A DNA stretch of 63,538 nucleotides, the filler included, from Conidiobolus incongruus B7586 (lineage: Eukaryota): NCBI GenBank assembly GCA_000697335.1. It is 7 parts of 7 records of this genome, joined end to end, with 100 filler letters (N's around TTAATTAATTAA, not from the genome) between each part and the next. Parts side by side here need not be neighbours in the genome. Positions count along the whole stretch, not along the records: positions 50,175 to 56,930 come from JNEM01006334.1; 6 more parts are not named here. One strand, written 5' to 3'. Below are positions 1-63,538 of this stretch, piece after piece (within the stretch, counting starts at the first letter, position 1; the number at the start of each line of letters is the position of its first letter). The position numbers and the translations under genes were made by a program. Below the pieces are notes generated by a model. That model did no database searches and was not told where the DNA came from. It saw nothing but the letters and a program-made list of their open reading frames with translations.

Positions 1-2325
1 AAATTTATAATATATTTAAAAAATCAAAAATTAAAAAATTTGCCATTTTTTCTTTTTAAATTAATAATCTATATTCAGTTAGGCTATTGAATCTATATTT
101 AATTCTTATCAATTATATTAATTATTATATTTTTGGAATTATATAATTGATATGTATTAAATATAGATTTATAATATTAAATTTAAATAATTACTTAAAA
201 TAATAATTAGAATGATATTAAAATTGATTGAGAGTTTAAATATTATTTAATATCCATTATTGCCAGTATTTTAAGCGAAAAAATTAATTTGATATTAAAA
301 TATCAATACATAATATGGTAATTTTATAGATGATATAAATATATATTCATCAGATTGAAATAATATTCTTTGACAAAAGACTGAATTAATATAGTAATTC
401 ATTATTAATCAGATAAACATTTATTAAAGCATAAAATTCTTGTTTTAAACTATTTTATTCATTAACAATTTAAATTAATTTTGTTTCCCGAATTGATAAA
501 TAATCTTATCAATATTATATTGCAATGTCAATATTCTAAATTAAATTGACCAATCTAAAGGTTATTGGATCTCCACTTTTGGCGAATTTTTAATATATTG
601 CATTTTTAAAATTAAACTTAGAATCAATACAGACTAATGTTTTAACATACATTTTAATCTATTAGTTATATTTCACTAACTATATATTAAAGGGGTACTG
701 TTTTTGACAAATATTCAATTTCAAAATACAGAAATTTATCATTACCGAATGCAGATTCGAATTTTTCAGTTATTTTGCCAAGTTATAATATAATTATGGG
801 ATTTTATTTCAAATCAGGGTAATATATATTATTATAAACTATTAATGAGTTTCTTAATATTAAACTTATTTAATGATTATTTATTTATGATCCCAAATCT
901 ATTATAATTTGTAAACTAATGGAGGAATAACTTATTTAATTTAATTAATCCTTAAAATGATTAAATTTTTGCAATAAAGATTGATTTAAATATTTAATTC
1001 AAAAAAGATTCCAAATCTGCTCAAAAGATTTATTAAGAGTTATTTTATATATGATGAGAATATGAAATATTTCAATTAAACAAGCTTAGATATTATATCT
1101 CTTGATCATATCTAATATTTTTGAATATTTTTTCAAAATATACATTTTCAATATTGATTTTGAATAATTTAAGTTTATTTTTGATTATTTTAAACATTAA
1201 TTATTATAATTTGAAAGGCTTTAATAATTACTTCTGTCAATCAATGCTAAGAATAAGTTAGTCACATTTTTATATAATTGGATTACTAGCTACAATGTAC
1301 TAGTAAATCATAGCTTTATATTCAATAATGACAAAATGATAATGATTTAAAATTTAGTCATAATTTAACTTTAAGTACAATATTAATTTTAGTTTGGAAA
1401 TTATTTTAGAAAGAAATTGAGCTAATATAGCTTTTAAAATTAGATATTATATACGAAATAAATTGTAAAAATTATATTTTAAAATCTACACAAAGTTGTT
1501 ATTCTTCATTGGAATATTCTTATTATAATTTGACAATTATTTAGAGCTAATTTTGATAATTTAAATAATATGTTTCTAATATTCAATAATATGAAATTGA
1601 CTTGAAATTGAAAAAAATAATACAGCTTTGTGATTTTTATTTTATTCAAAAAATCAAACTTCGCATTTTTTATATTAAAAATATGTGAAAACAGAAGATA
1701 TATATTACAATAAATATTCAAGTCACCATACATTTTTTATTCCTTATAATCATCAAATTGTAAAACACAATCACAAATAATCTAAAAGGAATTTTTAAAT
1801 ATTAAATATTTGAATATTGAAATAATGAATATATAAATATTCTTTTGATAGAAATCAAATGATCTAATGTAGTATGTATAAATTTATTATGAATTTCAAT
1901 GTTTAATCTGTAAAATTTTCAGAATTCAAATTACAGATATTTCAATTTTGATCATAACAACTGCTGAAATGGCATTTTTAGATTGACACAAATACAAATC
2001 TCTTTTGAATAATGTTCAATATATTGTTTTATTGTTTTGTGTTATAACAAAATGTAGACAATGTTCTGTAAAAAATAACCAATATTTATTAAGTTAAATA
2101 TAAATAAATACTATTTAAATTAAATTTTGATATTGTTTATACAAAAAGAATTAATAAAAAAATATTTTTTTTCAAATTTAATTCCAAATTTAAAAATGAA
2201 TTATAGTAATTATAATAAAGAATAAATAATCCCATAATATTAGATAATTGAACTCAATTTATAAATGGATCTCCTTCTAAAAAATTATCCCCATTTACCA
2301 ATTCAACACTTATATAATAAACAAA

Positions 2326-4544
2326 ATGGGACAAAAAGAAGTTCCCAAACGTATTTTAAAAAAGGAAAAAAACCTTAAAAAATTTGAAGAACCTAACTTA
2401 TCCAACTTATTTCAAAACTCCAACTTGATTCATTTAGATGATGTGAGTGATGTAGAGTCCGAAGCGAGTTACGAAGGAGAGGAAGTGACCAAGAGTTGGG
2501 AGAAGAAGGGTGTTAAATCTGATATTAAAGAGAGTAATAAACCCGGGAAATTGCCTATCAAGTTGAAGGATGGTACTCTAGTCAAAGTGCAAGCTGATGA
2601 AGAGAGCGAAAAAGAAGAAGAATCCGAAGAAGAAGAAGCAGAAGAATCTATAGCAGAAACATCCAATGAAAAACCAAAACAATTGGGCAAAGATCGTCTT
2701 CAATTACCATCAGTTACAGATCCCAATTTTTTAATTCAAGTTCAGGAAGAAATAGCAAAATTGAGTTTGAAAATTATATCTAATCCCGAAGAGAAGGTAA
2801 TATTAATATTAATATCAATCATAATTAATAAATTTTTAATCAAATTTAGTATAATTTGTTAAACGATTTGAAAAAATTGTATAAGCATAAACATCCCAAA
2901 GTGAGACATTTAAGTTTTATCGCTAGTTTGGCTATTTTTGTCGATATTTTACCCAGGTAACAATCATTATTATCAACAATCTAAACTATTGCTAAAACTA
3001 CACAGTTATCGCATTCGTCCACTAACTCAGGAGGAGCAATCTGTAAAGGTGAGTAAAGAAGTAAAACGCCAGAGGGATTACGAGCAAACATTGCTATCGC
3101 AGTACCAATCCTATCTCACTAGTCTCCAACGCGAATTCCAATCGGATGACAGTCCTTTAGGCCCAACAATTGTACACTGTTTTGCGAATCTCGTTAGCAA
3201 GATGGGGCATTTTAATTTCTTCGAATATATTTTAGAATTTGTGGGTCGTCGTCTCATGAGCAAGAAACTTGACGACTGTTACCAAAAGTGTTGGGATGGT
3301 ACCAAACAATTATTCGAGGAGGATAAATTGGGAGAAAATAGTTTGTTAATGACTCAAACTTTATTAAGACTTATGAAAAACAAAAATTATAATATTCCCA
3401 AACAGACTATTGAATTATTGGGGTACTTGAATTTGAATTTGTCAATTTCTTCAAAAGTTGATGAGCTTACTCAAACCAAGGAGGACAGCAAACCCATAAA
3501 GAATGGTAAAAAGAATAAAAGAGTATTGGCGGAATTGAGCCAGCACGTGAGCAAAAAGCAGAAAAAGAAGCAAAAGATCGACAAGGAGTTGAGGGATGAA
3601 CTCAGAGAAGCCGAAGCAGAATACACTCGCGAAGAAGTGTCAAAATTCCAATCGGAAACCCTCAAAGCCGTATTTATTATTTACTTCAGAATTTTGAAGA
3701 CTGATCCACCAAGCCCTCTTATCCCCAGTGTCCTCGATGGTCTCATCAATTTTGCTCACCTTATCAATGTGGATCTCTTCCCCGATCTTTTCCCATACTT
3801 GAAATCCCTTCTGTACAAGGAGATCCCCTCAACATCTCATTCACTCCACCCCAAGTTGGATTACTTAAACAACCGATTAAAATGTATTCACTGCTGCTTC
3901 AAATTGTTGAATGACGAAATTGTCGGCCTCAACTTAGATCTCAAACCTTTTTACGACGAATTGTACCGCATCTTAATGACCATGACAACGTTTGGAGGTG
4001 GCGGCTATGATGATTTGAGTACTGAAATTGGTGATCATTTCATTCAATGCTTAAACGTAGCATTTATCGAATGTGTCAAGGTAATTTTAAAAGCATGCTT
4101 TTTGAATTAGTCACTAATTGTGTTAAATAGACATCCAATGTTAGAGCCATGGCATTCCTAAAACGTTTGAGTACCATAAGTTTCCAATTGGAAGAACCTT
4201 TACTCATCAAACTTTTACAATTTTTGAAACAATTTATCATCGTAAATTTTATCCTGAATCATATTAATAATATACTAACACTCCATAGAAATATCCTCAA
4301 ACCCTACCCTTATTCCACAACAATGGCGAAATTTTGGGTGATGGTAAATACTTATCAGAGGCTGAAGATCCCGATCTTAGCAATCCCGTTAGTGCTACTG
4401 TTGCTGAGCTGGTCATTCTTCAGGTATGTTGATTCAAAAGAGTTTTACAATGGTATTAATTTAGTGATTTAGAATCATTTCAGTCCCAAGGTTTCCCAAC
4501 AGGTTAGAGAATTATTTAAAATAGCTAAACGTATCAATCAATAG
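2326..4544 (+). CDS. NOC3: Nucleolar complex protein 3 (Noc3/CBF-Mak21 family), 6 exons (~2326-2796, 2850-2956, 3006-4080, 4131-4241, 4289-4423, 4473-4544)
   Basis: The spliced product contains KLPIK, FVDILPSYRIRPLT (Noc3 DIIPGYRIRPL motif), HFNF, YFRILK, FAHLINVD and a C-terminal DPDLSNP. GT-AG introns of ~50 nt join the listed ORFs in frame. Confidence 0.93.
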
Positions 4545-4787
4545 ACACTATATAGATTTAAATTTGAAATTATTTTTAATTTTTAATAAATCAGAAAATA
4601 TATCAAAAAATAATATCCACTATACTTTCATGTGATTTTAATGTCCCTCAATTGAATTTAATTTTAATATATGATAAATAATTAATAATTAGGAATTAGG
4701 AATTAGTTTTGTTTAATTTAATTTAAAATAATATAATATAGTAAAAAATTATTAACCAATACAACACAACGAATTATTAAAACATCA

Positions 4788-5969
4788 ATAGAGTATCCAA
4801 CTGACTAAACCCTCCTCTCAAGTCCCTATCCCATTATTAACTAACCCATGGCTAATCAATTGGGTAGCTGGGTCTTTGGCAGGTGTTGGTGAAATTGCTG
4901 TAGGTCCACCCTCTAGACACTCTCAAAGTAAATATTTTGCTTAAGTTTTTGTATATTATTAATAAACTTTAGGCTAGAGTTCAAACTCAAGCTCAAAAGT
5001 GCTTGTATACTCAAATGACATTAAATATAATAAAAAAAATTAACAAGTAATCAATAACAAATAAATTGAGAATGCAATTAATTGAAAATAGGTATTAGAT
5101 TTCTATAAAGGGAGTTTACCAGCCATAATGAATAGTAGTCTATGTTCTGCAGTACTATTTACAACTTTTGGTAGTTGTCAAAAATTTTGTACAACAAAAT
5201 TTTCAACTTATTTCAATTTGTAATAAGTTTATATTTTAAAATATTTGAGTTTGTATTAATAATTAGGTTTTAGACCAAAATTTTTTAGCTGGAAGTATAA
5301 CAGGGATAGTAATGGGATCGTTTATTACACCTTTGGATAGGGCTAAACTTTTATTACAAACCAATACCCAAGTATTTTTAAATTCCAATATACCTAAACT
5401 CAGACTAATATTTTTATAGCGACGCGGTGGACGTCTCACAACCCAACTATTGACTCCAGCGAGAACGGATGGTATCAGAGGTGTTTTCAAAGGTTTAGCA
5501 ATTACTCTGGTTAGAGATATGCCGGGTTATGGTGTCTACTTTGGCAACTAATCTATTTTTATAAAATATTGAATTGAAATTAATTAAATTTAGGTGTTTA
5601 TCATTATTTTAGAACTTAATGTATAAAATATTATGGTTCTGAAGATAAATTACCAATCTGGGCACAAATGAATGTAGGGGGAGCAACTGGGATGGTGTCC
5701 TGGTTCTTTAGTTATCCTATGGATGTAGTCAAATCTAGGATTCAATCTACCAATACGTAATACCCAAGAATCCAATATTTCATAATTTACTAACCGCTTG
5801 TATTAGCATAACCACCAAAATCCTACCCGATATCCTGAAAATCTGGCACGAAACATCACCCAAAGGCCAAAACTTTTTCAAAGGAGTGAGTATTACATTG
5901 GTTTGAGCGTTTCCAGTGAATGCTATGAGTTTTACAATATATGAAATTGTGAAAAAATTAATTTCTTAA
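4788..5969 (+). pseudogene. Mitochondrial carrier (SLC25, carnitine/ornithine/YMC-like) pseudogene
   Basis: Three carrier repeats are visible: AGSLAGVGEIAVG-HPLDTLK, FLAGSITG..ITPLDRAK and SYPMDVVKSRIQ, plus GVFKGLAITLVRDMPGYGVYF and FFKGVSITLV*AFPVNA. Lesions: ATAGAGT where ATG AGT is expected (~4788), an extra C before HPLD (~4907), an apparently missing GT donor (~5549) and an in-frame TGA at 5904-5906. Confidence 0.85.
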
Positions 5970-6048
5970 ATAGAAAAAAAAAGTTCATTAAACAATAAAA
6001 TAAATTTAAATTTCAACCTAGGATTGATTATTAAAGAATTTTTGTTTA

Positions 6049-8147
6049 TTAAATTTGTAAATATTCTACATAACTAAAACTTAAAACTATTACACTCATA
6101 CCTAATTTTAATTATTAGTTATAATTTATAAATCAATAATAAACTTACAAATGACCATTAAAGGTTTCTCCCTAAAGAAATTCCAGCTGGGGCTGTGTGA
6201 AACCCAAGGGTCTGGAACGAGTGGCAATGTATGTAAATTGTGTTCAGAATCCATCAAAACTATATAAATTAGTAAGAGTTAATGGAATATTAGAGGGTTG
6301 AAATTACCTAGTTTAGACTTTTTATCACTCTCAAAAATACTAAATCCTACAATTGTCTTCAACTAATAAATTTTATAAGATATTAATACAATATAATATT
6401 TACATGATTAATGTCCCGCAATCTCAATTCTAAACTCAATTCCCACTTGACAGATTCGGTTCTACCTCCTCCAAGTTTGGATCTTTTGAACCCCTGATTC
6501 GTTATAGTATCTTCCAATATACGTCTGTCGTATATCCTCAATCTATCTGATGTCGTAAGGATAAACAAATGGTCACCTGTCATGTCCATGCCAACAAATT
6601 TGGGTTGATCCCCAAGCGATATGAAATCGTCATCATCATAGTGGTCAGGATCATAATAAGGGTCTGCAGAGTCGTAGTGATACGAAAAATCGTTAAACGT
6701 ACGTAACTGTATGAAGTTATCAGTATTTCCAACTCTAAAAAAAATTAATATAATCATTGAAAGAATCGAAAGAGGGAATTACCTGGTTGCAAATCGATCC
6801 AATATATCGTAACGATTAAAATAAACGTTAAATTTGTGATTGGTTAGATTTACTGTTGCTACCGCAATGTCTAAACCTACTAGGTTTACTAGATAGTTGC
6901 CTCCCCTAACTTCTCCTTTATTAATTATATTACTATGAAAATTTTTTGAAATTTACCAAATATTGGTTTAGCTGACATTCTCACACTCGGACCTCGAGAT
7001 CTTGGATGGATCCCTAATGAAGTTTGTCTCCTGGTGAAATGATGATGGCTGTGATATAATAAATCCTAAATGGAATGGTTAATTTCAATAAAATTGAGGT
7101 AAGATAACTTACATAAGATTTAGTATCTTCAGTCCAATCTCCATTAATATCCAATTTTAAATCCACAATGTCGTAATGCATTCCAGTTTCTTGATCCTGA
7201 CGTATTTGTGCTTTTATGAAATTGACACGATTTGTAACACTTTAGGAATAAATTAATTATACAATTTGAGTGAGAAGGGGGACTTACTTGTCTTGATAAT
7301 AATCGTAAAATTGATATGTCTTCCTAGGTATCGAATAGCCTTTGAAATATTGTACCAAATTAGATTGTTGATCCAACAATGGTCCTGACTTCAGAAGAAT
7401 TCTGCCTTTAGAATTAAAAAGTTCGGTAATACTTATATATTCAAACTCTAGATCTGATCCCCATCTAAAATAGTTTAATTTGATAGTTTCTTTATATTAT
7501 GATGTATTACCTTTTCAAAATAACAAAATTTTCAGATAACCAAAAATCTTCAATATGCAAATTTCCTTGAATTTCAACAGTTTTAAACTCGAATTTGGGT
7601 GCTTGTTCAATTGTATCGTGAATTAAGCGCAATATGGTCAATTTCCAAGTGACTCTTTCACTCAATCTATTCACAGAATAAGTCAAAAGTACTGATAATC
7701 CCAAGGGATACTGAGGACAAGGTTTTAGTTGTTGAACATTGAACAATTGACCATCAAGTGTCGTAAATGGAACAAATGATGACCATTTTGGTCGCCTTGA
7801 TGGGGTAAAATAATCGTATTGGAAAATTTGAAACCCAACTAAAAAATTATTCAATATAAAAGATATGATAAGATAGTTTGATTACCTTCAGTATTTTGTC
7901 CATCATTCTCAATTAATTCACCAATATCTATTTTATAGCAATATTGAAATCTACATACAAGTTGATTCCATTCTCCTGTTATTCTATCATGATTAAAATA
8001 AGGATGAAAATTGGAATTTTTTAAAGAATTTAACAATATGGTATCTGTGGAGATTGTGAATAGAGTGTTGGGAATATAAATCAGGGAGATGAAGTATATG
8101 AAGACGAAGCCGCTGACGATTAGGAGAAGTGCATTTTTTTTGCCCAT
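6049..8147 (-). CDS. Multi-exon hypothetical protein with an N-terminal signal anchor and a C-terminal hydrophobic segment
   Basis: ORFs 7851-8147, 7507-7854 and 6383-6757 and short intervening exons are bounded by GT-AG introns. It starts MGKKNALLLIVSGFVFIYFISLIYI and ends ...MVICMSVIVLSFSYVEYLQI*. No family recognised. Confidence 0.7.
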
Positions 8148-8534
8148 TGTTTACTTGGGATTATTATTTTATATTTTAAATTAGAGATTATCAGTCTCAA
8201 AGAAGATGTATTAATTTTATATGAAAATTAGCTAATGATTATGGGATTTTGGAGATTCTGGTGATCTTAAGTAAATTCAAGTTATAAATATATATTGAAT
8301 GAAGTTTAATATATATTTTAGATTGATTAATAAAATTAAAATATTAAAATCAATACTTAATATAATTATAGTCAAATAAACATATATATACATAACAATT
8401 AATGAATGAAATATCAAATGTGTTTGCCTGTTATTAAATAAAACTCAAAGTCATGAATGAAAAATATTTATTCACCTTAATAAAAATAATCAATAATATG
8501 CTCAGTATTGGAAGATGAGGTATATTGAGTCAAA

Positions 8535-9776
8535 TTAAGCTTCTAACGTAGTCGCAGGAGACTGCTGCTGTTGCTGTCCCTGGTCCGGCGGATGGTGCCT
8601 CTTAGTACTCATATGTCGTCCTAGATCATATTTGCGATCAAAGCCCCTGCCACAAACGGGACACACATGAGCGCGAACACGGTTAGGGAAGTGGGTGAGG
8701 TAATGTGTCGAGCAGTTGTAAGCCTTGCTAAAAATCTTGTGGCAACCGGGGAATGGACAGATGTTTTTGGAGCTGATATGTGCCGGGTACTTGGGGTGGT
8801 GGTGGTGGAACGTCTCCATTACAGGCTGAGTGGGCGATGTGAACTCAGTCTTAAAGGATTGCGGGGACAGTGGATGGAAATTGGATGTGGTATTGTACGA
8901 TGCCGAGTACACGCTTGAGGGTTGTGGTGGAGCTTGGATAGTCAAATCCGTCATGGAGCGCGCGAGGTTCATGTCGGTTGGCTGGTACATGGGATTCACC
9001 ATGTAGGTATCGTTGAAACCAGTGTACGCGTCGAAACTCGCTGACAATAGCGAGGGATTCAGCATAACGCCATCACCAAGCAATCCATTGCTACATAAAC
9101 TACTGGCACTACTGCCGTATCCCGCACTGGGAGAATTCAAATTGCCCCAGGACATGGATGCTGCGCTCATAGCTTCCTCCAAGTAACTACCATGATAACT
9201 GTTCGCCTGGGAGCTAGTTTGGGAATTGGTATCACTGTGACTGGCATGAAAACTATCGACTGAGTTGGAAAAGTTGGGAAACCCTCCTCCATTTTGATAC
9301 GAATTGAGGTAAAACTGACTACTTTGACTACCGCAAGCAATTTGTTGATCTAATGACATACCGCCACTGCCGAACTGGTCCTGATTGGGTATAGATTGCT
9401 GCTGGTCAACAGCAGAAAAGGAAGAAAGGTATGCGTTAGTCAAATGAACATCACCAACACTTGCCATACTCTGAGGAACTTGATCCATATTGGACATTTG
9501 AAAGTTACTGAACATACTCTGAATGTTGAGGTTGAGTTGCTGGTTGTTAGCGTTGGGAATAGGGATAGGCCTTACAGTTTCCTCACTCGATTGTAAAGAA
9601 GACAGGGGGGAATTGGAGTTGTTCAAGAGTTCATCCTGGTGGTAAACGGTTTGGTAAGCTACTTCCTCTTTACTATTATCGTTATCAGTGTCCAATCTAT
9701 CCTTGTTAGTAGTTTTTTTGGTTTTGAACTTGGTGGTGTCGAAAAAGTGTTTTAATACGTTTTTGGTTACTACCAT
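8535..9776 (-). CDS. C2H2 zinc-finger transcription factor (two C-terminal fingers, S/Q/N-rich activation region)
   Basis: Fingers CPFPGCHKIFSKAYNCSTHYLTH and CPVCGRGFDRKYDLGRHMSTKRH in a 413-aa ORF. A gap lies ~120 nt upstream, so a further 5' exon cannot be excluded. Confidence 0.9.
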   Translation of the reverse strand: MVVTKNVLKHFFDTTKFKTKKTTNKDRLDTDNDNSKEEVAYQTVYHQDELLNNSNSPLSSLQSSEETVRPIPIPNANNQQLNLNIQSMFSNFQMSNMDQVPQSMASVGDVHLTNAYLSSFSAVDQQQSIPNQDQFGSGGMSLDQQIACGSQSSQFYLNSYQNGGGFPNFSNSVDSFHASHSDTNSQTSSQANSYHGSYLEEAMSAASMSWGNLNSPSAGYGSSASSLCSNGLLGDGVMLNPSLLSASFDAYTGFNDTYMVNPMYQPTDMNLARSMTDLTIQAPPQPSSVYSASYNTTSNFHPLSPQSFKTEFTSPTQPVMETFHHHHPKYPAHISSKNICPFPGCHKIFSKAYNCSTHYLTHFPNRVRAHVCPVCGRGFDRKYDLGRHMSTKRHHPPDQGQQQQQSPATTLEA

Positions 9777-9899
9777 TTTTAATAAAAATTGAAAAAGTGT
9801 AGGATTGAAAGGTTGTTAATGAAGTAATAATGTATATTATTAAGTGGGGATGATAAGGGTGGGTCAATAGCAAGAACCAAGTAACTCACCTAGTGTATA

Positions 9900-9999
9900 N
9901 NNNNNNNNNNNNNNNNNNNNNNNNNNNNNNNNNNNNNNNNNNNTTAATTAATTAANNNNNNNNNNNNNNNNNNNNNNNNNNNNNNNNNNNNNNNNNNNN
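9900..9999. other. Assembly gap with artificial six-frame-stop linker (also at 17984-18083, 35488-35587, 50075-50174, 56931-57030, 62384-62483)
   Basis: An identical N-run/TTAATTAATTAA/N-run block of 100 nt occurs six times. Confidence 0.97.
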
Positions 10000-10725
10000 A
10001 ATTTTAACTTAATTTAATAATTTGATTTATGTTTTAATAAAGGATTATATATAAAAATCTAACATTCATCAATTATAGTTATTTAATATTAAAACTTAAG
10101 TTTCTAGTAATGTTTTAATAAAGTTTATTTAACAATAGCTGTTTTAATTTTTTTAAACTTTAGTTAAATTATAAGGTATTTATTTTATATTTTTATTTAT
10201 TAAGTTTAAGCTTTAATATATATAAAATACTTGCAAAACTAATATTAAAATATTTAAATAATTTTTTGATTAAATTAAAAAAATATTTTTTAATATATTT
10301 TTTCATTCTATTAATTATTAAAAAAATAACAATTGAAGTTAGTTTTTTAAATTTTAACAAGTTTTAATTAATTTCTCTTTTAGCTTTAAAATTGTTTTCC
10401 TAATAAAAAATAGTTGATCTAAATAATACTTGATTATTAAAAACTACTTATAAATTTTAAATAATTTTAAAGGGTTTATATTTAAGTTTTACTAATATTA
10501 AAATAAAAAACCTCTAATAATCACTATTTAGTTTAAACATAATTAAATTAAACAAGTAATTTTAAAGAGTTAATTTTTTAATCAAAATATTTATAATATA
10601 TATATATATATAATTTAAAAATATATAATTTCTTATTTACTTTATATATTTATTCATTTAAAACTAATAATATGTTTGAAAAATTAAATATTAAAAAATT
10701 TCCCATTACTTCAAATTTAAGGTAA
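10000..10725 (-). mobile_element. Degenerate mariner transposon, 5' half with left TIR
   Basis: The reverse complement aligns with 62537-63210. It includes the first catalytic-D region (ATA ATT GAT GAA TGT TAG ATT TTT ATA TAT AAT CCT) and the terminus TA|TTACCTTAAATTTGAAGTAATGGGAAATTTTT. Confidence 0.75.
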
Positions 10726-11603
10726 TATAACACCATTTTCAATTTGATTATTCAGAATTAATCTAACTTAAAATATTTAAACCTTATTATTAATTTATTA
10801 AATAGCACTATTATAAACCTTGTATTGCTTTTAAATAATATGTATTTGGAGATGATTAGTTTTAAATATACACAATAGTATACAAATATTATAATTATAT
10901 AATCATTTCAATCATATTTATTATTAAATTTAAACACGATCTTCATTTTACTTTTTTAAAACTTTTGTTCTCTTATAATTCTTAAACTTTGAAATTCAAA
11001 ATATATTAACTTTATATAAGACTTTTTAAAATTTATAAATACCAATTTTGAAAACTTCAATTTTTAGATATATCTATATGATTAATATAAATTTTCAAAA
11101 AATTTAAATGATATTTTATCTATTGTATAGATATCTCAAATTTTGTTAAAAATTCCCATTTTATATCGATTTGATTAAACAAGATGGTTATCAACAATCT
11201 AGTGAACTATATTTAGTATTAAATAAATCCATTGATTATGATATATTTTTAATTAAGAATATGGTTACAATATTGTATAGTATAATAAAATATATATTAA
11301 TTGACAAACCAAGCCAATTCTCAAAAAATTAATATGAATACTTTAATATATGTAATCATTATTTTCAAATCTAAGGTTTAAACCAACGATCAATTGAATA
11401 GAATACCTATTACAAAATCACCCATCTCATCAACTGATAACAATATAGATAAAGATTTGGAAATAAAATATTAGCGAAAATTTTAATCATCAAACTAATA
11501 TCATAAAATATATCATATCAAGTTAATATGATATTCTTAATATTGAATAAAATATTAATACTCACTAAACAACTTCAATCTAATAAAACCAATTCGTTAA
11601 AAA

Positions 11604-11611
11604 TGACGTCA
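11604..11611. promoter_or_regulatory. CRE/ATF-type palindrome upstream of GDB1
   Basis: A perfect TGACGTCA lies ~200 nt before the GDB1 ATG in CpG-poor DNA, followed by CCAAT. Confidence 0.4.
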
Positions 11612-11810
11612 ACATTCCAATCAGATTTTCAAAGTCACTTTTTCAGTAGATATAAAAACCTTTTCTATAACTATTCATTTTTGATTTGAAAGTAATTATC
11701 AAAAAAATTTTTTACTCTATTCACATTTATTGTTAAAACTATATTAATTAATTATTTTCAAACAAAAATTATTAATTATTATTTAATAAAACACGATTTT
11801 GAAAAAAAAT

Positions 11811-14800
11811 ATGCTTGCTTGTAACAACGACCCCATCAAAGTATACACTATCCAACTTGGACCTAATGGTGAACCTTGTCAAGCTGACAGTTTGATACGT
11901 CTACCACCCCCTACGGAACCCTACGGTGTGAGGTTTGTATTACGTAGTGGAACTCCAGCTTCGTATCAGCCAAAATTAAAGATCAATATTCCTGAGAAAG
12001 GGTAATTACATGATTAAATTAAAGATAATTTGAAATTAACTAGAGTTTAGGGAAGCTTTCGACCGTTTGAACTATCAACAAATCCCGTAATTATTATTAA
12101 AAATTTTTAAAAAAATAGTACTAACTTGGGTTTAGGTTTCGAACGGGACTCGGTGACGAAGTAATAGTGGATATTTCAATCCAAATTTCAGGAGTATTCA
12201 ACTACTCTGTCGAATATCCCCAAGACCCAAGAGTTGTTGATGGTACCAACCTTGAATCAAAGCCAGGTTACTTGATAGTGGATCCCATTCTAAAGCACAA
12301 GGATCAAGTGTTGAGTTTGGATGGCATTAATCTGATATCGGTAGTACCGAAATGGCTGGGACCTCTGAGCCGATGGGGGGATCAGTTGCGACAAATCGGG
12401 GAGTTAGGCTACAATATGATTCATTTCGTACCTCCCAATTTAAGGGGAAAATCGGATTCACCATATTCCATTCAAGATCAGTTGGCGCTTGCTCCAGATT
12501 TATTCGAGGGTAAGGACAAACAATTAGATGTTGATAAACAGTGGCAAATCCTAACAAAACTGTTGGAGAGTGCAAGAGCCCAATACGGATTTACGTACGT
12601 TGTGGATATTGTCTTAAATCATACTGCTCATACTACCCCATGGCTTCAGGAGCATCCAGAATCTGGCTACAATTTGGAGAATTCACCCCATTTAGTGCCA
12701 GCAGAAGAACTGGATTGGGTGTTAGTAGAATTGACCAAGAAACTCGAGGACTTGGGTCTACCTACAGACTTATGTGAGGAAGATGATTTAAACAAAATTA
12801 TGAATTATGTTAAAGATACGTTGATACCAAATCTCAAATTGTATGAATATTATGCTATTGACTCGGAAGACGCTTTAGTACAATTCCAAAATGAGCTGAA
12901 AGTCTTTAAAGTTGACGATTCTCTCAAAAATTCCGAAAGTTTGAATGCTATTCATACCAATATGTCCATTGAACAACTAAGTGATTTACTACTGCCAAAG
13001 GTTGTCAAAGGTCCTTTCGGTTCTAGGTACGGTCGCAAACTCAACAATTCTTTGATCCTTAACGCCCTCGCCATTTGGAAATCTTCAGACTGGATTAAAG
13101 CCACCGACGAAGTAGTCAACGCTTTCCAAAAGATTCTAGATATTGTCAATTTGAATTTATATAAAGATTACGACAAAGATGTCTTAACCATTATCCGAAA
13201 TTTGACGAATACTCTCAAATACGAAAGATTGGACAGTCATGGTCCCAAGAAAGGAAAAATCACGGTTGAGAATCCATTATGGCACACATATTTCACAAGG
13301 CTGCCAAAGACTGAAAAGACTAAGAAATTCAGTAAGGGAGCTCTGAGCTTGGCAAACAACGGGTGGGTTTGGGCTGCAGACCCCCAAAAGAGTTTTATCG
13401 ATCCTGATAGCAGAGCATACTTGACTCGTGACGTGATAGTTTGGAGCGATTGTGTCAAGTTGCGATACGGTGTCAAGAAGGAGGACAATCCGTGGCTCTG
13501 GGACCATATGAAGCAATATACGCAATTGTTGGCAAAGCACTTCCATGGATTTAGAATCGATAATTGTCACTCAACACCAATTCCAGTTGCGGAATACTAT
13601 ATGGACGCTGCTAGACAGATCAATCCCGATCTGTATGTGGTTGCTGAATTGTTTACAGGGTCTGAAGACCACGATCGTTACTACATGAGTCGTTTGGGTA
13701 TCAATTCCCTCATTAGAGAAGCAATGCAAGCTCAAGATCCCCATGAACTCAGTCGATTGATCCACATGTATGGCGGCAATCCCATCGGGTCGTTGAATGA
13801 GGAATGGCGCATTAAGCACGATTTTTTCAACCCCAATGGCGACGGCGGTAGTGCATTGCCTTGTAGTTTAATCCCTGTTAAGGGTAGGACCCCTCACGCC
13901 CTGTTCTTCGACTGTACTCACGATAACGAAACGCCACACCAAAAAAGAAACGTTATCGACAGTCTGCCCAACGCTGCACTCGTCACAATGACGTACAGTT
14001 CGGTGGGCAGTGTGATGGGTTACGACTACTGCTATCCCAAACTACTTCATTTGGTGGAAGAGTCGCGATACTACCAAATCCCGAAAAATCCATTAGATAT
14101 AGGGTTAGGTCAAGCTAAAAAGTTGCTCAACAACCTTCATTTCAAATTGTGCGTAGAAGGATACAATGAACTCCACGTACATCATGAAACCAATTACGTT
14201 ATGGTCCATCGCCAGCATCCCGAGAATCACGATGGTTATTTATTGATTGCTAATACAAAATTCCCAGGTAGTGACCCTAACGCAAGACTTCAGCCAGTCA
14301 AATTGAGGAAGAATTCGGTTGAAATGGTATGTGCTTATCAATTAATTGCAGACGAGGACTCCATTAAGAATTTTGATTTTAATACCAAAGAAATTAAAGG
14401 ACTTCCTGTAAGTTTGAGAGAATTGAAATTGCCCAATTTTGAAACCAAGTCGGATCATTTGGGTCCTTACGTCGAAATTGATTTAAGTGTCGAACAGTTC
14501 CCCCAGGGCAGTATTATAGTACTTAAGACTAAATTGGATAATGTAGATATTCAGTTGGTAAACAAAATCGGCAAAAATGCAGCCAATGCCGTCAAGGATT
14601 TAGACCAATTAGCTCTCAACTTTTTACTCTACAGAATCGATGGCGAGGAGCGCGATTTACTGGGTCATGATCGAGGCGCTTATCACATACCAAATTTTGG
14701 AAATTTAACATACTGTGGTCTCCAAGGTATTATCTCTGTCTTAAAACCAATTATGGACAACAACGACCTTGGCCACCCATTATGTGACAATTTACGTCAG

Positions 14801-16558
14801 GGAACTTGGCTGTTGGATTACTGTGTCGATCGTCTTAAACTGTATATGAAATACTCATCAAACCTCAAGTTTACAATTGATTGGTTAGATGATCAATTCC
14901 AATTGGTGAAACAATTCCCTAACTTTTTAATTCCTAAATATTTTAGTCTTGTAGTATTTAGTTTGTATAATGCAGCTATAGAACGAGCTTGGTCCCAAAT
15001 GAGTGAATTTGTCCAACAGGGAGATACGTTCATCAAGTATGCATCTCTAGTCAGCATTCAATTGACTGGATTAATCAATTCCGCATCGTTACATCCAACT
15101 AAGCTCATTCCGGGATTGGCTGCTGGACTTCCTCATTTCTCAAACCAGTACATGAGATGTTGGGGTCGCGACACCTTCATTTCACTACGTGGTCTATTCC
15201 TAACAACGGGTAACTTTCAAGCCGCTAAGGATCATTTGGTCGCATTTGCTGGCTCGTTGAAGCATGGGCTGATTCCCAACCTTCTCGATAGTGTAAGATT
15301 GCCCAGATACAATAGTAGAGATTCCGTGTGGTGGTACCTGCAGTCCGTTCAGGATTATTGCACATTGGCTCCGGAAAGTCTGGAATTCCTAAAAACCAAA
15401 ATTCCTCTAAGATTCCCGTTAACTGATGAATTTGTGGAATTTAACGATCCTAGAGCCTACTCCCAAGAAATCACATTGGCAGAAGTTATCCAGACTATAA
15501 TGGATCGCCACTTTGAGGGCATTGAGTTCCGAGAGTGGAATGCGGGACCCCAACTCGATAGTCATATGTCAGACGAAGGATTCAACATCAAGATTAAATT
15601 TGATCCCGATACCGGATTCCTATTTGGCGGCAATACCAAGAATTGTGGAACTTGGATGGACAAGATGGGTGAAAGTGTCAAAGCAGGTACGATGGGAGTC
15701 CCCGCGTCGCCTAGGGATGGCGCCCCAGTTGAAATTATTGGGATGTTGAAATCTACCGTGAGATGGTTGTCACAAATCGGTGGGACCGAGTATTTCAAGT
15801 ACGTAGGTGTGACCAATTCCAAGAGTGCCAAGCTCACATACTTGGAGTGGGATCAAATGCTTCAAAATAATTTTGAAAAGTATTTCTACATACCTGAAAA
15901 TGAAGAAGATTACGACCAGTTCAAGATCGACAGGAACTTGGTGCATCGTAAGGGGATTTACAAAGACGTGGTGGGGTCGGAACACAAGTTCACAGACTAC
16001 CAATTAAGACCCAATTTCCTTGTGGCGATGACAGTAGCTCCGGAATTGTTCACACCATCACGTGCACTTGGTGCTATCGACGTTGCGGAGAAGGTGTTAG
16101 TCGGTCCCAAAGGTATGAAGACACTCGATCCTAACGATTCCAACTATAGGGGCAACTACGACAATTCCAACGACTCGGACGATCGCTATATCGCCAAGGG
16201 CTTCAACTACCATCAAGGTCCGGAGTGGGGTTGGTGCCTTGGGTACTACCTCATGGCATCCTACCTCTTCCGAAGTCATTATGGCTCCCCCACCTACACC
16301 CAGCCCCTTTTAGTGCACGACACCCAGCTCAAATTACTTGGATTCCGTGACGAACTTTTGAATTCCCCATTCGCTGGAATTCCTGAACTCACCAACCAAA
16401 ATGGAGCATTCTGTAAAGATTCTTGTGCAACTCAAGCTTGGTCCGCTGCCACCGCTCTTGATGCTTTGTTTAGGATTTGGTCCCACACAAAACATTTGAA
16501 GAGTACTGATTCGAGTCCGACTAAGGGAAAGAAGAAAGGGAAAGGATTGAAGAAATAG
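11811..16558 (+). CDS. GDB1: Glycogen debranching enzyme (4-alpha-glucanotransferase/amylo-1,6-glucosidase), 3 exons (~11811-12001, 12051-12086, 12136-16558)
   Basis: Motifs GYNMIHF, DIVLNHTA, WSDCVKLRYG, GFRIDNCHSTP, AELFTGSE, DCTHDNE, RCWGRDTFI, GTWMDKMGES, DYQLRPNF and NYHQGPEW. Confidence 0.97.
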
Positions 16559-17324
16559 TTAAAATTTTATTAAATATTATTATTATTATATATTCTAATT
16601 TATTAATAATCATTACCTTGAGTCTTCTAACAATTTTCACCAACTTTCTTTTGAATTATGGTTTTAAATACTCAATTTTCAAATTACAATTTTATTTAAT
16701 TTAAAAACAATTTTTTTATTAAAATTTTATATCTTTATTAGATCAAGGTTATTATATATATATATATATATATATATAGGTTTAGATTAAAATACAAGGA
16801 AGAGTTAAATTTGATTAATTTTTTGTATTTATCCATGTTATTTTTCATTTAGATAAAGTTTAATGCTGCAAAACTTGATATAATTAATTACAAATTATAT
16901 CTTATTTTTATTTTTAACATTATTTAAATTTTGTTGAATTCCTTTGATATAAATATATTTATTTTTACTTAGTTATAATTATTTCTAGTTTTATCCAATT
17001 GATATAAAATGAGGAAATTTATTTCAACTAATATTAAAATCTAAATTAATATAAATAATAAATAATGTGATAATTTAAAATTGACAAAATGTATCCATTT
17101 GGTAAAATAAATGTTTAAATTATAATATATAGTTAGATATATTAAATTGGATCAAAAACTTTCTATCATTTTAAAGTATATTAATTTATTACTAATATAA
17201 ATAATAATATTGAATAAGACAAAGATTTTTGATACATCGAATAGAAAATAGATTATTCATGTCAATAAAATTTAATATTATAAATTGCATTATTTAATAT
17301 GATCCAAAAACTTTTAAAAATATA

Positions 17325-17983
17325 TTAGTATAGAAATTAAATAATAGCATAATTGTAAAATCAAAATTAAATAAAAATTTTAATATGATTTATAAAATAT
17401 ATTACAAAATATAAAGTTAATACTCACTTCTATTTTTGATTATTTTTTGCAATACTTTTGGCAAACTTCAAACACTTGAAAAATAATTTTTTTATTAAAG
17501 ACTGAAATTAATATTTTATGAACTAATTTAATTTATTTGCAAGAATGTTTTTCCTGCAAGTATATTTTTTAATTACCTAAAACAATTATAATCACATGGA
17601 TTATAGTCAGGTGAATATACTAGATATGGTAGTTCTTTCCAGTTTTTTATATAGAATATTTTTTATAAGTTTAACTTTATATATTTTATAATTATCTTGC
17701 AAAATAATAGATATTTTTAATTTATATTAAAAACACCATTTAGAAATTATTTTATTTAATAAATATTATAAAATCTACTATTTACTGTTTTTGTTTTAAA
17801 AAATTAAATAAAAAACTATATATTATTATAATATTTTATAATAATTAATATTTTCTTATTAATAAAATATTTTTTCACTATAATTTATAAACAAGATTAT
17901 TTTAATTCAATTTAATATTTTGTTTTAATATAGGTTAATAATTAAATAAAAAGATCTAAAATCTATCAATTATTATAATTTAT
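17325..17983 (-). mobile_element. Degenerate mariner transposon, 3' half with right TIR
   Basis: The minus strand reads NWKELPYLVYSPDYNPCDYNCFR*LKNILAGK and is colinear with 35100-35487. Terminus TA|TTAGTATAGAAATTAAATAATAGCATAATT. Confidence 0.8.
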
Positions 17984-20900
17984 NNNNNNNNNNNNNNNNN
18001 NNNNNNNNNNNNNNNNNNNNNNNNNNNTTAATTAATTAANNNNNNNNNNNNNNNNNNNNNNNNNNNNNNNNNNNNNNNNNNNNTAATTAAACTTTGAATA
18101 TTAGATTATTTTAATAAAAATGTCTTTTTAATTCATTAAATATTATATTTTAATCTTAAATTTTATTTAATATTCTTTTTAAATAATTTCAAAATTTCAT
18201 AATAAGTATTATATTTAATGAAAAATATTTTATTAAATTTAATTATATAAAGATCTGAGATATTTTTCTTTTTAACTTAATACTACAAATAATAAAAAGT
18301 TTTTAATAAATTTATTTTAAACCAAAAGCAAATGCTATTTATTAATCATAATATATATATTAATAATATTTATATTATTAATAATAGATATGATCTATAT
18401 ATTTAGTATTTAGATATTTTATTATTTATTAATAATAATATCAAATTATATTTCAAAAACTAATTTTATTAAAATTTAAATTATTTTTAAAATAATTACA
18501 ATAGAATTAATATATAAAAATTTTATTGTTATTAATTGAATTGATTAATAATAAATAACAATTATATATGAATGTATAAACTTGTTCTTATTTTAATCAA
18601 GTTAAACCATCAGATTTTAGTTAGTATTTTTGATATTCAAAGGATGTAAATCAAGAATAATTAAGAGTAATATTAATAAAGAGATTAATATTTTATTAAA
18701 TAAAATTATTTTAATGAAAATATTAAAATTGATTAAAACTTTTTTAACACCTTATTAGAAATGGATACTGTGCTTCAATCGATATTATATTTTTTATATA
18801 TATTAGAGCTATATAGCACAATATTAACTCAACTTCTAATAAAAAAATCAATGATATTGATTTATTATTGCATTTAAATTCTAATTATAATCCATATACC
18901 ATTCAAAGCCATATGATTTTATGTTTTGTGTATATTGTATAGGTGTTGTGTTTTTTAATATGTTTTTTTTCAATAAAGACGGTTGTTAGAAAAGTACTAG
19001 TAATACGATTTAGTAAATTATTTATTAATCTTATTTTCTTAAATCTTACTTACTGGTGAGATGTCGTAGCATAATACCCAGAAAAATTAGAATCCCTTTC
19101 TATCCTTATCACTTCTGGCTTAAAATAATTTATTCAGTGAGTGATATATAATTTGGATAAATTCTAATAAAAGGAAGTATCGAACATCATTTGATTATGG
19201 ACTAAAAAATTCACTATAAATAGGAAGTAATATGGACTAAACTACCGAATCGAGACAGACAGGTGTTTTTGAAATATATCAATAGGGAAATATTGAATTG
19301 AAAAATATTTTTGCATAGTGATAATATTTTAAAATTGAATTGATTAACCAAAAAATATAATTCACTTTTAATACATAATCAATACAAGAGTTATATAGGA
19401 TTTACTCAAAAATATTAAACTTCATTGGGCAAAATCAGATATTTTTGAATAAAGTTAGAATAATTCACAAAGTCAAGTATATTCTGACATGTGTTTCATT
19501 TGTGCTTGCAGTTGATAAATCCCTCTCACTCCCTGATGTGTTCATGTCATTTTTTATATTCTTTGGATAGAGTACAATACTTTTAAAAAATATATACTCA
19601 AATTATATATATTTTGAAATAGTTATAAAAAATATGAAAATAATGACAATTGAGAGGCAGAATTCATATTAATATTGGTGAAATCAAAATTATATAAAAC
19701 AATTACAATTAAATTACTTGAAAATATTCAAAGCAAGAAAACTGTGTCAATTGTTTTGTAAAAAAGTACCAATTAAACTTTTTAATTTTAATCGAATTAT
19801 TGGTTTAAAGAATCAGTATCTCTGGATTTCATTACAACTGGATATTCTTCAAATTTGGTAAGTGTTTAGCGATAAAAAAACTCTACATTATCATTTTCAT
19901 TGTCTTATTGAGTTCAACTCTTCTTTCACATCAAAATTTCTATTATATAGTCACAAATTTAAATGAGTTTAAACCAAGGTATATTTTATTACAGCAATAA
20001 GATGGAATGATACTTTAATTATAAAAATTAAATCAATTTGAAGATACTATAAAAATAGTATTAATGGTCAATTATGTAATAAAAATGAATAATTTTCATT
20101 TTCAAATTACTTATAATTAATTAGAAAAAAATTAAAATTTTTTAATTATATATTTCATATTTATATTTAATTTTGGAATGATATATTAATTACAGTTGAT
20201 AAATTATTATAATTCTTAAAATAATATATAATTTATATGATCTAATCTGGATTATTCAATTTTTTCAATGAAATATTGATTAATAAATAAATTAGCTTCA
20301 ATTAAAACTCATTATTGAATAAAGTTATATACACAAAAGCATATTTTAATTATTGTACTATTATCAAAATTTAAATATTTTGAATTATCCTTATATTCAA
20401 GAATAAGATAGCATTAAATAAAGAAACATTTATGTATTGATAAGTCGATATTTGTTCTATATGATTTTTTAAAAATATATTAAATAATATATTACTTCAA
20501 GGGTTAATTCTAATTATTAATATCAAATTATTCCAAATTATACTCTATTTAATATAATTTCAAGTGCATTATTCTTACTTACCTAATTCAGATTAGCAAA
20601 TGAAATTATATGAATTTTAATATGAATGATCTGTTAAATATTTGAATATCAACTTACTCTTCTAAATATAAATCTAATTTTATCATTTGTTAGATGATGT
20701 TCAAAATCAATGATATTTTAAAATATTATATGAGTTCTAAAAAATAGACATTATCCCTTATTATATACTTTAATTGAAAATTTATAACTGTAATAATAAA
20801 TGTATTTTTGATAATGAATACATGATTAAACAACATACAAATAAAAATTAAATTCAAATTTATCAAACATTCAAAGTAATAAATAGATCAATTTATTCCT

Positions 20901-21370
20901 TATTGAATTTTTCCTATTCTTTAAGAATTTTATCTAATTTGGTAATATATTTTAAATAACATGATTGAAACATATAATCTTTATTAATGCGAAAATTTAA
21001 AAATGTTTCTGAATTAATCAAAAAAAATCTTAGATGATTGATCGATGCATGATGTACTATAAAATTAGTATAATTTTTCTTTATGATAATCGTGAATGCT
21101 AATCAAAATAAGAACATACTATGATTAGTAATGAATTTATTATTAACTATTATCTATTATCCCATAATTACAATTATTTTATATAAATACATTAATCTCA
21201 TGTTCATGATGGATTGGGGGAAGATTATAATTTTAGCCACCTTATTTAAATTTGAAATTGACTTAATTGGTCAAAAGCGGACAAATTATTTGAATTATAC
21301 TTTATCAAATGAAAAAAAACATTTAAATATAAAAAGGTTATTTAATCGTTTTAATCACCTTATTTTTGTA

Positions 21371-22822
21371 ATGTTTTCAATATTTCGAAAGGATCAGCCC
21401 AATAGGACACACAGTGCAATAGCTTGTAATAGATGTCGAGCTGATAAGAAGAAATGTGATAAAAAATTACCAGAATGTACTCGATGTTCAAATTATAATT
21501 ACAAATGCGAAAAGTATCAAAGAAAGTTTAAAAGTACTAAAAATTTAAAGCATATAATTAAAGATGATGATACATCCAGTAAGTCAAAGTGGTATATATA
21601 AATTATATTTATTTCAAATATTGAATTTATTATGTTAGTAAAAAATCAGTTATATCAGAAAAAATACAATTCTAGATCTCCTCTAATATATCCAAATGGA
21701 CGGTATCTTTCCCCCTACCCTCGACCGGGAAACCAACTACAATTCTCACAAATAATGTCATTATTCTCGCTTAGTGTGGATATGATAACTAAAAAACCAA
21801 ACAACCCAAACTCTAGTATATTTTCCGATTCAATTGATCATACTTTGAATTCAACATTCTGGTCCGATTTATTAAGAATATATTTTGAAGATTTTCATCC
21901 TGTTCACCCAATATTTAGTTTAAATAATTTTAATATTAACAAATGCTGGCTCCGAGCCAATTGTATTTTTTTGATGGCATATGAAACATATAACCATCGC
22001 ACATTGACAACCGATTGGAAAATGTCACAATTGGAGAATATTACTTCCAAATTCCTTCAAAAAGCAAGTCCAAAAATCAATGTTGTTCAATGCTATTTAA
22101 TCCTTTGTATTATGTATTTGCTTAGGGGAAATAATCGACTGAAAACTATATGTCTATATCGCGCAATTAGAATTTCTAATTTGATAGGACTAACTAAACG
22201 ATGTAATCAGCTCTCGGTTCGAGATCGTTATGAGAGATATTTGGCATTTACGCATATCATACTACTTCATTGGGCGGCCTTCGATTTCGCCAAAATGGAG
22301 GGAATTATTCATCAAGTAACACACTTTGTACCGAAATTCTCATGGCATTTTCAATTGATAAACCCTTCAAAATTTACCTATGGTGATTATATTATTGCTA
22401 ATAGTATCAATATCACAGCAAGTTATCTTTACTTGACTTATATAGAAGTAGCTCATCCATTTGCTGTCCAGGCTATTACGGATAAAATGGACGTTGATAA
22501 ATTGCTAGCATTTGAACGGAAATTGGATAATATTTATTTGTATCATATAGATCAATTGAAACCAAGTTATTTAAAATATTGTCAACAAGAAATAACTATC
22601 CATTACTATATAATTAAAAACCAACTGATCTCATTTATATTAAACCGATTAATGGACTCTCACAGCCAAAGCCGTTGGATTCAGTTGCATTTAGACATTC
22701 TACAATTTTGCAAACAATTAGATTATAAAAAAGAATGGATTAAATTATTTAAAGCGTTACTATGTTTAAACTCCTCATTAAAATTAAAATCAGAATCTAA
22801 TTCAGAAGAATTTCAAATTTAA
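21371..22822 (+). CDS. Zn(II)2Cys6 fungal transcription factor with middle homology region, 2 exons (intron ~21579-21638)
   Basis: ACNRCRADKKKCDKKLPECTRCSNYNYKC, followed by LLRIYFEDFHPVHPIF and AIRISNLIGL (Fungal_trans-like). Confidence 0.9.
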
Positions 22823-24189
22823 ATCAAGTTATATTTTTTGCTTGTCAAGTTATTGAATCTTGTCCTAATTATAAAAATTTAATAGATTGGAAGATAATAT
22901 ATTAATAAATTAGTAAAATTATATTATATTTATTATTATTAAACCTTTTTTTAAAGAATAATATTGATAAATCTTTTATTTTTTGAAATATAACTATATT
23001 GAGTAACATACTAAAATAATTAATAGTAATGAAATTTATTTAATTAAATTTGTCATTTAATTGATAAAAAATTTATAGGATAAAATATTAAATTCTTATT
23101 ATAATTTTTACTAGTAATTCAAATTATAATTAAAGGTTTAAAAATTAATATCAATTAAACTAATTTATTACTTTAACAATATATTGAATAATGATCATTT
23201 TTATTATATAAAATTATATTGACTTTTAAATATAATAGTTGCTAATCTTCATAAATACAATATACTTATTAACTTGACCCATTATTTCCTCTTTTATTCA
23301 AATAACAAGGGATTTAATTTTGAACTACTTAAGCTAATATTTATAATTTGAAATAATAAGATATTAAAATATTAATTAAAAATATCTAATTGATTTGTCT
23401 AATTATTATCAAATATACTGAAAATATAATAAAATTAAATAAATTCAATAAATTATATACCATATAGATCTTTTGAATTATAAAATATTATATTTTTTTG
23501 AAGAAAAAAGGATTCTTTAATTATAAAAGGTTATATTTTTAACCTGATTTTGTAATAATTTTAATACATTAAATATTAATTATAATATTGGAAGATAGAA
23601 GTACAAATACTCAATAATGAATATGATGTAGATTGATTGTAATATGTGATTAGTATACCATCCGATAATCATTAAATTTTGAAGTATTTATATATATATA
23701 TATAAATTTATATAATGTTAAGAAATATTAATTAATGCTCAAACTCTAACAAAATAAATGAAATTCTTGATACAGATAGAATGTTTTAATTTGGAGAGTA
23801 CACTTCAAGAATGTGTATGAAATAAAAAATAATATCTTAAAATTAACCTCATTAAAATTTTGGTGGACATAAATGATTATACTGAAAATCCAATGATTCT
23901 ACACAATTACTTTAAATCAATAACTAAAGTGTGAGTTGATTGGTATAGGCACTAGTAACCAGTGAAATCTTTTAATTTATTTTATGAGATTAATTTGAAT
24001 ATAATTTTTTAAATTTATAGTAATGTTTTGTATAACAATAAAATTACTAGTATTAATAAATTTAAATAACTAAAATTTTGGAAATATTAGTTTGTCAATT
24101 TTAAATTGAAAATTTGAAAAAGTAAGAAAAAATATGGTATGATGACAAGTGATCTGACATTATCTAAATCTGGAAAAAAGATTGACCTA

Positions 24190-24261
24190 CTCCGATACAG
24201 GGAATCGAACCCTGGCCGTCTCGGTGAAAGCGAGAAATCCTAACCACTGGACCATATCGGA
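24190..24261 (-). tRNA. tRNA-Glu (anticodon TTC)
   Basis: TCCGATA/TATCGGA acceptor stem, TCTCG-CTTTCAC-CGAGA anticodon arm, GGTTCGATTCC T arm and a T6 Pol III terminator ~11 nt downstream. Confidence 0.96.
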
Positions 24262-24271
24262 CTAGGAAAAA

Positions 24272-24803
24272 TTCGACAATTACTACCTGATTGACACCTT
24301 TTTTCACTCCAATTACTTCCCAGTTCCTGATTAACCAAGTTAGGCCTTATTAGCTTTTTCCTGGTTCACGTCCGAGTGACTTCACTGTTGCTCAATTGTT
24401 ACATACTAATGCCTGTATATTTCACTTATAAGAAGTGCTGGTTTCCTCCTTTTTGATTTCTGTCTTTCTTTACCTTTCTCCTTTTTTACACAAATAAATC
24501 TTTTGCCTATTTCCAAGGCCTTACCTTTAGTATATTCAAGCAGTTGCCTATAGTCCACTTGAGTCATCTTCCATTATTCATTCTTCATTTGTTCCTATTC
24601 ATATTTTGTGATTCCATATTTTTAACATGTCGGATCCTAAGGCCACAACTGTTGCTGTTGGTCTAGTCGCTCTTTACAATTCCCTATTTACAAGTGATCA
24701 TTGGTATTTTACCCCAGCTTGTAAGTGCCATGCTTCAAAATCTGCCTACAGAATGGCTGTGTCAATGTCCTCAATGACGCTCCAAGCGCTAATAGCCGTG
24801 ATA
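24272..24803 (+). mobile_element. Solo LTR (family T), 10 bp upstream of tRNA-Glu
   Basis: Colinear with the reverse complement of 53050-53607 along its whole length. TATAAG at 24427, a pyrimidine tract, AATAAA at 24493, end CCGTGATA (GTGACA in the other copy). Flanks are AAAAA/AAAGA. Confidence 0.8.
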
Positions 24804-25229
24804 AAAGACTAACATTATCGTTTAATCATGAAAAATACTATTCATTTCAACTTTAATCCATATTAACTAACAAATACAAACTTCTTAATTTCGAAATTAT
24901 TTTAAACTATTTTGAATTGTACTATTAACATTCAATTACAGCCAAATTCAAGTTTTAATTGTTCATTCAAATTTATTACTGTTTAATCAATTTGTTTTAG
25001 ATGCTAAAATTTGTTTACATTATTTCGTTAAATATTTAAATTAACAAATAAATAATGTAAAGAATTATAGACAAATTTTAACTGTGTATTGTTATTTTTA
25101 AAATTACATATATTATTGTTATTATTATTATAAAAGATGGAGAGATGAATATATTAAAATACTGATTTTATAGTGATGGAATATTTATATTTTGGTCGGA
25201 TTCATTGATTATTACAGGGAAGGTGAGAG

Positions 25230-26913
25230 TTAAATTTTGTAACCAAATTGACTCATAGAATACTTGTAGATTTTGGGTTGTGAATGGTAATCAAACATTA
25301 AGTATTCTATCTCCAAGTTCATCATATCTTCGTCCAATTGCGTCAGCTCTTGATGCGTTGGTAGTTGGTTGATAAGACTAGTATCGAACTGGAAGTTACT
25401 GCCTGCAGATGAACTGGAGGGAGATATTGACGAATTCCTACTAGATAGAGTAAATTTACTCTTTGTGGAAGTGGTTGAAGTAGTCGACAATCTAGCAGTA
25501 TCTATTGTAGTCATCATGGAGAATGACTTCTGACGTCTCTTATTTTTTTTCTGCTGGAATTTGAGGTTTTCATCGAAGATCACATTTTCAATCTCATAAA
25601 TATCATCGTAATTACACTGGTTCAAATCAGGTTCGTACGGCGATTCAATTTCGCGATTGAGTAACGCGTTATTCAATTGTATGTTACGCAACCATGGGTG
25701 ATTCATGAGATTTGATAGGCCATTAGGACCCGCACCCAATCGTTCAGCGGGGTTTTTGCATAATAATCCGGAGAGGAACGATTTGCAATCTTTGGTAATG
25801 CGGGCATTTGTGGGGAATTTTAATTCATTGTATAGAATTGATTCGTACAGGGTTTGACTTCCGCTTTGATCAAATGGTTTCTATTAAAATACATTAATTA
25901 TGGACTCTTTAAAACTACATAGTAATAATTACTTTGCCAATTAGTATTTCATAGAGAGTGACTCCCATACTCCACCAGTCCACAGCTTCATCATAACCGG
26001 ACTTACTGATCAGTTCAGGTGCTGCAAATATAAATATGGTTAAAAACAAAGAACAACGGTTTGAGAAAACAGCGATTACCCATGTAATGAGGCGTTCCAA
26101 CGTGTGCTGTGAGTAAGGGATCTGTGTTTTTATGATAGCATGCTACATTGAAGTCTGATAAATTCAAATAACCTAAAATCGGTGAAATTAATACGATATT
26201 CAGGGATCAATAAACAATAGAATATTACCATTTTCGTCAATAAGCAGGTTGTCAGGCTTAATATCCCTATCATATGATATGAGTCTGATATTGTATATAT
26301 GGCATTGCGTATTTAATTACCTATGAATAATATGTCTAGAATGGATATAACTGATGACTAAAATTAATTGCGAAGTCCAAAATCGTACCACTTCCTCTTC
26401 CGCATTGTCGAATTGTGTCAAAAAGAACCTCAAATCGCCCCCGAGCATCAACTCGGTCACTAGATAAAGGTATTTCTCATCCTGGAATGAGTACTTAAGA
26501 TTAGTCAAGAATGGATGTTGTATCGATTCAAGAATGGATCTCTCCTTAATAACATTGCTGCACGCTTTCATACCAATGATTCTCGACTTATCCATATATC
26601 TTAATGTGAAGCGCTTTCCTGTTACTTTATGTTGCACCATATGAACCTATATAATAATGATTAATATCAACACATCTTAAGAATATACATAATGCATAAT
26701 TACTTTGCCAAAGGTACCCCTTCCAATGGTGTTTAAAATATAAAAATCATTCAAGTTGACTATCAAAATAAGAATTAATACGAATTAGAAACCTGGATTT
26801 GAGTATAAATTACCATGCTTATTCTTCCACTTTTTCCTCTGGTAACTGAATACCATCTTCCTCAAACTACTTTTAAAGTTCCAGGTATTAGGAGTTTCCG
26901 TTGTTGCAGACAT
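25230..26913 (-). CDS. AGC-group Ser/Thr kinase, STK32/YANK-like, multi-exon; beta-3 Lys replaced by Arg
   Basis: IGRGTFGKV, HPFLTNLKYSFQD, LMLGGDLRF, HR|DIKPDNLLID, SDFNVA (DFN typical of STK32/YANK), GTPHYM|APE, VDWWSMGV and an AGC tail SPYEP..NYD. Confidence 0.88.
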
Positions 26914-28650
26914 TGTGAAATATGAAAAACAATCAAAACAATAGAGAAATATGAGGACATGATCCTGTATTTAAACCAATCGAATTTACACCAATAAAAA
27001 TAATAAGATAATTGAAATTAAGGTGAATCCAAAATATTAAGATTGAACTAAATTAAGGAGTTGGACATTTGTCAATCGACATAAATAGCAATTCTAGTGC
27101 AAATCCACTTCAATTATTTACTTCTAATAAGTTTAAACCCAATCAAATACACAATCACAGCTTCAATATTAGTTAACTCAATCTTGGTATTTTCTTAAAA
27201 CTTTGATAGTCTTAACTGGCAGTTATTTAACGACAGTTAGAAAATATGGGGTAATTACAACCATTGTTCAGAATTATATCATTTTCACTATCATCATTAT
27301 GACAATAAATAAATTTAATAATATTAATAGCACTGGATCTATTTAAATATAATTTAAAAATAAAATTTCAAGCTAAAATTCAATTTCAGGTACGCAGTAA
27401 ATTGCCCTATTAGATTTTAGGGACTTGATTGAAATCCTTTGGATTCAGGTGATTTCAAAATATTTAAAATTATATCAATTTACTTAGGAAAAAATTTACT
27501 TGTTTATGGTATTTAGTAGTTGACAATGATTGGCTAATTGGGTAAATTCTTCGAAAGAATTCTCCAAGTTGGATTAGCTCCTACCCCCACATCGCTTTTC
27601 TAGTACTACTAAATCTGTTAAATTTAACAGTTTTTATTGTTATTATAATTTGACTTGATATTAATAGATAAAGATTTATTTTATTGATGATAACAATTTA
27701 TCAAAATATAAAATAAAAATATATCCAAAATAATATTAAATAAACTCTTAATCATATTTTTTTGACATTTGATATGTTTGTTAATTTTGAGTGATCAAAC
27801 CAAAATTCATATTGATTAATTGACTCTTATATCATCATATTCGTCATAACCTAGAAAAAAATGATCATTAAACTGGTCTTTATATTAATAAATATATTAG
27901 GTTTAACCTTATTAATTATATTTAATTTCAGCTATAAATTTTTAAAATTGGTTGATTGTAATATAAATAGGGAAATTAAACAAATTGTGAAATATTAAAC
28001 TATTTAACTTTTTATTAATAGTTATGATTTAATATTAAAATTGAGTGCTGAATATCTGCAAATTAAATGACATAAATGATATAAATAATATAGTGTTGGT
28101 TTAAAGTTAAGAAAATAATATTTTGGTATGGATTCCGCATAATTCCTAATAGTGTTATTAAGATTGAATCCTAAACTTTGTGCTCAAAATTGTGGGCTTT
28201 TGGTCTATATTTAAATTAGTCAAAAATTATAAATAACAAATTCAATGAATTTACATAATTTATTAAAATAAATATCTATATTTATTCCAAAATTACAAAA
28301 AATCCTATATATTAATTTATAATTATCTGAATGGATAAATTATTCAGCAAATAATCAAATTTATTAATTTGTGTTTGAATGTGAAAAAAATATACAATAA
28401 AACCAACAAATATAATCAAATAATATAATTTTTTAAATAATTAATCAAGTCCATAGCAGATATCTTGGTATTTTTGTTTATTATTCATATTAGTTAATAA
28501 AATATGATCAAATTTTTAACTGAGAAATATTTGCAGATATATCTTTTTGAATCCAAAAATCCCATAATTACCCTTATTTATGGTGCATTTATTATTTAAT
28601 CAAGGCCATTTAAAGAGTTCAATTTCTACTGAATCTAAAAGCCAAAAAAA

Positions 28651-29931
28651 ATGTCGACGAAAACTGATATGAACAGCACAACAAAAAGGTCACTAGAGTA
28701 CGCTGAAAATGCAAAACTAGATAATAAGCAGATAATATCTATAGCTGAGGCTAATAAACAAGTGATAAAAATACCTAAAAGTTTATTCAATTTTGAACCT
28801 ATCGAATATAATTTAAAATTTGTATCCGATTTTATTTTTAAGTATTTGGATAGACCTAATTTAGAAGTAATATTAAAACCATACATCTTGTACTTATTTG
28901 TTTATAATGTTTTTAGATTGAAGCTAAATTAGGTATTATTATCGATAAAGAAACAAGGCAGAGAATCCGATTTCCTACTATGAGTGAAGTTGGTAAATTT
29001 ATAAATATCTTATTAAATACCATTATAATAAATCAATATTTTAATTTATATAGTTTTAACAGATGATTTTAATAGTAGAATAAGATTTGAGTCAAATATG
29101 ACAGAAGTAATATATATCTATAATTCAATGATTATATATTTATATAAGATCAGTTTCAGCATAGACATTTTAATCAATTGTTAAATTTTCAAGTGGAACA
29201 ATCTAGAAGTGAAAATTATAGAGTAATCCATATAAATGTATCAATCATACAATATTTATAATTAATCATTATTAGGGAACACCTATTACATATGAACATT
29301 TAAGACAGACTGATTCTTTCTATACGACTGAAAAAAATGAAAGTATTAGAGTTACAACTGATCAAAAGACAAAACAAGTAATATTTAATTCAAATATAAC
29401 TTTCATCAATTATTATATTTAGTGATATATAGATCATACCTGGCGGTATTATTACAAAATCTAGGATTGCCAATTTGAATATTCATTCTCCAACCACTAA
29501 ATTGGATTTTAGAATTTCTTTAAATACTGAAACACCAGGTAATTTATTTTATTACTATTATTATCGTAACATTTTAATGTATTAATTGATTTATATAGTG
29601 AGAGAAAAACCTTCTGGAACGCCTCAAAATACTCGACATAAGGATCGATTAAGTTACACTCACGAATTAATTATAGTTGATTTAACCCAAGTGAAATCTG
29701 AAAATGTAATTTAACAAATAATAACCAAATTATATTTACTAATTTATCTTTCAATAGGGATATAACCAACCTTCTAAGGATGTGATGCACGAATTAGAGA
29801 TCGAATTTTTAAACACTAAAGAATTAGTCAAACAAAAGCACTTAATTCGGTCGAATTTACCCAATCAATATTTAAATATTATTCAAAATTTTTTAAATAA
29901 TATTAGAATATTATCACAGAAATCTATTTAA
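28651..29931 (+). CDS. CET1: mRNA-capping RNA 5'-triphosphatase (Cet1/Pct1-type triphosphate tunnel metalloenzyme), ~8 exons
   Basis: The spliced product has motif A LE|IEAKLG, RFESNMTE, RVTTD, DFRISLNTE, RHKDRLSY, VDLTQV and motif C HELEIEF. Confidence 0.9.
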
Positions 29932-29975
29932 AATTTAATAAAATGATCTCTTGAATGGTGATTTTTGGTTAGTGA

Positions 29976-30953
29976 TTATTCGTCATTGTCGGTGAATTTG
30001 GATTCTGTAGAGGACTTTTTGTGCTTTCTCTTGCGCTTTTTGGGATTGGGAGTTGTTGATTGATTAGGGTTTTTGGTGGGAGTAGTTGAGGATTGACCAT
30101 TTGAATTTGATACAGTTTGAGATGGATTAACTCTAGGAGTGGGGGCAGGAGGAATAGGTTTAGATTTCTTCTTAACCGACAAAGGATTGGGACCCTTAGC
30201 CTTCTTCTTTTTAGGCAAAAACTGCGGTTGTTCTTGATTTACCTTCAACTCAAATTTCTTTTCCATAAGCTTCAACTCAGCATTATTCACTGAGTTCTTT
30301 TTCTTTTCTTGTTCATTCAACTTATCTTTGGTGAGTTGATTTAAAGGGGCCATAATTAAAATGCCTTTGAAAATTGAGAAGGATGGCGTTCCAACGCAAT
30401 TGGATTGAATTTCATTATTTAATTCTTGATCACTACTTAATATAATATACTTGGATGGGTTATTCTTTTCTATAAATAATAAAATAAACATCATTGAGTA
30501 TATTACATAATTTTTTCAAATTTACCTATATGAGCTAAAATACAATCTTTTGAGCTAGTTTTTGTATGATTACACTTTCTATTAAATAATTTTAGAGCTT
30601 CATAACTTTCATTAAATTTGTTAAATAATTTTAATTTTTTTAATTCGGAAGAGATACAACTTGAACTAACTAAAAAATAAGATTAATTTAAATAAGTTAG
30701 AGTTATGTTTTTAGGTATTACTCAGTTTAAAATGGCTCCCAATAATTTCTTCCATTCTATCTTTTAAATTGATTTTCATATTTAGACAATGCTCAATAAA
30801 TTGAGGTTCAACTAAAAACCAAATCAATGAATATAAATTCTAAGATATGGTAATGTTATTGTTACCCAATAATTTATATGGTGACTTAAAGTTGAGTGCG
30901 GTTTGATAGATATTAAATTCTTTTTTGTATCCTTTAATTCTTTTTGCTTTCAT
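29976..30953 (-). CDS. UTP23: rRNA-processing protein Utp23 (degenerate PIN domain, basic tail), 4 exons
   Basis: N-terminus MKAKRIKGYKK..F..PYKLL, RKCNH..KDCI, NPSKYIILSSD and the diagnostic KKKKAKGPNPLSVKKK, with tail KKRKRKHK. Confidence 0.9.
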
Positions 30954-33900
30954 CTTGAATCATTTATAAGGTTAATGAATATATAAAAATCAATTTATAA
31001 AAAATATATTTAGTTCCATTATTGTGGGATTCTTCTTTTGTTACATCATTCATATTCCAAACTGATTATATTGTGGATTTAGTTACACCTAAATAAATCT
31101 ATTATAATTAAATAACTTTCAATATTTCTATATTAATTATTATTCAATATCGATATATAAATATATTCTAGGAATTTAATATAATTTCAATCCTAATTCA
31201 TCAGAATTGAAATAGTGATATATCCTATTACAAATTGGTGACTATAAGTAATTTCAAATTTTGATCAGAAAAAATCAAAATACTGCTAATCTTGTTGTAT
31301 TTTTTAGAAGTAATTTTAGGTATAAAATTTATAATTTATCTTATCCTCAAGGTTAAAATCTTCAATTTATTCAAATAAATACATTTGTTACCTAATTAAT
31401 ATATCTTAATCAAATCACTCATATTAAATATTTTTTTTTTCTAAATTATAAATCAAAGTTATACTTTTAATTAAAATTAAATTTTCAAACTATTTTATAT
31501 TTTATTGATGATGAATTTAACAAGATTATAGTTACAATATTATGAAATGATATAAAAGCCCTTTGGGTAAAGTTATTTAATTATTTGAGAGATTATTTTA
31601 TTAGTTTGATATATATAGTAACTTTAAAAACAAATTATAAAATCAAACTCATTTATATTTTTTAAGTAACCTAATTGACTCTGAAATATATTAACTTATA
31701 CTAAATTATATAATCAAGAATAAATATTTATTAATAATAAAATATTTTTTTATTATATTTGATTAACTACTAGTTATAATATCAAACCTTAAAATTGATA
31801 TAAATTTTAAATTTTTAAGTTATAATCATAATGAAAAATTTAAATTTAATATTTTTACCTATTAATTTTATAATTATGTTAAAATAATTATACATAAATT
31901 TAAATAGCTACTTATATCAAAAATGAGAGATTTAATATTAAACTCCGATAATATATTTTAAAATTTATTGAAATTTAATATGAAAGGAAAAGCTTTAATA
32001 ATTTTTTTAATTAATATTAAAAAATTTAATTTAAATTAAAAAATTGCAAAGACTATATTATAACTATTATTTTATTATTTTTATATTATTTATCATAAAG
32101 ACTATAATATAATGATAGGTGTTATAATATTAGAAAATAATATCTCAATTGTTTATTTTATATTACTTAATTAATCTTTTATTATGTTAAAAATTATTTT
32201 GATATATTATATTATTAATACCTTTGTTAACCTTATAAAACTATTTTGGATTTTAATATAGTATATATTTTTAACATATACTTAACTTGTTTTTATACAT
32301 TTAACTTAAAAAATTAAATTTTTATAAAGTCATTTTTGTTTTTTAAAAATATTTAATTGTTTTAATTAATTTATTGAAATATATCAATTATTTAATATAA
32401 TAAAAATGCTATTTAACTTGAATTTCATTTTAATATTAATATTTAAAAGTCTAAATATATAATAGAATATTTTAATTTAAAATTTTTTTTCTAAAATATA
32501 AATGATATTTAATTAGATATAATATATTTATAGTTCTATTAATATTAATGAATGTTGAAATATAGTGTAATCATTATTGTTCCACTTTTATCCTAATATT
32601 ATATTTAAAAATATTAACTAACCCTTGGGCATCATTCTTATTATTCATATTTATAATACTAATATATTCATATTCAAGCTAAAATCAGACTTAATATTAT
32701 TTTTAATAACTTTTTTTAAAGAACTCGCTGATATTAGTAATTCGAACAATATTATAAGCTATTCAAGTTCTATTATAAAGTTCATCGATATTTAGTTGAT
32801 TTTAATTAATAAAAATCTAAATAACATAATATGAATAATAAAAGTGTAAAAAAATAATAAAATAATATATATAAAGCAATAAGATATAGGTTGTGTTATA
32901 TATTATTTTAACTTATAAATTTATATATATATATGTCTTATCTTAGTTAAACTTTATGATTTAATATCCCAACCAATGATCAATTAAGTATAGTGAAATA
33001 TAGTTTATTTTAACCAAATAATGAACTAAAACTATATAATCTAGTTCAAGTTCATTTAATTAAATTTACAACAGAAGATATAATCGAAATTGGTTTTATC
33101 ATTTATATTGGTAAGTTAGTGTAATTATAATTAAATTTGGTATTAAAATATTTAAATATAAAATAGTTTAATACAAAAATTTTATATATTAAATATTTAT
33201 ATTATAAAATATTAACATTCTGTCAAGACCAATTAGATAGGTGTTAACTTTTGGCTTTGGTAACCATTGAAAATGTTTTCCAAACATATTCAATATAGGG
33301 AAAGCAACCAAAATGCTAATAGGTTTACATAAGAAATTAACCTGAGTGCTAATTGATAGCCTAAATATCCAACAAATTAGACCTGAAAATAACACACAGA
33401 AAAAACAAGTCACATTTATATTCATAGGGAGTGAAGTAAGGTAATAATGACCCGCGGTGTTATCTTATCGAAGTCAACTAAAAATTTAGTTCCACATCAT
33501 AATTATTTAATTTATTTTAGTATAATGAATAGATATTCTACTTGAAGTTGCCTACTTCAAGCTGAAGGTTAATTATGATAATATAATGAGTTCAAAGACT
33601 ATTAATCATATGGTAAGATATAAAAAGTGTTTTCAAGTTGGATTTTGGTTTGTAAATTAAGGTTGCCGATTTTAATACTGAATCAGCTAAAATAAATCAT
33701 GACTTGATTAATAATCATCATGAATATATATCATTAACTATGAGTTATTTCAAAGTATAAAGGAGTTATGATGTGACACATTTATATTTATTTCATATAT
33801 ATTTTAATATATAAAATTAATATATATATATATATATTTGAAAACTAAAGAAATTCATAGATTTTTCATTAATTTATTTGCTTACTAATAATTTGATAAG

Positions 33901-34498
33901 TATATACTAATCAAAAAAATTAAAATAATACTAATAATAGCCAATATATATCAGTTTAATATATATAATATTTTGTAATAAATTATTTCATGAAAAAATA
34001 GTTAAGAATAAATGAATTTTAATTTTATATAGAGTAGATATTAAATTATAGACTATATTATAGAATTATTAACTTGAATGATTTTGAATAATGATAAAGT
34101 TTATATCAAAATATTTATACTCAAAATCCTTGATAAAAAAAGTAGAAATAATATTGATATTTATTATTAATTAATATAAAAGGCAAAGAAATTATAAAAA
34201 TTAAATCAGATTAACTAAACTAGTTCAATAAATAAATTACTCTATCGTTTTCTTATTTTAAAATGTTATTTCCTTTATCTTGCAAATTATAATTGTATTT
34301 TATATTATTTTAGTATTATATTAGTTTTATAATTCTGAATAAAATTAAACCAACTTATAATTTATAATTATTAAATTAAATATATGTAAAAAAATCATAT
34401 CTTTAAAATAAATATTTTGATAACTAAGATTTTATTATAATTTAGCTCAAAAATTTAAAATTCAAAATATAACTTTTTTAAAAATTTATAATAATATT

Positions 34499-34874
34499 TG
34501 TTAAAAGACTAGTTCTCTAAATTCTTACATATATTCATTTATAATTCAATTGACTATAAATTATATAACTAATTTATACTTTTATAAGTAAATTAACTTT
34601 ATTAATAGCATTGAAATATTTAATAAACAAGGTTCCTCTTTTTTCTTTTAATTTTTATAATCTAATTTTTTTATATTATTTCTTAGGTTAAAACTATATT
34701 ATATTAATATTATAGCATATTAGCACTACCTGATATAAATCCTAATATACTAGTGACTCATTTGTGTTTGAAGCTTAATTAAACTTTGTTTACATTTCCA
34801 TATTATATTGCCACATTATTTTAATATTAAGTCTTCCTTTATATTATTTTGGTATTATTACCATTATACTGATA
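34499..34874 (+). mobile_element. Solo LTR (Gypsy family G)
   Basis: Starts TGTTAAAAGACTAGTTCTCTAAA and is homologous to the copies at 46764, 49448, 57118 and 61960. Flanks are ATATT/ATATC. Confidence 0.8.
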
Positions 34875-35099
34875 ATATCTTTGATAATTTGATTAAAATT
34901 AAATTTAAAAATCAATTCATTTCTTTGAAATATATTGGTTTCTAATAGCAAATATTATTTGAGCATTATTTATTTTGTTTTAAATATTAATCAACAAAAT
35001 TAAACTATTTAATATTAAGTTTTTTAATTTATCCACTATTTTTCTTATTTCCAATTAAAGTAATATTATCAATTTAATATAGTTTTCAAATGTTATTTA

Positions 35100-35487
35100 T
35101 TAGTGCAGAAATTAAGTAATGGCACAATTTTAAAATTAAAATTAAACAAATAAATTAATAAATAATATATAAAAATTAATGAATAATATAAAATTAATAG
35201 CCTCCTTTATTATTAATAACTCTTTTCTATACTTTTGGTAAGCTTCTAATACCTAAAAAACAGTTCTTTTTATTAAGGACTGAAATTTGATGTTTCACAA
35301 ACCAATTTAATTTGTTTGTAGGAATTTTTTTTCCTGCAAGCTGTTTTTTTAATTGTCTAAAACAATTATAATCATATAGATTATAATCAGGTGAATATAC
35401 TAGATGTGGTAACTCCCCCCAATTTTTTTTATATAAAAAATCTTTTACAGCTTTAGCTTTATGTATTTTGCAATTATCATGCAAAAT
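35100..35487 (-). mobile_element. Mariner (DD34D) transposase C-terminal fragment with right TIR, cut by a gap
   Basis: LHDNCKIHKAK...ELPHLVYSPDYNLYDYNCF has 34 residues between the second and third Asp. Terminus TA|TTAGTGCAGAAATTAAGTAATGGCACAATTTT. Confidence 0.88.
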
Positions 35488-38400
35488 NNNNNNNNNNNNN
35501 NNNNNNNNNNNNNNNNNNNNNNNNNNNNNNNTTAATTAATTAANNNNNNNNNNNNNNNNNNNNNNNNNNNNNNNNNNNNNNNNNNNNGTTATCATTATTT
35601 AATCTTCAAATTAAACTGAATTATTAATAAATTTTATAATATTTTTTTAAATATAAAATTCTTTTAATATAATTTATCAATAATTATTACTCTATCAGAT
35701 AAATATAAAATATATATAAAGTTATAACAAATTTTGGAATTTTAAATGATAAGATAAATTACCTGATTTAATATATTCAATAGATTATAGCATATAATTA
35801 TAATTACTTTAGGTAATTAAAAAAATCAATTTTTATGAAAGAAAATTTTCATAAACAAATTTAATTGGTTGATAAAATATTAAATTTCGATTTAAAGAAT
35901 TGTTGTTGATTGTTAAAGGTTTGCTAAAAATATAAGAAAGCGTGATTAATAATAAAAGAGAGAGTTGATTTTGTATTATAAATTTATTTTTCAACTTATA
36001 TATTAAAATCTCTTTTCTTTTCTAATCTTGAAAAATCCTTATTATTTAAAAAATTTAAGTAAAAATTGGGTTATTCAAAATATAGTTTGAAAGATTTTAT
36101 AGTTAATTTAAATAATATCATCAAAATTAAATGTAAATTAGGTGAAATAATTAGCGTTATCAAATAAAAATCAAATTTTTTCAAATTTGAAAATCTACTA
36201 TCATATTTCAAAAGTTATAAATTATATAAAATTAATTTAAATAGCTGTACCAATCATTGATTATTATAGACTATTTATTAAATATATAAAAATATATTTT
36301 CCCTAAATGTGGTAATATCCAATAATTTATCTTAATTGAACTTTATTGTATAACTTTTTTTCCCAATATTATTCGATAATATAAATTTTCTGATCTCATA
36401 TATATTGTATTTTTAAATTTACTCAACCTATTTAAATATAAAATCGATCAATGATGTGTTGAAAATTATATATTAAGTCTGAGATGCAATGCCTCATCCA
36501 ATAACATAAATATGCTCCTTTAGCAATTGAATTTCAAAGTATCTATGAATTAATATTCTTAAAATATATCTTAAATTTGATTGAATACAAATGATTTCAT
36601 AATTACAAAATTAAGTTGAACCTGATCTATTTGCAAAATATCGATCAGCTCAATGCAAAAAATTCGATTGAAATGGAAATCATTAATATCCCAAATGGGT
36701 TTTTAATTGAAATTAAATTAGGATTAATAAAAGTTGATTGGTCCCACACCAAAATTGACTTTACTTCTTTATATAGATTATCTATTTACTAAATTTGTAA
36801 ATATCAAATATATTTGAATTATACAGTGTTTAAATTAAAATTAAGGTAGTATAGCTGAATTTAATGATATATATATTTATTAAAGATATTATATAACATC
36901 TATAAATCGACTCTGGTATTTTCCTATATTCCTCTATATCTCAGATTTATTAATATCTCAAACTTAATAAAACATTAACAATTTAATATGTTTAAAATTA
37001 TTAGTTAAATTGTAATATTCACCTCATCAAATTTTTAATTAATAATTTTCGATCGTTACTAATTTTTAGGATCGCCCAAAATGAAAACCATTTATTAGGT
37101 TTAATCGTAATTAAAGAAGATTTAAATATGGAATTTATCCTCATTTATGCTTTGATTAGAAACTAATCTCAAAATTATAGAAATAATTAAATTACTCATT
37201 TACCTTTGTTAGAGAAAAGCCTCTTAACAGTTTGCTGAACCTAGTCAGAGTCATTACTTTTTAATCGAAATTATATTTATTTTAAGACTTTATATTATAT
37301 AGTATACCAAAATAGTTTTTTCATATTAAAATAATATTCTAATAATTGAAACAATTAATTTAAATTCATTTTATCATTCTTATGTCATTTATCTACTTTA
37401 TTTTAATCCTCAAAATAACTCTAATTCCTTGATAAATTTAATAATCCAATTAACCAACTGAATCAAAAATAACAAATATTTAAAATTAATTTAATATCAA
37501 CTTTACAGCAATAATGTTCAACATTCATTATTAATAGGAACTGTTTTGGATTACTTTAATTAGTACTTCAAATTAATCAAAATATATGAATGATTTTTAT
37601 AATCAACAGTTCTTTATTATAAGATATTTAGTTAAATAAAAATCATCATAATTTTGATATATTTCACAATATATCATGTTTGCTAAAAGCATTCGAGTAT
37701 ATCACAATATTATCATTGTTCATAAATATAATAATAAAATTGAATATGTAAAAATACTTAGTATACTAAAGATCATCCCAGATTTTCAATTTAACAACAA
37801 TAAAACAGTTTGGAATACTTGATTTTTTAAGCTTTCAAAGCCCCAAGAATAACTTTGGATAAAAAATCTAATGACGTAGTATCTGGAAAAATAATTAACA
37901 ATGAACTTGAAATATATTCTGCAATGAATAATTTTACTAATTTAATAACAAATGATAGCTAGAGTGATTTGAGTAAAGAGCTGAAAGCACCATATTCACA
38001 TCATATTATTACCAAATTGTAAAATTAAATACATTATCCTCAATCAATATAATATGGATAGATAGACTATCAAAAATAAAATATATTTGAAATTATTTCA
38101 AACTAAATATTTCTAATATGCAAGCATTAAATATTGTGATAAATATTAAATAAATAATAATAATATATAACCGCAAAATATTTTGAGATATATCGGTTAT
38201 CAATATTATATTCTAATAACATATCAAAGCAACGTATAAACATAAATCAATATTAGTTTGATAAGTTACAATTTCAAATTATCAAATTTGAATCAAGAGA
38301 TCAATATAATCAATTTAGATCGAAAACAAATATAAAATATTTAAATATATGAAATATTTCTACATTTTAATACCCGATACAACGGTTGGAGCCCTAAAAG

Positions 38401-40483
38401 TGTATCATATTGTGTTTAACCACTGCTTATTTATTATTACTAATCAAACTTTTAATTATCCAAGTAATTTTTCAAAAGTCTTTAAATTATAAAAATTTGA
38501 TTTCTAATTTAAGAATTTGTGTCAAATATCAAATATGTTATAATTTCAAGATTTTTTTTCAATATTTCAAGTCCAAATTGGTAAAATGATTTTATACAAT
38601 TATACATCCAAATGGATAATTTAAAATTCTTAAAAATGTAATTGGATAAAAATATTTGTATATATGATATATACCACGATACAAAATTTTAATTAATATT
38701 TTATTGGATTAGGAAACAATAATTGTTAGAAATAAGGATTGGAGATTATATAAAATAACCAATTCAAAAGTAACATTATACTTTGAGAAAATATAAGTTG
38801 ATTACAATACATATTAAAAGTGAAGATTCATTAAAATATATTGAAAACTTGATGATTGTCAAATAATACTATAGCTTTTTTCTGAAAATTTATTGAATTC
38901 ATTTTTATTATACTTCAAAACATTATACTCGAATTATATGATTACATTATATTGGGTTTGACTCGATAGATTTATCATAGATATCAAATTATCTTCGAAT
39001 TTATTAAATCTTATTTAATATTATATATGTTTGAATATTATAGAAAAACGTAATAAATAAGTTTGATTCAAATACTCAAAGTAATAAAAGCAATCTCCCA
39101 TACTTCAAATACATCAATCCAATATCAATACTGAGTACTGATTGATCTATATATCCCAAAAAAGTGATCAAAAATTTTTCAGGAGACTGAATATTTGTTA
39201 TAATTAATGAATATTTTCTAATGTTCAAACTAATCATTGATTGCTGAAAATAAATTATTACAGTAATAAATTAATCCACCTTATAAAATGCTAGAATAAA
39301 ATCAAAATCAATTATATTAAAATATATTCAACATTGATCCTTATTTATAAACAATTATCATCTCTTCATCAAAATCGATATTTTAAAAGTTATCAAGCAT
39401 AAAAATTAATCTATATTCACATTTTATTTGGTTAATATAAAAAATATAAACAAGTTTAATTTTTAACATTTGATAAATTAATATGTAAAATTACACTTAT
39501 CACATCAATTTTATCAGAATTTGAAAAATGTTTAATTTAATTTGAATTAGTAAAATTTCTAAATTTAGAACTTTGACAAATATTAAAGTTTCATTAATTT
39601 TTGAATTTTTTTTTTCAAATTTTAATTAAAATAGGAGATACTCGAATTGGACATATGATTTTATTGATACAAATTCCTTACAATATGTTGGAGATATTAG
39701 TTAACAAAATAACGATTTGAGGGGGGAAGATAATATATTAAGAAGAAATATTGCTCTAAATCGAATTTGTACGGATGAAAACATGGATTTTGATCAAAAT
39801 TTTTATAGTCAACCTTATAATAGTTGAACATGAATAGATATTATTAATGGGTTATAATGATGATTGGTGGATATATATTAATATTTTGGATCGATTTATA
39901 TAGGGTTAAATGAATCCATTTTTTCCCTTTTCATTCCTTAACTCCCCCATCCTCTAATGATTGTGAATCATCAACTTAATTAGATCTAAACGATCATTCA
40001 ACTCACATTCCCCCATCCTAATTCAGAAAAAACTTTAGTTCAAGGGAACTTAAATAGACTATCATCGAGATCGGAGTTGACTATATGATTCATTGATGAC
40101 AATTATTTCAATAAAATTTCTGAAAATGCTATGCAAAAATCACTACAAAAATTCAACTTTTTACCAAATTGGTCCTAAAATTAAATCATGATATATTTGG
40201 ACCTTTATTAAAAAACAAATCTCATTGGAGTATAAATACTTTGCAAATCTCTATTATCTTTGATCAAATTTTTGCATTTGGATCGTAATATTCTTTCCAT
40301 CAATCTATTTAACAATTAAAGCCGTCTCTTTCTCTTTCTTGATTGTTCTCTCATCGCTTTGTTTTTGTACCTGTGTGATATCTTTAGTTAGATTAGTTTT
40401 TTCAAGTTCCCGAATCAAATAAACTCACTTCCAACTTTTATTTCTTTGTTCGACAAGTCTACATTCAGAATAATAAATACACA

Positions 40484-41107
40484 ATGAACTTGACACAACT
40501 TTGCGCTGAACCTACTATCTATAAAAGAGCTCAAAGCCATATGGATCACTGCTCTTATTCAAATGGAGACATTCAACTTCCATCCATTCATTCACTATTT
40601 CCAGATATATTTCCAGAAGGTGCTCATAAATATAGAACCCCATCTTCTACAGCGTGTTCAACTCCTTCTATAACCAACACTTCCCCAAAAATCCCTCATG
40701 ATGACTCTATCAACTCTTCATCCAACCTCTCTTCACAATCACCTGCTGAGACCAGCGAGATGACTGTAGAAGACGGGATGATTTGCACATCTTTTAGTTT
40801 GGATCAGAGTTTGTCTGACCTACCGTCAGACTGCTTTAAAGTGCTTGTACCTTCAGGTCATCGACCTCTGGCACCTAAACGCAAGCGGGTCAACGCTAAG
40901 CAACTTGAAGTACTTCAAAAGATTTATCAAGTTAACAAATTCCCTAACGCTGCTCTCAGGGAGCAACTTGCAAAGCAGCTAGGAATGACGACTCGGGGAG
41001 TACAGATCTGGTTTCAAAACCAACGCCAGGGAGCTAAAGAGCGTTCAAAAGGAGAAAAGCATTTAACTTCTTCATCACCTCCCCACCAATACAAAATGGT
41101 CTATTAA
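40484..41107 (+). CDS. Homeodomain transcription factor
   Basis: KRKRVNAKQLEVLQKIYQVNKFPNAALREQLAKQLGMTTRGVQIWFQNQRQ in an intronless 207-aa ORF. Confidence 0.93.
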   Translation: MNLTQLCAEPTIYKRAQSHMDHCSYSNGDIQLPSIHSLFPDIFPEGAHKYRTPSSTACSTPSITNTSPKIPHDDSINSSSNLSSQSPAETSEMTVEDGMICTSFSLDQSLSDLPSDCFKVLVPSGHRPLAPKRKRVNAKQLEVLQKIYQVNKFPNAALREQLAKQLGMTTRGVQIWFQNQRQGAKERSKGEKHLTSSSPPHQYKMVY

Positions 41108-41850
41108 ACTCGTTGAAGATGCTAATTTAATATTTCATTGTGCATTGCTGACTTGATTAATTTTCAATTCGGCGATTTTCCCATCCAACCACTTCATCTG
41201 ACCAACGAGCTAATAGAATGCTTCCAATTTATCCAATCGCTCCTCCTTCCAATCCATGGCTTCAATCCAATTATTACATTTTCATCGTCACGTTTATAAT
41301 ACTTGAAATTAGCTCTATTTGTATTTCTGAATCAATCACCTATATCCACACCTCGTCAGCTATTGGCCCACTCACTACCACTCTTCCCCACCATTTGCAT
41401 CCCTATTTATTTAGAATTATTAGATATCTCTTCTAGATATTTTGAAACTCCATAAGCGACTTTCTTCAAGATACACGCTTACTCAAATCACTAAAATACA
41501 AAATTAATTCCACTAGAAGATCACTTTCACTCGCTTCAAATCATATTAATATGATTTTAAAAATTTGTTATATATAAAATAAGTTAGTTACTAACATAAT
41601 AAAATATTTTAAAATTTTTTAATCAAATTTGGTTTATTTTGAATTCAAATATTATTTAAATTTTAAACAAAAATTTTTATCAATATAATTTTTATTTTGA
41701 GATAGGAGAATAAATTTTGATTTGATAATTTTTATCCCAATATGGTCTCATATTTGATTATTTTCCTAATTTGTAACTTAAAAAATTATAATTTGTTTTA
41801 GATATTCTTTAAAAATTAATTAGGGATTATCATTGAGTTTCTCAAATAAA

Positions 41851-41881
<31 letters not shown>
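41851..41881. repeat. (ATT)n microsatellite
   Basis: About 10 perfect ATT units. Confidence 0.9.
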
Positions 41882-41885
<4 letters not shown>

Positions 41886-44800
41886 ATTTATTAGTTAAAA
41901 AAATAAATTTTTACAACTATTATGTCAGTATATTGTAATCAACTTAAAATTCAATTTTCCATAAATTTTATAAAGTTGAAGTTACTAAATATAGAATATG
42001 AAACGATATAACTAAAACAATTTAATTGTAGTTTGACGATGATGCCGATAAGTGAGATTATATTTCATCAGAGGACATTGAGTGAAAATATAAGGGTGAA
42101 AACAACTTGTTAGATATAATAATTTAATTTATACTTTAAAATATCATAAATTATCTCTTAACATTATTGATATAATAAATAATATTAAATATAGCCAATC
42201 AAATTGTATTAATATTATTAAAAAAAATTTTAAATTAACACCTTTTAAAATTTAAATATAAATTAGTTATATATTTACTTCATATGATTAAGTGTAATAA
42301 GTTTATTAAAAAAGAAATTAATTGATTTTAATTATAGTTTTTCTAATTGGATTATATTATCAAAATTGGAAAAAAATATTAATTTGATAATTATTAAATT
42401 AGGTATAGTATATGAAAAAAAACTTTTATAATAATAAATTTAACTAAAGATTCAAAATTCAAATATTTATAAAGTACTTAAATTAACAAAATAATATATT
42501 TTATATAATTCAGCTAATGTAATTAAGATGACACTGTATTATCTTAATGAAAATTACCTAAATTCAATATAATTTTTTTTAATTGACAAAATCTAAAACT
42601 AGACAATTTTTATTATGAATTTCTACAAATAAATTACTACAAAAATACCGATTATGAGAAAAATACATCATAAACTAATTTTTCTAAAATCAGGAATATT
42701 TTAATTTATTTATAGGTCTCAAATTTAATTATTGTTAAATCAGTATCTTTTGTATAACTAAAGTTTTTAGCCAAATTTTCTATTTTATTTTTTAAGTTAT
42801 TTGAAATTATTATAAGTGAAATCTAATTATATCACTAGTTAATTAATTTTAATTAATTTAATTAAATATTTTGATTAGTTATTCAATTTCATTAAGGCTA
42901 TTCTAAATTCTCATTTAATTTTATATGTATTGATATATTAAACAATGTCAGATGTGTTAAAAATGATGAAAAATGAAATCATATGGAGGATTTTGAAGAT
43001 TTTTGGTAATATTCACAATATTTTGATTGGCTTATCACTCCTATATATCAATCTTATGAAACCCAGATACTGCTGATAAGTGTTCTGAATTTGGGTAAGT
43101 CAATCATTATCTAATACTTGGACCTATCATTAATTGATCATTGTTAATCTTTATATTTATAAGTGATCTCCATATATTTAAAGATAGAATATAATTTTTT
43201 CAAGATAATTATAATAGCATTATCATTTCATTATTTTAAATACCATATTTTTCAATCCTAATCCAAACTTAGTTTATTTTTAAAATTTTTATTGATATTA
43301 TTCAAAATTTATTTAATTTAAAATTTAAATAATTAATAATTATATTTATCAGGAACAGATACCTTTTAGAATAAATTTATTAATTTTAATTCATTCCAAT
43401 TTTTAATTCAAACCTAAATATATATCCTCACCAAATAAATAGAATATTAAATTAATAATAAAAATTTGATTTAATTTGACCAAAATTTTTATTAATAATA
43501 TATATCAATATAATATTTGAGTATTATAACTATTAAAACAGATTAATTTGTTTGGATATTAATTCAAATCAATATTTATAATTTAATAAGATAACTTTCT
43601 TTTTAGTATTTTATTAAATTAAAGGGATTTCCCCAATATTTCTATTTAAACTAATACTCCTATCTGCTTTGGTTAAGGTTTATAAACTAAAATTCAAGTT
43701 GGTTCACGTGTAGTTAATTTGCGAAAAAATTATAGAGAGATGAAAAGATGAGTAGAATAAATAAAAGCTGAAATATTATGCGATCTTATCCAATATGTTT
43801 GATTTTTATTTCCTCAAATACTCCAAGCATTGGATTTTTAGAGAAAAGCACCTTGAGTTAGGGCTACAAAAAACACAAAAAAGAAAATTTTTTTGATTAA
43901 ATAGTTATGATATATAGATTTATATTAATCAGTTCTTTTAATCATTCCATCCAAGCAGTTGTCCTTCTCAGCTAGAAATATATATATATCTGTCAGAGTA
44001 AATATTGAAATTATTTTTATAATTTATTCAAAGATTTTAAATATATTCAATTAAAATAATATCCTGATTATGAAATTAATTATAAATTATACAATATGTC
44101 ATAATTTTTAAAAAAAAAATAATTGGAAAAAACCTATGATTTTGACTTTTTGTAAAAAGATTAGATTTTATGATATATTGAAAATTTTACATATTGTTAA
44201 TTATTAAAATTAGTATTAAAACATCATTAATTAAAAGATGATGTTCTCTTAAAAATTGAAGGCTTTGAGTTGATTAATACTCAGATAATTGTGAAAATTC
44301 ATTCAAGCAAGAGATCAGATTTTCAGAATGATTACAAACAACATAATTACAACACAAAAATCAAAGCAAACTTAGCATGTAGCTCTAGGCAATATACAAT
44401 GAGAGGGTGAAGTCATTTGAATCAACTATCAATAGGTTATCATACTTCAAAGCTAAAAGAAATTAGTATCGACTTAAGTACATGATAGTAAGACCATATG
44501 GGATACTATTTCATATTATACATTTTTTCAAATGGGACACTTTAAATTTTTTCTAATAAAATAATTATTAAGTAATAATTATATTAGCTATGCGATTATG
44601 AAAAATGTCTCATTCAGGTAAAATCTTATATTTATTTAAAATATATATTGAAATATCCATAACTACAGTTGCATTATTATTATATAAAAGTTTCATCTAT
44701 TGGCTAATTCATTTAGATTATACCTTTAATGTTGTATCTATTAAACTTCACCATCAGATCTCATTAATAATTAGATATGAATTTCAATATAAATACCAAC

Positions 44801-46763
44801 CTTAAATCACTTTATTTCAATGGCAAAAGTAATTAGAGTTTAATATCTTAGATTTTTAAACCATTATCAATTGGCCTAAACTTATAAAATTCCAAGAAAT
44901 AATTCAGATAAAAAATTTTATTCCCTTTGCCCCTTTTTGAACTTAAAATTTTATACCCTCCCATTTGAACAATTGAATAGAATATACCTGAATTTTATTG
45001 GATAATAAAAAAATTTTTTTAATATGAAAATTATAATTAATTAAAAGGGTTTTATAATTTAATTTTTTTTCGATCAATTGATTCAAATTAATTTTATATG
45101 AAATTATATGAGACAAATACTAAATTGAATTAATATTAAAATTAAACAAAATTTCTCAAATCAAACTATATTGAAAGAGTGAAGTTTATTGACTTAATAC
45201 TATCTCAAATATAGTTATTGAATATACAGTACTTATAAGTAAAACATATATTATAGAGCCCCAAAATTAATATTGCTGACCACAATGCAGTACAAGTGGT
45301 CAAAGAAGAGAATATATTTTTTCATTGGATTCATAACTTGTTTGGTAAAAGAGATAATTGACAAAAGGATTTTAATTGGCAATAGAATAATCAAGAAATC
45401 TAATAGTTTATCGATTTAGTATTTGATCATAATTTTCGATTTAGTTTTGCTAGAATTTTAATTTGAATCAGTTGATTTAATTTAGAATTGCTGTTATTTA
45501 TTGGTTTATTATTCAGTTATTATTTTAGTTAATTTGAATTATTACCTAATTTTTTGATTGAATCAATTTTTGAAATTGTTTTCAGACATTTTATGAATCT
45601 GTATCAGTGTATTTTAATATTTTCTCTAAGTATTACAATGAGATTTCAAATAAACCTTTAGTTATTATTGAATCAAATCCCAAGCTCAATTGAAAATTTA
45701 TTTTTTATTTTTTTTTCAATATCAAGTTTGTTTATTTTTAATATAATATAATTTAATAATATTAATAAAATTAATAATTTAACTATTATAGTTTGTTGAT
45801 AATAATAAGACCAAATATTATTGGATTATAAACAATTTGCTTTATTCACTCTATTCTTTGCAATATCTAAGCGACATTTTAACTTTCGTTTATTTAAGTT
45901 TTATTATATAAATATAGTTCTAGTATTTCCAATTAAATTCAAAATAAACAATTTTCGAATAGATTCATATTAAATAATCAATTCATTACACTCCCTTCAG
46001 ATAAATTATATAAAAAAATTTTTCTATTATTCAAGAATAGAACTAATGATTCTTAATTATTCATAAATATTAAATATTCAAAGTTAGTCACTCTACTTTA
46101 ATTATATAGTAGTAAAAAAATTATGAACAGTAGATAAAAGTTATTTTGGTCATAAATATTATAAAATCGCCTAACTTTATTCTAGTGTAGTATAGTGAAT
46201 TAATCCAAGCATTCTATCGATATTTGGACATAAATAAATTTAATAAGACCAAATATGTATATATGTCAAAAATTACAAAATTTCTTATATTATAAAGGAT
46301 ATTAGTTTATATATATATTTCAAAAATTAATATAAATTATTATATTAAAAAAATAAAAGTCAATTAATATGTTTTATATAATTAACCTAATTTAATTAAT
46401 TTTTAATTGAAAATAATATAAAAACAATTATTTATGAAAATAATAAATAAAAATATTATAATATTTGAAAAGTATTTTTATAAAAGATTATATTCAATAT
46501 ATTGATATTTAAAATATATATTTAGAAATAATATTAATTTTAATCAGACTTTCAAAATATTATAAATTTTTTATTAAAAATCCATACTATATATAAAATA
46601 AAATTTAAATTAATAATTTATTTAATTAATAAATATTATTATATTTTGATAATAAAATATTATTCATATAATTACAAATTATTTGTTATTTTTATAATTT
46701 AGTATATATTATCAAAAAATTTAATATTTTATTAAAATTATTTTTTATCTAATTATAAGATTA

Positions 46764-49447
46764 TATTAAAAGACTAGTTCTCTAAATTTTTATATATATT
46801 TTCCTATAATTTAATTAACTATAAATTATATGATTAATTTATACTTTTATAACTAAATTAATTATATAAATAATATTAAATTATCTAATAAATTAGGTTC
46901 TTCTTTTTTTCTGTCAATTCTTACTATTTTTTATCTTTTTCACTATTTCTATGATTGAGACTATATCTTAGTAGTATTATAGTATATTAGCACTACCTAA
47001 TATAAATCTTAATATATCAGTGACTCATCCCAGTTTGAAGCTTAATTAAATGTTATTTACATTTATACACTATAGCTATATTATAATATTATATTTTATG
47101 TTATATTATTTTTATATTATTTTTATATTAAATTTTCCTCTATATTATATTAGTATTTACCACTATATTTATATAGTAATAGTAATAAAATTATTAAAAA
47201 CTATTTGAAATTAATAATTACCTATATTAAATTTATTTATTATTATTTTAAATCCTATTTATAACTTATTTTATTTTAATTTAATATTATACATTATAAT
47301 ATCTCTAAAAAAAGAAATACCCTTATATTATTTTAATAATAATAATAGCTTAATTACTAAGTGAATCTAAGACTTTAGTCTTTAAAAGCTTATTACCCTC
47401 TAAAAAACTAATATTAAATAACTTTTGGTTAAGAAAAACATAGCTTCAAAAGTTTAAATCTAACAAACCAGTTATTTCATTACAGTTAATATATTAAACT
47501 ACCTTTTTAATATTTTTAAAAACAAATTAACCATTTATAATAGATTTAAAAACTTTTATAAGCTTGAAAACTATCTTAAAAATATAAAAAATGCCTTAAT
47601 TTAATTCCTGATGAAGATTTAAAAAATATCCTTAAATTAGTTATTTTTTTAGAAAAACTTATTTATACTCAGTATTTAACTTATTACAAGCTTAATCCTA
47701 AAGAGTTTTTAGGGGGATAACTTATTATAAGTATATAAACCTTTAAATAATTGGAAAAAGTTATAAAAAAAAGGTATTATTTAAAAGATTAAGTTTAATT
47801 AACAAGAGAAAAGCTTTCTTAACTTAAATAAAAAACTTTTATAAAATAATTGATTGAGAAATTCAATAAGATATATTTAAATATATTAAATATCACTAAA
47901 GAAGAATAAATCCACAACCTATTATAATATCTTAACTTTTAAATAAAACTTTAATTAATTAGCAAGGAATATATTGATAATATGTTTTTCTCTAATATTT
48001 ATAATATAACAATTATAATTGATAATATCTTTTACTCTATAACTAAATTTTTTATCTTAAGGATTACTCTTTTAAAATTTATTTTAACCCACTTAAATCT
48101 TAAATGATAAAAGTTTTTGCTTTAAAGCTTTATAAAAAAATTATTAATAAAAAAGTTAAAGCTTATTTAAAAATAAATAAAGGTTGTTATTATAGCTAAA
48201 GGATATAAATTAATTATAAAATTGATAAGTATCTTCTCAAAAGGTAATATCTATTTAATTTTCAATAATCTTAATTTACCAACTATAAATTAAACTTGAA
48301 TAATATTAATATCACCTTAAAATTACCTCTTTCATAATTAATTAACAGATTTTAATTTAATCCACAAAAATTTTAATAAACTAATGATTCTACAAATTAA
48401 ATTATTTATACTAAAAAGATTTAATTAATTAAACTACTAGAAACTAAAAATATTTTAGTAACTAATTTACCTTGTAATTTTTTACCTTTAACTATCACCT
48501 TGTTATTTTTTTTAACTAGATATTTTATAGATATACTTGTTAATATATTAATTAACTTTAGTTGTTTTAGTTATATTATCTCTTCTTTTATTGTTATAGA
48601 ATTATCTTTAGTTATTTAAAAAAACAGCTTAATAATTAAATATGCTAATAATTTAATAAAATAAACATTTAATATTATATCTAAATATTTATTATTATTT
48701 TTTAATTACTCTTAATATATTCAATTCATAATTAGTAATATAAGTTATAATTTTATACTAGGTTAAAATTAGTTTAAATATTATAGTTTTTTATCTATAA
48801 ATATTATTATAAAAGGTTACAAATCTATTTTTTTTATATTTTAAAAGAAATTAATAGAATTAATCTTAAAAAATTTATATTACCTTATTATAAAACTATC
48901 AAATATTTTATTTAATACTAAATTTATAATTATCTCAAATAATGTTATTATTGTAAGTAAAAACAAATATAAAAAACTAATTAAAAACCTTAATAATTTA
49001 TAAAGATATATATTTGTTTATTATTTATCTATTAATACTTTATTTGTTAATTTCAATAAAGTTATAACTAATAACTATTTCTTATATAATAAAGTAAGTT
49101 AATTTATTAATGTTTTTAAACTTCTAAGTAAATTACCTTTAAAACATAATATTAAATATAAAATTTAACTTCTCTTAAGTATACAACTATATTTAAAGTT
49201 TTTTTATCATTTATCTCTAAAATAATATCAAACTTTAAAAGAAGAAATCTAAAAATTATTTGAAAATGAATATATTAAACCTTCTTCCTTACTATAAAAA
49301 TCTCTTATTTTCTTTGTGTAAAAGGATAATGATAGTTAAAAATAATATATATATAATTGTGTTTTAAAGTCTAAAACTGTTAAGGATAAAACTTTATTAT
49401 TAAACCTATATGATATTAAAGATAAAATATTTAAATCTATTATATTC
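46764..49447 (+). mobile_element. Highly degenerate Ty3/Gypsy LTR retrotransposon (family G): 5' LTR 46764-47173, eroded PBS, gag-pol remnant up to the start of RT
   Basis: The LTR is homologous to other G copies and is followed by TAGTAATAGTA (eroded TGGTAGCAGCA). 49200-49430 reads YHLSLK*YQTLKEEI*KLFENEYIKPSSLL*KSLIFFV*KDNDS*K..YNCVLKSKTVKDKTLL, matching the Gypsy RT start (I.PS.SPW.SP.FFV.K.DG..R.C.DYR.LN..T.KD..PLP). Confidence 0.85.
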
Positions 49448-50074
49448 TGTTAAGAGACTAGTTCTCTAAATTCTTATATATATTTTTATATAATTTAATT
49501 AACTATAAATTATATGATTAATTTATACTTTTATAACTAAATTAATTGTATAAATAGCATTGAATTATCTAATAAACTAGGTTCCTCTTTTTTCCTCTCA
49601 ATTCTTACTATTTTTACTTTTACACTATTTCTAAGATTGAGACTATATTCTGTTGATATTGTAGGATATTGGCACTACCTAATATAAATCTTATATATAT
49701 TTTTATATAATTTAATTAACTATAAATTATATGATTAATTTATACTTTTATAACTAAATTAATTGTATAAATAGCATTGAATTATCTAATAAACTAGGTT
49801 CCTCTTTTTTCCTCTCAATTCTTACTATTTTTACTTTTACACTATTTCTAAGATTGAGACTATATTCTGTTGATATTGTAGGATATTGGCACTACCTAAT
49901 ATAAATCTTAATATATCAGTGACTCACCCTAGTTCAAAGCTTAATTAAACTTTGTTTACACTTGCACACTACAGCCATGTTATATTACCATGTTCTGTGC
50001 CACACTACTTTTATATTAAGTCTTCCTCTACACTATATTAGTTTAACTACCACTACACTTATATGGTAGCAGCA
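49448..50074 (+). mobile_element. Younger family-G 5' LTR (49448-50063, with an internal 217-bp tandem duplication) plus PBS, nested in the RT of the older element
   Basis: Starts TGTTAAGAGACTAG, with TGGTAGCAGCA at 50064-50074 directly after the LTR (initiator-Met-type PBS). The sequence then runs into a gap. Confidence 0.85.
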
Positions 50075-50973
50075 NNNNNNNNNNNNNNNNNNNNNNNNNN
50101 NNNNNNNNNNNNNNNNNNTTAATTAATTAANNNNNNNNNNNNNNNNNNNNNNNNNNNNNNNNNNNNNNNNNNNNTTATATTATAGAGTTAATTAATATAT
50201 AAATAAATTTTTTCAAAAAGGGATTTGAGTATTTTAATATTATTATTATTTAAAATGATAATTTAAAATAAAAATATTAGTATATATATAATTTAGTAAA
50301 AAAAAATTTAAATAATTATTGTTTTATATACCTTTTTAACTTATAAGCCTATAAATTTATAATTCATCTTATTTAAAATTTAAGATTTAATATATTAAAT
50401 ATAATTAAATAATATGTATTATAATCAAATATTATATTTTAATTTAAATAAATTTAGTTAAGAATTTTTTAAATTATTAGTAAATATATAAGGGACTTTA
50501 ATTTTATTACTTATTTTTGCAAGTTAGTATATATATATATATATATTTGGTAAATTATATATTATTTTTGATTTGAGGATAAATTAATAATAATAATTAT
50601 TTTAATAAATTTTTATATTTGATTAAGTATTTTATTTAAGATAAATATGACTTCAAAATACAATACATGAAAAAATTATTCTATTGCAATAATTTAAGCT
50701 ATTATATACAAAATGTAAAAGTATCATTGTATTGATTCAAAAATCTGAAGCCAATTATTTCTAATTTGTCCATTTTATAAGAAATATATCAATAACCTCA
50801 ATATATCAGTCATCATTTTCTCAAGTGAAATTATTTTGTTAATAAAATATAGATTATTATTAAATATTTTATTAATGTAATCAATAATCAAATACTGCAA
50901 AATATATATACTAAGTGATAATACAAATTATTAATAGTATCATCAATTCATTTATTATCACAAATAATATATT

Positions 50974-51117
50974 ATCAAATCCATATTTGTAAAAATTTTC
51001 ACCTTAGTTGCTTCTTTATTCCGCATGGCTATGGCAGTAACCGTGGTTGTGGCACCTACTCTCTTTGATACTAATTAAGCAGTTGGAAGTATTGGTTCTT
51101 CTAGAAATATTGTATAA
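50974..51117 (+). pseudogene. Pseudogene of the small secreted peptide family (paralog of 52034 and 54521)
   Basis: Reads (I)KSIFVKIFTLVASLFRMAMAVTVVVAPTLFDTN*AVGSIGSSRNIV*. ATC stands at the expected ATG and TAA at the conserved Gln. Confidence 0.65.
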
Positions 51118-52033
51118 ATCTAATTATAATCATTATATAGCAATCACTTTTCAACCTCATCCTTGCAAAATTCTGAAAATTAAATAAATTAAAATATAGA
51201 TTATCATATTACTTTCTTTGGTAAATTTAGAAATGCGGCTCTATAATAACATTCAATAGTTATGAATTTAAATATATTAAATTGATATATTATAAAGATA
51301 ATATAATCACAAATTTAATGGTATCTGATAAAAGTGTCCAATCACCTCATTTTGGTCATTGATTTATAGCGTTGAATACATCTTTGAAATTGCTTGGTAA
51401 TAATAGTGATTAGTAATAAAATGCATATATAAATTATATACTCACTATATTGATTATATATAAATTCATTAAGCTTTCATTTTAAACTACTCAGGTTAAG
51501 CGACAATTATTATATTATTAATTATAAATTTTGAAAGTGAAAATTGATATAAAAGTATAAATAAAAATTTTAGACATTTAATATCTTTCAATTTAATAAT
51601 ATTATTTTTTAATATTGCTATCAATATTTTTTTTATTTATAAAAGATTTTATGAAAAATTATCCATCAAGAATTTGTTATTTATTGTCCAGTAATTATTA
51701 CAGAATATCACAACTCAAATTATTATACCCTCATTTAATGAACTCATTAACTGCTAAGAATATAATGATAAATTAAATTATATATTGATTTAGGAAAATT
51801 CTAATAATTTGAATATAAAGTATATGATATGAAAGTTATATTACCGAATATTATCAATTCTAAGGAAATTTTATTTATAAAAACCGTTAAAATTTTTTTA
51901 ATAAAATAATAAAAATCTCCTTAAGATTTTTGTAGATGTGACAATTAGATTAAATTCAAATTGAAATATAAATGATTAAGTAATAAGAAAAGTTGTGATA
52001 ATTTTGAATTATTTAATTATTTAACCACTTATT

Positions 52034-52195
52034 ATGAATTTTGTAATTACTCAGATTTTTGTGTTTTTGCTATCGGCTTCAATTTGGTCATTGCCTACTG
52101 GTGATAGTTTAACTCCAACACTCTTCGAAGCTAAACAAGCTATTGGAAATGTATCAAGTTCTACAAATATTGTTGATAATTCTGGCGATTTTTAA
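52034..52195 (+). CDS. Small secreted peptide precursor, 53 aa (below the ORF-track cutoff)
   Basis: MNFVITQIFVFLLSASIWS-LPTGDSLTPTLFEAKQAIGNVSSSTNIVDNSGDF*: a signal-peptide-like N-terminus plus a core shared with 54521-54853. Confidence 0.75.
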   Translation: MNFVITQIFVFLLSASIWSLPTGDSLTPTLFEAKQAIGNVSSSTNIVDNSGDF

Positions 52196-52965
52196 AGTTG
52201 GATATTAAAATCAATTATTTCTTATTAACTATGATTTTTTACATCGGTATCATAATATTTCAACAATCCTTTATTGAGTAATAAAATAATAGGAAAGTAT
52301 TAATAACATATTTGCGTTATATTAATTTTCTTATTAATATGGCTGATCAAAATTTTGATATTGAAATGATACAGTTGATATTATTCAACTTGGTCTATTA
52401 TATTTTTGTTGATACTTTTTTAATAATGAGATTTTACAATATTTTATTATTCTTTCAAACTTGAATATTGATAATTCACTTAATTTTTTGGACCAAATAC
52501 TAATAAAAATTTAATATATTTGAAAAAGCTATGATTGTATATTTAAGTATTTTTTATTTCTAATCTTTAGTGCATCATATAAGGATTCAATTAGTTTGCT
52601 AAATTCTATTAAATTTTAATTCTCCAAATTTCATAACTTGGAAATTTGATAAAATTATCTAAATTATTTTTCAAGTATAGTTGATATATACCATACATTA
52701 AATATAAAAGAATTATATGTAATATATTACTTATTGATTATTGGAAAAAATTAAGTTGTTCAAATTTTGAAATTATTGAAGTTTTTATGGTATTGAGAAC
52801 TCTAGGATTGTAAAATAACATGATTTTTATAATATATTAAGTGTTATATAATAAGAATAAAATAAGATAAGATAAAGAAACAGAGGTACATTTGAACCTA
52901 AAAAAGTTGTTGTTAAAAAAGGTAGTAAAAAATTAATAATGAAACAATTATTTAAGTATCAAAAA

Positions 52966-53039
52966 TGCTCCCAACAGGGATCAAACCTGTGACCTTGGCG
53001 TTATTAGCACCACGCTCTAACCAACTGAGCTATGGGAGC
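52966..53039 (-). tRNA. tRNA-Ile (anticodon AAT), with a T-loop C56T variant
   Basis: GCTCCCA/TGGGAGC acceptor stem, TAGCTCAGTTGGTTAGAGC D arm, TGGTG-CTAATAA-CGCCA anticodon arm, T loop TTTGATC and an immediately following T5 terminator. Confidence 0.92.
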
Positions 53040-53049
53040 CTATTTGAAT

Positions 53050-53607
53050 TGTCACGACTATTAGCTCTTGCAGCGTCATCTAGGACACTGACACAGCCAT
53101 TCTGTAGGCCAGATTGTGAAACATGACACCTACCAGCTGGGGAAAACAACCGATGATCAGGTCTCTGGCTATTTGGCCTTGATCACTTGTAAATAGGGCT
53201 TTGTAAAGAGTGACTAGACCAGCAGCAACAGTGGTGGCGTTGGGATCCGACATGCTAATAAGATGGAATTGAGGAATATTAATAGGAATGAACTTAGAAA
53301 GAATAGTGTAAAATGACTCAAGTGGGACTATAGGCAGTTACTTGAGTATACCAAAAGGGCTGGTTTTGGAAGTAGGCAAAAGTTTTATTTGTGTAAAAAA
53401 GTAATGTAAGAGAGTGAGATCAAGAGGAGGAGACAAATCCTTCTTATAACTAAGTGAAATATATAGGCATAAGTATGCAATAGCTGAGTAACAGTGAGGT
53501 CACTCTGATATAGACTGGTAAAAGTTGATGAGGCTTAGTTTGGTTAATCAGGTACTTAGTAGTGAATTGGAGTGAGGAAAGGCATCAATTAGGTAGTAAT
53601 TGCCATG
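53050..53607 (-). mobile_element. Solo LTR (family T), 10 bp upstream of tRNA-Ile
   Basis: Homologous to 24272-24803 in the opposite orientation, with TGTCAC at 53050 and a perfect flanking TGAAT duplication at 53045-53049 and 53608-53612. Confidence 0.82.
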
Positions 53608-54520
53608 TGAATAATTTAATAAAACAAGAATACTTATAGATTTTAAGATAATTTATTACAAACAATAATATTTCTCATCATAATCTACTTTATTTTAATA
53701 CCAATTTGTTTCATTTCCATTTTATATTACATTCATAATATTTTAAAAATTTTAATTTTTTTTCAATTCTATTAATCTAACTTATTAATTTTATACATGA
53801 AAAATTTTAAATTATATTTATATAATATTAAATTTCTGGTTAATCTATTTATTCACAAATTTTTGAAATCTATAAAATCAAATATTTCAAAATTTAAACT
53901 CATAAAAATTCTGATTTTGCATAATACTATATATTATGTAAAAGTAATTATTTTATTCATAGATTTTTATATTATAGCTTGAAAAACAACATGCTAAGTA
54001 TTAAATCTAAAAAAAAATGACAAAAATCAAACATACATTATAATTTAGTTAGAAAAGATAATTCCTTATTTAAAATGGCTCGTATGCTGCTCAAATATAT
54101 ACTGAACAAAATTATTATAATTGAATATATTATCAACTGACGAAAATCTTAAAAAATAATTTGAAAAATATTCTTATTTAGTATAATGTTATTGATTTTC
54201 TCAATTTCTAGAATTATATCAACAATCCACAATTTTAATGTACAAGAGAACGAAGTAATATAAAGAATATAAGTTTATGGAAAATTTCATTCTAGTTATT
54301 ATTAAACAATAGTACTGTTAGATATATCATAATAATTCTCATAAACTGTCCATTATAAACGAATTGATTTTATATGATTATATTCATTGATTACGACTTC
54401 ATATTCAAACTGTCAGTTTGTTGACGAGTTAGATAATCTGCAAATTGATAGTCATTTCACAATAATATAAAAGAATTGGTTAAAAGCTTTAAATCACTTA
54501 TTTTGAATCTAAATCTGGCC

Positions 54521-54853
54521 ATGGTTTATATTTGGATAACTATCCATTTAATTTCGAGTATTTTGAGTGCGCCTATGCCGAATCCTGGCGGCATAATTCC
54601 TGAACTGTTTGGTGCGAAGCAGGCGACGGGTAATATTGGTGGCGCTACCAATATTGTTAACAATTCGGGACCTACCTCTCCTAGTGGGGCTCAATTCCTC
54701 CCACCGCCCCCTATGATGTTCATGCCTCAGCAGCAGCCTACTTTCTTTATTCATGATGCTAGCACTGTGCAGCCTCACGGTCCTCTCACTGGATTGAATT
54801 CTGCTTCTTTGAATGATCCTTTGCCCAATCCTGCCCCGCCGATGTTCTTTTAA
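54521..54853 (+). CDS. Small secreted protein with the conserved AKQA core and a Pro-rich tail (110 aa)
   Basis: MVYIWITIHLISSILS-APMPNPGGIIPELFGAKQATGNIGGATNIVNNSG...PPPPMMFMPQQQP..., a GC-rich coding island in AT-rich DNA. Confidence 0.8.
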   Translation: MVYIWITIHLISSILSAPMPNPGGIIPELFGAKQATGNIGGATNIVNNSGPTSPSGAQFLPPPPMMFMPQQQPTFFIHDASTVQPHGPLTGLNSASLNDPLPNPAPPMFF

Positions 54854-55511
54854 ATAGATTATCATATTGCATTTTCTAAGTTCATAATTTTTTGCGTTAG
54901 TTTCTTTGAAATAAAAACCATCATATTCATATCATTCAAACTATTTTTAAATATAATAACCAATTGTTATCTAATAAAATATCAAGTAGTGATATTAAAA
55001 TTGATTATATTACTATCAATGCAATATTAGTGCACTCTTTCTTTCAAATAATCAGAATAAAATTAAACCCATAGATGATTATAAACACTAATAAACAAAA
55101 AATTAGAAAATAGTCAATACAAGTCAACAAAGATATCAATATAATTCAATATCCAAGGTTATTTTAAATATTATATAAATTAACTTAATCATATATTATT
55201 TTAAAAGATATTTAATATTATTTAAAATCGAAATGATTTATTATAAAAAAACTATTCAAAATTAAATAATTATAGAAACTATATAATATTAATATAATAA
55301 TTCAAGTTAATGAAATTTTAACCATTTTATTAAGGTTCAAATTTTTAATATTATATTAATTGATTGGTAATTCATTAATAATTTTTTCGATTTTAGATTG
55401 AATATATAGGATATTTGAATTAAATAGTATAATTATAAAAAATAGATTTGATAATAATAAATAATCATTTAATGCAAACTATAATATATAAATTGCTTAA
55501 CAGTAGGTGGG

Positions 55512-55994
55512 TTACATGCCATTCATAATTTCCGAAGTTAATTCATCGGCATCATTGGGTCCAATTTGTTGTTTAGCAGTCGCAACTGAAGAGAGCAATC
55601 TTCGGACGAGAGTGTCGTGGGGACCTTCGTGACGTCGGTTTAATTGAGAAGCTCTTCTGCGGTGTCGTGCGTGGCTATTGTGACCTCCATTATGGCCGTC
55701 GTGACGATCTTCCTGTCGACGTTCCAAGGAAATGGATCTTTTGGCTTTTGCAGTGTCGTGGGGACCATCGTGACGTCTACTCAATTTCTTGGCTTTGCTG
55801 TTGTGGTGATGGTGGTGATGGTGATGGTGGTCGTGCTGTCTGCGCTCAAGGTTTACAGATCTCCTGGCAATATTAGTATCGTGAGGGCCGTCATGACGTC
55901 TGACCAATTCAGCGTCTAGCTTATATGGTAGTGAGTGAGCTTCAGTAAAGATCAAATTAAAAATCAAACTCAACAAAATAGTTTTAAATTGCAT
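55512..55994 (-). CDS. Secreted His-rich Kex2-processed repeat protein (KEP-like peptide precursor)
   Basis: Signal peptide, multiple RR/KR sites, three H[DE]GPHDT units, two S(V/I)xLERR spacers and a His9 tract. Confidence 0.85.
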   Translation of the reverse strand: MQFKTILLSLIFNLIFTEAHSLPYKLDAELVRRHDGPHDTNIARRSVNLERRQHDHHHHHHHHHNSKAKKLSRRHDGPHDTAKAKRSISLERRQEDRHDGHNGGHNSHARHRRRASQLNRRHEGPHDTLVRRLLSSVATAKQQIGPNDADELTSEIMNGM

Positions 55995-56402
55995 CCTGAT
56001 ATTAATAATAAATATATTATAATTTTCTAGTCTACATATTCATTGTAATATATATAATGATGTTGAGACAATTGAAATAAACTAATAGTTGAAAAAAGTG
56101 TGGGGTGAATTTAAGATAATCCAATTATTTTAAACATTGAACTTGTGCAATCAATAGATTGTCAATAGTGGTCAACACAATTGATCAATTCTACGTATCT
56201 GGCGCATACCCATATTTCAATCAAGCTATAAATCTTAATATAACAAATTAAGAATTAATCTAATTATATTTAAATATTGAATCACCAAAACACTTTTAAA
56301 TCCAATACAATATCCCATAATAATAAAAAAATCATTAATTGAAAATATATAAATCCTCAATTTAAAATCAAATCAATTTAAAAAAAAGGCTTTTTTCTTA
56401 CT

Positions 56403-56930
56403 CAAGAAGCGGAAACCACACCTAATCTTGAGCTCATTCCTTCAAAGAGCGTGAAACCACTTTGAAAAAAAAAAGAAGAGAGAAGCAAAACACATCCAAC
56501 TATACAAACGATGCCCTCTATCAACGAGGACCCGGCTAGGAAGATAGCCCCCCCGACACCCCCGGATCCGAATATCCAGAAACAACCCAATCAAGCAATG
56601 ATGTCGTACGCAAAAATTCTTGCAGCAGCAAACGGTAAGTTACCCTTCTCTACTACCGCATACTCCCTTGTTTTTGACGTCTCTAAATTTTCGTTCTCAG
56701 ATATTAAATCGGAACAAACCGATGCTATCCCTTTAGATGTACCTTTCAACAGTTTGAGAAACGCCATCATTCGCTCATACATTCCCTTAGGGGCCTCTTC
56801 AGGCCAATCTAGAATGGCAAGCAGATTAATTGAAGTGGGATTCAAAAGTCTTGAACACAGAAATAATGCCATGCACCAAACCTACAAAGTTGAAGGCATC
56901 GAGATAATCCCCAAAATCACACAAGATCCA
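56403..56930 (+). mobile_element. Probable non-LTR retrotransposon (L1/Tx1-like) ORF1 5' portion, cut by a gap
   Basis: An abrupt rise in GC content. The open ORF has PPTPPDP, SYAKILAAA and RLIEVGFKSLEHRNNAM..YKVEGIEIIP, resembling the RRM-like region of LINE ORF1 proteins. No RT is visible. Confidence 0.55.
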
Positions 56931-57030
56931 NNNNNNNNNNNNNNNNNNNNNNNNNNNNNNNNNNNNNNNNNNNNTTAATTAATTAANNNNNNNNNNNNNN
57001 NNNNNNNNNNNNNNNNNNNNNNNNNNNNNN

Positions 57031-57792
57031 AATAATAATAAAATATATAAAATTATAAAAGAATTTATATATAAATAACTAGATAATATTTCCATATATA
57101 ATATCTTTAATATATTATATTAAGAGACTAGTTCTCTAAATTCTTATATATACTATATAATTCAATTAACTTTAAATTATATGGTGAATTTATATTTTTA
57201 TAATTAAATTAATGATATAAATAGCATTGAATTAGATAATAAACAAGGTTCCTCTTTTTCTCTCAATTCTTATTATTTCTTATTTTTATATTACTTCTAA
57301 GTTTGAAACTACATTCTGTTAATATTATAGTATATTGGCATTATCTAATATAAATCTTAATATATCAGTGAATTATCTCAGTTCGAAGCTTAATTAAACT
57401 TTGTTTACATCTGCACACTATATCCCATGCTACCTCGCCATGTTCTGTGCTATGCTACTCCTATATCAAGTCTTCCTTTGCATTATATCAGTATTGTACC
57501 ACCATGTTTATATATTATATCCTATATAAATATTATTATTTTAAATACTTAAAGAATATAATTATAAAAAAATTCCTTCAAATAAATGAAATTTGTTTAT
57601 AAAATATTAAATTTAAGTTTTTAATAAAAAACTATTATTAAAATGTTAAAATATGTTAAATTTATAATAAAGAGTTAATTATAATAAAAAAATATTAATT
57701 TTATATATTATATTAATTTTTTTATATTATACATAAATAAGTTTATTTATTTTTAATTTTAAAATTATACAAATATTTAATTTTTATACTAA
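57031..57792 (+). mobile_element. Degenerate mariner 3' part interrupted by a solo LTR
   Basis: 57560-57794 aligns with the reverse complement of 35098-35335, ending AAAATTATACAAATATTTAATTTTTATACTAA|TA. 57031-57050 resembles eroded DNCKIHK codons. Confidence 0.7.
57118..57512 (+). mobile_element. Solo LTR (Gypsy family G) nested in a mariner
   Basis: TATTAAGAGACTAG start, homologous to other G LTRs, with flanking TATTA/TATTA. Confidence 0.82.
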
Positions 57793-58833
57793 TATTTTAT
57801 AATAATAAGCCTATTAACAGAATTTGCTTTATTGTAATCATTATTATAATTGACTAATATATATTAATAAGTTTTTAGCTTTTAATTTCTTATTTTTTTT
57901 AAACTGGTTCCTAATAATTAATAATTTTAAACTAATTAAATTAATATTATATTATATAATAAGTTTTGTAAATATGGTTATTAGAAAAGTACTTATAATA
58001 TGAATTAGTAAATGATTTATTAATCCTACTCTTTAATATACTGGGATTGTATGTCTTAAAACTTATTGTTAAGAAGTTATAGTAGAATATTCAAAAAAAC
58101 CCTTTTCTATATTTATCACTTCTAAGTTTAAATAGTTGATTCAATGAAAAATATAGGATTTGGTTAAAATCTCACTAAGAGAATAAAGAGAAGAAAGAGT
58201 ATCATTTAATTATAGAATGATAAAGCCATTATATTTGAGGGATAAAATGGATTTAACTACTAAATTAAGACAGATGGGTATTTTCAAAATACAGCATCAA
58301 TAATTAAACAATAAATTTAAATTCCGAAAATGCATACCAATTTAAAAATAAATTTTGAAAAATATTGATTGGAGATTGTTTTTTAAATTCTAATTTTGTT
58401 AGACTCATATTATCATTAATAGCATATGTTTATCTATTATTTTTCTATCATTTTATGAGCAAAATATTTAAAACTTGAATCAACCATTAACTATACATAG
58501 ATAAATTACTATATTAATGATATTTTTAAATCATTTAAAAGTATATATGATATATACTTTTTCTTCTTGATACCCAATTCTAGAAAATCTAATTGAACAC
58601 AACATTTCTTGCATTAGTAATCAAACTGAACAAAAATATTATATTATTCAAGAATCCCATAATTATAGAATAACTATTATTAATTTCAAAAAGATCACAA
58701 TAATTTTTAAAAAAATACAAAAGGTCTAGATACATAAAATAATTATTAAATATAATATTTTAAATTAAAAATTTTTTTGAAATTATTTAAATAGATTAAA
58801 TATACATTAAATCCTATCTTTACCATAAATATT

Positions 58834-61443
58834 ATGTCATCTTTAGATCCTATAGAATTATTACAATGGAGTTTTATAACTCAACAAAATATGCCAGTAC
58901 TAGATTCTGATATATCGAAATACGAACTAGTTAACGAATTGAGTTCTTTGTTAAAAGATGGCAAATTTTTTGAAATTATTTCTAATCCTGTATTTAACTT
59001 TGTATACTCTCAAATCCCTGCCGATGAGAGTATTAAGCAAATTGCTGATAGTGTGAATAAGGAAGATGCTACCATTACCGAGACTTACATCCAGTTGAAG
59101 GCTTACCAGCTCCACATCAGCGGAGCCATTAAGACCTGGGTCAATGAAGATAATATCCATCACATTTTGATGTTGATTTTGGGTATTGCTCTACTAAATT
59201 TTTTCGTTCAAGTTGGTTGGACAGGTCCCGAAATGAGTAAGGAGCAAGCTGGAGAACTTTCACAACTTTTCAAAGTGATTTACCCTAATCCAGAAGATTT
59301 TTCTGCTAAGAGATCCAATACAACTGATGCTATCCTTAGAGATTTTTCTGTAGAGGGTGAAGATGCTTACCATTTGACTTTATATCCTGCTATGTTGTGG
59401 TATTCTGAAACTATTTTGAGTGTCCTGGCCCCCCTTGGATTGGCCAAGAGCTCTAACTGGTGGTTAAGCCGTGCTTTATTTTTCAAGCAACGTTTATTAG
59501 ATAACCCTACCGAAACTTTGAAAAATACTATATATAACCTTTTGAAACCTTTTATTGATTCTTTACCCACTTTGGAGCCCACTCATCCAGATTTTGAATT
59601 ATTTTCCGATTTGGGATCTCGTCTCTGGATTGAATTGGGTCTTCACAACCATTTATTTTACCAAGATCAACAAGCTGTTGAATGCTACGATCGCTCTAAA
59701 GATTGGAGTGGTCTCGAATACCAGATTACTGGTGCCCTGGGTAAGCGAACCAAATACCAGCAAAGAGATATCAGTCAGCTCGTTTTGTGGGCTAAAAGTA
59801 GAAAAGCTGGCGAACAAACTGAAAAACCCAAGCTTCCAGAGACTCTCCCATTGAATGATGATACCCTTATGGAAAATATTAAATTTGCTGAAAATCAAGA
59901 AGATGAAGAATTCCAAAAGGAAATTTCTAATCCTTCCTCTTTGGCCAAGATTGATCAATGTATCTTGTTGGCTTACTGTCTCAATATTAAGAATACTAAC
60001 CCTGATCACGGTATTACCAACGAACAGATGTTCCCATATGTCACTAGAGTTTTAGCTCATCCCAACAACTGGATGATTCATACCATGGGTTTAGTTTTGA
60101 GATCTCGTTTGGAAAGCACCAAATCCAGAACTGTCGAAAGATCAGTATTCCAATTACAAGCTTTAGTTGATCAATGGAATGTTACTGACTCTCAAGTCAC
60201 TGAAAGATTGGAGCATATCCATTCCCTCTTACTCCCATCTAAATGGGAAATGGAAAAGGAACTCGCTGAAAGATTCATGTCTCTTGGTATCATCAGATCA
60301 GCTCTTGAAATTTACCAAAAGTTAGAATTATGGGAACAAGTTATTAACTGTCACTTGATGCTTGAAAAAGAAGATCACGCCATGGCTGTGATTGAAGAGC
60401 AACTTGCTATCAATCCCAACTCTCCCAAATTACTCTGTCTCAAGGGTGATGCTACCGAAGATCCTACATGGTACCACCGCGCTTGGGATATTTCTGGTCA
60501 GAGATACTCTCGTGCTATGAGATCTCTTGGTAGCTACTACTTCAAGAAGGGTGAATACAACTCGTCCGTTGGTTGCTTCATGAAGGCTTTGACTATCAAT
60601 CCTCTCTTCGAACACTCCTGGTACCTTTGTGGATGTGCTGCCATGCAATGTGAAAACTATGAAATTGCCGCTCAAGCTTTCCGTCAAGTCATTTCCATCG
60701 ATGACGAAAATGCTGAAGCTTGGAACAACTTAGCTTCCATTTACCTCAAGATTAATCAGAAGAAGGAAGCCTTCCTCGCCTTCAAGCAAGCTTTAAAGCG
60801 CAAATACGAAAACTGGAAGATCTGGACCAATTACATGTATACCAGTTTGGATATGGGGTATATTGGCGAAGCCATCCGCGCCTTTGAAAAAATCGTCGAT
60901 CTCAGATGGAAAGACGCCAAGGAAGCTTGTGTTGACCAGGAAATTTTAGGTATTTTCATTAATGCTGTCCTCAACGACACTCCCGACGCCAAAGGTCAAG
61001 GATCTGCTAGATATGCTGCTCAGCTGGAGAGTTTGATCAAGAACACGATTTTGACGAGAATTGTCGCAGATGCTGGCATTTGGAAGCTGTATGCCAAATT
61101 GTTGCTCAGTAACAAGCGTTATGCCGAAGCTTTGGACTGTCAGGTTAAAGCTTACAGAACCATCTCCCATAAAGCTGACTTATTGACCAACCCTGTATCC
61201 TTCCAAATCGTCAGTGAAAGTTTAATCGAATTGGTCGATAGTTACCAGAGCTTGGGATCTCAGCCCAACCCCACACCAGAGAACCCTGACGCTGTAGTAT
61301 GCCCCGACTGGAACTATCAATCCCGCATGCTACTACGAAACTTGATTGCCAAGACTAAGAACACCTACGAAGGGGAACATCACCACAATTTGTTGGTCAA
61401 TGCTTTAGAAGAGTTGCCTCCCGCCAACAAAATTCAAAAATAA
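58834..61443 (+). CDS. EMW1: TPR-repeat protein, TTC27/Emw1 family
   Basis: ITGALGKRTKYQQ..ISQLVL, LNDDTL, NWMIHTMGLVLRSRLES..SRTVERS..QLQALVDQ and TPR repeats (AEAWNNLAS, ENWKIWTNY). Confidence 0.92.
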   Translation: MSSLDPIELLQWSFITQQNMPVLDSDISKYELVNELSSLLKDGKFFEIISNPVFNFVYSQIPADESIKQIADSVNKEDATITETYIQLKAYQLHISGAIKTWVNEDNIHHILMLILGIALLNFFVQVGWTGPEMSKEQAGELSQLFKVIYPNPEDFSAKRSNTTDAILRDFSVEGEDAYHLTLYPAMLWYSETILSVLAPLGLAKSSNWWLSRALFFKQRLLDNPTETLKNTIYNLLKPFIDSLPTLEPTHPDFELFSDLGSRLWIELGLHNHLFYQDQQAVECYDRSKDWSGLEYQITGALGKRTKYQQRDISQLVLWAKSRKAGEQTEKPKLPETLPLNDDTLMENIKFAENQEDEEFQKEISNPSSLAKIDQCILLAYCLNIKNTNPDHGITNEQMFPYVTRVLAHPNNWMIHTMGLVLRSRLESTKSRTVERSVFQLQALVDQWNVTDSQVTERLEHIHSLLLPSKWEMEKELAERFMSLGIIRSALEIYQKLELWEQVINCHLMLEKEDHAMAVIEEQLAINPNSPKLLCLKGDATEDPTWYHRAWDISGQRYSRAMRSLGSYYFKKGEYNSSVGCFMKALTINPLFEHSWYLCGCAAMQCENYEIAAQAFRQVISIDDENAEAWNNLASIYLKINQKKEAFLAFKQALKRKYENWKIWTNYMYTSLDMGYIGEAIRAFEKIVDLRWKDAKEACVDQEILGIFINAVLNDTPDAKGQGSARYAAQLESLIKNTILTRIVADAGIWKLYAKLLLSNKRYAEALDCQVKAYRTISHKADLLTNPVSFQIVSESLIELVDSYQSLGSQPNPTPENPDAVVCPDWNYQSRMLLRNLIAKTKNTYEGEHHHNLLVNALEELPPANKIQK

Positions 61444-61621
61444 TCACTTTGTAAAAACTTACCCCAATATTTATTATCATTTCAATCCATTACATTTTTT
61501 AGCATAACCTTTTTGCAAATTTTTATTAAATAATAAATTATCATTTCAAATATTTAAATTTTTTATCAAAGTAACCAATATTGGAATAACTATATTCTTT
61601 TTATCTTGAAGTAATATGTCG

Positions 61622-61900
61622 TTAATACAGAAATTAAATAAAACAATTGATATATGTTTATAAAAATTAATTCTCTTTATTATTAATATTTCTTGACTAT
61701 ATCTTTAATAAGCTTCTAATACTTAATAATTCTTTTTATTAAAGACTGGAATTAAATATTTTATAAAGTGGTTAAATATAATTGTAAAAATTTTTTCTTA
61801 TAAATATATTTTTTGATTACTTAAAATAATATTTATTATATATGTTTTAATTTAGATTATATATTAAATTTGATTATTTTGAATTTTTTTTATTTTTATT
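61622..61900 (-). mobile_element. Degenerate, internally deleted mariner 3' end
   Basis: TIR-like TTAATACAGAAATTAAATAA, and AAGCTTCTAATAC...TTTTTATTAAAGACTG matching 35240-35283. The inner boundary is approximate. Confidence 0.6.
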
Positions 61901-61959
61901 TTTAAATATATTATAAAATTTGAAGAATTAATTCTATATGATATATAAGGGAATTAATA

Positions 61960-62323
61960 TATTAAAAGACTAGTTCTTAAAATTTATATATATATTCCTA
62001 TATAATTCGTTTGATTATAAATTAATCAATTTATTAATATTTCAAAGATAAATTAATTATATAAATAATATTGAATCATCTAATAAATTAGCTTTTTTCT
62101 CTCATTTTTTATTTTTTTATTATTTATAAAATTAAGACTAAATTCTGTAAATATTATAATATATTGGCATTTATCCTAATATATCAATATTGACTCATTT
62201 ATTTATAAAGCTTAATTAAACTTTGTTTATATTTCCACATTATATTGTCATGTTTTGTATCACAACACTTTTATATTAAGTCTTTCTTTATATTATATTA
62301 GTTTATTCATTATTATACTTAAA
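61960..62323 (+). mobile_element. Degenerate family-G LTR
   Basis: TATTAAAAGACTAGTTC start and the shared AAGCTTAATTAAACTTTGTTTA block. No clear TSD. Confidence 0.75.
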
Positions 62324-62536
62324 ATATATATATATATTAATTTTTAAAAAAAATAGTTAATTGATAAAATAAATATTTTATATNNNNNNNNNNNNNNNNN
62401 NNNNNNNNNNNNNNNNNNNNNNNNNNNTTAATTAATTAANNNNNNNNNNNNNNNNNNNNNNNNNNNNNNNNNNNNNNNNNNNNTTAATAATTATTTATTT
62501 TTAATTTAAATCAAATTATATTAAACTATATAAATA

Positions 62537-63538
62537 TTATCTTAAATTTAAAATAATGGGAAATTTTTTAATTTCCAATTTTTCAAATATATTATTAATT
62601 TAAAATAAATAAATATATACAAAGTTAATAAAAAATTAACTTTTTAAAGTTAGTTATTTAATTATCCTTGAATCAAATAGTAATCATCAAAAGTTTTTTA
62701 TTTTAGTATTAATAAAACTTAACTATAAGCTTTTTAAAATTATTTAAAATTTACAAGTAGATTTTAAAAATAAAGTATTACCTAAATCAATAATTTATTA
62801 CTAGGTAAATTACTTTAAAGCTAAAAAAGAAATTATCTAAAACTTGCTAAAATCTAAAAAATTAACTTTAACTATCATTTTTTTAAATATTAATACAGTA
62901 AAAAAATATATTGAAAAATATCTTTTTATTTCAGTTAAAGAATTATCTAAGCATTTTAATATTTGTTTTATAAGTATTTTATATATATTAAAGTTTAAAC
63001 TCAAATAAATAAATAAAAATATAAAATAGGTAATTTATAATTTAATTAAAATTTAAAAAAAGTTGGAATAGTTAATATTAAACAAAACTTACTAAAATAT
63101 TAATAGAAGCTTAAACTTTTACATTAAATAATTATAATTGATGAATCTTAAATATTTATATATAATCCTTTATCAAAACATAAATTAAGATATTAAATTA
63201 AGCTAAATCAACCCCCTTTACAAATCCTTTTAAATAAATATTTTTTAAATAAGTGAATATTAATCATTATAATAGATTATAATATTATATGTTATTTTTA
63301 CTTAGTTCCTGAAAGAAAATTAATTAATAGTAAACTCTATATTAATTTTTTTAAATAAAAGTATTTTTAATTAATGTTTTAAATATAAATTAAGAAAAAT
63401 TATTATTATGCATAATAATTATAAAATATATAAATTTAAAACTATAAAAAACTTTCTAATTAGAAATAACTAGAAAAAACTATTATATCTAGTATATTCT
63501 TTAGATTATAACCTATATAACTATAATTGCTTTAGGCA
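62537..63538 (+). mobile_element. Degenerate mariner, left TIR through the catalytic domain, truncated by the window end
   Basis: TA|TTATCTTAAATTTAAAATAATGGGAAATTTTT, IIIIDES*IFIYNP at ~63128-63170 and MHNNYKIYK...LVYSLDYNLYNYNCFR at 63408-63536. Confidence 0.8.

What the first reader, a model, noticed from the sequence alone, without database searches (positions are those of the whole stretch)
24190..24808. tRNA-gene-targeted LTR retrotransposon: solo LTRs exactly 10 bp upstream of two different tRNA genes
Seen: both tRNA genes found in the window (Glu 24190-24261, Ile 52966-53039) have the same ~530-560 bp element (24272-24803 and 53050-53607) exactly 10 nt 5' of the mature tRNA. The spacers are CTAGGAAAAA and CTATTTGAAT. 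The two copies point in opposite orientations relative to their tRNA and carry 5-bp flanking duplications (perfect TGAAT/TGAAT; AAAAA/AAAGA). The tRNAs and outer flanks are unrelated, so these are independent insertions rather than a segmental duplication. Established: yeast Ty3 integrates at Pol III start sites via TFIIIB/TFIIIC, and Dictyostelium DGLT-A inserts closely upstream of tRNA genes. Inference: this is a position-specific, orientation-independent Pol III-targeting retroelement in an apparently early-diverging fungus. I do not know of one described there. One terminus is non-canonical in both copies (TT.., CA..), so that boundary rests on the TSDs.
Basis: partly seen in the sequence, partly recalled or inferred. 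Interest (0 to 1): 0.9.

Follow-up and report, generated by a model that had tools for sequence, protein, structure and literature searches.

The report
Solo LTRs aimed at fungal tRNAs
Two copies of an abundant 550-base repeat, likely leftover ends of a retrotransposon, sit about ten bases in front of both tRNA genes in this stretch of a Conidiobolus-like fungus, which likely extends the tRNA-aiming habit known from yeasts and social amoebae to an early-branching fungal lineage.

Summary
Observation confirmed. The window's only two tRNA genes (Glu, Ile) each have a copy of one ~550-bp element just upstream, in opposite orientations (82% identical, unrelated flanks, 5-bp flanking duplications). 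There is no third copy in the window. Contigs of the source-like runs show a high-copy family with sharp ends and a TGTC terminus. A host protein is 85% identical to Conidiobolus coronatus.

Best reading: decayed solo LTRs of a retrotransposon that integrates at Pol III start sites, as Ty3, Tj1 and DGLT-A do (0.68). Targeting is well supported (about 0.88). Ty3/gypsy membership is untested, because no genome was held and no gag-pol was found.

Caveats: one end is ambiguous by 2 nt, so the spacers may be 10 and 12 with a 7-bp duplication. One diverged copy shows no sign of a neighbouring tRNA.

New detail: a 68-codon ORF starts inside the element and runs out of its end. It may be a gag start but has no homologue.

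My searches found no printed report for Zoopagomycota. This scan has noted the same habit before in other early-diverging fungi. New member of a known kind.

The parts
24190..24261 (-). tRNA-Glu(TTC) gene, intact T-loop/B box, T6 run 10 nt downstream; target 1
24267..24271 (.). tRNA-proximal copy of the 5-bp target-site duplication (AAAAA), positions -6 to -10 of the mature tRNA
24272..24803 (+). element copy e1 (putative solo LTR), pointing away from the tRNA; non-canonical end faces the tRNA (start 24274 under the 7-bp reading)
24416..24498 (+). TATA-like motifs (24416-24432) and AATAAA (24493-24498), kept in e2; putative U3 promoter and poly(A) signal (motif resemblance only)
24627..24803 (+). 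ATG-started ORF inside e1; a 26-nt deletion between TGATCA repeats plus a 1-nt deletion keep the end in frame; it runs out of the element and stops in the flank at 24810-24812
24804..24808 (.). distal copy of the duplication (AAAGA)
52966..53039 (-). tRNA-Ile(AAT) gene, T5 run directly downstream, C-to-T change at the normally invariant T-loop C (B box); target 2
53045..53049 (.). tRNA-proximal copy of the duplication (TGAAT), positions -6 to -10
53050..53607 (-). element copy e2 (putative solo LTR), pointing towards the tRNA; canonical TGTCAC end faces the tRNA (other end 53605 under the 7-bp reading)
53050..53253 (-). 68-codon ORF from ATG to the element's last base; the single stop (codon 58) is private to e2, most family depth reads a sense codon there
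53608..53612 (.). distal copy of the duplication (TGAAT)

Best explanation
Both tRNA genes in the window have a copy of one abundant ~550-bp repeat about 10 bp upstream, in opposite orientations, and these are likely decayed solo LTRs of a retrotransposon whose integrase is likely guided to RNA polymerase III start sites by the host's TFIIIB/TFIIIC, as in yeast Ty3. Shown: the two insertions, their geometry, the flanking duplications, the multi-copy family with sharp ends, and the host lineage. Inferred: a full-length element integrated with a 5-bp staggered cut at -6 to -10 of the mature tRNA in either direction; LTR-LTR recombination then removed the interior; the remnants decayed, with CpG loss. 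Insertion there leaves the internal A and B boxes intact, so it is a safe site. The ORF inside the element is likely the first 68 codons of the element's own gag-type gene.
For: 2 of 2 tRNA genes are occupied and 2 of 2 copies are at tRNAs; chance 2e-7 to 8e-6. The tRNAs differ and the flanks are unrelated. 5-bp duplications match at 9 of 10 positions; 356 contigs (X1) and 322 (X2) lie on e2. Summed depth is 170-6,600 and 950-43,000 at places inside the element against 11 and 38 in the unique flank. Single contigs reach about 40 times the depth of e2's own contig (657 vs 15.8; 3,557 vs 88.5; a rough guide, not a copy number). 14 and 15 loose ends at the TGTC end carry heterogeneous flanks (agreement 0.53-0.54) with a TGTC start. 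TGTCA..TGACA ends and 5-bp TSDs are those of Tj1-type elements. Distance matches Tj1 (5-11 bp), Tca8 (6-30 bp) and Dp_DGLT-A.3 (10-11 bp, LTR 563 bp). Either orientation is as in Ty3 and DGLT-A. CpG o/e is 0.44 and 0.24 against 0.82 and 0.58 in two host genes. The ORF part is GC-richer (45-49% vs 35%) and better conserved (154/177 vs 271/347), and the 3 ORF sites polymorphic at intermediate share are all third codon positions.
Against: No full-length element, PBS, PPT, RT or integrase was seen. The internal ORF has no credible homologue. One end is non-canonical in both copies and differs between them (TT vs CA); a 7-bp duplication fits about as well and would be atypical for an LTR element (recalled). 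One 1,904-nt contig at single-copy depth spans a whole diverged copy with about 195 and 1,170 nt of unbroken flank, so an intact multi-copy tRNA gene is probably not beside it (records 1/7). Between e1 and e2 the ORF differs at 3 synonymous and 10 non-synonymous codons of 44 compared, so there is no constraint signal at that level. Only two sites could be measured, and X1/X2 are one sample, possibly the assembly's source.
Confidence: 0.68

Rival explanations
1. It is a tRNA-start-targeted mobile element but not a solo LTR: a non-autonomous DNA transposon or an internally deleted element with TG..CA ends and a 7-bp target duplication, whose ORF is the stump of a transposase or other gene.
For: Shifting one end by 2 nt gives TG..CA-like ends in both copies and 7-bp duplications with 11 of 14 matches (P 1.6e-3). 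The ORF has no gag homologue. Dada shows that DNA transposons with 6-7-bp TSDs can target tRNA genes.
Against: The ends share at most 4 of 5 bases as an inverted repeat. Dada inserts inside RNA genes at conserved sequences, whereas these sites are upstream and share no sequence. The 5-bp reading puts both cuts at the same -6 to -10 position. A contig at about twice single-copy depth ends 7 letters past 53602, which fits an end at 53607 slightly better than 53605 (record 5/10; weak inference).
Confidence: 0.17
2. It is a solo LTR family with only a loose preference for open, AT-rich or tRNA-proximal DNA, and the two tight placements are a selected coincidence or one targeted subfamily among untargeted ones.
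For: The family is abundant, and one diverged copy lacks signs of a neighbouring multi-copy tRNA. The window was picked from a very large scan. DGLT-A families differ in targeting within one genome.
Against: 2 of 2 and 2 of 2 at 10-12 nt has chance 8e-6 or less. No untargeted copy lies in the remaining 62 kb.
Confidence: 0.11
3. It is a host tRNA-flanking repeat or a segmental duplication, or the tRNA is part of the mobile unit (SINE- or Helenus-like).
For: The element abuts a tRNA gene in both cases, and both tRNAs have TAG at -3 to -1.
Against: The tRNAs differ, lie outside the duplications and face opposite ends of the element; homology stops sharply at the ends. Family flanks are heterogeneous.
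Confidence: 0.04

Closest known systems
DGLT-A of dictyostelids, especially Dp_DGLT-A.3 of Dictyostelium purpureum (PMC5006619)
   Same: LTR of 563 bp, mostly solo LTRs, 10-11 bp upstream of tRNA genes (2 elements measured there); DGLT-A inserts in either orientation (PMC5911963).
   Different: Amoebozoan host. There a full-length Ty3/gypsy copy is known; here no interior was found. No sequence comparison with DGLT-A was run.
Ty3 / sigma of Saccharomyces cerevisiae (PMC5911963; bioRxiv 2021.07.27.453949)
   Same: 5-bp TSD, narrow window at the Pol III start, both orientations.
   Different: Ty3 lies about 15 bp from the mature 5' end (TSD at -6 to -2 of the TSS); here the TSD is at -10 to -6 of the mature end, which would need a leader of about 4 nt. 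One end here is non-canonical and an ORF starts inside the repeat.
Tj1 of Schizosaccharomyces japonicus (PMC4600332)
   Same: Inserts 5-11 bp upstream of mature tRNA ends, 5-bp TSD, TGTCA terminus (bioRxiv 2022.12.06.519325).
   Different: Tj1 integrates in one orientation only and has a 244-bp LTR; here both orientations and about 550 bp.
beta LTR / Tca8 of Candida albicans (as tabulated in PMC5911963)
   Same: Known mainly as LTR remnants 6-30 bp upstream of tRNA genes.
   Different: Ascomycete host; broader window.

Membership tests
Solo LTR of an LTR retrotransposon | Dispersed multi-copy unit with sharp, shared ends | tested here: met
   (depth falls to the unique level at 53607; heterogeneous flanks at the TGTC end)
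Solo LTR of an LTR retrotransposon | 4-6-bp target-site duplication | tested here: met
   5/5 and 4/5; a 7-bp reading (6/7, 5/7) is not excluded
Solo LTR of an LTR retrotransposon | TG..CA termini with a short inverted repeat | tested here: inconclusive
   One end TGTC in e2 and in the family loose ends; the other end is TT or CA under the 5-bp reading, TG/CG under the 7-bp reading
Solo LTR of an LTR retrotransposon | Same repeat occurs as a pair around gag-pol with PBS and PPT | not testable with these tools
   No genome held; protein and locus searches with the internal ORF were blank
Ty3/gypsy (Metaviridae) | pol order PR-RT-RH-IN and RT/IN phylogeny | not testable with these tools
   No pol sequence recovered
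Ty3/DGLT-A-type Pol III start-site targeting | Insertion within about 5-20 nt upstream of different tRNA genes | tested here: met
   2 of 2 copies, 2 of 2 tRNA genes
Ty3/DGLT-A-type Pol III start-site targeting | Either orientation relative to the tRNA | tested here: met
Ty3/DGLT-A-type Pol III start-site targeting | Most genomic copies at Pol III genes | tested here: inconclusive
   One search gives no flank sequences and may leave out contigs with conserved genes; one spanning contig suggests a copy without an intact tRNA
Ty3/DGLT-A-type Pol III start-site targeting | Integrase contacts TFIIIB (TBP/Brf1) | not testable with these tools
   No integrase sequence; mechanism taken from Ty3
Dada DNA transposons | Insertion at a conserved sequence inside small RNA genes | tested here: not met
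   Both sites are upstream of intact genes and share no sequence; definition
Dada DNA transposons | 6-7-bp TSD | tested here: inconclusive
TRE5 / NLTR non-LTR retrotransposons | One orientation, poly(A) or repeat tail, variable 5' truncation (features recalled) | tested here: not met
   Opposite orientations, no tail, same two ends in both copies
Helenus / tRNA-bearing LTRs | tRNA-like module inside the LTR (as worded in scan notes; paper not read) | tested here: not met
   tRNAs lie outside the duplications; no Rfam match inside the element at E up to 1

The most novel reading that the evidence does not exclude
An independent origin of precise Pol III start-site targeting outside Dikarya, in an element that is not an ordinary Ty3/gypsy. 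Its repeat carries the first 68 codons of an unrecognisable gene (a gag start inside the LTR is what I recall for Ty1/copia) and it has an odd end or a 7-bp duplication. It could be a copia-type retrotransposon or a DNA transposon that has reached Ty3-like precision by its own mechanism.
Probability: 0.15. Interest if true: 0.8.

Novelty: new member of a known kind. Interest (0 to 1): 0.5.

Why it matters
The part of the review table that I saw lists tRNA-start-targeting LTR elements only for ascomycete yeasts and dictyostelid amoebae (PMC5911963). A case in Entomophthoromycotina bears on whether Ty3-like docking on TFIIIB is ancient and shared across fungi and amoebae or was reinvented in each compact genome. 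An integrase from this family could be compared directly with the solved Ty3-TFIIIB interface. The family seems to include a young subfamily of tens of near-identical copies, so an intact element may be recoverable. The behaviour itself is known and the evidence is two sites, which caps the score.

Tried and rejected
No whole genome was held, so the genome-wide distance plot could not be run.

Sequencing runs: no RNA holder listed. Runs X5 and X7 (another organism code) laid 0 of 65,618 and 0 of 41,082 contigs on e2, which is no proof of absence and gave no empty site.

Internal ORF searches: longer proteins, 34 candidates, 0 scored. Near-length, 1 candidate, 0 scored. HMMER over 1.84 billion representatives gave 2 hits, both unrelated repeat proteins, rejected. 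Pfam 0 families. PDB sequences 0. Metagenome contigs 0 of 199 candidates. Viral contigs 1 of 8 at 39% over 36 residues, E 5e-4 among candidates only, judged chance and not followed up. An exact 20-nt pattern in metagenome contigs gave 0. The ESM Atlas gave no answer. The single-sequence model is two helices (pLDDT 80, pTM 0.41) with 0 BFVD matches at E 0.001, so it is uninformative.

Scan notes by sequence and by place were empty.

Segmental duplication, SINE/Helenus, TRE5-like LINE and Dada were considered and rejected (see membership test).

Full report
1. The observation. The window (25% GC) holds two tRNA genes and no other Rfam-detectable Pol III RNA: tRNA-Glu(TTC) 24190-24261(-) and tRNA-Ile(AAT) 52966-53039(-). 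Each has one copy of the same element just upstream: e1 24272-24803 and e2 53050-53607. They align as reverse complements with 425 of 520 aligned positions identical (BLASTN E 2.6e-110; alignment). Both tRNAs are on the minus strand, so the copies point in opposite directions relative to their tRNA. Homology stops at the ends and the outer 150-nt flanks are unrelated. No third copy is found by BLASTN (next best E 0.028) or by a two-copy nhmmer profile. Under uniform insertion into 15-63 kb of target space, the chance that both copies lie within 20-30 nt upstream of the two tRNAs is 2e-7 to 8e-6. This is a post hoc figure and the window came from a large scan, which weakens it but does not remove it.

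2. Boundaries. One end is clear: TGTCAC in e2, decayed to TATCAC in e1. With that end fixed, the best duplications are 5 bp: TGAAT/TGAAT and AAAAA/AAAGA (9 of 10 matches, P 7e-4 at flank composition). Both then lie at -6 to -10 of the mature tRNA. This leaves the other end as TT in e1 and CA in e2. Moving that end 2 nt inward gives TGGCA and CGACA, close to an inverted repeat of TGTCA, with 7-bp duplications matching 6 of 7 and 5 of 7. I cannot separate the two readings with two decayed copies. A contig at about twice single-copy depth ends 7 letters beyond 53602, which needs 2 chance matches under the 5-bp reading and 4 under the 7-bp one (records 5/10; weak). So 'exactly 10 bp' is firm for Ile and 10 or 12 for Glu.

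3. It is an abundant mobile family. No genome was held. Of 7 listed runs, 4 DNA runs of one sample hold the region; they may be the source of the assembly and are not independent support. Laying contigs of 4 of the 7 runs on 53040-53660 at 80% likeness placed 356 of 1,490,999 records (X1) and 322 of 482,767 (X2). Summed depth per bin inside the element was 233-6,596 and 1,195-43,483, against 11 and 38 from 53607 outward. Single contigs reached 657 and 3,557 against 15.8 and 88.5 for e2's own contig, which suggests tens of near-identical copies; the tool warns that depth is not a copy number. At the TGTC end, 14 and 15 loose ends (median 183 and 255 nt) have a consensus ending in TGTCGCGGT with agreement of only 0.53-0.54, so the flanks differ from copy to copy. 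This rules out a two-locus duplication. The output gives no flank sequences, shows only part of its tables, and may leave out contigs that carry conserved genes, so the share of copies next to tRNAs could not be read. One result goes against strict targeting: a 1,904-nt contig at single-copy depth spans a whole diverged copy with about 195 and 1,170 nt of unbroken flank (records 1/7). An intact multi-copy tRNA 10 nt away would probably break such a contig. That copy may be untargeted, or its tRNA lost, decayed or single-copy.

4. Internal anatomy. Read in the e1 plus direction, both copies have TATA-like motifs about 145 nt in, AATAAA about 220 nt in, and an ATG about 355-360 nt in. The ORF runs 68 codons to the last base of e2. 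Its one stop is private to e2: 91-95% of depth reads a sense codon there. In e1 a 26-nt and a 1-nt deletion leave the end in frame. The ORF part is GC-richer (45-49% vs 35%) and better conserved between copies (154/177 vs 271/347). One search showed 40 of 279 variant rows, 14 of them in the ORF. Ten are at 72% share or more (private decay of e2, all codon positions). The other four, at three sites with share 0.34-0.63, are all third positions, three of them synonymous. Against: e1 and e2 differ at 3 synonymous and 10 non-synonymous codons of 44, and a stop-free run of this length has P 0.034 in one shuffled frame. I read it as a likely gag start inside the repeat, at about even odds. No homologue was found, and the two-helix model is uninformative. 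CpG o/e of 0.44 and 0.24 against 0.82 and 0.58 in two host genes fits decay of a methylated repeat. The tRNA-Ile T-loop carries a C-to-T change of the same type, so that gene may have decayed too.

5. Host. The TPR protein at 58834-61440 is 85% identical to a Conidiobolus coronatus protein, 51-52% to Entomophthora and Massospora, and 46% to Neoconidiobolus. The host is a Conidiobolus relative (Entomophthoromycotina, Zoopagomycota).

6. Mechanism. Shown: geometry, duplications, family behaviour. Inferred from Ty3: the integrase docks on TFIIIB and cuts at -6 and -2 of the start site, giving a 5-bp duplication (bioRxiv 2021.07.27.453949, passages); TFIIIC allows both orientations (PMC5911963, passages). 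Applied here, that geometry would put the start about 4 nt upstream of the mature end; this is untested. LTR-LTR recombination leaving a solo LTR is standard (PMC4007536, passages). My odds: targeted mobile element about 0.88; solo LTR with Ty3-like targeting 0.68; Ty3/gypsy by descent about 0.55.

7. Comparison with what is known. Tj1 inserts 5-11 bp upstream of mature tRNA ends, in one orientation, with a 5-bp TSD (PMC4600332, passages); its ends are TGTCA..TGACA (bioRxiv 2022.12.06.519325, passages). Dp_DGLT-A.3 has a 563-bp LTR and lies 10-11 bp upstream (PMC5006619, abstract, section 11 and first part of section 6). Tca8 lies 6-30 bp upstream. Ty3 is given as 0-20 bp upstream (PMC7175516, passages). 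Dada inserts inside RNA genes with 6-7-bp TSDs (PMC3706591, passages) and does not fit. The element works like Ty3 and DGLT-A; membership of Ty3/gypsy could not be tested.

8. Novelty. Searches aimed at this lineage (listings and abstract starts) returned no report of tRNA-targeted LTR elements in Zoopagomycota or Mucoromycota. The Entomophthora genome paper discusses Ty3 abundance, and the 12 of 42 passages shown do not mention targeting (PMC11105155). PMC3783388 held none of my terms. The library lacks most subscription journals and Repbase, and I opened no supplements, so an existing annotation may have been missed. Unchecked notes of this scan describe the same habit in other early-diverging fungi (e1-9986045, e1-8067551, e1-9576397). 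No note matched this element by sequence.

9. Verdict. A real, non-random feature: likely solo LTRs of a Pol III start-site-targeting retrotransposon in a lineage where I found none in print. New member of a known kind; interest 0.5. The internal ORF and the odd end keep a stranger reading open (probability 0.15).

Noticed in passing
window 17314-17982, 35095-36033, 57510-57802, 61631-61851, 63125-63536: Decayed copies (69-78% identical) of a second repeat; the piece at 35230-35487(-) has a weak DDE_3 match (E 1e-4, below cut-off), so likely a Tc1/mariner-type DNA transposon.
   Followed up: partly
window 34338-34878, 46597-47196, 49393-50068, 57064-57572, 61955-62372: Five copies of an AT-rich 400-600-bp repeat (70-88% identical), with a 217-bp tandem duplication at 49469-49902; not near tRNA genes.
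   Followed up: no
window 10003-10626 and 62587-63207: A 630-bp repeat in two inverted copies, 81% identical, each next to an assembly gap.
   Followed up: no
window 56466-56930 (+): ORF running into an assembly gap, no Pfam match; by eye it resembles the start of a LINE ORF1-type protein (recalled resemblance, untested).
   Followed up: partly
window 52966-53039: tRNA-Ile(AAT) has a C-to-T change at the normally invariant T-loop C of the B box, a CpG-type decay beside the element; it may be a weakened or dead copy.
   Followed up: partly
window 24262-24264 and 53040-53042: Both tRNA genes have TAG at -3 to -1 of the mature 5' end; chance or a local start-site motif.
   Followed up: no
window 55515-56039 (-): 175-aa ORF with a hydrophobic N-terminus, His-rich runs and repeated RRH(D/E)GPHD motifs after basic pairs; looks like a secreted, repeat-processed peptide precursor; no Pfam match.
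   Followed up: partly
window 9900-9999, 17984-18083, 35488-35587, 50075-50174, 56931-57030, 62384-62483: Six 100-base assembly gaps, each two runs of 44 N around 12 bases, mostly beside repeats; full-length elements could be collapsed in such gaps.
   Followed up: no

Follow-up and report, generated by a model that had tools for sequence, protein, structure and literature searches.

The transposon copies in this stretch of Conidiobolus DNA raise a simple question: have they been eroded by a RIP-like process of directional C-to-T and G-to-A change, as the first-pass annotation proposed, or by a general AT bias and CpG decay? RIP acts between fertilisation and meiosis, depends on a methyltransferase of the RID/Masc1 class, and targets repeats of whatever nature, given a length of at least about 400 bp and an identity of at least about 80%. 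In Neurospora crassa it runs via RID and DIM-2 pathways, as laid out in the available part of bioRxiv 10.1101/115501. The window, by which we mean the whole stretch of 63,538 nucleotides that was analysed, consists of seven pieces and six 100-base gap linkers (9900-62483), in each of which a 12-base linker with stops in all frames is flanked by 44 N on either side.

The window encodes a glycogen debranching enzyme (GDB1) and a TPR protein, the gene of the latter being used both as a taxonomy marker and as a composition control:

58834..61443, plus strand: EMW1-like TPR gene, single-copy

The TPR protein shares 85% identity with its counterpart in Conidiobolus coronatus, and the next match, from Entomophthora muscae, stands at 52%. 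A quick 18-row tree, for which 17 rows were picked from 120 listed matches, makes it sister to C. coronatus with 100% SH-aLRT, within the Entomophthorales. Taken together, the identity and the tree placement identify the host, on protein-sequence grounds, as a Conidiobolus of the Entomophthorales and not a member of the Dikarya, which is the case that the earlier reading had singled out as the one of interest. The genes retain the normal GC content that was claimed for them (0.39-0.42). Fourfold-degenerate sites have a GC of 0.36-0.48 against 0.19 in non-coding DNA, a large gap. Among the window's ORFs of at least 100 aa, inspected by eye, no methyltransferase of the RID/Masc1 class was seen, and Rfam found only two tRNAs. 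At 55512-56039, on the minus strand, lies a small, probably secreted protein whose His-rich repeats between dibasic sites (RR/KR) look by eye like those of a peptide precursor.

The signal is strongest in a long Ty3/gypsy element, of whose family three solo LTRs also lie in the window:

46764..47173, plus strand: 5' LTR of the eroded Ty3/gypsy element; ends TA...TA, GC 0.16, no CpG
47174..47184, plus strand: eroded primer-binding site; four of four differences from the copy at 50064 are G>A or C>T
47185..49447, plus strand: dead gag-protease-RT start; GC 0.149, CpG 0, CpA observed/expected (o/e) 0.57
49448..50063, plus strand: second LTR, less eroded; GC 0.25 in 49686-50063
50064..50074, plus strand: intact primer-binding site; assembly gap directly after
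34499..34874, plus strand: solo LTR of the same family; flanks ATATT / ATATC
57118..57512, plus strand: solo LTR of the same family; 5-bp target duplication TATTA
61960..62323, plus strand: solo LTR of the same family; heavy erosion

The LTRs, the primer-binding site at 50064..50074, which we take to be of the initiator-Met tRNA type, and a Ty3-related RT place the element in the Ty3/gypsy class, though the RT part matches only the Ty3 RT structures 4OL8 (E 0.005) and 7Q5B (E 0.017) in a search up to E=10, and these E-values are weak. The gag and protease are presumed from their motifs. Pfam returned no family for eight readings of the interior (two of them in the wrong frame), a homologue search with the RT piece and a phage tblastn were blank, and no metagenome contig contained an exact match to an LTR 22-mer. 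Read in frames picked by eye, the interior has 46 stops in 590 codons, 43 of them TAA, and the residues left to it include one Trp, one Met and three Gly.

The LTR at 49448 cuts the RT, has a primer-binding site directly after it and has no target duplication in common with the first LTR. For these reasons it probably represents the 5' LTR of a nested element of the same family rather than the cognate 3' LTR, though the contig end may instead be an assembly mosaic. The LTRs at 46764 and 49448 were rejected as a cognate pair for dating. Within the second LTR, close to the contig end, there is a 217-bp tandem duplication (49469-49902; 216/217 identical), either a recent event or an assembly artefact. 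The DNA beside the element (46300-46699) and across the gap (50175-50699) has a GC of 0.07-0.11; with few C left there, these flanks are possibly older relics or the result of mutation spread.

The direction of change can be read from the two LTRs. The pair of 16-mers quoted from them is present as described (near 49989 and 47089) and differs solely by C>T/G>A, and the two versions of the primer-binding site were likewise found, at 50064-50074 and 47174-47184. Over 360 gap-free columns the LTRs differ at 53, of which 38 have T/A in the 46764 copy for C/G, 5 the reverse, and 10 are transversions (directional p=2.5e-7). Both strands are affected, with 25/60 C and 13/26 G lost, and the pooled pairs are similar; the directional C:G>T:A excess and the both-strand mutation that characterise RIP are both present. 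The wider statement that homologous copies differ mainly by C>T and G>A holds for this pair but not throughout, since the transition share over 17 copy pairs runs from 0.35 to 0.81, with its minimum in the most degraded mariner pairs, in which many changes are A<>T. The proposed conversion of LTR termini from TG..CA to TA..TA also stands in one half: two of the five copies start with TG and three with TA, as TG>TA would have it, but CA>TA has to be assumed, because four copies end in TA, one in AA and none, the least eroded included, in CA. LTRs of this family may have non-canonical TG...TA termini.

A second, unrelated class of transposon is represented by seven Tc1/mariner-type pieces:

35090..35487, minus strand: Tc1/mariner-type transposase end, least eroded copy; 86 open codons
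17300..17983, minus strand: mariner copy, eroded
35590..36040, plus strand: mariner copy, eroded
57513..57810, plus strand: mariner copy, eroded; GC 0.07
61625..61870, minus strand: mariner copy, eroded
62520..63538, plus strand: mariner copy, eroded; 5' part and transposase
10003..10728, minus strand: mariner 5' part, eroded

The transposase at 35090..35487 matches Pfam DDE_3 at E 1e-4, short of the curated cut-off of that family, and has 274 homologues at E<=0.001; a separate homologue search with the mariner piece was blank. LTR and mariner pieces are grouped in three clusters (34300-36040, 57030-57850 and 61600-63538), each by an assembly gap. The codons cited as an example of mariner erosion do read HDNCKIH in one copy and HNNYKIY in the other. 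Polarity was examined against 150 transposase homologues, at mariner sites that differ by C/T or G/A with a change of residue: in 35 of the 46 cases without a tie, the residue more frequent among the homologues is the one encoded by the GC-richer codon (35 v 11, p=5e-4), a result to be read with the caveat that the profile was queried with the GC-richest copy, and that the AT-richer codon wins 9 v 4 where the GC-richer residue is in another copy.

The sequence context of the changes was scored in six pairs with the GC-richer copy as reference. The pooled losses amount to 87/131 at CpA, 21/44 at CpC, 65/155 at CpT and 1/2 at CpG, the pairs not being independent and two copies being used twice. 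The changes thus extend beyond CpG, as had been claimed, with 173 of the 174 at non-CpG sites. A preference for CpA, as in RIP, is present (87/131 v 86/199 for CpC and CpT combined, p=5e-5); it is moderate, and the loss of CpG is more complete. Variable columns of the multiple alignments give 18/18 for CpG, a class defined partly by the variation itself, 92/103 for CpA, 48/58 for CpC and 110/143 for CpT. The 5' neighbour has no influence (0.43-0.50 for all four bases). The Ty3 interior has no CpG in 2273 bp, where 12 are expected from base content, and a CpA o/e of 0.57 and CpT o/e of 1.46; non-annotated DNA has 0.56 for CpG, 1.11 for CpA and 0.89 for CpT. Depletion of CpA is weaker in the mariner pieces (0.83) and the solo LTRs (0.94). 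In simulations from three surrogate ancestors, the best fit had about 1.3-1.45 hits at each CpA, 0.45-0.75 at each CpT and 0.15-0.45 at each CpC. Decay at CpG only left 129-157 CpA per kb and decay at equal non-CpG rates left 54-57, against the 36 observed, and both schemes were excluded on this ground.

It is worth pointing out that non-coding DNA in the window is itself AT-rich (GC 0.19; 0.17 in 11 heuristic intron candidates), and low GC alone therefore proves nothing; the dinucleotide signature does. The same spectrum in single-copy DNA would have spoken for a general AT bias, but it is not genome-wide: CpA o/e in non-coding DNA is 1.11 despite its GC, against 0.57 in the Ty3 interior. The ratio of CpA to CpT is 0.39 (82/210) in the interior, about 1.2 in non-coding DNA and 36/37 in the intron candidates (p=9e-20 and 8e-4), the last being weak evidence as at least one of the 11 heuristic candidates lies inside the GDB1 frame. 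The ratio is 0.31-0.51 in eight 400-bp windows within the element, 0.84-1.78 in eight windows on its left side, and never below 0.94 across 160 overlapping non-transposon windows. The composite RIP index exceeds zero in 7 of 63 kb-windows, every one of them overlapping transposons; it is negative in 4 of the 11 transposon-rich ones. With the sharp edge of the element and the controls within the window, the signal shows the confinement to repeated DNA that is typical of RIP. We are highly confident that the pattern is real, specific to transposons, and more than a general AT bias or CpG decay.

The family was also examined in four runs of a single sample, from which the stretch itself may derive; their contigs were mapped to 46700-49680 at 80% likeness. 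Variable places comprise 692 transitions v 99 transversions in run X1 and 659 v 98 in run X3, a ratio of 6.7-7. A control stretch made up of a tRNA gene, the tRNA-adjacent repeat described below and a kinase gene has 148 v 67 in X3 (p=4e-9 against the element). Per C/G site, transversions are at 0.042 in the element and 0.036 in the control (A<>T changes 0.025 and 0.015) and transitions at 0.57 and 0.08, a 7-fold difference, in a comparison that sets 14,436 records against 244 in X3, uses a 5% threshold and includes coding constraint in the control. When the C/G places of other copies are counted, the GC of the element rises from 0.153 to 0.287. Among 40 listed places, out of 849 difference rows, at which the stretch copy differs from nearly all others, 36 start at A/T, and since 22 of the 36 are transversions, transitions do not dominate the background mutation. 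From three runs that carry the same species label, the control stretch received 0, 0 and 2 records. In X3, the single-copy DNA at 25100-26700 occurs at a depth of about 1:1 in two versions that diverge by 8-10% (31 differences over 322 nt and 27 over 330 nt), which may reflect a highly heterozygous diploid, a heterokaryon, a hybrid or a duplicated genome.

One repeat in the window behaves differently and served as a control:

24277..24801, no strand assigned: tRNA-adjacent repeat; GC 0.38, CpA loss absent
53049..53602, no strand assigned: second copy of the tRNA-adjacent repeat; GC 0.40

This 530-bp repeat adjoins a tRNA-Glu gene and a tRNA-Ile gene, in opposite orientations and with a spacing of about 10-16 nt to the 5' end of each gene; additional copies occur in the sample. 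An element with a preference for inserting at tRNA genes may have left it behind as a solo LTR. Its GC is 0.39, its CpA o/e 1.17 and its CpG o/e 0.29. The two window copies are 76% alike and have no CpA loss; they may be young or constrained. Variable columns amount to 10/18 at CpG and 12/58 at CpA, and this contrast points to a general CpG layer on repeats and to a second, distinct layer outside CpG from which some repeats are exempt. The sparing is accounted for most simply by chromatin targeting, and tRNA genes are barriers to heterochromatin; short length, low identity or youth could let the repeat evade true RIP.

The spectrum of the changes, their direction, their occurrence on both strands and in both element classes, and their confinement to transposons were all observed directly, and in its output the process is RIP-like. 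The account we favour, one that may equally well hold or fail, is that transposon copies were riddled after insertion by a chromatin-targeted mutator linked to a methyltransferase, the enzyme itself being a prediction. A cytosine methyltransferase of the DNMT1/DIM-2 type would mark the chromatin of silenced transposons, and the marking would leave C-to-T changes behind, striking both strands, sparing no CpG and favouring CpA over CpT and CpC. One layer would consist of CpG methylation and decay on repeats generally, the tRNA-adjacent repeat included, and a second would be a non-CpG, CpA-preferring mutator acting on the Ty3 and mariner families. Targeting would go through chromatin state and not sequence pairing alone, and sex would not be required, by analogy to the mitotic Dim2 mutator of Zymoseptoria. 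That mutator offers a precedent for Dim2-dependent mitotic C>T change at CA, and DIM-2 has been reported from early-diverging fungi (available parts of PMC8016269, PMC7862722 and PMC11258239). The same sources also provide arguments to the contrary: the Zymoseptoria mutator strikes CA in more than 98% of cases and spares CG, against the mixed spectrum found here, and 5mC in the Zoopagomycota is described as scarce (PMC11258239, in the portion available). The weak CpA depletion in solo LTRs and mariner pieces and the negative RIP index in some transposon-rich kb-windows also count against this mutator, and the spared repeat is known from two window copies that may be young or constrained.

True RIP is the next best account, and we consider it rather unlikely. 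Here a RID/Masc1-like enzyme would recognise duplicated DNA through pairing around the sexual stage and mutate CpA (and CpT), with CpG decay coming from a maintenance methylation of its own. The signal does set in sharply at the left edge of the element and is strongest in this long element, and the order of CpA over CpT fits Botrytis and Sclerotinia, while CpG plus CpA fits Tuber; across 10 genomes, CpA/CpT signatures were tied solely to RID-class genes (PMC4352252, in the part available). The DIM-2 branch exists within Neurospora RIP itself (bioRxiv 10.1101/115501, as available), and Entomophthoraceae have two-domain methyltransferases that are sister to RID at 12-14% identity, for which the accessible text of PMC11105155 declines the label of RID homologue. 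Against true RIP stand the moderate CpA preference, with CpG hardest hit, and the multi-copy 530-bp repeat without CpA loss. The versions of single-copy DNA some 8-10% apart, with 11 transitions and 9 transversions among 20 listed sites, weigh against it on the sole condition that they are paralogues. Documented cases of RID/Masc1 are described as confined to Pezizomycotina (PMC5751038), and a survey of 1,239 genomes gives RIP-like signatures in ascomycetes only, with C. coronatus and seven other Zoopagomycota, eight of eight, scored no_rip (available part of PMC12543289). Chytrids have neither RIP nor RID according to PMC6572847, which gives motif VI as QT/ET in RID-type enzymes, as opposed to NV.

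It is quite improbable that the low CpA was inherited, from active lineages already poor in CpA and CpG or from subfamilies split by transitions, with only ordinary decay afterwards. Such a history would suit the least eroded LTR, which has no CpG and ends in TA, and no intact full-length copy was seen; it is opposed by the one-way change between the LTR copies, the many stops and the scarcity of Trp, Met and Gly, the conserved transposase residues lost through C>T/G>A, and the same bias in an unrelated DNA transposon. Slightly less probable still is a general AT mutation bias with CpG deamination, by which transposons would simply drift to the non-coding equilibrium. The GC of non-coding DNA and intron candidates is indeed near the 0.15 of the element, but the CpA/CpT ratios part them, the simulated equal non-CpG rates leave too many CpA, and transversion density is equal in element and control while C/G transitions are far more frequent in the element. 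An APOBEC-like cytosine deaminase with retrotransposon cDNA or exposed single strands as its substrate, least probable of all, would explain the broad non-CpG context but not the about equal losses on both strands, the effect on a DNA transposon or the indifference to the 5' neighbour. Of the alternatives that the first-pass annotation had offered, a RIP-like process or broad non-CpG methylation or deamination, the directional, transposon-confined change beyond CpG stands and deamination of this kind fits poorly.

The pattern can be set beside several known systems, each as described in the available part of its source. Like RIP in Neurospora crassa and other Pezizomycotina (bioRxiv 10.1101/115501), it shows C:G>T:A change on both strands, in repeats only and with a CpA preference, leaving stop-riddled, AT-rich transposon relics with a positive composite index. 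Unlike it, it is found outside the Dikarya, has lost its CpG, prefers CpA moderately and spares the tRNA-adjacent repeat. With the Dim2 mutator of Zymoseptoria tritici (PMC8016269) it shares C>T change in transposons with CpA down and TpA up; however, the restriction almost only to CA, at more than 98% with CG spared, is not seen here, with CpG at 0 in 2273 bp and losses of 65/155 at CpT and 21/44 at CpC. The closest match in spectrum is with Tuber melanosporum (CpG and CpA) and Botrytis/Sclerotinia (CpA and CpT), in which the transition/transversion ratio is above 2, as it is in Conidiobolus at the family level, but these are ascomycetes that carry RID-class genes (PMC4352252). The TpCpG hypermutation of Pucciniomycotina (PMC3318451) is likewise a repeat-associated C>T change outside the Ascomycota with loss of CpG, while the changes in Conidiobolus lack the 5' T preference and any other 5' bias and are mostly non-CpG (173/174 pooled).

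The nearest report in phylogenetic terms is an index-based one, which puts RIP in Zoophthora radicans at 24.2% and in three relatives at 2.4-5.7%, with "major caveats" (available part of PMC11105155). It concerns the same order and suggests RIP-like activity outside the Dikarya, but it uses a dinucleotide index only and covers other genera, with Neoconidiobolus outside its RIP analysis, whereas the result presented here is alignment-based and includes polarity, context and in-genome controls. This hedged report, as far as its accessible text goes, is the sole one we found that runs contrary to an ascomycete-only RIP. No alignment-based report for Conidiobolus was found in the openly accessible literature, and per-species methyltransferase counts are absent from the supplements of PMC5751038 and PMC11105155.

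In this close relative of C. coronatus, then, the signature is borne out at the alignment level, in two unrelated transposon classes and with internal controls. A RIP-like process can go unnoticed where non-coding DNA is already AT-rich. It is doubtful, though conceivable, that a homology-sensing, CpA-preferring RIP operates in the Entomophthorales through a RID-like or an independently recruited methyltransferase. If it did, RIP-type defence would either predate the split of Zoopagomycota and Dikarya or have evolved twice, and transposons could escape it by inserting next to tRNA genes. How repeat-directed mutagenesis arose in fungi, and whether RID or sex is needed for it, can now be tested by sequencing alone.

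Follow-up and report, generated by a model that had tools for sequence, protein, structure and literature searches.

A tandem family of small, cysteine-free, predicted secreted peptides with a conserved 24-residue core in a Conidiobolus genome

Background

The closest described systems are summarised here from the available portions of the papers cited. Among the species of Conidiobolus are pathogens of insects and opportunists that infect humans and animals (PMC9391592); few genetic tools exist for it, and 125 putative GPCRs are counted in C. coronatus (PMC12387763). The small secreted proteins (SSPs) of zygomycetes are predicted to be secreted, are shorter than 300 aa and carry no digestive-enzyme domain; 2,222 of 3,066 shared groups lack Pfam similarity, and few groups are common to related taxa (PMC9391592). 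Among secreted fungal precursors, KEPs are abundant in Zoopagomycota and consist of internal repeats with KR, RR or KK sites between the units and X-Pro dipeptides of the Ste13 type (PMC6339444, PMC7329392), Ste13 itself preferring XP and XA dipeptides (PMC6339444). The Rep1 repellents of Ustilago maydis are secreted peptides of 34-53 aa, cut from one repeat precursor by Kex2, and form amyloid fibrils on hyphae (PMC3133707), while hydrophobins are small secreted fungal proteins, often surface-active, with eight cysteines (PMC13514795). In plants, the secreted peptide ligands PIP, CLE, CEP and IDA belong to multigene families whose precursors are laid out as a signal peptide, a variable spacer and a short, conserved, Cys-poor stretch of about 13 aa (PMC4154866).

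The genes compared with these systems lie in a window of 63,538 nucleotides, the whole stretch of DNA that was analysed, which is AT-rich eukaryotic DNA carrying fungal genes for a Zn2Cys6 factor, a glycogen debranching enzyme, NOC3 and a TPR protein. The TPR protein (869 aa, 58834-61443) is 85% identical to that of Conidiobolus coronatus, 52% to that of Entomophthora muscae and 46% to that of Neoconidiobolus thromboides; the source organism is therefore close to C. coronatus, yet distinct from that reference.

Three copies of a small gene

An earlier note on this DNA described three loci as a same-strand tandem family of small secreted peptides with a common core. Retranslation confirmed the coordinates, plus-strand orientation and translations of all three, and their features are as follows.

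50974..51117, plus strand: copy A, a pseudogene, collinear with B (Pro28 aligned with Pro28)
51055..51114, plus strand: decayed core of copy A
52034..52195, plus strand: copy B, an intact single ORF of 53 aa, predicted to comprise a 19-aa leader and a 34-aa mature peptide
52034..52090, plus strand: predicted signal peptide of B (hydropathy), cleavage IWS/LP, with five candidate sites satisfying the -3,-1 rule
52115..52186, plus strand: 24-aa conserved core of B
54521..54853, plus strand: copy C, an intact single ORF of 110 aa, with leader, X-Pro spacer, core and Pro-rich tail
54521..54568, plus strand: predicted signal peptide of C (hydropathy), cleavage ILS/AP, with two candidate sites satisfying the -3,-1 rule
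54599..54670, plus strand: 24-aa conserved core of C
54671..54850, plus strand: 60-aa Pro-rich tail found in C only, predicted by AlphaFold to be unstructured

Copies A, B and C are real paralogues. A tblastn search of the window with B returned C (E 1.7e-10) and A (E 6.3e-7), with the next-best match at E 0.18, and the local alignment scores of the three pairs (92 for B-C, 70 for B-A and 56 for C-A) were reached by none of 5000 shuffles (z 10-16). The mature parts alone also stand clear of shuffles (z 17.3 for B-C and 11.5 for B-A). No match between the copies was found by blastn, and the likeness is thus one seen at the protein level. Run against a six-frame translation of the window, a profile built from the three cores recovered the known copies (51, 48 and 35 bits) and then fell to 0.0 bits, returning no fourth copy inside the window.

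The description of copy A as a pseudogene holds: it lacks a start codon at the position matching the start of B, its core is interrupted by an in-frame stop at 51076-51078, and a 2-base gap opens after residue 47 when it is aligned with B and C. Contigs from two of the four runs (X1 record 1 and X3 record 19) cover the region with no differences; the sequence of copy A is therefore no assembly slip.

Codon usage was rejected as coding evidence. Although 35 of 37 non-coding ATG frames score below B, A and C, other frames score alike, and the score thus reflects G+C only. TATA-like hexamers occur at -71, -67 and -55, a weak signal given that 17% of background 26-base windows contain one. A 127-codon open frame lies antisense to copy C (54548-54931, minus strand); it is probably a shadow frame, since the selection signal sits in the plus frame.

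Purifying selection on the core

The cores of B and C are identical at 16 of 24 residues and 45 of 72 bases, and for these two copies the proposed consensus PxLFxAKQAxGxxxxxxNIVxNSG stands; copy A, which agrees with B at 11 of 19 comparable residues, departs from it. Base identity between the B and C cores by codon position is 18, 20 and 7 of 24, and 11 of the 16 identical residues are written with different codons. The earlier note had made its proposal depend on purifying selection acting on the core, and the substitutions bear this out, with pS 0.90 against pN 0.20 (Fisher p 3.2e-7). When the 27 mismatches were placed at random, as under neutrality, 2 trials in 100,000 retained 16 or more identical residues. 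Translating this DNA in its other five frames yields 5-11 identities. The core boundaries were set by eye from similarity, which somewhat flatters these figures; even so, the core is rejected as a neutral DNA duplicate.

Upstream of the core, the N-terminal parts of B and C have 3 of 26 residues in common without gaps and a few more with gaps. The B-C core is thus under strong purifying selection while leader, spacer and tail drift freely. Synonymous sites are saturated, indicating that the duplication is old and that the core is the part selection retains. Between A and B the core gives pS 0.48 and pN 0.26 (p 0.2), a non-significant result of the kind expected from a decaying copy.

Further copies in the contigs

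The contig comparison covered 50600-52700, the region of A and B, in four runs that represent one sample. In all four runs a separate contig aligns without gaps to 50977-51019, differing at 8 of 43 bases. A start codon precedes this match in run X1, and the frame, read by hand, continues VMA/IPASDS, in exact register with IWS/LPTGDS of B. The N-terminal stretch of this contig thus reveals a fourth paralogue, which lies elsewhere in the genome and not inside the window. Together with one dead copy and purifying selection on the core, it agrees with the birth-and-death mode of evolution suggested earlier.

There is also a hint in the contigs of a second, near-identical DNA copy of the core-coding stretch alone. 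In X1, a contig of 75 bases aligns to 52117-52185 at 3 differences, and the contig bearing the 3' part of B begins at 52117 in all four runs. As far as 52185, the extra depth roughly equals the depth of B's own contig in three of the four runs and is double it in X1, although contig depth is no copy number and the figures are those of the contig records listed. The single listed difference between this second core and B is synonymous (third position of codon 38). The second core could represent an allele or a paralogue, perhaps the fourth copy itself.

Searches for relatives

Homologues were sought in protein collections, PDB, Pfam, NCBIfam, and metagenome and viral contigs. A word-indexed search of 5.8 billion proteins, confined to lengths near those of the queries, gave no candidates for B and two for C, neither of which scored. 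HMMER against 1,835,955,588 protein representatives produced five matches, all of which were rejected as summed weak matches in repeat proteins (Ig-like, ankyrin and HYR; best single stretch 7.6 bits). For B and C there were no matches in PDB, no Pfam families at E up to 1 and no NCBIfam families. The best ESM Atlas scores (0.77 and 0.79) fell inside the shuffle range, and a TrkH label was rejected. None of 504 pattern matches in metagenome contigs and none of 156 in viral contigs was confirmed, and exact matches to the degenerate pattern in metagenome contigs numbered zero.

No homologue of B or C was found in the annotated proteome of C. coronatus, part of the collection searched; orthologues are consequently absent there, too diverged for so short a query, or unannotated. 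None of five window proteins looked up in the protein collection, a housekeeping one among them, was present. In the literature searched, the four 7-residue core motifs were not found, nor was the family as a topic, judged by titles and the openings of abstracts; these genes or orthologues of them may already appear in the secretome tables of related papers (e.g., PMC8588673 and 10.1101/2023.09.13.557621). Copies B and C are an orphan family with no homologue in the collections searched, in keeping with the first impression that they belong to no recognised family.

Genomic setting

The cluster lies in AT-rich, repeat-rich, gene-poor surroundings, with each copy forming a G+C-richer island amid DNA of 14-21% G+C. 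Pfam analysis of 17 window proteins returned housekeeping genes, transcription factors and a transposase remnant; neither a 7-TM protein nor a linked gene for a receptor, processing enzyme or modifying enzyme was among them. The window has six scaffold gaps (9900-9999, 17984-18083, 35488-35587, 50075-50174, 56931-57030 and 62384-62483), each a 12-base spacer between two 44-N runs, and the gap 800 bases upstream of copy A could conceal a further copy.

Several repeats were observed in the window. A pair of about 550 bases (24277-24804 and 53049-53602, the latter between B and C) is 76% identical (E 3e-108), and its members lie 15 and 9 bases upstream of tRNA-Glu (24190-24261, minus strand) and tRNA-Ile (52966-53039, minus strand), which are both tRNA genes of the window; repeat orientation relative to the tRNA is opposite at the two sites. 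One member has TG...CA ends, there is no clean target-site duplication, and by analogy with Ty3 the pair resembles solo LTRs left by a retrotransposon that targets tRNA genes. A second dispersed AT-rich family (34338-34878, 46597-47196, 49393-50068, 57064-57572 and 61955-62372; 69-88% identity) includes a 217-base tandem duplication (49467-49916, 99% identity) adjoining an assembly gap. A DDE_3-type transposase remnant (35227-35535, minus strand) was matched at E 1.5e-4, under the curated cut-off, and has related fragments at 17314-17982, 61631-61851 and 63125-63538. A G+C-rich ORF of 140 aa (56511-56930, plus strand) enters an assembly gap and has no Pfam match; that it is the first ORF of a retroelement is a guess.

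Potential functions

Copies A, B and C very probably form a real family of secreted peptides. Each of B and C has one short hydrophobic N-terminal stretch (10-residue hydropathy 2.7 in B and 2.0 in C) and, judged by hydropathy and a -3,-1 rule scan, these leaders likely direct secretion. AlphaFold confidently places a helix at residues 2-18 of B, in the leader. The predicted mature chains begin with X-Pro dipeptides: LP in B, AP-MP-NP (three dipeptides) in C, and IP in the paralogue outside the window. The mature chain of C has 94 aa, of which 19 are Pro. Both proteins have one N-x-S sequon and no Cys, so that the core is Cys-free as first described. No dibasic pair (KR, RR or KK) was found in mature B or C or flanking the core. 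The roles offered earlier were signalling, effector activity and a place at the cell surface, and none of them is demonstrated.

The preferred reading, which we hold tentatively and at somewhat below an even chance, is that the core is a short binding ligand acting outside the cell, a signal for the fungus's own receptors. Duplicated small Conidiobolus genes would encode secreted precursors built around the 24-residue selected core. The hydrophobic leader would take the precursor into the secretory pathway and be cleaved off before the X-Pro dipeptide, and the X-Pro dipeptides could then be trimmed by a dipeptidyl aminopeptidase of the Ste13 type, B releasing a peptide of about 32-34 aa and C a tailed form. 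The ligand's partner, at a guess, would be a GPCR or another membrane receptor of the fungus. The lack of Cys in the core and its net charge (-1 and 0 in the two copies) were counted in favour of this reading, as were the selection on the core against divergent N-terminal parts, the layout in common with plant peptide-ligand precursors (PMC4154866), the preference of Ste13 for XP and XA dipeptides (PMC6339444) and the 125 putative GPCRs of C. coronatus (PMC12387763). Several observations stand against it: no receptor, processing or modifying enzyme is linked to the cluster in the window; with no dibasic site beside the core, removal of C's tail is left unexplained; the B and C leaders have no basic n-region residue; and the core is about twice the length of the 13-aa PIP1 peptide (PMC4154866). 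In the available part of PMC12387763, GPCR expansion is interpreted as host sensing and not as self-signalling. The annotated C. coronatus proteome is blank, though a developmental signal might be conserved there and small genes may lack annotation. That the family represents peptide hormones of an early-diverging fungus, in CLE/PIP-like precursors without Kex2 repeats and sensed by the orphan GPCRs of Conidiobolus, is an analogy that we regard as doubtful; if true, it would add a fungal peptide signalling route beyond the pheromone and KEP types.

The surface-film and effector readings are close rivals of the signalling reading. It is possible, if rather unlikely, that the core is a self-assembling surface module and that the peptides polymerise on conidia or hyphae like the Ustilago repellents, with the Pro-rich tail of C displayed. 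At 34 aa, mature B falls inside the size range of these amyloid-forming repellents (PMC3133707), G, N and S account for 38-42% of core residues, the cores have little charge, and an uncut tail on C suits a structural role. Neither core is more strand-periodic than chance, the hydrophobic moment being reached by 1340 and 1132 of 2000 shuffles, while the helical moment is mildly higher (reached by 333 and 250 of 2000). AlphaFold places a helix and not strands at residues 26-42 of B, at low confidence (pLDDT 53-59; pTM 0.30), and gives mature C no regular structure (pTM 0.16). The beta-aggregation offered earlier thus finds no specific support, although an amyloid would be compatible with these results. 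A further objection is that the repellents derive from a Kex2-cut repeat precursor (PMC3133707), unlike B and C.

An effector role, aimed at insect or animal host cells or at rival microbes, is unlikely. It would suit the pathogenic habits of the genus and the large share of zygomycete small secreted proteins predicted to be effectors in the portion of PMC9391592 available, as well as a cluster in which copies are born and die within a repeat-rich, gene-poor stretch. However, the core is conserved and not diversifying over a duplication that saturated synonymous sites, it resembles no family searched, and it lacks Cys and contains a single basic residue. Effectors are often disulfide-stabilised and antimicrobial peptides cationic, and the B and C cores differ from both.

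That the products are translated but not secreted (for example, as small membrane-anchored or ER proteins), or that the family is decaying with expression lost, is quite improbable: secretion is predicted by heuristics, copy A is dead, and selection between paralogues records past and not present activity, but B and C are intact, each has its N-terminal hydrophobic stretch with a small-residue cleavage site ahead of X-Pro, the same site recurs in register in the outside paralogue, and the listed difference of the near-identical second core is synonymous.

Comparison with described systems

The identities of hydrophobin, KEP and repellent were each rejected for B and C on the defining features of those classes. 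Hydrophobins have eight cysteines and B and C none (PMC13514795). The KEPs, in the available parts of PMC6339444 and PMC7329392, share with B and C the layout of a secreted fungal peptide precursor, predicted in the case of B and C, and the X-Pro dipeptides, and differ in their internal repeat units and the KR/RR/KK sites between them; B and C have one core per ORF. The same difference separates them from the Rep1 repellents, which they approach in the size of mature B (PMC3133707). A separate ORF of 160 aa (55512-55994, minus strand), convergent with copy C and without a Pfam match, starts with a leader resembling a signal peptide and contains repeats bounded by RR/KR (three HDGPHDT-type units and two of S[VI]xLERR) as well as a His run, with 22 His in all; it fits the KEP layout and possibly encodes metal-binding peptides.

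The plant PIP, CLE, CEP and IDA precursors and the B and C genes have the same layout, with signal peptide (a predicted one in B and C), variable region and short Cys-poor domain in a multigene family, and differ in that there is no sequence homology, the conserved domain is about 13 aa against 24, and the core of C lies mid-chain (PMC4154866). No motif of the SGPS type occurs in all members, an SGP triplet following the core in C and none being present in B. The core of C runs into SGP-x-SP-SG (54665-54685, plus strand), which is reminiscent of plant 'SGP-rich' peptides in the portion of PMC4154866 available; B has no such stretch, and the likeness is probably coincidence.

The class that B and C fit best is that of the zygomycete SSPs. 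Both are below 300 aa (53 and 110 aa) and have no digestive-enzyme domain or other Pfam or NCBIfam match. A signal peptide without a further membrane segment is suggested by hydropathy and the -3,-1 rule, although neither leader has a basic n-region residue. Relative to the SSPs described in the available part of PMC9391592, B is unusually small and Cys-free, and in B and C selection is seen on a short core. Among plentiful and mostly untestable zygomycete orphan SSPs, the family thus offers a defined 24-residue unit that is marked by selection and cheap to synthesise. Should the core be a ligand, it would open peptide signalling and orphan GPCRs of Entomophthorales to study; should it instead form surface assemblies, the repellents would have a counterpart that is free of Cys. 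Without a function, the family is one more orphan. As it stands, B and C are an orphan addition to the Pfam-less SSPs of zygomycetes, of which there are thousands of groups, and the plant precursors are like them in layout only.

What the first reader, a model, noticed from the sequence alone, without database searches (positions are those of the whole stretch)
55512..55994. His-rich Kex2-processed repeat precursor predicted to release metal-binding peptides
Seen: after the signal peptide, RR/KR sites delimit HDGPHDTNIA, SVNLE, QHDHHHHHHHHHNSKAKKLS, HDGPHDTAKA, SISLE, QEDRHDGHNGGHNSHARH, ASQLN and HEGPHDTLV. Established: fungal KEX2-processed repeat proteins (alpha-factor, Ece1 and UstA-type precursors) release multiple peptides, N-terminal Gln can cyclise to pyroglutamate, and His/Asp clusters or a free N-terminal His bind Zn/Cu/Ni. 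No DUF3328/UstYa-type tailoring gene is seen in the window. Inference: linear secreted metallophore-like or histatin-like antimicrobial peptides.
Basis: partly seen in the sequence, partly recalled or inferred. Interest (0 to 1): 0.7.

Follow-up and report, generated by a model that had tools for sequence, protein, structure and literature searches.

The report
Fungal precursor of conserved HEGPHD peptides
A Conidiobolus-like fungus carries an intact gene for a small, likely secreted protein whose repeated six-residue histidine/acid motif is kept in one distant relative; it is predicted to be cut into short peptides that would bind zinc or copper outside the cell, a new example of a known precursor class with an untested function.

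Summary
55512-55994 (-) is an intact 160-codon frame with a signal-peptide-like start and nine dibasic sites, six with Leu at P4. All eight named fragments are there. A 41-residue unit is duplicated, and 15 of its 26 conserved residues use different codons, so the protein is under selection. One relative was found among 1.84 billion representatives (P0122, E 1e-16). It shows what is conserved: H[ED]GPHD in 8 of 8 copies, Leu-x-Arg-Arg sites, and one Gln-initiated His-rich peptide whose composition is kept but not its sequence. The nine-His run is not conserved, and a free N-terminal His is present in only 1 of the relative's 5 copies. The core peptides are acidic and lack ATCUN, so 'histatin-like' fits poorly. 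The genome is Conidiobolus-like, a lineage already known to be rich in such precursors and without DUF3328 genes, so their absence here is expected. Best reading: a new two-member family of Kex2-processed repeat proteins releasing linear Zn/Cu chelators (0.45); main rival a signalling peptide (0.25). Expression, secretion, cleavage and metal binding are all untested.

The parts
55512..55994 (-). Single-exon coding frame, 160 aa precursor (P0001)
   Evidence: relative P0122 with the same start
55932..55994 (-). Predicted signal peptide, residues 1-21 (cut after 19 or 21)
   Evidence: hydropathy; (-3,-1) candidates; start conserved with P0122, 0 of 5,000 shuffles reach the score; SignalP not run
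55902..55931 (-). Pro-piece before the first Leu-Val-Arg-Arg site (residues 22-31)
55866..55895 (-). Core peptide copy 1, HDGPHDTNIA (residues 34-43)
55845..55859 (-). Spacer SVNLE, supplies Leu at P4 for the next site
55779..55838 (-). Gln-initiated His-rich peptide 1 (residues 53-72; 10 His, run of 9; ends KKLS like the relative's KKKLA)
55743..55772 (-). Core peptide copy 2, HDGPHDTAKA (residues 75-84)
55722..55736 (-). Spacer SISLE
55662..55715 (-). Gln-initiated His-rich peptide 2 (residues 94-111; 5 His), in gap-free register with peptide 1 at offset 41
55638..55652 (-). Spacer ASQLN
55605..55631 (-). Core peptide copy 3, HEGPHDTLV (residues 122-130)
55515..55598 (-). 28-aa acidic C-terminal tail without His, weakly similar to the relative's tail
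   Evidence: 15 of 5,000 shuffles reach the local score

Best explanation
The gene encodes a repeat precursor that is likely secreted and predicted to be cut by Kex2 (then trimmed by Kex1) into linear peptides, three H[DE]GPHD cores and two Gln-initiated His-rich peptides, which would chelate zinc or copper outside the hypha. Shown: intact frame under selection, dibasic sites with Leu at P4, hexapeptide conserved in a relative. Inferred from the known pathway: entry into the ER, Kex2/Kex1 processing, pyroglutamate formation, no cyclisation. Inferred and untested: His1, acid2, His5 and Asp6 fold around the Gly-Pro turn into one low-capacity metal site, while the His-rich peptide is a high-capacity chelator; together they would buffer or withhold Zn/Cu at the fungal surface. 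Whether the metal is then taken up is not addressed by any evidence here.
For: H[ED]GPHD in 8 of 8 copies of two proteins that are 43% identical over the aligned part; the only change is Glu/Asp, which keeps a carboxylate, while flanking positions vary. Four of six core residues are metal-ligand types; 6 of 8 copies read HExxH, the zinc motif named for histatin 5 (PMC7559477, passages). The second peptide type keeps His richness (10 of 20, 5 of 18, 9 of 25) and a Gln start but not its sequence, which suits a chemical role better than a receptor ligand. A natural peptide with nine His, EDDH(9)GVG(10), binds zinc and inhibits a metalloproteinase (PMC12108757, passages). Leu at P4: 6 of 9 and 12 of 14 sites, the Kex2 preference (PMC8528282, passages). 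C. coronatus is not among the 15 species listed as lacking KEX1, KEX2 or STE13 (PMC6339444 Table S1b). 15 of 26 conserved residues of the duplicated unit use different codons.
Against: No measurement of expression, secretion, cleavage or binding. Only two sequences. Strict conservation of a hexapeptide also fits a receptor ligand. Almost any His-rich peptide binds metal in vitro, so binding alone would not prove a role. Gly-Pro breaks the helix on which HExxH binds zinc in enzymes (own knowledge), and 2 of the window's 3 copies read HDxxH. No ATCUN start. Free His1 in 1 of 5 copies of the relative; its first copy has no dibasic site before it and three carry 3-residue extensions. No metal transporter family among 120 frames scanned and none of the recalled zinc/copper promoter motifs in 506 upstream bases (motifs from Dikarya, weak test). 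Knockouts of six other such precursors gave no phenotype in culture (PMC9769878 discussion).
Confidence: 0.45

Rival explanations
1. The H[ED]GPHD core is a signalling peptide (pheromone-like or quorum-like ligand of a fungal receptor), multiplied in the precursor to raise the dose, and the His-rich piece is accessory.
For: Multi-copy invariant core with variable flanks is the alpha-factor pattern; the relative's extensions SSP, SPP, AST look like trimmed N-terminal leaders; pheromones of most early-diverging fungi are chemically unknown (PMC6339444, passage); an MF_alpha cluster is third in the Atlas list for P0122, score 0.77, below the level that counts.
Against: No aromatic or Cys residue in the window's mature part, unlike known alpha-type pheromones (own knowledge); no X-Ala/X-Pro dipeptide after any of the window's nine sites; no Pfam MF_alpha match; does not explain the conserved His-rich partner.
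Confidence: 0.25
2. The peptides (or the partly cut precursor) form a metal-cross-linked surface coat or adhesive on spores or hyphae, as Rep1 repellents form a coat in Ustilago.
For: Many His sites per chain could cross-link through metal; Rep1 is a Kex2-processed repeat protein with a structural role (PMC7329392 passage; PMC3133707 abstract start); the His-free C-terminal tail is weakly conserved and amphipathic.
Against: The released pieces are short and very hydrophilic (GRAVY -0.9 to -2.8), unlike amphipathic repellents; dense well-formed cut sites argue for full processing.
Confidence: 0.12
3. The peptides are histatin-like antimicrobials that enter or permeabilise competing microbes, helped by metal.
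For: His-rich; HExxH in 6 of 8 cores; peptide 53-72 would be cationic (+1.9 at pH 7.4, +11 at pH 5) if its Lys tail stays.
Against: Cores are acidic; without the Lys tail the His-rich peptides are neutral or acidic (-0.1, -2.3, -3.1); no ATCUN; no aromatic residues.
Confidence: 0.08
4. The frame is a drifting low-complexity sequence whose His run arose by codon slippage and whose products have no role.
For: Only one relative found in three large searches; CAC/CAT run.
Against: Synonymous changes at conserved residues, mixed His codons and no length change between the two His-rich copies; conserved signal region, core and tail in a diverged relative; coding-like GC3 in AT-rich DNA.
Confidence: 0.04

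Closest known systems
KEX2-processed repeat proteins (KEPs), Le Marquer 2019 (PMC6339444), Umemura 2020 (PMC7329392), Vogt 2022 (PMC9769878)
   Same: Signal-like start, three or more similar fragments between dibasic sites, no DUF3328 gene, Gln-initiated pieces able to form pyroglutamate; Zoopagomycota have the most KEPs per strain (11.56; 185 in all, none with DUF3328); 19 and 11 are listed for C. coronatus.
   Different: Two peptide types in one precursor (77 of 1193 KEPs have two); His/acid core not met in the searches run; di-His occurs in only 3.9% of KEPs without DUF3328. The C. coronatus KEP sequences could not be seen, so a distant tie to one of them is open.
Viper pHpG peptides, EDDH(9)GVG(10) (PMC12108757)
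   Same: Small peptide cut from a secreted precursor, acid residue(s) then nine His; shown there to bind zinc and inhibit a metalloproteinase.
   Different: No poly-Gly tail, no homology, and here the His run is not conserved; analogy only.
Histatin 5 (PMC7559477)
   Same: Short linear His-rich secreted peptide; HExxH in 6 of 8 cores.
   Different: Histatin 5 is cationic, aromatic and starts with ATCUN; the cores here are acidic with none of these.
Pra1/AspF2 zincophore (PMC12663325)
   Same: Secreted fungal protein using His-x-x-x-His spacing for zinc.
   Different: Pra1 is a folded hexamer with an HRXXH+H triad and a linked Zrt101 receptor gene in Dikarya; this protein has no Pfam match, no confident fold and no transporter neighbour.
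Dikaritin RiPP precursors (UstA type)
   Same: Signal peptide plus Kex2-separated repeats.
   Different: No Tyr in the cores, no DUF3328 gene; cyclisation not expected.

Membership tests
KEP (Le Marquer 2019 / Umemura 2020) | ER signal peptide, no membrane anchor | tested here: inconclusive
   Basic n-region, hydropathy peak 2.5, candidate cut sites, start conserved in P0122; SignalP and TMHMM not available
KEP (Le Marquer 2019 / Umemura 2020) | At least four fragments after cutting at KR/RR | tested here: met
   10 fragments; rule
KEP (Le Marquer 2019 / Umemura 2020) | At least three similar fragments (8 aa or more in Umemura) between Kex2 sites | tested here: met
   10, 10 and 9 aa copies; 0 of 100,000 shuffles; rules; the authors' own pipelines were not run
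KEP (Le Marquer 2019 / Umemura 2020) | Repeats cover at least 15% of the protein | tested here: met
   9 x 3 / 160 = 16.9%; borderline, 13.1% if only the 7-aa core is counted
KEP (Le Marquer 2019 / Umemura 2020) | Actual cleavage by Kex2 in vivo | not testable with these tools
   Indirect only: Leu at P4; C. coronatus not listed as lacking the proteases
Dikaritin RiPP | DUF3328 gene nearby | tested here: not met
   No match (120 of 183 candidate frames; short exons can be missed); none in Zoopagomycota
Dikaritin RiPP | Tyr in the core for ether cross-linking | tested here: not met
   No Tyr after residue 30 in either protein
Alpha-type pheromone precursor | STE13 X-Ala/X-Pro dipeptides after the sites; MF_alpha family match | tested here: not met
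   0 of 9 sites in the window's protein; one SP start in the relative; no Pfam match
Histatin-like antimicrobial peptide | Net cationic charge and N-terminal ATCUN | tested here: not met
   histatin features
Histatin-like antimicrobial peptide | HExxH zinc motif | tested here: inconclusive
   1 of 3 copies in the window, 5 of 5 in the relative
Pra1-type zincophore | Folded domain with HRXXH+H triad; linked zinc transporter gene | tested here: not met
   No Pfam match, model pLDDT 51, pTM 0.13, no transporter match; features
Metallophore (functional class) | Induced by metal limitation, binds metal, delivers it to an uptake system | not testable with these tools
   No expression data or binding assay available

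The most novel reading that the evidence does not exclude
A ribosomally made, two-component peptide metallophore of entomophthoralean fungi: one precursor releases a defined H[ED]GPHD zinc/copper-binding turn and a pyroglutamate-capped His-rich chelator that together win or withhold metal in an insect or vertebrate host. In the searches run here no such role is described for a KEP.
Probability: 0.17. Interest if true: 0.72.

Novelty: new member of a known kind. Interest (0 to 1): 0.38.

Why it matters
Thousands of fungal Kex2-processed repeat proteins are catalogued and nearly all lack a function. This one gives a sharp, cheap test: a six-residue motif kept in 8 of 8 copies across two diverged proteins, made mostly of metal-ligand residues, from a genus that infects insects and sometimes mammals (own knowledge; listed as an animal pathogen). 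If it proves to be a regulated metal chelator it would add a metal-handling role to the class; if it is a signal it would be a first peptide signal for this lineage. As it stands it is one more uncharacterised member of a common class.

Tried and rejected
No whole genome is held, so paralogues and kex2/kex1/glutaminyl cyclase genes could not be searched. RNA runs: none was listed; this says nothing on expression. Word-index search with the single protein: 0 of 69 candidates; it missed P0122, so its blank is weak. Profile search of the two proteins: only P0122 among 7,994 candidates scored. Pfam: no family for either protein. PDB sequences: best E 0.02, matches over the His-rich stretch, read as His tags. 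ESM Atlas: best 0.79 and 0.80, leads only. AlphaFold2 of P0122 with a two-row alignment: pLDDT 51, pTM 0.13, so no fold search was run. Literature search for the motif: 5 papers; one checked (an Argonaute sequence), four judged unrelated by title. KEP supplements hold no such motif, but the tables give accessions, not sequences; Le Marquer's sequence table is on an outside website and was not seen. Earlier findings by sequence or place: none. Complex prediction was not run: a metal cannot be the scored partner. Rejected: poly-His as the conserved unit; free His1 as required; histatin-like charge; meaning in the missing DUF3328.

Full report
Observation. The frame at 55512-55994 on the minus strand reads 160 codons without a stop, while the other five frames hold 6 to 14 stops. 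It is a GC island (0.46) in flanks of 0.16-0.22, with GC3 0.41 and a codon-bias score inside the range of four other genes of the window. The repeat is far beyond chance: 0 of 100,000 shuffles gave two near-identical 7-mers after dibasic sites, against three here.

Anatomy. Self-comparison peaks at offset 41 (30 identities of 119; next best 18): the unit Leu-x-RR / core / RR / five-residue spacer / RR / Gln-initiated His-rich peptide is present twice and followed by a third core. Over 45 aligned residues 26 are identical and 15 of these use different codons, the mark of selection on the protein. The two His-rich peptides align without a gap, so the nine-His run differs from its sister by substitution, not by length; its codons are mixed CAC/CAT. 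18 of 20 Arg sit in dibasic sites and 6 of 9 sites have Leu at P4, which is the Kex2 preference (PMC8528282, passages seen). The start looks like a signal peptide by hand criteria; no predictor was available.

Organism and neighbourhood. The TPR gene at 58834-61443 is 85% identical to its Conidiobolus coronatus counterpart and 52% or less to all 119 other listed hits, so the genome is Conidiobolus-like but not identical to that record. The window is broken by six 100-base spacers, and this gene lies across one of them; only 50175-56930 is surely contiguous with the finding. That segment holds a tRNA-Ile gene, two related small secreted-looking genes and no frame with a Pfam match. Across the window, 120 of 183 candidate frames (45 aa or more, GC 0.24 or more; I left out 63: frames overlapping three long genes and the finding itself, and a few beside the zinc-finger gene) plus the long frames were scanned, with housekeeping matches only and no DUF3328 or metal transporter. 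Short exons may have been missed.

Relatives. The word-index search found nothing. HMMER over 1.84 billion representatives found one protein at E 0.001 or better: P0122, 240 aa, E 1e-16, a singleton 'hypothetical protein' without an organism name. A profile of the pair found only P0122 again, two metagenome scans gave no relative, and no annotated C. coronatus protein surfaced although that proteome is in the collection. Homology goes beyond the repeat: the first 33 residues score above all 5,000 shuffles and the tails above all but 15. P0122 has five HEGPHD copies, one His-rich peptide starting Gln-Glu-Asp and ending in a Lys run, and Leu at P4 in 12 of 14 sites. Across both proteins positions 1, 3, 4, 5 and 6 of the core are invariant in 8 of 8 copies and position 2 is Glu (6) or Asp (2); flanks vary. 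The conserved unit is the hexapeptide. The His-rich peptide keeps composition (10 of 20, 5 of 18, 9 of 25 His), not sequence; its longest His run is 4 in the relative. A free N-terminal His follows a dibasic site in all three window copies but in only 1 of 5 of the relative's, where three copies carry three extra residues and one has no dibasic site before it.

Mechanism. Shown: an intact, selected gene with a conserved processing grammar and core. Inferred from the established pathway (PMC9769878, passages and discussion seen): signal removal, Kex2 cuts, Kex1 trimming, and pyroglutamate at N-terminal Gln, which that paper detected on other KEP peptides. C. coronatus is not among the 15 species lacking KEX1, KEX2 or STE13 (PMC6339444 Table S1b). 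Cyclisation is not expected: no Tyr, Trp, Phe or Cys after residue 30, and no DUF3328 protein was found outside Dikarya (PMC7329392, passages). For function I commit to extracellular Zn/Cu chelation (0.45): two His and two acids around a Gly-Pro turn, a Glu/Asp exchange as the only change, HExxH in 6 of 8 copies (histatin motif, PMC7559477 passages), a co-released partner conserved for His content, and a natural nine-His peptide shown to bind zinc and inhibit a metalloproteinase (PMC12108757 passages). Against it: nothing is measured, n is two, and an invariant multi-copy core also fits a receptor ligand (0.25). A surface-coat role (0.12), a histatin-like antimicrobial (0.08; cores are acidic, no ATCUN) and a functionless frame (0.04) are less likely. 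True metallophore action needs re-uptake, for which there is no evidence; Pra1 membership fails on fold, triad and linked transporter (PMC12663325 passages).

Comparison and novelty. The protein meets the sequence rules for KEPs (PMC6339444 methods read; PMC7329392 methods passage), with the 15% coverage rule met narrowly (16.9%). Zoopagomycota are the phylum richest in KEPs and C. coronatus has 19 and 11 in the two surveys, so finding one is ordinary. Their sequences were not visible: Umemura's table gives accessions (15 of 19 rows seen) and Le Marquer's is on an outside site; these could bear on whether the family is already catalogued. A full-text search for the motif gave 5 papers, none about it as far as checked, and searches for His-rich fungal Kex2 peptides or Conidiobolus peptides listed no study of such a precursor (listings only). 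Earlier notes of this scan describe several unrelated His-rich KEPs in other fungi, one in a Basidiobolus-like genome; I did not test them, and they lower the surprise rather than support the metal reading. Other papers: PMC5293756 passages seen, not relevant beyond the class; listings only.

Verdict. Real feature, new member of a known kind, with a defined conserved motif that makes the metal hypothesis cheap to test. Interest 0.38. The boldest reading not excluded, a two-component ribosomal peptide metallophore, has probability about 0.17 and would deserve about 0.72.

Noticed in passing
window 52034-52195 (+) and 54521-54853 (+): Two small frames (53 and 110 aa) with signal-peptide-like starts share a 33-residue stretch at 52% identity (E 9e-11); no Pfam match. 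A tandem pair of unknown small secreted proteins right beside the precursor gene, the second convergent with it.
   Followed up: partly
window 52966-53039 (-) and about 53040-53600: tRNA-Ile(AAT) gene abutted by about 550 bases that look richer in G+C than the surrounding DNA with no Pfam match; possibly a remnant of a tRNA-targeted mobile element (guess).
   Followed up: partly
window 56511-56930 (+): Open frame running into the spacer, divergent from the precursor gene, no Pfam match; could be the first frame of a retroelement (guess).
   Followed up: partly
window 9900-9999, 17984-18083, 35488-35587, 50075-50174, 56931-57030, 62384-62483: Six identical 100-base spacers (44 N, a 12-base six-frame stop word, 44 N): gene order across them may not be real adjacency.
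   Followed up: partly
window 35230-35487 (-): Fragment with a weak DDE_3 transposase match next to a spacer (E 1e-4).
   Followed up: no
window 21131-22822 (+): Zn(2)-Cys(6) transcription factor in two frames (Zn_clus E 3e-9; Fungal_trans E 1e-3), probably joined by an intron.
   Followed up: no
P0122 residues 102-113 and 116-179: The relative has an extra Gln-initiated hydrophobic/acidic piece and three cores with exactly three extra N-terminal residues; a tripeptidyl aminopeptidase would expose His1 in all three (speculation).
   Followed up: no
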